Translations under genes and position numbers: made by a program
In this document: positions 1 to 24,000 of the stretch, piece by piece
Layout: each line of letters begins with the position of its first letter
Numbering within the stretch: position 1 is the first letter of the stretch
Source of the DNA: Minisyncoccia bacterium
Lineage (GTDB): Bacteria; Patescibacteriota; Minisyncoccia; Phycocordibacterales; JAACPR01
Length of the DNA: 24,000 nt
Assembly (NCBI GenBank): GCA_044375695.1
Contig: JBILMG010000003.1
Location: forward strand, 10,204-34,203
Direction of reading: 5' to 3'
Notes under the pieces: model-generated
The model's database searches: none
What the model saw: only the letters and a program-made list of their open reading frames with translations
Told to the model about the DNA's origin: nothing

Positions 1-1
1 C

Positions 2-1354
2 GCCTACCAGGATGTTTGCCAGACCCAGCCGGAGAACGACGAGCAGAAGTGCTCCGACGGGCAGGACAACGACCGCGACGGGTCGTACGACTGCTCTGAC
101 TCTGATTGCTCGGGCACCTCGGCCTGCTGGTGGGCCTGGAGCGGCTGGAACCCGGGCAACTGGTCTTCCTCCGAAACAGACTGCGGCAACGGCGTAGACG
201 ACGATTCTGACGGCTACTACGACTGCTCTGACTCCGAGTGCTCGTCCGACTACCGCTGCAGCCCCGTCACCAATCCGGTCACCACGGAAACCGCTCCGTG
301 GGGCTGGTTCGACTACAGCTTCTGCCAGAACGGCGGCGACGACGACTACGACGGGATGTACGACTGCTCCGACTCCGACTGCCAGGACGCGCCGGCCTGC
401 GCCGCTCGCCCGTGCGCCGTTACCGAGCAGGACTCGGACGGCAACTGCCAGGCAGACAACCCGTACTGGGGTTCCTCGTGCGGCGACGGCTACGACAACG
501 ATTCCGACGGGTCTCCTGATTGCTCCGACTCCGACTGCGCGGGCGACGAAGCTTGCTCGTCGGGCGGGGGCTCGGGTCCCGGGAATTTCAGCGAAATCAT
601 GCCGGACGGGTACCCGGTCAATTGGTACTACGGTAACGGTTACTGCGTGGACGGCATCGACAACGATGCGAGCGGCCTGATGGACTGCTGGGATTCGGCC
701 TGTGAAAATCAGGATCCCGCCTGCTACACGTTCACCGGTGTCGGTACCGAAGGTTGGCCGTACGACTCGCGCTTCCCGAACGGGAATCCTCGCGGAGGAG
801 ACGTGTGCGTAGCCGTCATGGAAGATTGCGGCAACGGCCAGGACGATGACTGCGATGGTCTGGTTGATTTCGCGGACGAAGACTGCGGCGGCGACCCCCT
901 CTGCGAGAACGAGTCCTCCGGAAACGTTGGCGGGGTTGGCGGCTGCGACCAGAACGCGCCGGCGCAGTGCGCTGACGGGTCTGACAACGACGGCGACGGT
1001 CGCTACGACTGCGACGACGAAGACTGCGCCTGGGCGGACGTCTGCCAGAGAGGGTGCGACGCCGAAGAGTCGTGCAACGGTTCCGACGACGACTGCGACG
1101 GCATGGTTGATGAGGGTGACGTGTGCCGCACCGCGTGCGAAGACGCCGAGGCCAAGAAGCTCGAAACCGATGCCTACTACGTTGACCGTTTCGAGACCTA
1201 CATTCGCGACCTGCGAACCAAGAGAATTCGCGGCTCCGTGTTCGATACCTTGGTTGAGCAGCTCGAAATTGCCTACAGCCAAGAGCCTGCGGTAATACTG
1301 GCTGGCGAGTGCTCTCCGAGCGATCCGGCCTTCTTCTACCCCTGGGAGAGATAG
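2..1354 (+). CDS. Cys/Asp-rich repeat protein, C-terminal part (gene starts upstream of window)
   Basis: The frame of the listed 356..1354 ORF stays open back to position 2 (AYQDVCQTQPENDEQKCSDGQDNDRDGSYDCSDSDC...). It holds at least 8 tandem modules of the form C-x-[NDG]-G-x-D-[DN]-D-x-D-G-x-x-D-C-x-D-x-[DE]-C, e.g. CGNGVDDDSDGYYDCSDSEC and CADGSDNDGDGRYDCDDEDC. Stop TAG at 1352-1354. Confidence 0.8.
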   Translation, partial: AYQDVCQTQPENDEQKCSDGQDNDRDGSYDCSDSDCSGTSACWWAWSGWNPGNWSSSETDCGNGVDDDSDGYYDCSDSECSSDYRCSPVTNPVTTETAPWGWFDYSFCQNGGDDDYDGMYDCSDSDCQDAPACAARPCAVTEQDSDGNCQADNPYWGSSCGDGYDNDSDGSPDCSDSDCAGDEACSSGGGSGPGNFSEIMPDGYPVNWYYGNGYCVDGIDNDASGLMDCWDSACENQDPACYTFTGVGTEGWPYDSRFPNGNPRGGDVCVAVMEDCGNGQDDDCDGLVDFADEDCGGDPLCENESSGNVGGVGGCDQNAPAQCADGSDNDGDGRYDCDDEDCAWADVCQRGCDAEESCNGSDDDCDGMVDEGDVCRTACEDAEAKKLETDAYYVDRFETYIRDLRTKRIRGSVFDTLVEQLEIAYSQEPAVILAGECSPSDPAFFYPWER

Positions 1355-1382
1355 TTAGGTTCTGGATCGTCACCTGAGGTAG

Positions 1383-1413
1383 AGAGCCGCCACCTTAAAA
1401 GGGTGGCGGCTCT
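1383..1413 (+). terminator. GC-rich hairpin downstream of the repeat-protein gene (possible terminator, no clear U-tract)
   Basis: AGAGCCGCCACC (1383-1394) pairs with GGTGGCGGCTCT (1402-1413), loop TTAAAAG. It is followed by TCGCGC rather than a T-run. Confidence 0.35.
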
Positions 1414-1500
1414 TCGCGCACCCCCCCCTCTGGAATCTCTTCACGCCAGCTTATTTCTTGGAGACGAGGTTGCCTGTAGCGTGCTACGCTTTCCCGGCCA

Positions 1501-2268
1501 ATGCCAACAAAAAAGAACAGCAAGAAGCCGCGCCTCGTCGTCGCCAACTGGAAAATGGCCCCCGAGAGCGCCAAGGACGGGATCAAGATTATCGCGGCTT
1601 TCAATAAGCAGCGGGTCGGGAAAGGGGCGTACGTCGGCTGGTGCCCTCCCTCCGTGCAGCTCTCGGCCCTAAAGGCTAAGTTCCGCGCTGCCGAGTTCGG
1701 CATTCAGGATATTTCTGCCGAAGCTGCCGGCGCGCACACGGGCCAAATTTCCGCCGCGCAGGCTAAAGCTGCCGGCGCCGGTTTTGCCATTATCGGCCAC
1801 TCCGAACGCCGCGCCGACGGCGAATCAGACGCGCTGATTGCCCGAAAGGTCAAAGCGGCCGCCGCGGCCGGTCTTCAGGTGCTCCTGTGCGTCGGCGAGC
1901 GTGACCGCGATGCCGGCGGCAGGTACCTCCGCGATCTCGCGAGCCAGGTTTCGGCTTCTCTCGCGGGCGTCACCCCGGCGGAAGCTAAAAAAATTGCCAT
2001 TGCCTACGAGCCGGTCTGGGCGATTGGGGCAGGAAAGAGCGCCATTGGCCCAAACGAGCTCCTCGAAACGTCCCGCTTCGTGCGCAAGACGCTCCGCGAA
2101 GCGCTCGGCGCCGCGGTTGGGGAAAAAATCTACATTCTCTACGGCGGCTCGGTTGACGCCGATAACGCCGGCGCGCTCCTCACCGAGGGCGAGGTTGACG
2201 GCTTCCTCGTCGGCCGCGCCTCGCTCGACCCCTACGCCTTCGCGGCCATCGTGAAAGCCTGCGCGTAG
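1501..2268 (+). CDS. tpiA: Triosephosphate isomerase
   Basis: 255 aa with TIM signatures visible in the translation: VANWKM, IIGHSERR, IAYEPVWAIGAGK, ILYGGSV. Confidence 0.95.
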   Translation: MPTKKNSKKPRLVVANWKMAPESAKDGIKIIAAFNKQRVGKGAYVGWCPPSVQLSALKAKFRAAEFGIQDISAEAAGAHTGQISAAQAKAAGAGFAIIGHSERRADGESDALIARKVKAAAAAGLQVLLCVGERDRDAGGRYLRDLASQVSASLAGVTPAEAKKIAIAYEPVWAIGAGKSAIGPNELLETSRFVRKTLREALGAAVGEKIYILYGGSVDADNAGALLTEGEVDGFLVGRASLDPYAFAAIVKACA

Positions 2269-2324
2269 CCGCGTAATTCTGTCTTCCCCGCACCCCCTTT
2301 TTTTTTCGCTCTCGCGTTTCTTGG

Positions 2325-2475
2325 GGTGGTATTTAACACGCGACCGTTTCTAAAATACCACCTCAAAAAATCGTCAAAATTGCGTAGATCCTTTTGAAAC
2401 AAGTATTTTTTAACGTACGTACAAAATCAGAAAAAACCACGGCGTGGTGTTTTGGAAACGGTCGTACGTTAAATA
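2325..2475. repeat. AT-rich intergenic element with nested inverted repeats between tpiA and pgk
   Basis: GGTGGTATTT (2325-2334) pairs with AAATACCACC (2353-2362). A 21-nt imperfect inverted repeat, TATTTAACACGCGACCGTTTC (2330-2350) versus GAAACGGTCGTACGTTAAATA (2455-2475), matches 18/21. A perfect 10-nt inverted repeat is TTAACGTACG (2410-2419) versus CGTACGTTAA (2463-2472). A small A-run/hairpin/T-run lies at 2431-2453. Confidence 0.5.
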
Positions 2476-2547
2476 CTAGGCTGGTTCTGTCGGCGAGGCG
2501 CCTGTGGACGATTCGTCGCGGGTAAGTTTTTGGGGTACCTTTAACGC

Positions 2548-3693
2548 ATGCCTTTAAACTTCCGAACGTTCGCCGATCTGCCCGCCGACCTCGCCGGCAA
2601 GCGCGTCATCGCCCGATTCGACTGGAACGTGCCGCTCGCCGAGGACGGCTCGGTCGCGAACGACTACCGCCTGCGCGCGAGCTTCGAGACCTTGGGCGCC
2701 CTCCTGACCCGCGGCGCCTCCGTGCTCGCAATTTCGCACCTCGGCCGCAAGGGCGAGTCGCTCGCGCCCGTCGTTTCGGCGCTGCGGGCGCACTTTCCGG
2801 GCGCGTCACTCGTCGAGGACCCCTTCACCCCCGAGGGTGCGGCGTGCGTCTGCGGGCTCACCGCCGGGCAGCTCTGCGTCGCCGAGAACATCCGCCGCTG
2901 GCCCGAGGAAGAGGCCAACGACGGTGCTTTTGCCGCCAAGCTCGCCGCGCTCGGCGACATCTACGTCAACGACGCCTTCCCGGTTTCGCACCGCGCGCAG
3001 GCGTCCGTCGACGCGCTCCCGCGCCTCCTGCCGAGCTACGGCGGCGCCCAGCTCTCCCGCGAGGTCGCCGCCCTGTCTAAGGTTTTTTCGCCGGCCCACC
3101 CGTTCGTTTTCATTCTCGGCGGCGCGAAGTTTGAGACCAAGCTGCCGCTCCTGCGCCGCTTCCAGGCCGCGGACAAAATTTTCCTCGGCGGCGCGCTCCT
3201 CAACGACCTGCTGAAGGCGAAGGGGATGCTCGTGGGCGCGTCGCTCGTGTCCGAAGATCCGTCGGCCGTCGCCGAGGTCGCGGCCTGGCAAAACCTGGTG
3301 CTCCCGGAGTCGCTCGTCGTGGCGAACGCGGCCGGCGCCCGCCGAACCGTTAAACCCGGCGACGAGGTGGCCGCCGACGAGCGCATTCTCGACGTCGGCG
3401 CCGAAAACCTGAAGGCCTCACTCTCGGGCGCGGCGTTCGTCCTCTGGAACGGCCCGCTCGGCCTCTGCGAGGCCGGCTTCAAAGAGGGGACCGAGGCGGC
3501 CGCCCGCGCCGTGGCCGATTCCGGCGCAACCGCAATCGTCGGCGGCGGCGACACGGTCGCGGCCATCGAGGCTCAGGGTATCGCCGACAAGTTCACCTTC
3601 GTCTCGACCGCCGGCGGCGCCATGCTCGACTTCCTCGCGAGCGGCGGCGACCTCCCGGGCCTCTTGGCCCTGGCGGCTTCTCCTCGCGGCTAA
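2548..3693 (+). CDS. pgk: Phosphoglycerate kinase
   Basis: 381 aa with PGK motifs: RFDWNVPL, ISHLGRKG, NDAFPVSHRAQAS, ILGGAKFETKL, LWNGPLG, VGGGDT. Confidence 0.95.
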   Translation: MPLNFRTFADLPADLAGKRVIARFDWNVPLAEDGSVANDYRLRASFETLGALLTRGASVLAISHLGRKGESLAPVVSALRAHFPGASLVEDPFTPEGAACVCGLTAGQLCVAENIRRWPEEEANDGAFAAKLAALGDIYVNDAFPVSHRAQASVDALPRLLPSYGGAQLSREVAALSKVFSPAHPFVFILGGAKFETKLPLLRRFQAADKIFLGGALLNDLLKAKGMLVGASLVSEDPSAVAEVAAWQNLVLPESLVVANAAGARRTVKPGDEVAADERILDVGAENLKASLSGAAFVLWNGPLGLCEAGFKEGTEAAARAVADSGATAIVGGGDTVAAIEAQGIADKFTFVSTAGGAMLDFLASGGDLPGLLALAASPRG

Positions 3694-3705
3694 GGCCTCA
3701 AACCT

Positions 3706-3721
3706 CGCTCAAGCTGGCTGG
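3706..3721. repeat. 16-nt perfect direct repeat, copy 1 (CGCTCAAGCTGGCTGG)
   Basis: Identical to 4420-4435. Lies just downstream of the pgk stop. Confidence 0.9.
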
Positions 3722-3808
3722 GCAGGTCGGATGCGTAGCTGTTTCTGGCGTTACCCCACCAACCTTCTGGCGAGCGTCGAATCGGCGCACCTCGGACGCC
3801 TGCCCCGC

Positions 3809-4357
3809 CTACGTCGTCGCCTCGGGCGGGAGTGGGCCGCGAACAATGACCTCCCTCTGCCCCGAACCTGGTCCACCTTTTCGGACCAGCACGCGAGCAG
3901 TCTCGACGAGTGGATACCCCTCGAGCACTGGCCTAATTACGGCAAACAGTTTTTCCGAATCGGGCCCGTACATGTACAGCACCGTCTCCGACGGGCCACG
4001 CTCGTTGCCGTCGTAGGTTCCCAGACCGTCCGCCTGGATTGCCTGAGTCAACCGATCTTCTAAGGTTGAGATGTCGTATTGCTCGTACACCTGTTTCGGG
4101 AGGCCGCTCCCCGACAGGTAGACGATGACCGCCTCGTTGCCAGCCACCGAACCAGATCTCGCGGAGTGCCGTCTCTCCTTCATCTTTCGGATGAGCGCGT
4201 GAATCTCCTCAAAGTTCACCACGGCAAGCACAATTACCAGCAAAACCGTCGCCTGGAGTGCCCCCACGCCGCCACAGACGAGTCCGACAAAAATTCCAAT
4301 CGGGAGCACGAGGGTAAAGAGCGGGCGCAGGAAATTTCGTGTGTGCCGGAAAGTCAT
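3809..4357 (-). CDS. Hypothetical membrane-anchored protein (two predicted TM helices plus a soluble C-terminal domain)
   Basis: The listed ORF is 3809..4426. I prefer the internal ATG at 4357 (MTFRHTRNFLRPLFTLVLPIGIFVGLV...). The longer N-terminus is encoded by a 10-bp terminator-like hairpin (4397-4419) that follows the HIT gene. Two hydrophobic segments are followed by ...YDGNERGPSETVLYMYGPDSEKLFAVIRPVLEG... I recognise no family with certainty. Confidence 0.6.
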   Translation of the reverse strand: MTFRHTRNFLRPLFTLVLPIGIFVGLVCGGVGALQATVLLVIVLAVVNFEEIHALIRKMKERRHSARSGSVAGNEAVIVYLSGSGLPKQVYEQYDISTLEDRLTQAIQADGLGTYDGNERGPSETVLYMYGPDSEKLFAVIRPVLEGYPLVETARVLVRKGGPGSGQREVIVRGPLPPEATT

Positions 4358-4387
4358 TGCGTGCCTGATTCTCTGGCAAACAAGCAG

Positions 4388-4419
4388 TGAAAGCAACGCT
4401 CCCCGGACACCGGGGAGCG
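4388..4419 (-). terminator. Probable intrinsic terminator of the HIT gene
   Basis: On the minus strand: CGCUCCCCGG-UGU-CCGGGGAGCG (perfect 10 bp, + coordinates 4397-4419) followed by UUGCUUUC. Confidence 0.5.
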
Positions 4420-4435
4420 CGCTCAAGCTGGCTGG
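4420..4435. repeat. 16-nt perfect direct repeat, copy 2 (CGCTCAAGCTGGCTGG)
   Basis: Identical to 3706-3721. Overlaps the last codons and stop of the HIT gene (minus strand ...GQPA*). Confidence 0.9.
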
Positions 4436-4851
4436 CCCAGTAGGTTTCGAATCTTCTCCGCGAATTCATCCGCCGCCGCGTCGGAGGGGAAGTTTTTGTG
4501 GCGGCCGAGGTAGCCGCCGTCGTTGTCGTCGCGGGGGATGACGTGCAGGTGGGCGTGGTGGACGACCTGGCCCGCGGCCTCGCCGTTGTTCATGACGACG
4601 TTGATGCCCGTGGCGCCGGAGACCTGCTTAATTGCGGCGGCCAAATCGCGCGCGACCTGGAACATGCGCGCGGCGGTTTCGTCGGGTAGCTCAAAAATGT
4701 TCACGTGGGGCGCCTTCGGAATTACCAGGCTGTGCCCCGGGTGGTTAGGGAAGGCGTCTAGGAAGGCGAAGACCAGCTCGTCCTCGTACAGCTTTCGGTG
4801 CGAGACCTCGCCGGCGATAATTTTTTCGAAGATGGTGCGGTTTTCGTTCAT
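4423..4851 (-). CDS. HIT-family nucleotide hydrolase/transferase
   Basis: 142 aa. Histidine-triad motif HHAHLHVIPR and N-terminal FEKIIAGE are typical of HINT-like proteins. Confidence 0.9.
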   Translation of the reverse strand: MNENRTIFEKIIAGEVSHRKLYEDELVFAFLDAFPNHPGHSLVIPKAPHVNIFELPDETAARMFQVARDLAAAIKQVSGATGINVVMNNGEAAGQVVHHAHLHVIPRDDNDGGYLGRHKNFPSDAAADEFAEKIRNLLGQPA

Positions 4852-4944
4852 GGTTCGCCTATTTTAGATTATTTTTCCCCAATTTAATTAGCTTTTAAGG
4901 GTAGGCGCTGGGAGAATGAGCTGGTTAGCCAACTAAGCTCGCCC

Positions 4945-6579
4945 GTGAACCTCCAGAAGATCGCCCTCGCCTCATCGGCCATTGCCGTCGCGCTCTCGGC
5001 CGCGGTTGGCGCCGGTCTCCCGTCCTCGCCCGCCCTCTCCCTCGGCTGGTACGGCGGCGCCTGCGACGACGCGCTCGCCCAGAACCCGGGCGACCCCGCC
5101 GGCTGCCGGTACGAGGCCCGCGAGTCGAATTGCGGCGACGACATCGACAATGATTCGGATGAGGCGGCGGACTGTGCCGACTCTGACTGCGCTGGATTCG
5201 AAAGGTGCGGCAGCTGTATTTCGTCCGGAGCCGAGAGCTGCCACAACGGCGGCGATGATGATTGCGACGGCCAAATCGATTTGGCGGATCAGGATTGCTG
5301 CGCGGGGGACTGGCTCTCGGCGTGGACCAGCGGCCTGCCGCTTTGCGGGGGTGGCTGTGGCCGAACCGAAACCGATGTCGACGGCGACTGTGAACGAGAC
5401 GACAGAACCTGGCTAGGCGCTGACTCCTGCGCCGACGGCGCCGACGGCGAAGGTGACGGTCTGGTCGACTGCGCTGACCCCGATTGTGTCGATGACCTGT
5501 TTTGCGTCCAAGAAATTTGCGCTAACGGCTCCGACGACAACGGGAACGGCTTCGTCGACTGCCAGGATATTTCCTGCTGGAACACGGCGGAGTGCGCCTC
5601 CTGCGTGGCCGTCACCGAGTCGTGCGGCAACGAGGCTGACGACGACTGCGACGGCTCTGTCGACTGTCAGGATTCCGACTGTGCTGGCGAGGCTATCTGC
5701 GGCGGAGCGACCGTAGCCGTCGCAGAGGCTTTGGGTACCGGCGACGCGGCGAATGAGGCGGGCAGAAACACCCCAGGAGCGGGCGATTCCGATGAGGGAG
5801 GAGGTGATAGCGGCACCTGCTGCGTCTGCTTCTACGGGCAGACCGGCGTAGAGGGGTTGGACGAATCTTGCTACCTCGAGAAGACCTGCGACAAGATGCT
5901 CTCCGGGGGCAAGAAGAATGGAATCTGCGACACCACGAGCTCGATGGCGGATCCGGGCGATAGCGTTAGCCGCGCCGAGCAGGCGAAAGACGCCTGTGAC
6001 GGCACTGCTGTTTCTCGGCTCTTCGGCGGCGGCGATCCCTCGAGCGTCGTCGTTATGGTCGACGGGCACAATGACCCCTCGGCCTACTCGTGCTGCGCGG
6101 ACACCGCCTCTGCACTCATTTCGGAGTACGTGATCGATGGTGATCCGATTCCCCAGAGCATCGACGTGACCCATTTCGGGTGCCAGACGTTCGATAATGA
6201 GAGCGGCGCGCGCGAGGCCGCTCGGGCGCTCCAGCAGCAAATGGATTCCCTTGGGCACGGGGGTACGGTGACTGTTTCCGGCAATCAGGGTTACTCGAAC
6301 CTCGCTAACCCAGGTGACCCGTGCGGAAAGATGATGGCTTTCACCGTGTGCGCGGACGGCGTCGAAACGAACCTGCCGAGCTGCGGCGGCGGGTGCCTCT
6401 ACACGGGAAGCGCTCAGTCTGCCGCGTGCAAAGATGATGAGGGTAGGCGACGAGAGCAGCGATGCGAACTGAAGGCGGGTTGCCAGACCGCGCCTGTCGA
6501 CAACTCTTCAGACCCGAACGGGTGCCTAGGCGAAGACCCGAACTCCTCCTGCTGCCCGAACAACGGTTCCTGGAGGTAG
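4945..6579 (+). CDS. Secreted Cys/Asp-rich repeat protein, paralog of the 2..1354 product, with a distinct Cys-rich C-terminal domain
   Basis: GTG start. Signal-peptide-like N-terminus MNLQKIALASSAIAVALSAAVGAG. It has 5 or more acidic Cys modules (CGDDIDNDSDEAADCADSDC, CHNGGDDDCDGQIDLADQDC, CADGADGEGDGLVDCADPDC, CANGSDDNGNGFVDCQDISC, CGNEADDDCDGSVDCQDSDC). A ~250-aa Cys-containing C-terminal region has no motif I recognise. Confidence 0.85.
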   Translation: MNLQKIALASSAIAVALSAAVGAGLPSSPALSLGWYGGACDDALAQNPGDPAGCRYEARESNCGDDIDNDSDEAADCADSDCAGFERCGSCISSGAESCHNGGDDDCDGQIDLADQDCCAGDWLSAWTSGLPLCGGGCGRTETDVDGDCERDDRTWLGADSCADGADGEGDGLVDCADPDCVDDLFCVQEICANGSDDNGNGFVDCQDISCWNTAECASCVAVTESCGNEADDDCDGSVDCQDSDCAGEAICGGATVAVAEALGTGDAANEAGRNTPGAGDSDEGGGDSGTCCVCFYGQTGVEGLDESCYLEKTCDKMLSGGKKNGICDTTSSMADPGDSVSRAEQAKDACDGTAVSRLFGGGDPSSVVVMVDGHNDPSAYSCCADTASALISEYVIDGDPIPQSIDVTHFGCQTFDNESGAREAARALQQQMDSLGHGGTVTVSGNQGYSNLANPGDPCGKMMAFTVCADGVETNLPSCGGGCLYTGSAQSAACKDDEGRRREQRCELKAGCQTAPVDNSSDPNGCLGEDPNSSCCPNNGSWR

Positions 6580-6611
6580 CCCAAACGCGACTGCGGTAGA
6601 ATGCCCGCCGC

Positions 6612-8297
6612 ATGACGCGGCAGGTAAAGGTGCGGCCCGGAATTCCGGCAGAGGCGGACGCGGCGCTTTCCGCGTTCCATCCGGTGGTGCGCAAGATTCT
6701 GTACCGCCAGGGCATCGAGACGCCCGAGGCGGCGCAGGCGTTCCTGTCGCCAGACTTTGATTTGGCGACCGGTCACCCGGCCAAAATGGCCGACCTCGAG
6801 AAAGCGGCCGACATGATTGCCGCTGCCGTGAAAGCGGGGGAGACCGTCGGCGTCTTCGCCGACTACGACGCCGACGGCATTCCGGGCGCGGCGCTGCTCT
6901 CGGCGCTCTTCAAGAAAATTGGCGGGAAGGCCGTCTTCTACATTCCGCACCGCAACCGCGAGGGTTTCGGTTTCTCGGTGGCCGGCGCCGACGGCCTCAT
7001 GGCGCAGGGCGCAAACCTAATCGTGACGGTCGATTGCGGCACCGCCGATGTCGCCGCGGTTGCCTACGCCAAAGGGAAGGGGGTTGCCGTTATCGTCACC
7101 GACCACCACGAGATTCACGGTGACCTGCCGCCGGCCGACGCCGTGGTGAATCCCAAGCGCGAGGACTGCCCGTACCCCGAGAAAATGCTCTGCGGCTCGG
7201 GCGTCGCCTGGAAGCTAGCCAAAGAGGTGCTCGCGCGGTTCCCGGACGCGGCTCCGGTTGGCTGGGAGAAGTGGCTGCTCGATTTGGCAGGCATCGCCAC
7301 CATCGCGGACATGGTGCCGCTCGTTGGCGAGAATCGCGCCATCGCGCGTTGGGGCCTGCACGTGCTGCGTAAGTCGCCCCGGCCGGGCATCTTGGCGCTC
7401 TGCGCAGCCGCCGGCGTAGACCAGCGTTACCTGGTTGCCGACGACATCGGCTTTTCTATTGCCCCGCGCATCAACGCCGCCTCGCGCATGGGTGAGCCAG
7501 AAATTGCCTTCCGTCTGCTGGACGCCGACGATCCAGAAGAGGCGGCGCGGCTCGCCAAAGAGCTCACGCACCTCAACGACAAGCGGAAAGGAGTTGTCGC
7601 CTCGATAGTGAAGGCGGTCCGGGAGCGCGTCGAGGCCCACGGCGAGCCGGCGGCGGCCATCGTCACAGGTGACCCGCGCTGGCAGCCGTCGCTCCTGGGT
7701 CTCGCCGCCTCTTCTATTGCCGACCGCTTCGGCCGGCCGGTGTTCCTTTGGGGACGCGGGGAGGGGGCGGATGCCCTGCGCGGGTCATGCCGCGCGGCTC
7801 GCGGCGGCGGCAGCGTACTCGCCATGATGGAGGGTGCGGCCGAAGCATTCGAGGTTTTTGGCGGACACCACGCCGCCGGCGGCTTCACCGTAAAAATGGA
7901 CGCGGTCGACATCCTGCCGGGCATGCTCGCGTCCGCCGCCGAGGCGATTCCCTCAGGCGACGCCGAAATTTGGGCCGACGATCTTCTGGCGCCGTCGTCC
8001 GTTGGCCGGGCGCTCGCCGACGCGCTCGACATGGCTGGGCCGTTCGGCGTCGGCAACGCGAAGCCGGTGTTCCTGGTGGCCGACGCGCCGCTCGTTGAGG
8101 TCCGCTTCTTTGGTGCCGATGCCGCGCACGCCCGCCTCTCCGTTGGCGGGGTTTCGGCGGTTGGCTTCGGCATGGGCGAAGCTTGCCGCGCGCGTAGCCT
8201 CTCGGCCGGCCAGCCAATTTCCATTTTGGCCGAAATCGAACGCGCCCGGTGGGCCGGGCGCGTCGAGATTCGTTTGCGGATTCGCGAGATCGTCTAA
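6612..8297 (+). CDS. recJ: Single-stranded-DNA-specific exonuclease RecJ
   Basis: 561 aa. DHH-family motifs: VFADYDADGI, IVTVDCG, VIVTDHH, and GGHHAAGG in the DHHA1 region. Confidence 0.9.
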   Translation: MTRQVKVRPGIPAEADAALSAFHPVVRKILYRQGIETPEAAQAFLSPDFDLATGHPAKMADLEKAADMIAAAVKAGETVGVFADYDADGIPGAALLSALFKKIGGKAVFYIPHRNREGFGFSVAGADGLMAQGANLIVTVDCGTADVAAVAYAKGKGVAVIVTDHHEIHGDLPPADAVVNPKREDCPYPEKMLCGSGVAWKLAKEVLARFPDAAPVGWEKWLLDLAGIATIADMVPLVGENRAIARWGLHVLRKSPRPGILALCAAAGVDQRYLVADDIGFSIAPRINAASRMGEPEIAFRLLDADDPEEAARLAKELTHLNDKRKGVVASIVKAVRERVEAHGEPAAAIVTGDPRWQPSLLGLAASSIADRFGRPVFLWGRGEGADALRGSCRAARGGGSVLAMMEGAAEAFEVFGGHHAAGGFTVKMDAVDILPGMLASAAEAIPSGDAEIWADDLLAPSSVGRALADALDMAGPFGVGNAKPVFLVADAPLVEVRFFGADAAHARLSVGGVSAVGFGMGEACRARSLSAGQPISILAEIERARWAGRVEIRLRIREIV

Positions 8298-8689
8298 GCC
8301 TTCGGCGCGCGTCCCTCGGAGAGCACCGCGTCGAGGTTCTTCATGACGTCATCGAGCGAGAGGGTAGCCTTCACCAGGTAGCGGTCGGCGCCGAGAGACT
8401 TGGCGCGGGCGATGTCGTCTTCCTGGCTGTAGTTAGACAGGACGATAATCGGTACCGCGGCTAGGCGGGCGTCTTCGCGGAGCTGCTTCAGGAGCTCGAA
8501 GCCGTTGGTTCCGGGCAGGAGAATGTCCAGGATAACGACGTCAGGAATTTCGGCTTCAATGGCCGCGAGGGCCTCATCCGCGCGGCTGGCGCGGATGAGC
8601 TTGCGGCCTTCGTGGGCCATTTTCTGGGACACGAGGCCGGAGAGGAACTCGTCGTCCTCGATCCAGAGCGTGGTTTTGTCGGTGGCCAT
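8294..8689 (-). CDS. Single-domain (CheY-like) response regulator
   Basis: I chose the internal ATG at 8689 (MATDKTTLWIEDDEFL...). The longer listed ORF start (8806) would overlap the kinase gene. Receiver motifs: IEDDE, VILDILLPGTNGFELL, PIIVLSN, YLVKA. There is no output domain. Confidence 0.85.
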   Translation of the reverse strand: MATDKTTLWIEDDEFLSGLVSQKMAHEGRKLIRASRADEALAAIEAEIPDVVILDILLPGTNGFELLKQLREDARLAAVPIIVLSNYSQEDDIARAKSLGADRYLVKATLSLDDVMKNLDAVLSEGRAPKA

Positions 8690-8693
8690 AGGC

Positions 8694-10277
8694 CTAATGT
8701 ACCACGGAGGCCGGCGTGGCGTCGGCGGTCGGCAGGCGAACCAGGAACGAGGTGCCCTCGCCGGGGCGGCTGGTGAATGAAATGGTGCCGCCGTGAGCTT
8801 CCACAATAGACTTCACAATGGCGAGGCCGAGACCCGATCCGTCGGCCCGCTCGCGCACGGCGTTGCTGGCGCGGAAGAAGCGGTCAAAGACGTGGCGCTG
8901 CTCGTCCTCGGGGATGCCGATGCCGGTATCTTCGACGCCAAACTCGATGCGTCCTTCGTTGGCCTGGCGGAGCGACAGGCGGACCGTGCCGCCCTCGCGG
9001 GTGTACTTGGTGGCGTTATCGATTAGGTTGAGCACCACCTGGCCAATGGCGGTCCGGTCGGCGAGGGCGCGAACCGATTTATCGCGGGCGTGGTTTTCGA
9101 CGAAAATGCGTCGGTTCTTGATTCGGTCGGCGAGCGAGAAGAGCGTCTCTTCCACGAGCTCAGACAGCGCGACGGGTACGGCGGCGTAGCGGGTTGCGCC
9201 GGTGCGCACGAACTCGGTTGAGAGCATGTCGCCCACGATGGCGATGAGCTTGCCCAGGGCGGACTCGCTCTGCTCGATGAGCTTGCGCTGGTCGGTCGAA
9301 AGCGTACCGGCCTCGCCTCGACTGAGCATGCCGAGGGCCCAGCGGACGCCGGAGAGCGGGGTGCGCAGCTGGTGAGCGGCCACCGAAATGAACTCCGACT
9401 TGCGCGCGTCTACCGCCCGCAGCTCCTCGTACGCCTGGCGCAGCTCCTGGGTACGCTCTTCGACCTTGGCCTCGAGCGAGCGGTTGAGGGTCTCGAGCTC
9501 TTTGGTCTGGGCCCGGACGCGCCGCTCGAGTTCGCCACGAGACAGCTGCGCGAGCCACTCGTCGTCCTCGAGCACGTGCTCGGGCAGCGAGGCGAGCACC
9601 GGCTGCATCATGTCGGCGGTGTAGGTGGCGCGGAACTCGCGGACGAAGCGCACCACGATGTCGCGCGCGGGTTCGGCTCCGAGGAGCACCTCGGTTCGCG
9701 CGTAGAGCGCGCCGGAGGCAGCCTTGAAGCGGCGCACCATTTCCGAGACGGAAACGGTGACGTCGTCGCGGAGCGACTTAGCCAGCTTGTCGGTCGATAC
9801 GCCCGACGGGCCAACCGAGACCAGCGCATTGAAGCCTTCGGGGAGCTCGGCGACCAGGGATCGCAGGTGGCTCTCGCCGAAGCGTTCCAGGATTGCCGCG
9901 GCCAGGCGCTCGAAGAAGATTTGGAGCATGACGATGGCGCGGTCGCGTGGCTCGGCGAAGACGACGCGGAACTCGCGGTCGAGGTCGTTGATTTGGGCGC
10001 GGGTGCGCACGGCGCGCCGCAGCGACTCGGCGCCGTCGGGGAAGCGGTCGGGGGTTGCCGTGAGCAGGTGGTCTTCCCAGGCGAGGTACACGCGGACGAA
10101 CGCCTGGTTCGGCCCGGGGTGACGGGCAATCATCTGCTCGACCTGGAAGACGAAGCTCTCGAGAGCGTCGAGCTGCTTGGTTTCGCTGGCGAGGTAGTCA
10201 AAAACTTGGCGCGCGGCCCGCTCGAAAGCTTGGTTGCGCTCTTTTCGGCCCAAAAACCAGGAGAAGATGTTAGCCAT
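8694..10277 (-). CDS. Sensor histidine kinase (no obvious transmembrane segment)
   Basis: 527 aa. H-box SVAAHQLRTPLS, N-box NLIDNATKYT, G1 VEDTGIGIP, G2 GSGLGLAIVKSIVEAHGG. A coiled-coil-like stretch precedes the H-box. Confidence 0.9.
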   Translation of the reverse strand: MANIFSWFLGRKERNQAFERAARQVFDYLASETKQLDALESFVFQVEQMIARHPGPNQAFVRVYLAWEDHLLTATPDRFPDGAESLRRAVRTRAQINDLDREFRVVFAEPRDRAIVMLQIFFERLAAAILERFGESHLRSLVAELPEGFNALVSVGPSGVSTDKLAKSLRDDVTVSVSEMVRRFKAASGALYARTEVLLGAEPARDIVVRFVREFRATYTADMMQPVLASLPEHVLEDDEWLAQLSRGELERRVRAQTKELETLNRSLEAKVEERTQELRQAYEELRAVDARKSEFISVAAHQLRTPLSGVRWALGMLSRGEAGTLSTDQRKLIEQSESALGKLIAIVGDMLSTEFVRTGATRYAAVPVALSELVEETLFSLADRIKNRRIFVENHARDKSVRALADRTAIGQVVLNLIDNATKYTREGGTVRLSLRQANEGRIEFGVEDTGIGIPEDEQRHVFDRFFRASNAVRERADGSGLGLAIVKSIVEAHGGTISFTSRPGEGTSFLVRLPTADATPASVVH

Positions 10278-11151
10278 TCTGGTTCGTTGCCCCGGCGAAG
10301 CGAGCCACGAAGGGGCGAATGATGTAGGTGATGCCGACCGCCTGCGCTAGGCCTGTGGCCAGGAATAGCTGGTCAGAGACGTCTCCTTCGACGTAGGTGC
10401 CGTTCTGAATGAGGATTGAGTACGCGACGTCTCCGGCTGCCATGAGCGCGATGCCAACGGCGAAGACGAAGAGCCCGAAGGACATTTTTCCGGCGGAGAC
10501 GCGGGCGATGATGACCGCGAGGGCAACGTAAATTGCGTCGGTGGTCAGGTAGAGGATGCTCATGGCCTCAGAAGCCACCTCATCCAGGGGGACGTTGGCG
10601 CCGGTGAGAAAATCGAAGACCGCCATGTTGCGGCCGAGGGTGAGGGTGCCGAGGAAGAGGAACGACACGGCGACGCACGCGCCGGTGACAACGCTCGCCT
10701 CGAGGATGAGGGTGCGGGTGACCCGCATGGAGTGAATTTTAAGGAACATCCAGAGGCCAATTACCACCAGCGGCGTGTAGAGGAAGAAGAAGGCGTCCGC
10801 CAGGGAGGGGTAGGGAACTTCGGCCTGGGCCACGAACTTGTAGTAAGCCTCGACGACGAAGCCGACCGCCATTGAGAGCATGCCGATGCCGATGGTGAGG
10901 AAGGCGCTCCCGAGGTAGCTGCGCACGCCGAAGCGTCGCGCGCCGGCAATCGAGACCGAGCCGGCGATGGCGTACGAAGAGGTAAGGCAAATCGTCAGCA
11001 CCAGGGCGAGCGGCGTCGCGCCGAAGAGGTAGCCGTTCGTGAGGAAGAGAAAAATAGAAGCTGCGGCAACCAGGCTGAGGGCGACGGTGACGAAGCGGCG
11101 GCTGGGAAAATCCATGTGGGGCAATTGTATCTTGCCGCGACGCGGAACCAA
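10270..11151 (-). CDS. Polytopic membrane protein, translationally coupled to the histidine kinase
   Basis: 293 aa from a TTG at 11151, with an alternative ATG at 11115 (MDFPSRRF...). Multiple hydrophobic helices run throughout. Its stop overlaps the kinase start by 8 nt (10270-10277). Confidence 0.7.
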   Translation of the reverse strand: MVPRRGKIQLPHMDFPSRRFVTVALSLVAAASIFLFLTNGYLFGATPLALVLTICLTSSYAIAGSVSIAGARRFGVRSYLGSAFLTIGIGMLSMAVGFVVEAYYKFVAQAEVPYPSLADAFFFLYTPLVVIGLWMFLKIHSMRVTRTLILEASVVTGACVAVSFLFLGTLTLGRNMAVFDFLTGANVPLDEVASEAMSILYLTTDAIYVALAVIIARVSAGKMSFGLFVFAVGIALMAAGDVAYSILIQNGTYVEGDVSDQLFLATGLAQAVGITYIIRPFVARFAGATNQNG

Positions 11152-11220
11152 TGCGGGTTATCCAGGGTCTACGGGCACTTTATCTGGTCGCGCGCGTCGC
11201 GTGGTAACCTGGCGCACGTT

Positions 11221-11934
11221 ATGGAAAACAAAGGAGCAATTATTTTTACGGACGGATCGTCCCGCGGAAACCCGGGGCCAGGCGGCTGGGGTTTCGTTTT
11301 GGCGCACCAGGGGCGCGTGCGAGAGGGCGCTGGCCGCGAGGCGCGAACAACCAACAACCGCATGGAAATTCTCGCCGCGGTCGAGGCTCTCGCCGCGCTG
11401 CCGGAGGGTTCGGTCTCCACGGTTATCACTGACTCCTCGTACCTCGCGAACGGCGCCTCGAAGTGGCTGGTCGGCTGGCGGCGCAAGGGTTGGAAGACCG
11501 CCACCGGCGGCGACGTGAAGAACGCCGATCTCTGGGAGCGCATGAACGAGCTCTTGGAAGGGCGAAAGGTGTCGTGGCGCCTGGTCCTTGGCCACGCGGG
11601 CGTGCCGGCCAACCACCGCTGCGACGAGCTCGCCACCGGCGCGGCCGACGGCTCGGTCCTCGACCTCTACGACGGTCCGTCGGCGGGGTACCGCGTGTCG
11701 CTCCAGGCGCCTGCCCCGGGTACCCAGACTCGCTCCGGTGGCGCCGACGGCAAACGGGCTTACTCCTACCTCTCAATGGTCGACGGTGAGATTCGCCGCC
11801 ACAACACCTGGCCCGACTGCAATGCCCGCGTTCGCGGCGCCCAGGGCGCCCGCTTTCGCAAGACCTTCTCGCCCGAAGACGAAGCCGCGCTCGTTTCCTC
11901 TTGGGAAGCCGACGGCGGCCAGAAGAGCTGGTAG
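11221..11934 (+). CDS. rnhA: Ribonuclease HI with a C-terminal hybrid-binding-like domain
   Basis: I chose the ATG at 11221 (MENKGAIIFTDGSSRGNPGPGGWGF...). RNase H motifs: TDGS, NNRMEILAAVEAL, ITDSSYL, HAGVPANHRCDELA. The C-terminal ~50 aa (YSYLSMVDGEIRRHNTWPDCNARVRGAQGARFRKTFSPEDEAALV) resembles the RNase H1 hybrid-binding domain pattern W-x-[DE]-C...V-x-G-x-x-G-A-x-F-[KR]-K-F...[DE]-E-A. Confidence 0.85.
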   Translation: MENKGAIIFTDGSSRGNPGPGGWGFVLAHQGRVREGAGREARTTNNRMEILAAVEALAALPEGSVSTVITDSSYLANGASKWLVGWRRKGWKTATGGDVKNADLWERMNELLEGRKVSWRLVLGHAGVPANHRCDELATGAADGSVLDLYDGPSAGYRVSLQAPAPGTQTRSGGADGKRAYSYLSMVDGEIRRHNTWPDCNARVRGAQGARFRKTFSPEDEAALVSSWEADGGQKSW

Positions 11935-11974
11935 CCGCCGCTACCTCGCCTGAAGCTCTGCTAGAATTTCGGCC

Positions 11975-12718
11975 ATGCTAGAAAAATTTCTCGAGGAAAT
12001 CGGCCTGTCGGGCAACGAGGCAAAGGTTTACCTGGCTCTTCTAGAGCTTGACCACGAATCGGTGCTCGAGCTATCTCGCCGAACCAGTATCAACCGAACG
12101 ACCATCTACCCGATTCTCGAGTCGCTCGCCCGGCAAGGCTTGGTGTCGGAAGTGCAGATTGGCGCCAAGACGCACTACCAGGCCGAACCGCCTGAGCGGC
12201 TAGAGACAGTGCTGGAGCGTCGTAGGGTAGAGCTCGACGGACACCGCAAGCGTCTCTCGGAAGTTGTGCCTGAGATGAAGAGTCGCATGCGCGAAGGTGC
12301 GGCTAGACCTGTGGTGAAGTACTACGACGGCAAAGAGGGCGTTGTCTCCTCGATGGAAGACTTCTTTAGTGCCGGCGCAGAGAAGTCCGACTCCATTTAC
12401 ATGGTTTACAACAAGGATCGTCTGGACGGTCACTTTACTGAGAAAGATCGAGAGCGTTACCGTGGCAAGCGGGTGCACGCTAACGTTCCGGCGGTAGCCT
12501 TGTACTGGTCTGAGAAGGTAACGCTTCCTGAGAAAGGGGTGATGTCCGAGTGCAAGAAGCTTCCGGCTGACGCGGAGGTGCTTTGTGATTTGGCGGTTGC
12601 GGGAGACAAGGTCCGCGTCATCACGCTCGGCAAGAAAGTCTCGAGCCTGATTATCCAGCACCCAGATATCGCGCACACCCTGCGGGTGATACTGAAAGAT
12701 TACTACCGGCGCCTTTAG
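11975..12718 (+). CDS. TrmB-like helix-turn-helix transcriptional regulator
   Basis: 247 aa. The N-terminal winged-HTH (LGLSGNEAKVYLALLELDHESVLELSRRTSINRTTIYPILESLARQGLV) is typical of the TrmB family. It is a paralog of 18648..19400. Confidence 0.8.
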   Translation: MLEKFLEEIGLSGNEAKVYLALLELDHESVLELSRRTSINRTTIYPILESLARQGLVSEVQIGAKTHYQAEPPERLETVLERRRVELDGHRKRLSEVVPEMKSRMREGAARPVVKYYDGKEGVVSSMEDFFSAGAEKSDSIYMVYNKDRLDGHFTEKDRERYRGKRVHANVPAVALYWSEKVTLPEKGVMSECKKLPADAEVLCDLAVAGDKVRVITLGKKVSSLIIQHPDIAHTLRVILKDYYRRL

Positions 12719-12726
12719 TGAGGCTC

Positions 12727-13080
12727 GAAAAAATAAAAGAATAGTCCGGCGTCGCAAGGTGCGACGCCGGACCTGTTTTCGTGGGCCGATTAGTGATCGG
12801 CGCCACCTTTTTCTAAGAGAGAGCTTCTCTCTGGTGGTGGGGGAGGGTTAGTGATTCACTTGGCCACCCCCTTCTCGTTTTGTTTTTTCACTTCTTTTTC
12901 CTCGGGGAGGTTTGGCTAGGCACTGTTAGTCGCGCGGTGTCGCGGGTTGGGGTCTTTCGACCCGTCACCCGCTCCGACCTGCTTCTTAGTGGTCCATCTG
13001 CACCTCCCTGTTGATTGTTGCCTGTCTCGTGGCGCCTGGTGGGCGTCGCAGATTTCCGGTCTGCCCGCGAGATATATTCT
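12727..13080 (-). ncRNA. Candidate ~350-nt non-coding RNA of unknown class
   Basis: It runs from the predicted TSS (~13079/13080, 6-7 nt downstream of a perfect minus-strand TATAAT) to the bidirectional terminator at 12744-12780. It contains no ORF beyond 3 codons. Many helices are visible, e.g. GCGGG..GGGUC-GAAA-GACCC..CCCGC, AGAGAGA-AGC-UCUCUCU and GCCGAU-CACUA-AUCGGC. There is an A-rich linker and a duplicated AUCACUAA motif. Confidence 0.45.
12744..12780. terminator. Bidirectional intrinsic terminator
   Basis: Perfect 13-bp stem GTCCGGCGTCGCA (12744-12756) / TGCGACGCCGGAC (12760-12772), loop AGG. CTGTTTTC lies downstream on the + strand. An A-rich run (GAAAAAATAAAAGAATA, 12727-12743) upstream gives UAUUCUUUUAUUUUUUC on the minus strand. 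Confidence 0.75.
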
Positions 13081-13085
13081 TTTTT

Positions 13086-13113
13086 ATTATAGCAGAAAAT
13101 ACAGGTATGTCAA
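13086..13113 (-). promoter_or_regulatory. Perfect-consensus sigma70-type promoter (leftward)
   Basis: The minus strand reads TTGACA (+13108-13113), a 16-nt spacer, then TATAAT (+13086-13091). It is embedded in an AT-rich island. Confidence 0.7.
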
Positions 13114-13229
13114 CAAACTTCCGTTTTTTCTGCTGCGGGTGACTAGACGGAATAAAAATAAATGTGTCATATAAAAACAACAAAATCTTATTTAACCTTG
13201 TTAATAAAAGCTACTTTAATAAATTTAAC

Positions 13230-13257
13230 TTGACAAAATATTTTAATCGGCTATAAT
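13230..13257 (+). promoter_or_regulatory. Perfect-consensus sigma70-type promoter (rightward) with an A/T-rich upstream tract
   Basis: TTGACA (13230-13235), a 16-nt spacer, then TATAAT (13252-13257). About 90 nt of A/T tracts lie upstream (UP-element-like). Predicted TSS is about 13264. Confidence 0.75.
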
Positions 13258-14014
13258 GCCCGCATAAGAACGTTCAAACAGTCTGACAGGTGCCTTTCGG
13301 CCACCGAATCGATTCCCCCTCCAGCAACCAACAGCCATGAAGCTCGTAGTGCTTCCGAACGGCCTCGTCATCTCCGCTAAGGAGTGGCAAGCCATTCGCG
13401 GTCGCTAATCGCGATCGTTATCTGCTTCCCGGCGAAAGCTTGGGTGGCGGGGGCTAGAGGGGCCCTGTCAACAGAATGAATTCCGCGGCTGTGAGGCTTC
13501 TGATTTCAGCCCCGCGGGAACCATCAGGTTCCCCCATCTATAGAGCCGCCGACCTAGGTCAGGCCGGCGGCTCTACGGACGGATGATCTTTAAAAAGCTC
13601 TAGAAACCCCTCCCACGCGGCTCGCGCACGAAGAAAGCTGCGCGCTCGGCCCGCGTGGGAGGTTGCAGCTCCAGGCCGTTCCGGAACCAGCGTCCGGCGT
13701 AAAAGAGGTGGCACCGTCTGTGGAGACGGGAGATCGCCACAGGATTAAACGAGCCTTCGCCCTATGCGTGGTCGACAGTTTCTCGAGAGATCCTGAGCGG
13801 TTTCTAGAGCCGCACTGCAAATATTTCTCGCTAGTCGTTAGCGGGTGTCAGGGGAAAAGCTAAGACCTCAAGGCTCCCCGAAGTACTCGCGTTCGCCGAG
13901 CTGGTTGCCCGGCGCAAAGAGGGACGCAGCCGGGGAACTGCACCCCGACACCAAAGAGCAGTCGATTGTGTTTCGGCGCATCGATCGGTCTGGGCACCGA
14001 AAACCAAAACGCCC

Positions 14015-14065
14015 ACCCTCGCGGGATGCGTATCCGGCCTGACGAGTCCGAAAGGACGAAAGGGT
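14015..14065 (+). ncRNA. Hammerhead ribozyme, type III (HH1)
   Basis: ACCCU-C| then stem I GCGGGAU-GCGU-AUCCGGC (one G.G mismatch). Then CUGACGA, stem II GUCC-GAAA-GGAC, GAA, and AGGGU pairing back to ACCCU. All core positions are present (C3 U4 G5 A6 N7 G8 A9, G12 A13 A14, A15.1-U16.1, C17). Predicted cleavage after C14020. Confidence 0.75.
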
Positions 14066-14540
14066 CAGACGAACATTCAAACAGAGGAGAAACTCTCCGC
14101 ACCGCCCGGCGCGCGAACCAATCGCGAATCGAGTGGTGCGGGGAGTTGGTTGACCCCTAGGCACGTGAGGTGGAGGGAGCTTCTGGCCCTCACCCGCGAC
14201 CTGATAGTCGCGGGGCAGTCCTGACCGACTGAAGAACGTCGTGCATCGAGAATCGCCAATACGGCTGGCTCATCGTTGAGCCAGCCGCGGAGGAGAAGCG
14301 GGTTCCTGAACCCGTGAAGTATCCACCGCTCCACAACATCTCCCCAAAGGAGAGACACAAGGTTTCGCGCTCCTGCGAGGCCTGTGTGGAGACACCGAGT
14401 CAGGGCAGTGCCTCTAGTCGAGAGGCGGCGAACAGAGATTCGCCGAAGCACTGCAATCGATGCAACGGGCTAGAGCTCGGCGGCAGATTCGGCGCACTTT
14501 TGCCGACTCATCAACCACCTAAAATCCGGCGCGTCAGCGC

Positions 14541-14600
14541 CGGACCCTGTCTCCGGGTGTGTACCCGGACTGACGAGCCCGAAAGGGCGAAACAGGTTCG
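14541..14600 (+). ncRNA. Hammerhead ribozyme, type III (HH2)
   Basis: CGGA(C)CCUGU-C| then stem I UCCGGGU-GUGU-ACCCGGA (7 bp, perfect). Then CUGACGA, stem II GCCC-GAAA-GGGC, GAA, and ACAGGUUCG, giving a 9-bp stem III with one bulged C. GUC cleavage triplet. Predicted cleavage after C14551. Confidence 0.9.
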
Positions 14601-14785
14601 ATACACGACCGCGCGTTCGCCGTCCTGCTGACCCCATTGCGGGGCACTGTCTCGACCCGAGCTTCCACTCTCAAGTGGGCCGGGAGACCGGCAAGACGGA
14701 CGGCGCGTCGGGGCGAAGATGTGGCCATCGTCACCCCGACGCGCCGAAAAGGCGCCTCGAGATCTTTCACAGAAAAACGTACCAG

Positions 14786-14837
14786 CAGCCTGCATCGGCG
14801 CGACGACGACCTATCGTCGTCGCGCCGATGCAGGCTG
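14786..14837 (+). repeat. Perfect 24-bp inverted repeat (hairpin with a 4-nt loop) inside the large RNA
   Basis: CAGCCTGCATCGGCGCGACGACGA (14786-14809), loop CCTA, then TCGTCGTCGCGCCGATGCAGGCTG (14814-14837). There are no mismatches. Confidence 0.9.
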
Positions 14838-15700
14838 AGACGACAGCCAGGGCAGGAGCGGCAGCGCCAGGAACCTAGTGCCGAGGACCGTTCGGTCCGG
14901 TGACGCTTTTACGTCGCTGAGGCGGGCAGGCTCTGTTCGCAAGCGTTTCTCGCGTCGGGTTAAAACCGGTATTAGCCGGATAACCCCGACGTTGTAGAGG
15001 CCCCGCAATAGGCTTCGAGAGAAACGTACGGCAATCGATATCCTAGGACAAAACTCTCTTCGCCTGAGAGTAGCTCCACACCCGCGCGAGCGGGGAACAG
15101 ACTGGAACCACCAGCTGGAGGATTTTCGAAAGTCAGGGAGGAGGTCGAAACGCGGCGTTGCGGCTGCGCGTAGGCTAAACCACCCATCGTCAATTTTTGC
15201 CTTATGGCCTGGTACGGAACCATGGTCCTTGAACCCACCAACCGACAGCTCGGCCTCCCGCGTGTTGCGGTCGGCACCCGGTACGGGTCGCCGAATCTCT
15301 GCCGCCTGGTAGATGTGCGCGTTCCCCGGTTCGCCCGCGACGCGCGGGGCCAGAAGCGCGCGCTCTCCAGAAAGGAGCGTCGCAAGCTCGCCCGCATGGT
15401 GTGGCACTTCGTCCAGCACGAAGGTCGCCACGGATGCGCGTCGATGCTCGGCGCCACCTTTGGCGGCGTGCGCGGCGGAAGGCCGGAAATGCGCGTCGTG
15501 AGCAACGACGGGCCGCCGGAATGGTGACGAGGACCTAAATTCCCGGAGCTCTTACGAGGGAGCGTTCGTACGGGGCGGGGAGGAGCAGACCTCCCTCTGA
15601 ACAGAAGCTCGGGCTGACTCCAAATAGCCCCCGAGCAAAGCGGATTTAAAGCCAAGGTTTCCCACAAACCTGCCCGGACGAGCACCTATCGCTCGCCGGC

Positions 15701-15769
15701 CCTGTCCGCGGGTATGACTCGCGCTGACGATGTCCGCTCGCCGCGTGGCGAGACCAAGGACGAAACAGG
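15701..15769 (+). ncRNA. Hammerhead ribozyme, type III (HH3), with an extended stem II
   Basis: CCUGU-C| then stem I CGCGGG-UAUGA-CUCGCG. Then CUGACGA plus one extra U, and stem II GUCC...GGAC carrying an extension hairpin CUCGCC-GCGU-GGCGAG. Then GAA and ACAGG. GUC triplet. Predicted cleavage after C15706, 90 nt upstream of the ATG at 15797. Confidence 0.8.
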
Positions 15770-15796
15770 TGCAAGAACTTTCGAAAAATAAATACT

Positions 15797-16183
15797 ATGA
15801 GCAACTTCAATTTTAAATCCTACGTTGGCGGCCAGCTCCTCATGCTCACCAAGGCTTTCGGTGCGGCCAGCGGCAAGAAGAACGAAATTTGGCGCCGCGG
15901 TGAGATTGCTGCCATTCGCGAAGAGGGAGACGTCGCCGTCATCGAGTTCGCCTGGACGGCAATCAAGCGAGGCGGCCGGTACTTCCTGGACGATTCGTCC
16001 TCAGAGGTGGCCGTTCCCCTTGGTTCGGCACGCAGCAGCCGAAGCTACTCGTTGGTGGCTTTCGAGCGAAGCGTGGAGCTGCGGCTCGATATGGTGTACT
16101 GCTTTACCGAGCCCGACGACAATCGGAACGTGCCGCTCTCGAAGGTAGGAGAGCAGCGTCCGATTCGGCGGACCTCAAGCTGA
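15797..16183 (+). CDS. Hypothetical protein (128 aa), no recognisable domain
   Basis: ATG-initiated ORF immediately downstream of HH3, with balanced amino-acid composition (MSNFNFKSYVGGQLLMLTKAFG...). Its stop codon is embedded in a strong intrinsic terminator. Confidence 0.6.
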   Translation: MSNFNFKSYVGGQLLMLTKAFGAASGKKNEIWRRGEIAAIREEGDVAVIEFAWTAIKRGGRYFLDDSSSEVAVPLGSARSSRSYSLVAFERSVELRLDMVYCFTEPDDNRNVPLSKVGEQRPIRRTSS

Positions 16184-16202
16184 GGTCCGTTTTTATTTTT
16201 TT
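16170..16202 (+). terminator. Intrinsic terminator
   Basis: GGACCTCA-AGC-TGAGGTCC (8 bp) followed by GTTTTTATTTTTTT. Confidence 0.8.
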
Positions 16203-16249
16203 GGACTTCATCGTCTCTTCACCGTCGGAAACTTACCGTTAGCCGTACC

Positions 16250-17602
16250 GTGTCTCGGACCGTTTCATTGCTCGCCGCTCTGGCTGTCTTTGCTGCATCA
16301 TTTTGGCGCGGCGCGAGTTACGACGCGTCTAATCGTTGCCCTGCTGCGCCGCCGGATGTCCTGCGCGGCGTGGCGGTCGAGGTTCGTGTGGGCACGTTCG
16401 GCGACCGCGCGCTGGTGCGCGGGGAAAATGGAACGTGGGGTTTCGTGGCGGCGGTCGGGAGCGGGGAGGTGGCGGTTGGGGATAAGGTCGAAATATCTGG
16501 AGCCAGGGTTTTCCGTATAAAAGATTTTCTGGGCGACGGCGGACAGATGTTCCCGTACGCGAACCTGATGCGGTCCCGCGGCTACTGCTTCGAGGCGAAG
16601 CGGGGCGAGGTAAAAATTATTGGGAGTTCAGGCGGCTTTGCCGACCAGCTGAGGGCGCTCGGCGTCGCCGCCCGCGAGCGTATTGGGCGCGTCTTGCCGC
16701 CGGTGCCGGCGGCTCTTTCGGCTGGGGCTCTCTTTGGCGGCGACGACGGGATAGGCGAAGATTTAGAAGAATCTTCGCGCCGAGCCGGATTGGCGCACGC
16801 GCTCGCGCTTTCCGGCTTCAATGTGGCGGTTTTCGCCGGGGCAATCGATTTGGTGTTGCGCGGCTTCATGCCGCGCTCCGCGCGTATTTTGGGAGGAGCG
16901 GCCGCTGCTTGGCTCTTGGTGTCTCTGGCCGGGCTGCCACCGTCGGGGGTACGCGCCGCACTCGCCTGGACCGTCGGCGCCGCCGCGCGCCTATCTTTCC
17001 GGCGGGCCGAGGCGCCGCGGGCGCTCCTCTACGCCGCCTTCGTCTACTCCTGGTGGAATCCGCTCGCGATCGCCTTCGATTTGTCGCTGCAGCTCTCGCT
17101 CCTTGCGTGCCTTGGCCTCGCGGCGTGGGCGGCGTCGGCTGCGGAGAGATTGGTGGGGGTTCCGGGCGTGCTCGGCATTCGGGAGGCTGCCGCCTCTACC
17201 TTGGCGGCTACCGTTGCGACGCTGCCGCTCTCGGTGTGGTCTTTCGGGCAAATTTCCCTGGTGGCGCCGCTCGCGAACGCCGCGCTCGCCTACGCTATTC
17301 CCGGGATGATGTGGGCGGGTTTCGCCGCCGCTGCGGTTTCTTTCTCCGATGCTCTGTCTGACGCCGTCGGCTCTGTTCTCGCGCTACCCGCCGAGCTTTT
17401 CTCTTTCGTGGCGCTGCGGTTTGGCGGCTTTGCCTGGTCTAGCGTCTCGGTCTCTTCTGGTCCTGTGCTCGCGCTGCTGGGCTCGTTCGTCGTTTCGCTG
17501 GCGGCGTTCTGGTCTATCGGCGCGGCCCGTCGGCGCGAGGCCGAGGCCTGGACCTCAGAGGTTCTCCGTCTTCGCCGGTCCATCGACGAAACTTCTGGCT
17601 AA
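16250..17602 (+). CDS. comEC: ComEC/Rec2-like DNA-uptake channel protein (OB-fold plus competence membrane domain, lacking the MBL domain)
   Basis: 450 aa from a GTG start. The N-terminal region has a TM helix and a beta-rich segment. The polytopic membrane core has the ComEC-like motif GLAHALALSGFNVAVFAG (compare HLLAISGLH). No C-terminal metallo-beta-lactamase domain is present in this ORF. Confidence 0.8.
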   Translation: MSRTVSLLAALAVFAASFWRGASYDASNRCPAAPPDVLRGVAVEVRVGTFGDRALVRGENGTWGFVAAVGSGEVAVGDKVEISGARVFRIKDFLGDGGQMFPYANLMRSRGYCFEAKRGEVKIIGSSGGFADQLRALGVAARERIGRVLPPVPAALSAGALFGGDDGIGEDLEESSRRAGLAHALALSGFNVAVFAGAIDLVLRGFMPRSARILGGAAAAWLLVSLAGLPPSGVRAALAWTVGAAARLSFRRAEAPRALLYAAFVYSWWNPLAIAFDLSLQLSLLACLGLAAWAASAAERLVGVPGVLGIREAAASTLAATVATLPLSVWSFGQISLVAPLANAALAYAIPGMMWAGFAAAAVSFSDALSDAVGSVLALPAELFSFVALRFGGFAWSSVSVSSGPVLALLGSFVVSLAAFWSIGAARRREAEAWTSEVLRLRRSIDETSG

Positions 17603-17609
17603 AAGAAAA

Positions 17610-17640
17610 CTCGGCTGCCAATCGACAGCCGAGCATTTTT
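17610..17640. terminator. Bidirectional intrinsic terminator between convergent genes
   Basis: CTCGGCTG-CCAATCGA-CAGCCGAG, flanked by AAAAGAAAA upstream and CATTTTT downstream. Confidence 0.7.
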
Positions 17641-18512
17641 CAGACAGCCCCGACGAGCGAGAGCAGGAACGCGTCGCCTCGGTTGGCCGCGCCGGGAATG
17701 CCCAGCTGGCCTGCGAACTGCGCGGCCTCTTCGTCGCCGAAGTTGTCCGGCGTGTGCATGAGCACCATCGAGCTCTTGATTCCATCGGGCAGGGTCTCGA
17801 GCTCTGCAACCGTGGCGTGCACGTTACCGGCGCGCGTCGCGTCGTGGAAGAACCACTCGGCGCCGCGGGCGGCGTACTCTTCCACCAGCTCGCGGTCGAA
17901 ACGCGTGTCCATAGAGACGAACGCGCCGAACTGCGGCAGGTAGAAGCCGTAGGAGACCATCGAATCCCGCCAGCTGTCGGCGGTTCCGGGCGCGTGGCGC
18001 GTCCGGAAGATTTCAATCTTCAGCTCTCCGACGGTTACCCGCTCGGCGCGCTCGCTGATCTGCTCTGGGCGAATCACCCGGAAGTAGTCGTCGACCGTAG
18101 AGGGTGGCGACGTGTCCCAGGCGAGGCCGCCCTTGAGCGTCTCGTCCCACAGGTGCGGTTCGAGCGCGCGAGGCAGCACGAGGCCGGGCTTGCGGTTCGC
18201 CACCCAGCGGCACTCCTGCGCCGCGGTGGCTAAGCCGTTGGCGTGGTCCGCGTGGCAGTGGGACACGAAGAACGCGTCGATGTCGCCGAGCGTGAGCCCG
18301 GTCGATTCGGGGAGCGCCTCGGGCCACTTGCGGCCGCAGTCGATGGCCAGGCGGGTGTTGCCGTGGACGAGGACCAGGTTGGTTTCGCCGCGGCCGCCAG
18401 GTTTGGTGAAGGCGCCGCCGGCGCCGATGAAGGCGAGCGCGAGCTCGCCGCGATTGGTAGATTTAGGGACAACGTTACCGCGTCCCAGGTAGGAAATTCC
18501 GGTAGTTTTCAT
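17640..18512 (-). CDS. Metallo-beta-lactamase-fold hydrolase
   Basis: 290 aa. HxHxDH motif in FFVSHCHADHANG. Additional His/Asp ligand positions are typical of the MBL fold. Confidence 0.85.
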   Translation of the reverse strand: MKTTGISYLGRGNVVPKSTNRGELALAFIGAGGAFTKPGGRGETNLVLVHGNTRLAIDCGRKWPEALPESTGLTLGDIDAFFVSHCHADHANGLATAAQECRWVANRKPGLVLPRALEPHLWDETLKGGLAWDTSPPSTVDDYFRVIRPEQISERAERVTVGELKIEIFRTRHAPGTADSWRDSMVSYGFYLPQFGAFVSMDTRFDRELVEEYAARGAEWFFHDATRAGNVHATVAELETLPDGIKSSMVLMHTPDNFGDEEAAQFAGQLGIPGAANRGDAFLLSLVGAV

Positions 18513-18573
18513 ATGTTTCAGGGTTCGTTCTCCGTAACGCTACGCCCGGCGCCCTCGCCCGGTAACGGAACCT

Positions 18574-18605
18574 GACGAAACCTTCGACCTGACGAAAACT
18601 TCGTC
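18574..18605. promoter_or_regulatory. Two tandem palindromic operator-like sites in a divergent promoter region
   Basis: GACGAA-ACC-TTCGAC (18574-18588) and GACGAA-AAC-TTCGTC (18591-18605) have a 17-nt period. They lie between the MBL hydrolase gene (minus) and the TrmB-like gene (plus). Confidence 0.4.
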
Positions 18606-18647
18606 GTTGCCTTACGTTTCCGTCGCCGACGCGATAGCCTTAATCCC

Positions 18648-19400
18648 ATGAAACAGGAATCAGAGTCGGTCGCCGCCCGCGTCGCCGCGATCGGCCTCGA
18701 CGGCGTCGCCGCCCGCGTCTACGCCGCCGCCCTCGAGCTGGGCGAGGCGCCGGCATCCGAAATTGCCCGCGCCGCGGACGTGCCGCGCACTTCGGCGGCC
18801 TACGCGCTCGACGAGCTGGTGGCGAAAGGGGTGCTCCTCGAGGCTACAAAGGGGCGCGCCACCAGCTACCGCGCGGTGCCGCTCGCCGTCATCTTCGAGG
18901 AGGTGCGCGACAGCCTTCGCTCGGCCGAGGCGCTGCGCGCGGTCGGCGAGAAGAAGCCGGGCGTGTTCCGCCCACCCGAAACCCTCATCCTGCGTGGTCC
19001 CGCCGGCTTCCGCGAAGCCTGGCGCCGCGTCCTCTCTTCTGGGGCCAAGAGCTACACCGTTATTTCCGATCCGCGAGAGTTCCGCGACTACATGCGCGAG
19101 CACGACATTCTGGAAGATTTGATTGCCGAGAAGGTTCGCCGGAACATGACCAGCCGCAACATCGTCGTGGACTCTGACTACTCGCGCGACGTCTTCAAAA
19201 AAGATTCGTCCGAGAATCGAGAGACGCGCTTCCTGCCGAAAGGTTTCCCGGTGCCGTGCGTGGAGGTTGCCTGCGAGGAGCTGGCTTTCTTTGCCATGCC
19301 GCGCCTGGACGGCACCATTGTGCTGGTTGATTACCCCGAGTTTGGCCAGTCGCGCCTCGCGGTCTTCGAGGCGGTCTGGGCAACCCTGGGGGAGAGGTAG
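18648..19400 (+). CDS. TrmB-like helix-turn-helix transcriptional regulator (second paralog)
   Basis: 250 aa. N-terminal wHTH: LDGVAARVYAAALELGEAPASEIARAADVPRTSAAYALDELVAKGVL. Its length and architecture match 11975..12718. Confidence 0.75.
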   Translation: MKQESESVAARVAAIGLDGVAARVYAAALELGEAPASEIARAADVPRTSAAYALDELVAKGVLLEATKGRATSYRAVPLAVIFEEVRDSLRSAEALRAVGEKKPGVFRPPETLILRGPAGFREAWRRVLSSGAKSYTVISDPREFRDYMREHDILEDLIAEKVRRNMTSRNIVVDSDYSRDVFKKDSSENRETRFLPKGFPVPCVEVACEELAFFAMPRLDGTIVLVDYPEFGQSRLAVFEAVWATLGER

Positions 19401-19445
19401 GGGAGGTCTTGCCGCTCTTGTTGCCCCGGTGTAGACCGGGGCAAT

Positions 19446-19664
19446 ATGGAACCTTCCGCAATTACGCCCCCTCTCAAAAAATTTGAAGCCTTCCGCGACG
19501 GCCGCGAGAGCGTGCTGCCGACCGGCCGCCTCAAGGTCGAAAACGGCGCCCTCTTCCAGGAAGCCGAGGTCATCACCCACAACGGACCAGACGTGGGCGT
19601 GCGCCACGTCTGGTTCCCGGTTATTCAAACGATAGCGGACGCGCTAAGGCAATCAACCGGCTAA
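19446..19664 (+). CDS. Hypothetical small protein (72 aa)
   Basis: ATG ORF with ordinary composition, ending inside a good intrinsic terminator. I recognise no family. Confidence 0.45.
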   Translation: MEPSAITPPLKKFEAFRDGRESVLPTGRLKVENGALFQEAEVITHNGPDVGVRHVWFPVIQTIADALRQSTG

Positions 19665-19680
19665 GCCGGTTTTCTTTTTT
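19655..19680 (+). terminator. Intrinsic terminator
   Basis: AACCGGC-TAA-GCCGGTT followed by TTCTTTTTT. Confidence 0.75.
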
Positions 19681-19716
19681 GCCTGACGCGCCTCGCTTCC
19701 GGGGCGCGTCGGTTAA

Positions 19717-19746
19717 TTGACAAATTAATATAATGTATGATAAATA
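19717..19746 (+). promoter_or_regulatory. Putative promoter (TTGACA plus an extended -10) for the zinc-ribbon gene
   Basis: TTGACA at 19717-19722, then TG-A-TAAATA at 19738-19746 (18-nt spacer), in an AT-rich patch. This implies a ~175-nt C/A-rich leader. Confidence 0.4.
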
Positions 19747-19924
19747 AACAACAGGCGGCACCGTAAAACAAAAAATAACCAACCGTTTCCCGTCGCCGTT
19801 CTCCCGTTCCGCACAAGACCATAGCCGCTGACCACCCCCGGTCGGACGCTGCGTTCTTCTGCGCCAGCCGGTAGACCCCGGAACAGCAGACCAACGAAAC
19901 AAAAAATACAAAAATACCAAACAA

Positions 19925-20281
19925 ATGGAATTCAACGGCATTGATTACACCAACGAATCAGATTTCCTAGACGCTATCGAGGAGCACGAAGCTCGCGCCG
20001 AATTTGGAAAAAAGTTCGCCGCGGCTTGCGCTCTTCACGAAAAAACACTCGCCCGCCAGGAAAAAGAAAAATTACCCGAAGGGCGGCGCGACTCAATACC
20101 AACGAGAGCGGAAGCAAAGATCACCAAAAGAAAATACAGCTTCATTTGCCCGGAGTGCGCCGCTCGGCATGATTACGAACTCGCCGAGGGCGGGGAGCAC
20201 GAGGTTGTCTTCCGCTGCCCAGGGTCGTGGTGCGGCAGAAGGCTGCGCCTCTGTGATTTCGATGCGGGCGCCTACGTTTAA
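19925..20281 (+). CDS. Hypothetical zinc-ribbon protein (118 aa)
   Basis: C-terminal CPEC...(x21)...CPGSWC, a four-Cys arrangement typical of zinc ribbons. The N-terminal half is charged and helical. Confidence 0.6.
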   Translation: MEFNGIDYTNESDFLDAIEEHEARAEFGKKFAAACALHEKTLARQEKEKLPEGRRDSIPTRAEAKITKRKYSFICPECAARHDYELAEGGEHEVVFRCPGSWCGRRLRLCDFDAGAYV

Positions 20282-20293
20282 AAGTTAAAAAAC

Positions 20294-20325
20294 CAGCGCG
20301 GCAACCATGCCGCGCTGTTTTCTTT
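20294..20325. terminator. Bidirectional intrinsic terminator
   Basis: CAGCGCGGCA-ACCA-TGCCGCGCTG (10 bp), flanked by AAAAAA upstream and TTTTCTTT downstream. It lies between convergent genes. Confidence 0.75.
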
Positions 20326-20346
20326 GCGCTGGTGACGCTTTCCCTC

Positions 20347-20964
20347 CTAGCGCGCCTTCTCGAAGCGCGCCTCGGCGACGCCCCAGTTGGCGTTCGCGAG
20401 GAACGCTTCGGCGTACTTCATCTTGCCGGACGGCTGGAAGTCGGCGACGAAGGCGTGCTCCCAGAAGTCGATGCCGAAGACGGCCTCGACGCCGGGGAGG
20501 TGGCCGCCGTGCTGCTCGTCGACCCAGTAGTTGCGCAGGACGCCGTCGGCGCGGTCGAGGCCGAGCATCGCCCAGCCGGGGCCGCGGGTCGAAAACATTT
20601 TGGCGAACGAGGCCTGCCAGGCTTCGGACGAGCCGAAGTCGGCGGCAATCTTCTGCGCGAGCGGGGAAGCGGCGTCGAGCGCCTTCGGCCCGCCCTCGAG
20701 CAGCGCGAAGTACAGCTCGTGGTTCCTGATGCCGCCGAACTCGAAGCCGAAGCGGCGCGAGAGCTCGGCGCGCACGTAGCCATCTTCCGGTGAGTCGCCC
20801 AGCGAGGCGATCTTGGCCTGGATGAGGTTCGCGTGCTTCACGTAGCCCTGGTAGAGCTTGAGGTGCTCGTCGATGTTCGTGGCGGAGATTCCGGCGAGCG
20901 CGGGAATCTGGAAGGTCTTGGCGGCAATTTCCATGCGGGTATTTATGTGGCTAAGCCAGGGCAT
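20347..20964 (-). CDS. Fe/Mn-family superoxide dismutase
   Basis: 205 aa; the real start may be the internal Met (MEIAAKTF...). Motifs: ISATNIDEH..K..QGYV (N-terminal His ligand region), GIRNHELYF, GIDFWEHAFV (Asp/His ligands). Confidence 0.85.
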   Translation of the reverse strand: MPWLSHINTRMEIAAKTFQIPALAGISATNIDEHLKLYQGYVKHANLIQAKIASLGDSPEDGYVRAELSRRFGFEFGGIRNHELYFALLEGGPKALDAASPLAQKIAADFGSSEAWQASFAKMFSTRGPGWAMLGLDRADGVLRNYWVDEQHGGHLPGVEAVFGIDFWEHAFVADFQPSGKMKYAEAFLANANWGVAEARFEKAR

Positions 20965-21012
20965 TATACGCGGCTCACTGACGCCTCACCGCCCCAGGGC
21001 GAATATGGCTCC

Positions 21013-21852
21013 GTGAAGAAAACGATCACCAGAACGGTTAAATGGATTGCGGCTGCCGGCGTCGCGGCGGGGTTTGCGAGCTTGGCCTGGTCACCTCCTC
21101 CGTCCGGTCTATTTTTTCTGGATGTGGGGCAGGGAGATTCTGCGCTGGTGCGCGCGCCGAACGGCGTCGACCTGCTCATCGATGCCGGTCCGCCAGGGGG
21201 CGCTTCCGGCAGGTCGTTCGCCGCTATTTCGCCGCGGGACCGATCGATAGAAATGCTCGCGCTCACGCACCAAGATTTAGATCACTCCGGCGGGGCAAAA
21301 GATTTGATAGGACGATTTTCGTTCGGGGTTTTGGCTGCGCCTGTGTGGACCGCTAAGGCGTCTCCAATTTTAGGCGAGGCGGCGCGGCGAGGGCTCGCGA
21401 CCGCCACCTTGGCTCGCGGCGACCGAATTTGGCTCGATCGCGATACGCCCGTGTACCTAGACGTGCTATGGCCTCCGGCCGACGCGCCCGCCGGCGACGG
21501 AAACGATGGCTCGCTGGTGGCGCGGCTCACGTACGGATCTTCTTCGGCGGTGCTCACCGGCGACGCGCCGGAAGGTGTCGAGCGGCTGCTCGTTGCGGCG
21601 GGCGATTCGCTCGATGCGGACATACTGAAGGCAGGGCATCACGGATCGAAAACCTCGAGCTCGCCGGGATTCGTAGAGGCGGTATCGCCCGAGTACGCCG
21701 TTATTTCGGCGGGGGAGGAAAACCGGTACGGTCACCCGAACGAGGATACCTTGGTAACCCTGCGGCAATTTGGCGCCCAAATCTTGTCGACCGCCGAATT
21801 GGGGACGGTATCTTTTGTTTGGGGCGGGGAAGGGCTGTCGTTGAATATTTGA
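21013..21852 (+). CDS. ComEC-type metallo-beta-lactamase domain protein (stand-alone, one N-terminal TM anchor)
   Basis: The listed ORF start (20833) overlaps the SOD gene on the other strand. I prefer the GTG at 21013 (VKKTITRTVKWIAAAGVAAGFASLAW...). Motifs are typical of the ComEC C-terminal MBL domain: FFLDVGQGDSALV, LTHQDLDHSGG, LKAGHHGSKTSS, ISAGEENRYGHP. Confidence 0.8.
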   Translation: MKKTITRTVKWIAAAGVAAGFASLAWSPPPSGLFFLDVGQGDSALVRAPNGVDLLIDAGPPGGASGRSFAAISPRDRSIEMLALTHQDLDHSGGAKDLIGRFSFGVLAAPVWTAKASPILGEAARRGLATATLARGDRIWLDRDTPVYLDVLWPPADAPAGDGNDGSLVARLTYGSSSAVLTGDAPEGVERLLVAAGDSLDADILKAGHHGSKTSSSPGFVEAVSPEYAVISAGEENRYGHPNEDTLVTLRQFGAQILSTAELGTVSFVWGGEGLSLNI

Positions 21853-21858
21853 AAGCCC

Positions 21859-21901
21859 GAAAAGAATAGCCGCCGCCCGGAGGGCGGCGGCTATTCTTTT
21901 C
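21859..21901. terminator. Bidirectional intrinsic terminator
   Basis: GAAAAGAATAGCCGCCGCCC-GGA-GGGCGGCGGCTATTCTTTTC, a perfect palindrome that includes the A/T tails. It lies between convergent genes. Confidence 0.8.
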
Positions 21902-21908
21902 GGGCGGG

Positions 21909-22190
21909 CTAGACCGTCGCGACCTTGGCCTTAGCCTTGGTCTTGCCGGTGATGACGCCGGCGTCCTTGAGGGCCTTGAAGGCGCCGTTCTTGGCGATGG
22001 TGCGGAGGCCGTGCGCGGTGACGTTGAGCACGAAGGTCTTGTTGAGCTCAGCGACGAAAACGCGCTTCTTCTGGAGGTTCGGCTTGCGCTTGCGCAGGCC
22101 AACCGGGTTGTACTGGGTAGCACGGGTGCGGTTGCTGTAGCCGCCTCCGACCTGGGGGTTCTTCTTGGTGATTGCGCAGCGCTTAGCCAT
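21909..22190 (-). CDS. rpmB: 50S ribosomal protein L28
   Basis: 93 aa. MAKRCAITKKNPQVGGGYSNRTRATQYNPVGLRKRKPNLQKKRV... matches the L28 N-terminal pattern (MAK.C..TGK....G..VSH....). Confidence 0.9.
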   Translation of the reverse strand: MAKRCAITKKNPQVGGGYSNRTRATQYNPVGLRKRKPNLQKKRVFVAELNKTFVLNVTAHGLRTIAKNGAFKALKDAGVITGKTKAKAKVATV

Positions 22191-22326
22191 GACGTTTGTT
22201 TAGCGGGGGGAATCTAACAGGGCCTGGCTGTGTCGTCAAACTGCGATTGAGCCAGCGGCTGCCCGATTAGTAAGGGAGAAATAGGGTTTCCGGTACCGGG
22301 GTGCGGCAGGTTGCGGCTCCTATATA

Positions 22327-22950
22327 ATGCGGGCCTTGCCAGACAGCTTCCTTATCCTCTCGGTCGCCGTCACCCTCGTCTCGGTGGCGTTCCACGAATT
22401 TGCCCACGGCTACGCCGCGTACCTGCAGGGGGACCTAACCGCCAAGTACGAAGGCCGGCTAACGGTAAACCCGCTCAAACACCTAGATATGGTGGGGTCC
22501 ATTATCGTGCCGGCTCTTCTCCTCGCGAGCGGCAGCCCGGCTTTCGGCTGGGCCAAACCAGTCCCGTACAACCCCTACAACCTGCGGAACCGCCGCTGGG
22601 GCGCCGTGGCGGTCGCCGCTGCTGGGCCGCTCTCGAACCTGGCGCTGGCCCTGGTCTTCTCCCTCGTCTTCCGGTCTTTGCAGCCGGGCAGCCCCTACGC
22701 CGAATTTTCCCTGCTGGTCGTCTGGGTGAACGCCGCGCTCTTCCTTTTCAACCTTATGCCGGTACCCCCGTTCGATGGCGCTAAAATCCTGGGCGGCTTC
22801 CTCGGCCGTCACGGCCGATGGCTGATTGAGGCGCCGCTCTCGACGGCGCTGGCGCTGGCCCTGGTAGCCGCCTTCTTTATCTGGCCGATCATTTCGCCGC
22901 TCGTCGGAATTCTGGTGCTCTTGCTCACCGGCGGCGGCTTCGGCGCCTAG
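22327..22950 (+). CDS. Site-2 protease family (peptidase M50) membrane metalloprotease
   Basis: 207 aa. HEFAHG (HExxH) in the first TM region and NLMPVPPFDGAKI (NxxPxxxxDG). The ATG at 22327 overlaps a TATAAT box, so the true start could be the TTG at 22336. Confidence 0.85.
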   Translation: MRALPDSFLILSVAVTLVSVAFHEFAHGYAAYLQGDLTAKYEGRLTVNPLKHLDMVGSIIVPALLLASGSPAFGWAKPVPYNPYNLRNRRWGAVAVAAAGPLSNLALALVFSLVFRSLQPGSPYAEFSLLVVWVNAALFLFNLMPVPPFDGAKILGGFLGRHGRWLIEAPLSTALALALVAAFFIWPIISPLVGILVLLLTGGGFGA

Positions 22951-23208
22951 GCCGTTCACCCTTGCTTTCTTTTTAACGGTGTTGCTTTTTGAGGCACCTG
23001 ACGCTGGTGTCTTCCCCGGAGCGATTGGAGAGGTCTTCGTGGTTTCAGTGGTGTCGCCCCGCGCCTCTCGGGTCTGGCTATGTGACCGGCAAAAGCTGCT
23101 ACGCCGGCTACAGGCAGCCACGTTTTCTCCACGGGTCGACTTCAAGTCCCACTGAATGGCTGCCGCAGAAGCCTGCCCGTCCGATCGTCAGATCAGATGG
23201 ATGGCGTC

Positions 23209-23244
23209 GCCGCCCCGACTGCACGTCGGGGCGGCCTTCTTTTT
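23209..23244 (+). terminator. Intrinsic terminator in the S2P-rpsL intergenic region
   Basis: GCCGCCCCGAC-TGCAC-GTCGGGGCGGC (11 bp) followed by CTTCTTTTT. It lies ~260 nt downstream of the S2P stop. Confidence 0.65.
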
Positions 23245-23404
23245 AGGGGCCGACTGGTCTGGGCGGGGTAGGGGCCAGACCCCTTCACTTTCCCGTTGGC
23301 GCGTGGTAGCTTGCCGCAGCCCCCGACCGGGCAATTATTTTAGTAGCCGATCGCCGTGCTGGGCGACGGAACCAAAGAAAACCGACCTCGCCCACATACT
23401 GGCC

Positions 23405-23836
23405 ATGCCTACTATCTCTCAGCTCATCAAGCGCAAGCGCTCGACGCCTCGCCGCAAGACGAAAGTCCCGGCTCTGGCTCGCAGCTTCAACGTTCTCAAG
23501 AACCGCCCGGTCTTCCACGACTCTCCGTTCAAGCGTGGCGTCTGCACGAAGGTCACCACCAAGACCCCGCGCAAGCCGAACTCCGCTATTCGTAAGATTG
23601 CCCGCGTACGCCTCACCAACGGCCAGGAGGTGACCGCCTACGTTCCGGGTATGGGCCACAACCTTCAGGAGCACTCCGTCGTCATCATCCGCGGCGGTCG
23701 CGTGAAGGACGTTAACCTCCGCTACACCATCGTTCGTGGCCGCCTCGACTCCGAAGGCGTGAAGGGTCGCAAGAAGGGCCGCTCTCGCTACGGCGCCAAG
23801 ATGGACAAGAAGGGTGCTAAGGGCGCTAAGAAGTAA
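23405..23836 (+). CDS. rpsL: 30S ribosomal protein S12
   Basis: I chose the ATG at 23405 ([12 protein letters not shown]...). S12 motifs: [46 protein letters not shown]. It has a Lys/Gly-rich C-terminal extension. Confidence 0.95.
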
Positions 23837-23840
23837 TCCC

Positions 23841-24000
23841 ATGCGTCGCAAACTTTCCAAGAAGCCCGAGCTCGCCGCGGACCCGAAGTACGGTTCGCAG
23901 AAGGTCGCCAAGTTCATCAACCACCTGATGGAGCGCGGCAAGAAGTCTGTTGCTCGCGAGCTCGTCTACGGTGCCCTCGAAATCGTGAAGGAGGTAGCTA
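23841..24000 (+). CDS. rpsG: 30S ribosomal protein S7 (N-terminal part, runs off the window)
   Basis: [49 protein letters not shown] matches the S7 N-terminus. It is in the canonical position after rpsL. Confidence 0.9.

Follow-up and report, generated by a model that had tools for sequence, protein, structure and literature searches.

Perreault et al. (2011, PMC3088659) described bacterial clusters of hammerhead ribozymes that flank single genes in prophage-like polycistronic transcripts and that cleave in the test tube as well as in vivo. In Agrobacterium tumefaciens, for example, a triple hammerhead is arranged around ardA, beside a marR regulator and an integrase (PMC3088659). The locus described here lies within a 24,000-nt stretch of a Minisyncoccia bacterium contig (JBILMG010000003.1; hereafter the window) and resembles these clusters in several respects: same-strand hammerheads lie within 2-3 kb and flank single small genes that vary between genomes, a winged-helix regulator is encoded next door, the DNA is accessory, and the proposed role is the cutting of a long transcript into gene-length RNAs. 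It differs in that two of the four products predicted here are highly structured RNAs with essentially no genes, in that neither an integrase nor a recognisable phage gene is present in the window, and in that the module (a TrmB-type regulator, a 128-aa protein family, a leader motif and pre-ribozyme hairpins) recurs in several uncultivated lineages.

Other systems share parts of this arrangement. In retrozymes and viroid-like circular RNAs (de la Pena and co-workers, PMC7229834, PMC7761336), hammerhead pairs likewise bracket 0.5-1.2 kb of mostly non-coding structured RNA; compared with these elements, our locus has no long ribozyme-bearing repeats, its pieces differ from one another and are branched instead of rod-like, and it is a bacterial operon with protein genes and no sign of retrotransposition. 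The GOLLD, ROOL, HEARO, OLE and raiA RNAs are likewise hundreds of nucleotides long, ORF-free, strongly structured and often located in mobile DNA, whereas here a conserved global architecture is lacking and self-cleaving ribozymes interrupt the sequence. RiboJ-type insulators, developed in synthetic biology, place a hammerhead and a hairpin between the promoter/UTR and a gene, and share with this locus a hammerhead 25-90 nt before the start codon, whose cleavage would strip off the RNA context upstream and leave a 5'-OH end that is structured. Unlike RiboJ, the present arrangement is natural and features an extra conserved leader motif, and its insulating function is putative.

An earlier note, made from the sequence alone, had proposed that positions 13264-15790 of the window encode one strongly promoted giant structured RNA of unknown class. 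The promoter it named is indeed present: a promoter scan found a perfect TTGACA-16-TATAAT site on the + strand (13230-13257, 12/12 matches) and a divergent twin on the - strand (13113-13086), where 0.6 consensus sites were expected in shuffles. These two perfect sigma-70-type promoters delimit an AT-rich control region (13086..13257, GC 0.47) with a conserved upstream box at ~13160-13200; a blastn block links 13160-13581 to positions 2141-2555 of the related contig L025, and near-consensus promoters could also be read from the sequences of L025, L009, L021 and L019. A combined promoter and terminator scan of 12600-16400 returned only two promoter-like sites, and the sole + strand terminator-like site within 12773-16400 was an intrinsic terminator (16167..16200, site 16167-16191) consisting of an 11-bp stem and a T run. 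The flagged stretch would therefore represent the first ~2.5 kb of a ~2.9-kb unit with a predicted start near 13264 and a predicted end at this terminator. On the - strand, a divergent ORF-free RNA candidate (12743..13079, z-scores -3 to -9) ends at a bidirectional terminator (12744-12772) whose stem covaries in L025 and L021. Within this candidate, a 3-codon ORF (ATG 12997-12995 to TAA 12988-12986) lies downstream of an SD-like GGGAGG, and both were also found by eye in L025 and L021.

Analysis of this predicted unit revealed three hammerhead ribozymes of canonical type III form, all on the strand predicted to be transcribed, in a stretch where the earlier note had recognised no ribozyme signature. 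Hammerhead 1 (14013..14067) features the triplet CUC (14018-14020) and is predicted to cleave after C14020, while hammerheads 2 (14544..14598) and 3 (15699..15771) feature GUC (14549-14551 and 15704-15706) and are predicted to cleave after C14551 and C15706, respectively. All three fall in 1.76 kb of sequence bounded by a single promoter and a single terminator, and their cleavage would yield four RNAs: A (~757 nt), B (531 nt), C (1155 nt) and D (~490 nt). As in type III members of the Rfam hammerhead family RF00008 (core CUGANGA...GAAA), helices I and II are closed by loops, helix III is open and the stems covary. The catalytic core (C3 U4 G5 A6 N7 G8 A9 ... G12 A13 A14) reads CUGACGA ... GAAA in every copy, and each also has the A15.1-U16.1 pair and an NUH cleavage triplet directly 5' of helix I. 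Stem I of hammerhead 1 contains one G-G mismatch, and hammerhead 3 has a longer stem II as well as a single additional U after A9, a position at which some natural hammerheads carry an extra residue.

A search of the whole window against Rfam gave no match at gathering score, and in E-value mode over 12700-16300 the hammerhead was the only family returned. In this mode, hammerhead 1 scored 30.9 bits (E 7e-4) and hammerhead 2 scored 46.2 bits (E 3.4e-8), while hammerhead 3 gave no RF00008 match. Default annotation overlooks all three because they score below the gathering cut-off of 48.5 bits; a related hammerhead in L019 exceeds it with 49.4 bits. This gathering score is a curated score threshold and not a biological feature.

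An alignment of 12 hammerheads from the module supported these assignments: pairing holds in 98.4% of stem cells, and compensatory changes are seen in 12 of the 16 pairs, values reached by none of 500 shuffles, while register-shifted controls pair at no more than 48%. A family model, R1, matched the window exactly three times, always on the + strand, with scores of 68.6, 76.8 and 56.8 bits for hammerheads 1, 2 and 3, of which 1 and 3 are training members. R1 also recovered members outside its training set at L021 7823-7896 (49.9 bits), L027 215-285 (59.2 bits) and, as a partial match, L007 1-32. Hammerheads 2 and 3 passed a strict core-plus-three-stem scan, which found none on either strand of four relatives that lack the block. 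The isolated hammerhead sequences fold to a three-way junction, and the hammerhead is the minimum-energy fold of copies 2 (z -2.8) and 3. With its flanks included, the minimum-energy fold of hammerhead 1 is not a hammerhead, while its isolated sequence forms the three-helix junction. Orthologs of hammerheads 1 and 2 are found at L025 3038-3092 (82% identity including flank) and L025 3860-3914, and those of hammerhead 3, with stem I covariation, in L006, L007 and L027. L025 and L021 feature three hammerheads each, and the module as a whole contains at least 15 ribozyme copies in at least eight lineages. A degenerate fourth hammerhead was considered at hairpin 14701-14746 because a leader-like motif comes after it, and was rejected: neither the window nor L025 has the core there, and the family model gave no match. 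A ribozyme-plus-leader pattern in L022, L023, L024 and L026 was also rejected, with no hammerhead fold by eye and no family-model match at E <= 1.

Most hammerheads are preceded by a stable hairpin and followed by a conserved leader motif, (A)GAWCNTTCRAA, which was located 3' of hammerheads in the window, L025, L006, L007, L019, L021 and L027. The first window copy, AAGAACGTTCAAACAG (13263..13281, + strand), belongs to direct-repeat family D2 and lies at the predicted 5' end of the transcript. Copy 2, a long hairpin (~14092-14140) and the box GACCCCTAGGCACGTGAGG together constitute the 5' module of piece B (14066..14172, + strand), for which similar counterparts exist at L021 6470-6560 (one compensatory pair) and L025 3104-3206. 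Copy 3, GCAAGAACTTTCGAAAAATAAATACT (15770..15796, + strand), is directly 5' of the start codon of the 128-aa gene and is 94% identical over 32 nt to the leader after L025 hammerhead 3. On the upstream side, a hairpin at 14526..14543 (+ strand; fold of 14520-14620) directly precedes hammerhead 2 and would provide piece B with a structured 3' end, and a two-hairpin tail (GGTTT...AAACC and CCGGACGAGC...GCTCGCCGG; 15655..15699, + strand) directly precedes hammerhead 3. A five-lineage alignment of this tail contains 15 pairs, three of which have compensatory changes in L025, where the counterpart precedes hammerhead 2. Apart from the ribozymes (43 nt, 81%) and the 17-30-nt leader motif, there are no direct repeats.

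About 84% of 13264-15790 has no credible coding sequence, and the view that the stretch is devoid of protein-like ORFs nevertheless had to be abandoned. An arginine-rich 107-aa protein is encoded at 15204..15527 (+ strand), with coding-type GC1/2/3 values of 0.70/0.55/0.81, and is called by gene finders on all copies. Its homolog P0018 is 82% identical over 107 aa, and L027 encodes the C-terminus of this protein upstream of an orthologous hammerhead. In addition, a candidate 23-codon ORF, MKLVVLPNGLVISAKEWQAIRGR (13337..13408, + strand), is conserved in one relative, L025, whose counterpart, MKVHILPNGLVISHEEWLATRGR, has the same start and length, 16 of 23 identical residues, three synonymous codon changes and a different stop codon at the same position. 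The 128-aa gene (15797..16183, + strand) belongs to a small conserved family of eight members with a predicted all-beta fold. Seven of these have a hammerhead neighbour, and the eighth (L028, a 1.1-kb contig) has no match. For an AlphaFold model of the 128-aa protein (pLDDT 87), comparison with PDB and viral folds returned nothing at E <= 0.001, and the 107-aa and 128-aa proteins, along with most cassette proteins of the relatives, lack Pfam, PHROG or PADLOC matches; exceptions in L025 are an STIV B116-like gene and a kinase-like gene. Between the 107-aa protein and an 85-aa protein of L025, considered as a possible homolog, there is no more than a weak reciprocal match in a basic stretch (E about 0.1).

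On the evidence of gene order, the locus is part of an accessory block of 4.3 kb (11975 to ~16230), inserted between rnhA and comEC, that comprises the TrmB-type regulator gene, the divergent promoters, the ribozyme region and the 128-aa gene. RNase H is the immediate neighbour of ComEC in L011, L013, L015 and L017; the absence of the block from these four syntenic relatives contradicts the earlier suggestion that this is not a foreign island. The block lies between RNase H and ComEC in L025 and adjoins ComEC in L006, L007 and L027; it is beside comEC in at least two other lineages, and only one such contig also reaches rnhA. The first gene of the block encodes a TrmB-family HTH regulator (11975..12718, + strand; Pfam TrmB E 1.3e-15), homologs of which are found beside the hammerhead operons of L025 (54% identity) and L021 (45%). 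The TrmB-family gene beside the L019 operon has weak similarity to the window gene. A TrmB-type gene accompanies a 128-aa family member in the window, L019 and L021, while L025 has the TrmB homolog and no 128-aa family member.

The window contains no integrase, no phage hallmark gene and no PHROG match, and no relative was found in a phage genome collection (DNA and protein) or IMG/VR, so a prophage-like label rests on the relatives L009, which encodes a serine recombinase, and L025, with its STIV B116-like gene. When the 128-aa family, ComEC or TrmB was used as the query, neither GTDB species genomes nor JGI metagenome contigs nor IMG/VR yielded a relative, and the host itself is absent from the GTDB species genomes searched. 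The uncultivated lineages in which the module recurs span 36% to 65% GC. Their inter-ribozyme content is interchangeable and mosaic: some lineages have ORF cassettes there and others have none. Even the colinear homolog L025, the sole homolog to cover the 5' 1.9 kb, retains the three ribozymes, the post-ribozyme leader, the pre-ribozyme hairpins and a few other hairpins, while its cassettes are shuffled. The conserved ribozyme-plus-leader sequences also look like joints at which cassettes may have been exchanged between lineages.

Taken together, these data make it likely that the region is a ribozyme-processed polycistronic transcript of an accessory operon, as in Perreault et al. 2011; the arrangement has been known since that year and is here found in an uncultivated bacterium. 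We infer the transcription start, the single-unit model and in vivo cleavage from sequence features. Under this model, the nascent RNA would cleave itself at its three sites to release piece A with the 23-codon ORF and structured RNA, piece B with no ORF, piece C with the 107-aa gene and piece D with the 128-aa gene. Downstream products would start with a 5'-OH and a folded ribozyme body, while upstream products would end in a hairpin and a 2',3'-cyclic phosphate, which would uncouple the pieces physically and stabilise each on its own, much as ribozyme insulators do, be they natural or engineered. Both divergent consensus promoters are probably repressed by the TrmB-type regulator encoded next to them.

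Processing of mRNAs leaves the retention of 1.9 kb of dense, partly conserved structure unexplained, and ~73% of the transcript is without an assigned function. The hammerheads could instead serve mainly to release stand-alone, stable structured ncRNAs (A, ~757 nt, and B, 531 nt) as opposed to separated mRNAs, which would constitute a new ribozyme-matured class in a TrmB-controlled accessory module. We regard this as unlikely; the 5' modules of pieces A and B (leader, long hairpin and GACCCC...ACGUGAGG box) recur as far as L021 (42% GC). If ncRNAs are released in this manner, piece C might additionally be circularised.

It is improbable that pieces A, B and the front of C are ORF-less remains of protein cassettes, in which the hairpins are incidental and the RNA is spacer. 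The relatives do encode proteins where the window has none: L025 has an 85-aa ORF between hammerheads 1 and 2 and a 147-aa ORF in the next piece, and L007 has a 156-aa ORF in the piece before its last hammerhead. Much of B and the middle of C also fail to align with L025. However, tblastn with all cassette proteins of the relatives detected no remnant in the window island, and the best hit (E 0.1) fell within the 107-aa gene, which is intact. In L025 and L021, too, the 5' pieces (800-860 nt) lack a credible long ORF. Furthermore, a piece A block (13409..13665, + strand) that contains hairpins 13534-13582 and 13609-13662 is 68% identical to L025, with indels that are not multiples of three and compensatory changes in 6 of 51 pairs (RNAalifold). 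A piece C block (14603..14780, + strand), comprising hairpin 14701-14746 and a fourth leader-like motif, GATCTTTCACAGAAAAACG (~14761-14779), is 74% identical to L025 4125-4293, and its hairpin has an identical base and a top that differs by compensatory changes. These two blocks and 14066-14172 are 68-82% identical to L025, against a protein identity of only 50% for RNase H, and the frame-breaking indels and compensated hairpins are at odds with decay. Pseudogenes are also not expected to fold 4-8 standard deviations below shuffles. In sliding 200-nt windows compared with dinucleotide shuffles, the mean folding z-score was -2.87 across 13300-15100 versus -0.20 in flanking genes, which bears out the earlier impression of a hairpin density above chance, and whole pieces fold 36-78 kcal/mol below mononucleotide shuffles.

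We consider it more doubtful still that a stable retrozyme- or viroid-like circle is made from 14552-15706 (1155 nt, with the 107-aa gene) through excision and ligation by the ribozyme or an RtcB-type ligase. Piece C falls within the size range of retrozyme circles, and the stem III strands of hammerheads 2 and 3 could be swapped (each has CCCUGUC and GAAACAGG), as also seen in L025 and L007, so a complete hammerhead can be reconstituted from the two ends of the piece once it is excised. This compatibility is near-automatic, though, because CUGUC/GAAACAG is common to 10 of the 12 aligned module ribozymes, and this pair is similar to the general consensus of hammerheads. Nothing is repeated beyond the ~50-nt ribozyme, LTR-like sequences are absent, and no ligase is known in this genome. 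Rod-like, viroid-like or obelisk-like folds were rejected, given that the maximum ladder distance/length of circular minimum-energy folds was 0.11-0.13, no higher than in shuffles. In addition, a search by Perreault et al. for circles produced by bacterial hammerhead clusters turned up none (PMC3088659).

All helices listed in the earlier note exist, namely 14786-14837 (24 bp, 100% complementary), 14701-14746 (21-nt arms, 90%), 13609-13662 (25-nt arms, 80%), 13597-13612 with 13795-13810 (16 nt, 94%) and the hairpin 14261-14288. In comparison with L025, the 13534-13582/13609-13662 block and 14701-14746 have the compensatory changes described above, but the perfect hairpin 14786..14837 (+ strand) is lineage-specific, with no counterpart in the L025 alignment, and the long-range 13597/13795 helix has none at the aligned L025 positions (by eye). 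A conserved global fold was rejected, as 18 minimum-energy pairs of the window were kept in L025 and 49 broken, compared with 23-30 kept in register-shifted controls. Models of GOLLD, ROOL, OLE, HEARO, raiA and other Rfam 15 large ncRNAs had no match at E <= 10 over 12700-16300. What endures of the original proposal is a predicted strong promoter and a largely non-coding, densely structured region with no Rfam family besides the hammerhead; a single folded GOLLD/ROOL/OLE/HEARO-like molecule of 2.5 kb is highly improbable, since the few ORFs, strongly negative folding z-scores throughout and multi-helix junctions such as 14405-14454 (by eye) that suggest it are outweighed by three internal ribozymes that should cut the transcript into four pieces, a 107-aa gene within an mRNA-bearing operon that runs into the 128-aa gene before the first terminator, the negative L025 fold test and inter-ribozyme content that differs and is rearranged among relatives.

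Two practical lessons follow for the annotation of such loci: default Rfam thresholds miss all three ribozymes, and an ORF-free, hairpin-dense stretch in GC-rich DNA need not be one giant RNA. For the role of bacterial hammerheads, this module offers a compact comparative system. Its layout of upstream hairpin, hammerhead, leader motif and small gene is stereotyped, it features a putative repressor and consensus promoters, and close relatives without the block can be used as controls. The processing/insulation hypothesis and the fate of the gene-free pieces are therefore directly testable.

The window is chromosomal DNA of about 63% GC carrying housekeeping genes (TIM, PGK, RecJ, a two-component pair, RNase H, ComEC, SOD and ribosomal protein S12), and ~3 kb nearly without long ORFs separate a TrmB-type regulator gene (11975-12718) from a 128-aa ORF (15797-16183). 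A promoter scan identified two back-to-back perfect TTGACA-N16-TATAAT promoters inside a 47% GC stretch, compared with 0.6 sites in shuffles: one on the + strand (13230-13257), as the earlier note had claimed for the start of the region it flagged (13264-15790), and one on the - strand (13113-13086). The TrmB-type protein probably represses these divergent promoters. As the only + strand terminator that a scan found downstream of the + promoter lies at 16167-16191, the predicted transcription unit runs from ~13264 to ~16195 and covers the whole flagged interval.

This interval had been described as a candidate RNA of unknown class. Rfam reported nothing at its gathering score, but E-value mode returned two + strand copies of Hammerhead_3 (RF00008): hammerhead 2 (14544-14598; 46.2 bits, E 3.4e-8, gathering score 48.5) and hammerhead 1 (14013-14067; 30.9 bits). 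Hammerhead 3 (15699-15771, + strand), whose stem II is long and whose core has a single additional U after A9, was spotted by eye and passes a strict core-plus-three-stem scan. From the sequence, cleavage is predicted after C14020 (CUC), C14551 (GUC) and C15706 (GUC), and a three-helix junction is the minimum-free-energy fold of all three copies in isolation. An alignment of 12 hammerheads, drawn from related loci as well as the window, has 98.4% of stem cells paired (register-shifted controls, at most 48%) and 12 of 16 stem pairs feature compensatory changes; these pairing and compensation values were reached by 0 of 500 shuffles. A covariance model of aligned hammerheads, run on the 24-kb window with filters off, found exactly three sites, hammerheads 1-3, with the next best match at 14 bits. 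This family model also recovered untrained copies in related loci L021 (7823-7896, 49.9 bits), L027 (215-285, 59.2 bits) and L007 (1-32, truncated at the contig end), and had no match in relatives that lack the island. At the sequence level, three canonical, covarying hammerheads are shown to share a strand with the promoter, genes and terminator. When hammerhead 1 is folded with its natural flanks (13995-14090), the minimum-free-energy structure is not a hammerhead; its 3' flank GGGUCAG, conserved in the homologous locus L025, can pair with the core CUGAC, a pairing that may represent an on/off alternative structure.

L025, the sole full-length homolog, was retrieved using the DNA pattern of a hammerhead plus the leader motif (A)GAWCNTTCRAA, and is colinear with the window. 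Alignable segments comprise the TrmB gene (window 11973-12426, L025 876-1326, 70% identity), the promoter, leader, micro-ORF and a non-coding block (13160-13581, 2141-2555, 68%), hammerhead 1 and its leader (14014-14092, 3039-3117, 82%), hammerhead 2 (14547-14600, 3863-3916, 81%), a conserved block between hammerheads 2 and 3 (14603-14780, 4125-4293, 74%), and hammerhead 3 with its leader (15756-15787, 4925-4955, 94%). Given that the RNase H proteins are only 50% identical, the fact that non-coding DNA still aligns implies constraint. Between the ribozymes, the content is mosaic: in L025, hammerheads 1 and 2 enclose an 85-aa ORF and hammerheads 2 and 3 a 147-aa ORF, while hammerhead 3 is followed by a STIV B116-like gene in L025 and by the 128-aa gene in the window. 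Likewise, a two-hairpin tail that lies before hammerhead 2 in L025 is found before hammerhead 3 in L006, L007, L027 and the window. Between its RNase H and TrmB genes (600-878), L025 has an additional perfect TTGACA-N16-TATAAT promoter, along with some 250 nt that are rich in hairpins and devoid of ORFs; this segment lacks a counterpart in the window.

Every helix listed in the earlier note is present, and the reported hairpin density was borne out by folding 200-nt windows against dinucleotide shuffles: the mean z is -2.87 across 13300-15100 (+ strand) versus -0.20 in flanking genes, so this density is not a GC artefact. To assess conservation, the window's minimum-energy pairs were traced in L025 with register-shifted controls. 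Across 13258-13700, 18 changed pairs were kept and 49 broken, compared with 23-30 kept and 42-50 broken in controls, and pairs in the other tested blocks were likewise kept no better than controls. The long-range helix 13597/13795 can be formed in the window, but by eye has no counterpart at the aligned L025 positions. With three hammerheads inside and no conserved giant fold in L025, the proposal of a giant RNA of unknown class is not supported. Conservation is instead seen in local hairpins at 13534-13582 and 13609-13662, in the pre-ribozyme hairpins, in a hairpin at 14701-14746 (base identical and top compensated in L025), and in a long hairpin directly after the hammerhead 1 leader, which also occurs in L021 with one compensatory pair. 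The predicted excised pieces are branched rather than rod-like, with a maximum ladder distance over length of 0.11-0.13, no higher than in shuffles. A fourth leader-like motif, GATCTTTCACAGAAAAACG (14761-14779), comes after the conserved 21-bp hairpin (14701-14746) instead of a ribozyme, as it does in L025. This hairpin and a perfect 24-bp hairpin (14786-14837) are long enough for RNase III substrates, and as such would constitute a second, protein-dependent processing site.

The interval is also not free of protein-like ORFs, as had been thought. ORF 15204-15527 (107 aa) was called on every copy and has GC1/2/3 values of 0.70/0.55/0.81, the pattern of real genes here, whereas other local ORFs show a flat profile. 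A homolog of 107 aa shares 82% identity with it, and L027 encodes the C-terminus of this homolog just upstream of the orthologous hammerhead. From the sequence comparison, a 23-codon ORF (13337-13408) is a candidate only: its start, length and stop are kept in L025, with 16 of 23 residues identical and three synonymous codon changes. No codon periodicity was detected in the rest of the flagged interval (roughly 84%).

A profile search expanded the 128-aa family to eight members, seven of which carry a type III hammerhead no more than about 100 nt from the gene, either upstream (window, L006, L007, L021 and L027) or downstream (L009 and L019, where the L019 copy scores 49.4 bits, above the Rfam cut-off). 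The eighth, on a 1.1-kb contig (L028), had no convincing hammerhead match. The window, L019 and L021 have a TrmB-type gene alongside, and L009 has a serine recombinase instead; in L025, a TrmB homolog lies next to the hammerhead operon, but there is no 128-aa family member. Near-consensus sigma-70-type promoters could be read at all module loci, and most hammerheads, like the predicted transcription start, are followed by (A)GAWCNTTCRAA. The family is confidently predicted to form an all-beta domain (pLDDT 87), for which no solved or viral relative was found. In the low-GC relatives, a leader of 60-140 nt recurs in near-identical form before every cistron of the hammerhead operon (L009 2200-2270 and 2870-2930, e.g. 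AACCGTTTTAAAACARARTACGTC...AACGTCAC; L019 9860-10000 and 10500-10650), so the repeated-leader theme is general to the module, though sequences differ between lineages.

The - strand promoter drives an ORF-free stretch of ~335 nt towards a bidirectional terminator at 12744-12772. This region (12743-13113) matched no Rfam family, and features an SD-like GGGAGG followed by a 3-codon ORF, ATG GAC CAC TAA (12997-12986). By eye, a strong SD and tiny ORF also occur in L025 (6 codons) and L021 (3 codons), whose counterparts share the box GAAAAGAAGTGAAAA and a covarying terminator stem.

The 128-aa protein is found on 20 contigs from several metagenomes, and the retrieved contigs match the window at 100% identity over the region. 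In four related organisms with the same gene order (ComEC 62-70% identical by BLASTP/tblastn, RecJ 77-83%), RNase H directly precedes ComEC at a distance of 20-200 nt, which makes 11975 to about 16230 a block of ~4.3 kb that is polymorphic by insertion or deletion. Its TrmB gene has 56% GC, against about 66% in neighbours. The island adjoins ComEC in L006, L007 and L027, whose 128-aa proteins are 75, 69 and 55-56% identical, and lies between RNase H (50% identical) and ComEC (37% identical) in L025. This distribution fits either an old resident lost by one clade or a site-specific insertion. An imperfect short direct repeat, TAGCCG(CCGC)TACC, at both block edges (11932-11945 and 16239-16250) may be a remnant of a target site or att site, or a chance occurrence. 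In independent assemblies of the organism and of relatives, contigs repeatedly end within the region (window-equivalent positions 13336 in L003, 12968 in L004, 15591 in L005, about 15633 in L006, and inside a hammerhead in L007), which suggests strain-level heterogeneity or assembly trouble caused by hairpins. A second variable spot (19400-20300), between a second TrmB gene and SOD, encodes two small ORFs without Pfam matches (19446-19664 and 19925-20281, the latter 55% GC) that are missing from L011 and replaced by a different ORF in L017; the family model found no hammerhead there. A metallo-beta-lactamase-fold gene (17640-18512, - strand) matches the Pfam family 'Anti-Pycsar protein Apyc1' (86.5 bits, cut-off 50) and is present in L011 and L017, and not in L013 or L015.

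Co-transcriptional self-cleavage would release pieces A (about 757 nt), B (531 nt), C (1155 nt) and D (about 490 nt). A stable hairpin typically precedes each hammerhead and the conserved leader typically follows it. Upstream pieces would end in a hairpin and cyclic phosphate, and downstream pieces would begin with a 5'-OH and a folded ribozyme, so that cleavage would uncouple the cistrons and stabilise them individually. Perreault et al. (2011, PMC3088659), who demonstrated in vitro and in vivo cleavage by clustered hammerheads of prophage-like operons, proposed the same cistron-separating role for them. Cassette exchange probably uses the conserved ribozyme and leader sequences as its joints. 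Two of the four predicted pieces (A and B) are essentially gene-free, yet densely structured and partly conserved. There is some support for these being decayed cassettes, as ORFs occupy the equivalent positions in relatives; however, the window island contains no detectable protein remnants, and decay does not predict the folding excess. A circular form of an excised piece is allowed because the stem III strands are compatible, but this compatibility is close to automatic and nothing else favours it. The raw observation behind the earlier note is largely real: the locus is a hammerhead-punctuated accessory operon, a known kind, with an unusual share of structured non-coding product, in which pieces A and B may be functional RNAs matured by ribozymes.

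Follow-up and report, generated by a model that had tools for sequence, protein, structure and literature searches.

Three type III hammerhead ribozymes within a probable operon of a putative Patescibacteria genome, and their recurring hairpin and boxA-like flanks

The hammerhead locus and its neighbours

The window analysed here is the whole 24-kb stretch of DNA. It carries three type III hammerhead ribozymes (HH1, HH2 and HH3) within 1.76 kb, flanking the small gene ORF107 and preceding a second one, ORF128 (Table 1). The neighbouring genes encode TIM, PGK, RecJ, a histidine kinase, RNase H, TrmB, ComEC, an MBL-fold protein, SOD and ribosomal proteins, and we found no integrase, phage gene, PHROG match or phage DNA or protein similarity in the window. 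The locus probably forms an operon of about 2.9 kb under a strong promoter, as judged from a consensus promoter sequence and an intrinsic terminator. The chromosome is probably that of a Patescibacteria (CPR) bacterium, given the locus architecture that it has in common with genomes labelled as such. Combining the start near 13264 and the terminator at 16167-16191 with the three predicted cleavage sites gives predicted fragments of 757, 531, 1155 and about 495 nt.

Table 1 Positions of the genes, RNA elements and predicted transcript units at the hammerhead locus
Feature	Position	Strand	Remarks
TrmB-family transcription regulator gene	11975-12718	+	Pfam TrmB, E 1.3e-15; directly upstream of the locus
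Divergent small RNA, about 340 nt	12735-13078	-	Ends at terminator hairpin 12773-12743
Hammerhead operon promoter	13230-13257	+	TTGACA-16-TATAAT, 12/12 matches; start predicted near 13264
Unit 1, non-coding leader RNA, 757 nt	13264-14020	+	Start site to HH1 cut
HH1, type III hammerhead	14014-14067	+	Predicted cut C14020/G14021; G.G mismatch at the third pair of stem I
Unit 2, hammerhead-flanked non-coding RNA, 531 nt	14021-14551	+	HH1 at 5' end; hairpin 14525-14544 and CCCUGUC at 3' end
GAACATTCAAAC, weak boxA-like variant	14071-14082	+	Just 3' of HH1
HH2, type III hammerhead	14545-14598	+	Predicted cut C14551/U14552
Unit 3, 1155 nt	14552-15706	+	ORF107 preceded by a structured leader of 650 nt
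Segment of about 165 nt between HH2 and its motif	14598-14760	+	Missing from related contig L012; holds hairpin 14701-14746
GATCTTTCACA, boxA-like motif	14761-14771	+	10.6 bits (PWM)
Perfect 24-bp hairpin in unit 3 leader	14786-14837	+	-53.6 kcal/mol, z = -11
ORF107, conserved small protein	15204-15527	+	Inside unit 3, between HH2 and HH3
GC hairpin directly 5' of HH3	15674-15699	+	Invariant across window, L006 and L009
HH3, type III hammerhead	15700-15771	+	Predicted cut C15706/C15707; extended stem II, extra U after A9
GAACTTTCGAAAAA motif	15775-15788	+	Between HH3 and ORF128 start
ORF128, all-beta protein	15797-16183	+	Directly after HH3, ahead of the terminator
Intrinsic terminator, operon end	16167-16200	+	Terminator prediction

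The TrmB protein has full-length homologues (38-45% identity), encoded in the same orientation 0.9-2.1 kb upstream of hammerhead arrays, at L185, L189, L247, L123, L239 and L077, and we regard it as a candidate regulator of the hammerhead operon. The divergent small RNA has a perfect sigma-70 promoter (13113-13086, - strand) and a strong Shine-Dalgarno sequence (13007-13001) followed by a three-codon ORF, Met-Asp-His-stop (12997-12986); it has no Rfam match. The same Shine-Dalgarno sequence and mini-ORF are found at the corresponding place in L185, L189, L077 and L123, and a near-consensus promoter pair equivalent to that of the window is present at six other TrmB-linked loci. In this recurring locus plan, the TrmB gene comes first, followed by the divergent small RNA that carries a three-codon ORF and then by the hammerhead operon. 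The leaders of the seven TrmB-linked loci showed no detectable similarity to one another, and no 9-mer was common to at least four of the seven.

Identification and conservation of the hammerheads

From their sequences, HH1-HH3 are genuine, complete type III hammerheads on the + strand of one transcription unit, and self-cleavage is predicted for each. As in the type III family RF00008, all three have the full core (C3-U4-G5-A6-N7-G8-A9 and G12-A13-A14, here CUGACGA and GAA), the A15.1-U16.1 pair, H17, closed stems I and II and an open stem III. They differ from that family in the long stem II extension of HH3 and its orthologues and in the extra U of HH3, which lies between A9 and G10.1 and is missing from the orthologues in L009, L011 and L012. 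The cleavage triplets are CUC in HH1 and GUC in HH2 and HH3, and the G.G mismatch in HH1 is away from the core. Each copy aligned to the covariance model from end to end and, folded alone, adopted the three-way hammerhead junction as its minimum-free-energy structure.

Rfam at curated thresholds gave zero matches within the window. Below the RF00008 gathering threshold of 48.5 bits, HH2 (14544-14598) scored 46.2 bits (E 3e-8) and HH1 (14013-14067) 30.9 bits (E 7e-4), while HH3 was undetected, so the three + strand Rfam matches expected in the original prediction were not obtained. Clear class relatives at other loci scored 47.8-50.5 bits, on either side of the threshold, indicating that the shortfall of HH1-HH3 is due to the Rfam model and not to the motif. 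The other matches that Rfam returned at permissive thresholds were microRNA or sRNA models on long hairpins, which we took as chance. We also report scores from our own covariance model, built from 58 same-class hammerheads that include HH1-HH3, which makes the window scores partly circular: the three copies scored 76.4, 68.8 and 46.5 bits (HH3 the last), and the next-best match reached 12.7 bits (24 kb, both strands, filters off). A rule-based scan specified the core, a 4-bp stem II, a stem I hairpin, A15.1-U16.1, H17 and a 3-bp stem III. It returned HH1-HH3 and nothing else in the window, with cuts after 14020, 14551 and 15706, and no hammerhead in 300 dinucleotide-preserving shuffles. Between RF00008, our model and the scan, the three + strand hammerheads were recovered with the helices and triplets originally described. 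The further claim that neither strand holds another copy agrees with the low next-best model score; the covariance model found no further hammerhead in the 24-kb window, and none on the - strand.

HH1-HH3 belong to a large environmental hammerhead class that is backed by covariation and has as hallmarks a stem I loop R-UGYGU-Y and a stem II GYCC-GAAA-GGRC. Across the 58 class members, 97.8% of cells were paired, compared with 70.2% after shuffling and 31-43% when the partners were slid, and both-sided changes occurred at six of the seven stem I pairs. Orthologues of HH3 at L006, L009, L011 and L186 carry compensatory changes, from G-C to A-U in stem I and from C-G to U-A and U-A to C-G in stem II. 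Together, these data support the earlier proposal that the helices are selected for pairing.

Same-strand arrays of two to six type III hammerheads were frequent among the retrieved loci, including Patescibacteria (CPR) genomes, and 63 of the 80 class-pattern genome matches, among the matches listed, were labelled as Patescibacteria lineages. The cluster had been called unusual, a description we do not retain, since clustered hammerheads have been known since 2011 and such arrays are frequent here. It had also been placed far from phage genes; this is true of the window but less special than the description suggests, being the usual situation for copies of this class in Patescibacteria. Clustered hammerheads in prophages flank small non-conserved ORFs (Perreault et al. 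2011, PMC3088659; reviewed in 2017, PMC6155905), and three-hammerhead bacterial arrays cleave in vitro at all sites (PMC3088659). The purpose of bacterial hammerheads is an acknowledged open question (PMC6155905), and the role proposed for the prophage clusters is processing into gene-length RNAs (PMC3088659, PMC6155905). Like those clusters (PMC3088659), the locus combines several same-strand hammerheads in a polycistronic transcript with small, poorly conserved ORFs. Unlike them, it lacks an integrase and phage genes, two of its four units are long non-coding RNAs, it is tied to TrmB and the divergent small RNA, and it has a hairpin and boxA-like motif that phage copies do not carry.

Predicted transcript units and the flanking module

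The transcript had been described as ORF-free. This proved incorrect, as ORF107 and ORF128 both lie inside it and only 13264-15203 is non-coding. That part, about 1.9 kb, is very strongly folded, with z-scores of -4.4 (unit 1), -8.3 (unit 2) and -13.1. No tRNA, tmRNA or tandem repeat was found. When the 1.9-kb stretch was compared in six frames with every fetched locus, no protein remnants appeared; all matches were either hammerhead-derived or short ones to the leader of ORF107 in the related contig L011, and we rejected the idea of a pseudogene. Unit 1 carries GAACGTTCAAAC (13268-13279) shortly after the start, and a hairpin (13534-13582) followed by GATCTTTAAAA (13585-13595), the best boxA-like match of the window and the top PWM score on both strands; a search for coding signal by codon usage found none in this unit. 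The longest same-strand ORF of unit 2 is 29 aa, within 481 nt at 61% GC, making this the ORF-poorest single-unit interval among 60 inter-hammerhead intervals, with one 2970-nt multi-unit interval lower; its 3' hairpin has a folding energy of -17.4 kcal/mol. In unit 3, the segment after HH2 is absent from L012, where the hammerhead 3' end (...GAAAGGGCGAAACAG) runs straight into ACGATCTTTCAAAC, and the long leader hairpin is retained there despite about 10 substitutions.

ORF107 and ORF128 both have gene-like codon usage, third-position-biased substitutions and indel-free orthologues. For ORF107, GC3 is 0.81 and the codon log-odds are positive; its orthologues, all of 107 aa, are 81-82% identical, and 33-41 of their 57-66 differences fall at codon position 3. 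ORF128 is hypervariable among near-identical strains, and its family nearly always adjoins a hammerhead (flanked in the window, L006, L009, L011, L186, L007, L183/184 and L185). Searches of Pfam, PHROGs and PADLOC assigned neither ORF107 and ORF128 nor the cargo ORFs beside them to a family. A protein profile of ORF128 yielded zero confirmed loci in the genome and metagenome collections, and relatives of its locus were retrieved through exact-protein look-ups and DNA patterns.

The hammerheads are part of a larger module. The 38 nt upstream of them fold at -10 to -16 kcal/mol, compared with -5 for shuffled sequences; HH3, like the hairpin beside it, is more strongly conserved than the adjoining coding sequence, and HH1 has no stable upstream hairpin. 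Downstream, a PWM for the boxA-like motif G-T-T-C-T-T-T-G/A-A/C-A-A, trained on metagenome and viral loci and tested on independent genome loci, found the motif within 40 nt of 43 of 92 genomic hammerheads (median offset 2 nt) and upstream of just 6. None of the 17 viral-contig hammerheads was followed by it. The motif also occurs just past the start site in the window, L189 and L239. Its shape, G-W-W-C-N-U-U-...-AAA, grades to the canonical boxA GYUCUUUAA in related loci. In L147, one hammerhead is followed by GTTCATTCAAA and other copies of the same array by GTTCTTTAAAAA and GATCTTTAAAAA. The HH3-side motif is conserved as GAACTTTC in L006, L011 and the distant L185, and as GCACTTTC in L009.

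We compared these motifs with the published boxA consensus GYTCTTTAANA (GYUCUUUAANA; E. coli rrn form UGCUCUUUA). The class PWM, drawn from hundreds of loci, agrees with it at 9-11 of 11 positions, with the proviso that this consensus may not be the lineage's own. On the same footing, the copy at 13585 matches at 10 of 11 positions and that at 14761 at 9 of 11. These are the only two that score well on the PWM, and an 11-bit match is not rare across 48 kb. The GAAC-type copies at 13268, 14071 and 15775 match at only about 7 of 11 positions and have poor PWM scores. A pattern with four copies, all of them within the locus, was defined after viewing those copies. There were no rRNA genes among the fetched loci, and no informative motif upstream of S12. 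A reading of the motif as a -35 promoter hexamer was discarded, because the conserved GTTC falls outside the -35 element and the window copies have no TTGACA.

Proposed processing of the transcript and alternative readings

We propose, with a probability of roughly 70%, that the hammerheads process the transcript co-transcriptionally into separately stable RNAs and that a Nus-type complex may be re-loaded after each cut. The sequence data show the ribozyme motifs and how they covary, the structure of the transcription unit and the recurrence of the module; cleavage in vivo, effects on stability, Nus binding and control by TrmB are inferred. The nascent transcript would cut itself after C14020, C14551 and C15706 to yield four RNAs. 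These would be a structured non-coding leader of 757 nt, a second structured non-coding RNA of 531 nt, an 1155-nt ORF107 RNA and an ORF128 mRNA of about 495 nt. Hammerhead cleavage leaves 5'-OH and 2',3'-cyclic phosphate ends. Each upstream piece would therefore end in a 2',3'-cyclic phosphate, with a GC hairpin just before that end at HH2 and HH3, and each downstream piece would start with a 5'-OH and a compact ribozyme fold. Such ends may allow the segments to be stable and expressed independently. The motif after the start and after each ribozyme would re-load the NusB/NusE anti-termination complex, and the re-loaded RNA polymerase could then cross about 1.9 kb of untranslated RNA, as with the boxA of rRNA leaders and spacers. 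Points that weigh against the proposal are the sub-threshold Rfam scores, the mismatch and missing upstream hairpin of HH1, the extra U of HH3, the poor PWM scores of the GAAC-type copies and the Shine-Dalgarno sequences that often adjoin the motif at other loci.

In rRNA operons, a hairpin and boxA in the leader and the 16S-23S spacer shield long untranslated RNA from Rho. The locus resembles them in its long, untranslated, structured transcript, in the proposed co-transcriptional cutting and in having a hairpin and then a G-Y-U-C-U-U-U-A/G-A motif near the start and again after processing sites. It differs in its built-in ribozyme in place of RNase III, in the divergent (GAAC-type) window copies, in the absence of rRNA and in that Nus binding is putative. 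It is possible, if rather doubtful, that these features form a previously undescribed architecture widespread in Patescibacteria, with TrmB, a divergent small RNA with a three-codon ORF and an operon split by hairpin-hammerhead-boxA modules. There, the ribozyme would take the role of RNase III, each cut would be coupled to Nus re-loading, and long structured RNAs with functions of their own would be released besides small hypervariable proteins. If true, this would give bacterial hammerheads a defined mechanistic role, and the module findings could tie ribozyme self-cleavage to the control of transcription elongation. Clustering itself being already known, what looks new is the module, the locus plan and the ORF-poor 531-nt unit. 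In the searchable literature, we found no description of the concentration of the class in CPR/Patescibacteria genomes, of a boxA-like motif after nearly half of the genomic and zero of the viral copies, or of a subset in a conserved TrmB and divergent-RNA locus. The locus leaves the definition of the hammerhead unchanged and offers a clean non-phage case with strong transcription signals and conserved flanks.

The motif could instead be a 5'-UTR element acting on translation or RNA stability, or the site of another protein, with the hammerheads just setting mRNA 5' ends. At several loci it runs directly into a Shine-Dalgarno sequence and a start codon, as in CTTTGAGGAG...ATG and TTCAAAAGGAGG...ATG, and the HH3-side copy occupies the stretch 9-22 nt ahead of the ORF128 start and is kept even in the distant L185. 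The poor boxA match of the GAAC-type copies would fit as well. Yet the window also has copies after the start site and after HH1, with no ORF for hundreds of bases, and the motif is missing after phage hammerheads, which likewise precede start codons. The agreement of the consensus from hundreds of loci with the published boxA, at 9-11 of 11 positions, speaks against this explanation as well, and we consider it unlikely. It is a good deal less probable that excised units are closed into stable circular RNAs by an RNA ligase or by ribozyme ligation, as retrozymes and viroid-like RNAs are. As in those elements, type III hammerheads bound a unit: HH2 and HH3 have the same stem III (CCUGUC / ACAGG), which could unite the ends of the 1155-nt unit and rebuild a full hammerhead, and the same rebuild is possible for the L009 unit and in L157 and L093, each with a nested pair. 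HH1 and HH2, however, have stem III sequences that do not match, leaving the 531-nt unit unable to do so. The 5'-OH and 2',3'-cyclic phosphate ends and the extreme structure of the units would suit circles, but unit 3 holds an ordinary ORF, the window has no RNA ligase gene, and Perreault et al. (PMC3088659), who looked for them, saw neither circular nor spliced products from bacterial arrays. In contrast to retrozymes and viroid-like RNAs, moreover, the locus is encoded in DNA as a bacterial operon that has its own promoter and terminator, a single hammerhead polarity and units that are not tandem repeats.

Least probable in our judgement, and very improbable, is that the cluster is the decaying remnant of a mobile element or prophage, with dead genes and relic hammerheads of no present function. 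A member of the family does adjoin a large serine recombinase, though only at L007, a distant homologue locus, and the cargo between hammerheads varies (ORF156 in L009, ORF107 in the window). The strong divergence of ORF128 between near-identical strains and the mismatch in HH1 could likewise be signs of decay. Against this, the cores are intact in all three copies, HH3 with its hairpin outdoes the adjoining coding sequence in conservation, and the promoter and terminator are perfect. The non-coding stretches are much more structured than shuffles, with one hairpin that stays paired through substitutions, and the full locus plan recurs in distant Patescibacteria.

Hammerhead identity and class

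Direct reading of the sequence confirmed the three complete hammerheads of the original prediction (14015-14065, 14541-14600 and 15701-15769). A rule-based scan of the window found exactly three, with cleavage after 14020, 14551 and 15706, and none in 300 dinucleotide-preserving shuffles. The hammerhead junction was also the fold of each sequence taken alone. A default Rfam search of the window reported nothing. Below the curated threshold of the Rfam type III model (48.5 bits), HH2 (14544-14598; 46.2 bits, E 3e-8) and HH1 (14013-14067; 30.9 bits, E 7e-4) matched end to end; HH3 was missed even there. We built a covariance model, R1, on an alignment (A4) of 58 same-design hammerheads; with filters off, it scored the three window copies, themselves in the training set, at 76.4, 68.8 and 46.5 bits. 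No other R1 match on either strand exceeded 12.7 bits, in agreement with the claim that the region holds no further hammerhead. In HH1, a G.G mismatch interrupts stem I at its third pair, and HH3 carries an additional U between A9 and G10.1 that is absent from its orthologues in the related loci L009, L011 and L012. A viroid hammerhead reportedly tolerates an inserted A or U at the same place.

To gather class members, we used a degenerate pattern of core and stem II, which matched 50 viral contigs, at least 120 metagenome contigs and 82 genome stretches. Type III members have a 6-7-bp stem I with a UGYGU-type closing loop, a GYCC-GAAA-GGRC stem II and a short, open stem III. Both HH1 and HH2 are classic examples of this design, and full-length HH1 is 85-92% identical to copies on unrelated contigs. 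Across the 58 members, 97.8% of cells were paired, compared with 70.2% in shuffles and 31-43% with slid partners; because the search pattern dictated stem II and a filter dictated three stem III pairs, stem I provides the independent covariation evidence, with both-side changes in six of its seven pairs. Among the HH3 orthologues (L006, L009, L011, L186), compensatory changes fell in stem I, in stem II and in the extension of the latter. Both results bear out the earlier reading of pair-preserving helix differences as a sign of selection.

Many pattern matches on the viral contigs L013-L062 belong to type II (stem II loop GGAA; stem III closed and ending in GUC), not type III; type III copies on viral contigs are followed by an A-rich leader and a start codon, without the boxA-like motif described below. 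The metagenome contig L100 (1-1530) consists of tandem 578-nt repeats in which hammerheads occur in both polarities (+ at 15, 593 and 1171; - at 488 and 1066), the hallmark of a multimeric assembly from a viroid-like circular replicon.

R1 identified 136 hammerheads in 95 metagenome loci and 126 in 80 genome loci, where same-strand arrays of three or four were frequent. In bacteria, hammerheads are often closely spaced and flank small ORFs that are not conserved (PMC3088659; PMC6155905), and three-hammerhead arrays are cleaved at every site in vitro (PMC3088659); their role is a recognised open question (PMC6155905). Given these records, calling the cluster as such unusual was unjustified: it is of a known type, clustered bacterial type III hammerheads. 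Its non-phage setting is unusually clean, and two of its units are long and non-coding. Patescibacteria (CPR) labels were carried by 63 of the 80 listed genome matches to the class pattern (Saccharibacteria, Parcubacteria, Paceibacterota, Kaiser-, Ames-, Uhr-, Wolfe- and Taylorbacteria, Minisyncoccia), and our literature search, incomplete in coverage, returned no paper tying hammerheads to Patescibacteria. Longer arrays include six same-strand hammerheads within 3 kb of a Patescibacteria contig (L189, 3339-6412), five in L199 (Taylorbacteria) and four in L209 (Kaiserbacteria).

The operon and its neighbourhood

Features of the hammerhead operon and adjoining region
Feature	Position	Strand	Description
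TrmB	11975-12718	+	regulator gene
Divergent RNA	12735-13113 region	-	~340 nt
Bidirectional terminator	12773-12743		end of divergent RNA
Short ORF	12997-12986	-	Met-Asp-His-stop
Shine-Dalgarno	13007-13001	-	GGAGGTG, strong
Divergent promoter	13113-13086	-	perfect
Sigma-70 promoter	13230-13257	+	12/12 consensus matches
Unit 1			leader, 757 nt, non-coding
Unit 2			hammerhead-flanked RNA, 531 nt, non-coding
Unit 3			1155 nt, 650-nt leader then ORF107
Unit 4			ORF128 mRNA
Motif-related GAACGTTCAAAC	13268		5 nt after start site
Motif-related GATCTTTAAAA	13585		after unit 1 hairpin; top matrix score, both strands of window
Motif-related GAACATTCAAAC	14071		after HH1
Motif-related GATCTTTCACA	14761		
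Perfect hairpin	14786-14837		24 bp, 4-nt loop, -53.6 kcal/mol
ORF107	15204-15527	+	small gene
Motif-related GAACTTTCGAAA	15775		after HH3
ORF128	15797-16183	+	small gene
Intrinsic terminator	16167-16191	+	end of operon
MBL-fold gene	17640-18512	-	
Second TrmB	18648-19400		

The three ribozymes are bracketed by the sigma-70 promoter and the intrinsic terminator, with which the predicted fragment sizes are consistent. The transcript had been described as ORF-free, which does not hold: ORF107 and ORF128 are gene-like, with GC3 and codon log-odds resembling known genes of the window. Orthologues of ORF107 have the same length and 81-82% identity, third codon positions accounting for 33-41 of 57-66 differences; ORF128 substitutions show a similar bias, which is absent from out-of-frame controls. 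The segment 13264-15203 has a negative coding score in all six frames. The non-coding parts fold far more strongly than shuffled sequences (z = -4.4, -8.3 and -13.1), and pairing in the 24-bp hairpin, which is long enough for a double-strand-specific RNase substrate, is largely kept in the related locus L012 through about ten substitutions. The HH1-HH2 interval (481 nt, 61% GC, longest ORF 29 aa) is the most ORF-poor single unit among 60 inter-hammerhead intervals of all loci, one 2970-nt multi-unit interval being even more ORF-poor.

The surrounding genes are of ordinary chromosomal kinds. Upstream lie TIM, PGK, RecJ, a histidine kinase, RNase H and TrmB, and downstream ComEC, an MBL-fold protein, a second TrmB, SOD, L28, S12, S7 and EF-G. 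No phage genes or similarity to phage records were found in the window; the original prediction had placed the cluster far from any phage-like gene. In Pfam, the MBL-fold protein best matches the anti-Pycsar protein Apyc1 family (E 2.6e-24, clearing that family's cut-off).

The ORF128 family has eight members. In the window, L006, L009, L011 and L186, the family gene directly follows a hammerhead; in L007/L008 and L183/L184 it directly precedes one; and in L185, which has three hammerheads, it is flanked on both sides. The predicted ORF128 structure is all-beta (pLDDT 87), and no fold relative was detected. In L009, a 156-aa ORF takes the place of ORF107 between ribozymes. The near-identical strain L006 shares 95-98% nucleotide identity with the window in ComEC (3' part), the MBL-fold gene and the second TrmB, and 93% at HH3, whereas ORF128, the terminator and the 5' end of ComEC (L006 151-890; window 15783-16520) are merely 53-76% identical. 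Low identity amid such neighbours marks the ORF128 region as a local hot spot of replacement or fast evolution. Near-identical ribozymes of ~55 nt may serve as recombination sites that shuffle units, which would fit this cassette-like variation.

Elsewhere, four-hammerhead arrays in L122 and L149 (oriented coordinates 900-5600) have units encoding a DEAH-type helicase and a Csx3-like protein, and arrays in L157 and L131 flank a DinG-like helicase; array cargo is therefore broader than small proteins of no known family. In L007, both ORFs are preceded by the same ~60-nt 5' leader (2180-2270 and 2860-2930), reading AACCGTTTTAAAACA.A.TACGTC...TAACGTCAC...TTG.ACA.TAA.ATG, one copy after a promoter and the other after a hammerhead.

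A hairpin-ribozyme-motif module and probable transcript processing

A stable hairpin is usual in the 38 nt 5' of hammerheads (mean -10 to -16 kcal/mol, vs -5 in shuffles). HH2 (-17.4) and HH3 (-15.1 kcal/mol) of the window conform to this; folding of the 38 nt upstream of HH1 gave no stable hairpin. In the 40 nt 3' of hammerheads, GTTCTTT is enriched 28-fold. An EM-derived matrix trained on viral and metagenome loci reads G-T-T-C-T-T-T-G/A-A/C-A-A and coincides with the published boxA consensus, GYTCTTTAANA. In independent genome loci, it matched downstream of 43 of 92 hammerheads (median offset 2 nt) and upstream of 6; downstream of viral hammerheads it matched 0 of 17. GAAC-type copies in the window are weak matches. 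We group them with the canonical motif because GAACTTTC after HH3 is conserved as far as the distant L185, GTTCATTCAAA and canonical GTTCTTTAAAAA coexist in one array (L147), and the start-proximal position holds GATCTTTGA in L189 and GTACATTGAAA in L239. In L012, the equivalent of the 14761 motif (ACGATCTTTCAAAC) directly follows a hammerhead 3' end identical to that of HH2, so the window appears to have gained ~165 nt here (14598-14760, including a hairpin at 14701-14746), which resembles a small insertion since CGAT/GAGAT bounds it on both sides.

With the observation confirmed, the first interpretation proved partly right. Best supported is co-transcriptional self-cleavage, which would yield four RNAs, each with defined ends, from a single primary transcript. 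[quoted passage not shown] Upstream products would thus end in a cyclic phosphate, just after a GC hairpin at HH2 and HH3, and downstream products would begin with a 5'-OH and a compact ribozyme. From what is generally known of bacterial RNA decay, these features would shield both ends and uncouple the fates of the segments. Circular-RNA production from the locus seems improbable to us. That the cluster is the decaying remnant of a mobile element is more improbable still; six-frame comparison of the non-coding part with the fetched loci revealed no protein remnants.

We hypothesize that the motif is boxA. rRNA operons have a hairpin and boxA twice, once in the leader and once in the 16S-23S spacer, shielding long untranslated RNA from Rho. 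Coupling of self-cleavage to Nus anti-termination, proposed from this resemblance, would explain the motif after the start site and after each cut, its absence from phage copies, whose units are translated at once, and the passage of polymerase through 1.9 kb of untranslated RNA. The motif could instead be a 5'-UTR element, a reading we regard as unlikely but serious. Of chief interest are three wider regularities, all open to direct test: the concentration in CPR genomes, the module of hairpin, ribozyme and boxA-like motif, and the locus plan with TrmB.

The TrmB-linked locus plan

Full-length homologues of the upstream TrmB (38-45% identity) occur in six loci selected by hammerhead pattern or ORF128 homology alone (L185, L189, L247, L123, L239 and L077), 0.9-2.1 kb upstream of the arrays and in the same orientation; L189, L239 and L247 carry Patescibacteria labels. 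This common layout, with the gene content, points to a CPR bacterium as the probable source of the window. All six have a near-consensus divergent promoter pair between TrmB and array, the leftward promoter giving a predicted RNA of ~300 nt that ends at the TrmB terminator. The window's divergent RNA has no Rfam match. Divergent RNAs have a strong Shine-Dalgarno and a mini-ORF of three or four codons (MDH in the window; MPD, MSD, MND and MWDP elsewhere), and in L185, L189, L077 and L123, as in the window, a Shine-Dalgarno with M-x-D-stop is placed between TrmB and the hammerhead operon. The first 750-1150 nt of the rightward transcript lack a convincing ORF in the window, L185, L239 and L247. 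The window has two TrmB-family genes within 7 kb: the upstream one is of the group found beside hammerhead arrays in the six other loci, and the second also matches DUF7342.

Follow-up and report, generated by a model that had tools for sequence, protein, structure and literature searches.

Type-III hammerhead ribozymes at the cassette junctions of a TrmB-linked operon in Patescibacteria and the predicted splitting of its transcript

In the present study, a 24-kb stretch of a Patescibacteria (CPR) chromosome (here called the window) was analysed together with related loci, which are denoted by L numbers. Judged from sequence comparison, the window holds three genuine type-III hammerhead ribozymes, kept by selection within one transcription unit, and these should cut a single promoter-driven transcript into separate RNAs in vivo. 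We read the locus as a variant of a known arrangement, one that is conserved among ultra-small (CPR) bacteria and should divide a multi-gene message. Hammerheads that occur in clusters and flank genes in prophage regions of bacteria were reported earlier by Perreault et al. 2011 (PMC3088659), with triple arrays in Agrobacterium tumefaciens, Azorhizobium caulinodans and Clostridium scindens among the examples. The authors demonstrated that comparable triple-hammerhead transcripts cleave in vitro and proposed processing into single-gene mRNAs; circular or spliced products were raised and looked for, and neither was detected (PMC3088659). The preliminary description of this DNA had presented a chromosomal source of such RNAs as new for bacteria, a claim that has to be given up because the earlier work already describes clustered hammerheads flanking genes and raises circular or spliced products (PMC3088659). 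What is new here is the context, that is, TrmB-linked arrays in four lineages, with hammerheads at the junctions of exchangeable small-gene cassettes. The features are collected in Table 1.

Table 1. Features of the hammerhead operon and its neighbourhood (positions in the window)
Feature	Position	Strand	Remarks
TrmB1, TrmB-family HTH regulator	11975..12718	+	Pfam TrmB, E 1e-15
Bidirectional terminator hairpin	12744..12772	both	13-14 bp stem, T-runs on both strands
Divergent RNA, ~300 nt	12773..13079	-	promoter with 12/12 consensus at 13113-13086, - strand
Promoter of the hammerhead operon	13230..13257	+	TTGACA-16-TATAAT, 12/12 sigma-70 consensus
5' piece, structured leader ending at the predicted HH1 cut	13264..14020	+	z -4.4
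Conserved 23-codon ORF (putative) in the 5' piece	13338..13409	+	MKLVVLPNGLVISAKEWQAIRGR
HH1, type-III hammerhead	14013..14067	+	sequence, Rfam, covariance model; orthologue L052 HH-a
Unit 1, 531 nt	14021..14551	+	z -8.3
HH2, type-III hammerhead	14544..14598	+	Rfam 46.2 bits, covariance model 73 bits; orthologues L052 HH-b, start of L024
Unit 2, 1155 nt	14552-15706	+	
Structured leader of ORF107	14599..15203	+	z -13.1
ORF107, conserved small basic protein	15204..15527	+	GC1/2/3 = 0.70/0.55/0.81
Multi-hairpin conserved 3' element	15540..15699	+	ends just before the predicted HH3 cut
HH3, type-III hammerhead	15699..15771	+	sequence, covariance model; orthologues L010, L011, L015/L023, L052 HH-c
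A/U-rich leader without SD	15772..15796	+	GCAAGAACUUUCGAAAAAUAAAUACU; carries AGWWCUUU
ORF128, small all-beta protein	15797..16183	+	fast-evolving family
Operon intrinsic terminator	16167..16191	+	

The catalytic core CUGACGA...GAAA, with U16.1 and C17, is intact in all three ribozymes and agrees with the type-III core (C3 U4 G5 A6 N7 G8 A9, G12 A13 A14, an A15.1-U16.1 pair and an H17 that is not G). HH1 reads ACCCUC/GCGGGAUGCGUAUCCGGC-CUGACGA-GUCCGAAAGGAC-GAAA-GGGU, where the slash marks the predicted cut after C14020. HH2 reads CCUGUC/UCCGGGUGUGUACCCGGA-CUGACGA-GCCCGAAAGGGC-GAAA-CAGG with the cut predicted after C14551, and HH3 reads CCUGUC/CGCGGGUAUGACUCGCG-CUGACGA-U-GUCC(26-nt hairpin insert)GGAC-GAAA-CAGG with the cut predicted after C15706. 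Helix II is extended in HH3, which also has one extra U after A9, and helix I of HH1 contains one G.G mismatch. HH1 and HH2 are minimal: their helix II has 4 bp and is closed by a GAAA loop, and loop-loop tertiary contacts are not obvious in either. Since minimal hammerheads of this kind could be slow at physiological Mg2+, HH1 and HH2 may be slow as well.

Rfam Hammerhead_3 (RF00008) matched HH2 with 46.2 bits (E 3e-8) and HH1 with 30.9 bits (E 7e-4), and HH3 was absent from the output. None of the three reached the gathering score of 48.5 bits, which is a curation threshold and not a biochemical property, and at this threshold the whole window gave zero Rfam matches. The HH3 orthologue in L011 scored 39.8 bits. 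All other permissive matches were hairpin look-alikes of miRNA families. The window hammerheads share with RF00008 the core CUGANGA...GAAA, the A15.1-U16.1 pair, C as H17 and three helices with helix III open, but they differ from the model in their sub-threshold scores and, for HH3, in the 26-nt helix-II insertion and the additional U.

Covariation supports the ribozymes further. When 13 hammerheads from the window and related loci were aligned with MAFFT, 96.8% of pairs were standard and 11 of 17 pairs showed compensatory changes, values reached by 0 of 500 shuffles; the slid controls were 34-55% paired. The covarying pairs give the window hammerheads three helices, of which I and II are capped and III is open. 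With the covariance model made from this alignment, exactly three matches were obtained in the window (73, 64 and 61 bits, with 13.6 for the runner-up). All are on the + strand and none on the - strand. The model also recovered four hammerheads outside its training set, in L030 and L052 (54-66 bits). In the syntenic locus L052, an orthologue with compensatory changes exists for each window hammerhead. HH1 and L052 HH-a share 90% identity across 69 nt, and helices I and II show compensatory changes both in this pair and among the HH3 orthologues. The preliminary description had placed hammerhead cuts at these three sites, and the intact cores, orthologues and compensatory changes bear it out. 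Three co-oriented hammerheads are clustered in 1.76 kb here, six in 3.4 kb in L032, and three in L052. A fourth, degenerate hammerhead was considered near 15085-15150 and again in 14690-14757, and the covariance model supported neither; at the second place L052 has GAAC, not GAAA.

The hammerhead operon has a single promoter and a single terminator, with no + strand terminator between the promoter and 16167. Its transcript would start near 13264, downstream of the promoter, and a similar promoter form, TTGACAAAA...TATAAT, was found in L013, L017, L030, L032 and L052. From this start and the three cut sites, the proposed pieces of 757, 531 and 1155 nt follow if the hammerheads cleave, and cleavage would produce 5'-OH and 2',3'-cyclic-phosphate ends on RNAs of these sizes. 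Homologues of TrmB1 with 43-54% identity lie just upstream of the hammerhead arrays in L032, L030 and L052, and TrmB1 is the probable regulator of the divergent promoters. The bidirectional hairpin ends both TrmB1 (+) and the divergent RNA (-). The latter has a strong SD with a tiny ORF (AUG 12997-12995, stop 12988-12986) and shares the blocks CAACAAUCAAC.GGAGGUG and GCGACUAACAG with L032; its region, 12801-13200, folds with z = -6.0, and no Rfam family matched it.

About 1.9 kb of the operon transcript is non-coding and exceptionally structured, with z of -5.6 to -7.7 vs about +1.7 to -2 in most coding windows. The orthologue of the 5' piece in L052 lies at 1903-2705 (nhmmer, 11960-14117, E 5e-139), and 31 of the 125 pairs predicted for the piece are compensatory. 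At the position of the 23-codon ORF, L052 has MKVHILPNGLVISHEEWLATRGR with synonymous changes; this stretch may be coding or may instead be an RNA structure. Unit 1 contains the HH1 body, a highly structured ORF-less interior, a hairpin and the HH2 substrate strand. Coding periodicity is absent from it and nothing recognisable is encoded. For its interior (14083-14540), no homologue was found in L052, L032, L030 or any related locus, and L052 holds a different cassette at the orthologous position.

Unit 2 had been described as just a structured RNA, a view which we revise since it is largely mRNA: ORF107 has a coding GC3 of 0.81, and its homologues P0011 and P0012 are of the same length (107 aa) with 81-82% identity. 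No Pfam or PHROG family was found for ORF107. A relationship to the 85-aa ORFs of L032 and L052 was suspected by eye, gave no BLASTP alignment and was dropped; these 85-aa ORFs are homologous to each other. The ORF107 leader is composed of an optional module (14599-14756, homologous to L052 3768-3952 with E 1e-15 and absent in L024), the motif GAGAUCUUUCACAG and a series of hairpins, one of which (14786-14837) has a perfect 24-bp stem. In a comparison of the window with L023 and L024, 27 of the 100 pairs predicted for this leader proved compensatory. The 3' element holds the invariant GAACAGAAGC and a hairpin abutting the HH3 substrate strand. It was aligned across the window, L023, L024, L011, L010 and two L032 copies, and its hairpin order was identical in independent MFE folds. 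Downstream of HH3, ORF128 belongs to a family of seven 50%-identity clusters among 1.8 billion proteins; its AF2 model (pLDDT 85.7) had no significant fold match in the PDB, and a profile search of genome contigs with the ORF128 alignment returned no relatives.

The architecture beside the regulator is conserved. In four Patescibacteria lineages, a regulator of the TrmB family is accompanied by a divergent small RNA, a strong promoter and an array with between one and six hammerheads, which in the related loci stand between cistrons; the six of L032 go with ORFs of 80, 149, 93, 85 and 155 aa. Behind nearly every hammerhead of the family, AGWWCUUU occurs within 3-25 nt and a start codon comes next (L032, L052, L030, L013, L011). 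The hammerhead and leader junctions are conserved while the ORFs behind them differ. Thus, the place of ORF128 is taken in L052 by a 112-aa STIV_B116-like protein and that of ORF107 in L011 by a 156-aa ORF, with no similarity within either pair. No cargo protein has a Pfam or PHROGs family.

Such loci could also be explained if the hammerheads were mainly recombination junctions of mobile or exchangeable cassettes, with RNA cleavage being incidental or serving the element. In keeping with this, content varies between close relatives and the junctions persist, every cargo gene is an ORFan, and ORF128 is 75% identical to the L010 copy where the flanking genes are 98-99% identical. In L013, and there only, a large serine recombinase adjoins an ORF128 homologue. 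Furthermore, RNase H is followed directly by ComEC in the nearest GTDB genome, so the whole TrmB-plus-hammerhead block is missing there. However, the cores are intact and the helices are kept by compensatory changes in every lineage, which points to ribozyme function, and not the DNA sequence as such, as the target of selection. The 24-kb window has no integrase, recombinase or phage families and no att-like direct repeats at the island borders, none of the 17 loci from two viral-contig pattern scans is a true hammerhead, and L050-L052 keep the chromosomal synteny of TrmB and array. The window's own sequence was present in nine contigs, all co-linear with it and 100% identical, therefore they provide no population variation. 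On balance, a primarily recombinational role appears unlikely to us.

We consider it probable, though well short of certain, that co-transcriptional cleavage splits the transcript and gives each cistron its own stability and translation. One transcript of ~2.9 kb (13264 to about 16195) would be cut by the three hammerheads during synthesis, with the hammerheads as cassette junctions. The predicted products are a leader RNA with the 23-codon ORF, a 531-nt non-coding cassette RNA, a 1155-nt ORF107 mRNA whose long leader and 3' end are both structured, and an ORF128 mRNA that would start with a folded ribozyme body followed by the unstructured A/U-rich leader. Each product would have a 5'-OH end capped by a folded ribozyme, and units 1 and 2 would in addition have a 3' hairpin with a cyclic phosphate. 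In this way, the stability and translation of the cistrons may be uncoupled from the heavily structured upstream RNA, as with RiboJ, an engineered sTRSV hammerhead that is placed 5' of a gene and used as an insulator. As in RiboJ, a hammerhead directly upstream of the translation-initiation region would strip variable upstream RNA and leave a defined 5' end. Unlike RiboJ, the system is natural and AGWWCUUU with an A/U-rich leader follows instead of a designed hairpin, and an insulating or stabilising role is what we infer for it. Transcript splitting is supported by hammerheads under selection, one promoter and one terminator, a conserved gene in unit 2, junctions that persist in front of differing ORFs, and hairpins that abut the substrate strands of HH2 and HH3. 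Against it, simple mRNA processing does not account for the ~1.9 kb of structured non-coding RNA, and the gene-less unit 1 and the possibly slow HH1 and HH2 could also count against it. It gives no explanation for the invariant GAACAGAAGC or for AGWWCUUU.

The conserved elements could instead belong to a regulated cleavage, in which a signal sensed by the 3' element or by the long leaders would turn the neighbouring hammerhead on or off as a form of gene control. The ~160-nt element with GAACAGAAGC is located directly 5' of some hammerheads in GC-rich and AT-rich lineages, the L032 GAACAGAAGC can pair with the substrate strand UUCUGU in competition with helix III, and the leader hairpins are kept via compensatory changes. 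But the competing pairing does not covary and only 4 bp of it are allowed in the window; no ligand-binding family was matched, and many hammerheads of the family are without the 3' element. We regard such a switch as very unlikely.

Hammerhead cleavage leaves ends with ligation-ready chemistry, and RtcB or the reverse hammerhead reaction might ligate the excised units into functional circular RNAs. Unit 2 might allow this. Its 3' tail CCUGUC is identical to HH2's own substrate strand. Once excised, unit 2 is predicted to form a complete HH2 again with both ends in the active site, the MFE structure pairing the tail with HH2's own ACAGG (summed pair probability about 2.5 of 5). Unit-2 strands are likewise compatible in L052 (ACAGC/GCUGU), L024 (ACAGA/UCUGU) and L011, as in the window (ACAGG/CCUGU), and in L052 the substrate strand of HH-c is a better fit to HH-b than to the HH-c body. 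However, unit 1 cannot rebuild a hammerhead in the window or in L052, its tail is predicted not to pair near its own 5' end in active-site geometry, and its interior is not conserved. The earlier proposal of a circle that would not regenerate a hammerhead therefore stands for unit 1 (AGGGU vs CCUGU) and fails for unit 2, where ACAGG/CCUGU would rebuild HH2. Because it would contain an intact HH2, a unit-2 circle would be expected to re-cleave. Across the related loci L032 and L052, end regeneration follows a mixed pattern, and helix III of L032 HH-C and HH-F covaries with their own bodies, not with the upstream ribozyme. In addition, the 24 kb contain no - strand hammerhead and no RT, RdRp or ligase, and comparable arrays gave no detectable circular or spliced products (Perreault et al. 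2011, PMC3088659). Ligation into functional circles is thus rather unlikely, and a circular RNA from unit 2 quite improbable. In a wider form of the idea, the hammerhead-bounded cassettes would be RNA-level modules: at least the ORF107 unit would close in its own hammerhead and cycle between linear and circular forms, the gene-less structured units would be stable functional RNAs of an epibiotic bacterium (e.g. decoys or exported effectors), and cassette turnover at the ribozyme junctions would reflect this modularity of the RNA. We give little credence to this proposal.

Transcript splitting, which we prefer, is also the expected outcome for the arrays of Perreault et al., which resemble the present locus in having co-oriented hammerheads within a few kb and between single genes of variable identity. 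Unlike those arrays, the present one is carried by a Patescibacteria chromosome whose 24 kb contain neither integrase nor phage genes, and all its ribozymes are of type III. It further differs in its conserved association with a regulator of the TrmB family and with a divergent small RNA, in the ~1.9 kb of structured non-coding RNA including one gene-less unit, and in the conservation of the 3' element and of the leader motif behind the ribozymes. The units of retrozymes and viroid-like circular RNAs are likewise bounded by type-III hammerheads with ligatable cleavage ends, and unit 2 could, like them, rebuild a full ribozyme across its joined ends. In contrast to them, the window lacks long flanking direct repeats, since nothing but short motifs and the ribozymes themselves is directly repeated in it. 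It also lacks a - strand ribozyme and any partner for replication or reverse transcription; the ends of unit 1 are incompatible, and the units are DNA-encoded operon segments with ordinary genes.

The locus is a compact, evolutionarily replicated system for studying the natural role of hundreds of bacterial hammerheads. A strong promoter and a linked regulator come together in it with a ribozyme at each cassette junction, and two further conserved RNA elements are present, the ~160-nt 3' element and the long structured leaders. It also makes predictions for metatranscriptomes, namely the exact positions of 5'-OH and cyclic-phosphate ends and a single specific back-splice junction, and natural insulator parts may be obtainable from it. 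The detection of circles or of stable structured RNAs would make it a first DNA-encoded system of ribozyme-made circular RNA in bacteria. Small Patescibacteria genomes rarely keep 2 kb of non-coding RNA without reason.

A 3.5-kb stretch almost without conventional genes lies between the TrmB-family regulator gene (trmB1) and comEC, and its features are collected in the table. Since the only + strand terminator past the + promoter is that at 16167-16191, the transcript is expected to run from ~13264 to ~16195. In the sliding z-score control, in which most coding windows fell between about +1.7 and -2, the region 12801-15200 was exceptional (-5.6 to -7.7, except for -2.1 at 13601-14000). Elsewhere, a perfect intergenic hairpin of 24 bp with a 3-nt loop was noted at 21855-21905, and the 400 nt around it (z = -7.3) match the hammerhead locus in extremity. 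The divergent RNA gave no Rfam family match. It begins with a strong Shine-Dalgarno sequence and a tiny ORF, which reads AUG GAC CAC UAA in the window, AUG AGC GAC UAA in the related locus L032 and AUG GAG GAC UAA in L030, and has 6 codons in the syntenic locus L052; the blocks CAACAAUCAAC.GGAGGUG and GCGACUAACAG are common to the window and L032. Several gene starts (6612, 8689 and 11115 on the - strand, 11975, 18648) have no Shine-Dalgarno sequence and show a TAnAAT-like -10 box 6-10 nt before the ATG, as do many genes, and this pattern suggests widespread leaderless mRNAs in the organism. Unlike these, ORF107 and ORF128, which encode small proteins of the array, have A/U-rich leaders.

Features of the hammerhead locus (window positions)
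Feature	Position	Strand	Remark
TrmB-family regulator gene	11975-12718		
Divergent RNA, ~300 nt	12773-13113	-	perfect consensus promoter; ended by bidirectional terminator
promoter	13113-13086	-	perfect 12/12 sigma-70 consensus
+ promoter	13230-13257	+	perfect 12/12 sigma-70 consensus; divergent from - promoter
AGWWCUUU(N)AA copy	13263-13281	+	AAGAACGUUCAAA
5' piece	13264-14020	+	
23-codon ORF, operon start	13338-13409	+	MKLVVLPNGLVISAKEWQAIRGR in window, MKVHILPNGLVISHEEWLATRGR in L052
Unit 1	14021-14551	+	531 nt
AGWWCUUU(N)AA copy	14066-14084	+	ACGAACAUUCAAA
Unit 2	14552-15706	+	1155 nt
AGWWCUUU(N)AA copy	14757-14775	+	GAGAUCUUUCACA
ORF107	15204-15527	+	GC1/2/3 = 0.70/0.55/0.81, resembling the genome's bona fide genes
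3' element, conserved, multi-hairpin, ~160 nt	15540-15699	+	invariant GAACAGAAGC
AGWWCUUU(N)AA copy	15772-15790	+	AAGAACUUUCGAA
ORF128	15797-16183	+	small all-beta protein, AF2 pLDDT 85.7
comEC	16250-17602		

The three type-III hammerheads (HH1 to HH3) were read on the + strand, each with the core CUGACGA...GAAA, the A15.1-U16.1 pair and C17, and the reading agrees exactly with the preliminary description in placing the cuts after 14020, 14551 and 15706. With the Rfam Hammerhead_3 model, HH2 (46.2 bits) and HH1 (30.9 bits) scored below the gathering score of 48.5 bits, and HH3 was not matched. In HH3, helix II is enlarged by a 26-nt hairpin and A9 is followed by an additional U; helix I of HH1 includes a single G.G mismatch. 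When the three were aligned with 10 hammerheads from related loci, standard pairs occupied 96.8% of the cells and both-sided changes occurred in 11 of 17 pairs; none of 500 shuffles reached the observed pairing values, and slid controls were 34-55% paired. Searched with a covariance model built from this alignment, the 24 kb gave exactly three matches, each on the + strand, at 73, 64 and 61 bits against 13.6 for the runner-up; the model also recovered four hammerheads outside its training set, in L030 and L052, at 54-66 bits. Furthermore, all three have L052 orthologues that carry compensatory substitutions; between HH1 and HH-a of L052, G-C became A-U in helix I, and GUCC/GGAC became GUUC/GAAC in helix II. 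These conserved cores, covariation and orthologues confirm the core observation of three hammerheads, and judged from sequence these are genuine ribozymes maintained by selection; we infer that they cleave. The contig L008 (JGI 3300042518) has its position 1 at window 15706, the C17 of HH3, one base short of the cut site, and this start is probably a coincidence (a crude count gives roughly 2%).

The 5' piece is structured (z -4.4) and has its orthologue in L052, with an nhmmer E of 5e-139 over 11960-14117. Its 23-codon ORF keeps 15/23 residues between the two loci, with synonymous changes, and may encode a micropeptide or reflect a conserved RNA hairpin. Unit 1 contains no ORF with coding periodicity and folds much more stably than shuffles (z -8.3), and no homologue of its interior (14083-14540) was detected in any of the related loci; at this position L052 carries a different cassette, a structured leader with an 85-aa ORF. 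Unit 2 had been taken for a structured RNA, and the structure stood: the ~650-nt leader of ORF107 has a z of -13.1, and its hairpins are kept by compensatory changes in 27 of 100 predicted pairs (three sequences), the part 14599-14756 being an optional module that L052 has and L024 lacks. However, unit 2 also carries ORF107, which has a coding GC pattern and two homologues of equal length with 81-82% identity. The terminal hairpin of the 3' element adjoins the HH3 substrate strand, and the element, with covarying hairpins, also lies 5' of two hammerheads in the AT-rich L032; that it makes cleavage switchable and regulated is nevertheless very unlikely in our estimate. Downstream of HH3, ORF128 has an A/U-rich leader without a Shine-Dalgarno sequence and no match in Pfam, PHROG or PDB folds.

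The window sequence was found 100% identical in nine metagenome contigs, and relatives were found through ORF128, ORF107 and TrmB1. Through ORF128, HH3 and its upstream element were seen kept in L010, L011 and L015, the unit upstream of HH3 in L011 holding an unrelated 156-aa ORF, while in L013 a hammerhead separates the ORF128 homologue from the following gene, with a serine recombinase upstream. ORF107 led to L023 and L024. TrmB1 led to L032 (43% identity; six co-oriented type-III hammerheads in 3.4 kb, a small ORF after each), L030 (46%; one hammerhead) and L052 (54%; three hammerheads with spacings close to the window's), whose gene order TIM-PGK-HIT-RecJ-RNase H-TrmB is that of the window. 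Four lineages thus share the layout TrmB regulator, terminator, divergent RNA, AT-rich region whose promoters read TTGACAAAA...TATAAT, and hammerhead array. TrmB1 has >200 homologues, from MAGs labelled Paceibacterota, Parcubacteria and Zambryskibacteria. The host belongs to the Patescibacteria, with its class uncertain. In the nearest GTDB genome, annotated as an uncultured Candidatus Saccharibacteria MAG and showing 62% identity in the neighbouring MBL protein, ComEC directly follows RNase H, with no TrmB and no array. This MBL-fold protein (17640-18512, - strand) matches Pfam Anti-Pycsar_Apyc1 (E 3e-24), and its conservation, 98% in L010 and 62% in the Saccharibacteria MAG, suggests a housekeeping function and not one in phages.

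Across these loci the junctions are conserved and the genes behind them variable. AGWWCUUU follows nearly every hammerhead by 3-25 nt, before the start codon, and a motif of this type also follows the transcription start; AGWWCUUU(N)AA, which resembles a translation-initiation enhancer, recurs in L032, L030, L052, L010, L011 and L015. The leader CAAGAACUUUC.AAAAAU is common to HH3 and HH-c of L052, and the downstream proteins are unrelated. The cassette after the third L052 hammerhead (4637-6022) encodes a STIV_B116-like protein and then a Ser/Thr protein kinase, which illustrates the variety of the cargo. ORF128 is 75% identical in L010, amid flanking MBL and TrmB2 at 98-99% (ComEC 86%), and this disparity suggests that the cassette evolves fast or exchanges alleles. 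The hammerheads might serve as junctions in a system of exchangeable or mobile cassettes, with cleavage incidental, which we consider unlikely; their strict placement at the junctions beside conserved leaders would be explained by processing into separate cistron RNAs. In L030, a 75-nt element in three near-identical copies (2138-2212, 2936-3010, ~5315-5390) occupies cassette boundaries where other loci carry hammerheads. This element, without an Rfam match, consists of a hairpin that shows compensatory changes and then CUCAAUUUUGAGAACGCAAAGAAAUUUGUUUUCUCAACGAUUGAGAUUGUUCUUU, shares its terminal GUUCUUU motif with the hammerhead family, and could be a different processing element.

Hammerhead cleavage leaves ends that are substrates of RtcB-type ligases and of the ribozyme's own reverse reaction, and the preliminary description proposed circular RNAs and argued, from the unit-1 junction, that a circle would regenerate no hammerhead. 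This held for unit 1, where CCUGU of HH2 and AGGGU of HH1 do not pair (the same is seen in L052). Unit 2 differs. The HH3 substrate strand CCUGUC is identical to that of HH2, and in the predicted MFE refold of the excised 1155-nt RNA the 3' tail pairs with ACAGG of HH2 (summed pair probability ~2.5 of 5), so that both ends would lie inside a complete hammerhead. Because of this fit a unit-2 circle is geometrically plausible, yet it would hold an active ribozyme and re-open. Compatible ends were also found in L052 (ACAGC/GCUGU), L024 (ACAGA/UCUGU) and L011, and are equally explained by a helix III common to all ribozymes of one genome. In L032, the covariation of HH-C (UUCCAU/AUGGGA) and HH-F (UUCUAU/AUAGAA) is with the body of the same ribozyme and not with the one upstream. 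The 24-kb window contains no - strand hammerhead, long flanking repeats, RT or ligase. Functional RNA circles, conceivable for unit 2, are improbable in our view, and the circular-RNA headline proved unsupported and wrong in detail. Nor is the idea new for bacteria: Perreault et al. 2011 (PMC3088659), who described clustered hammerheads flanking bacterial genes and showed that three triple arrays cleave in vitro, explicitly raised spliced or circular products and reported that they could detect neither. The arrangement is therefore already known, and the array of the window is a variant of it. Among the papers listed in a non-exhaustive literature search, none links hammerheads with Patescibacteria. 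Apparently undescribed so far are the conserved TrmB link and the divergent RNA, the 3' element and the structured leaders, and the turnover of cassettes at ribozyme junctions.

We consider it rather likely that hammerhead cleavage splits the transcript into separate cistron RNAs and frees their translation-initiation regions. This processing does not explain the ~1.9 kb of structured non-coding RNA, the gene-less unit 1, the invariant GAACAGAAGC or AGWWCUUU. The hammerheads would cut the transcript during its synthesis, and each cistron would become a separate RNA with a 5'-OH end bearing a folded ribozyme, units 1 and 2 additionally ending in a hairpin and a cyclic phosphate. Engineered RiboJ insulators free translation-initiation regions from upstream structure. 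By analogy, the translation-initiation regions of the array would be released in the same way from very stable upstream structures.
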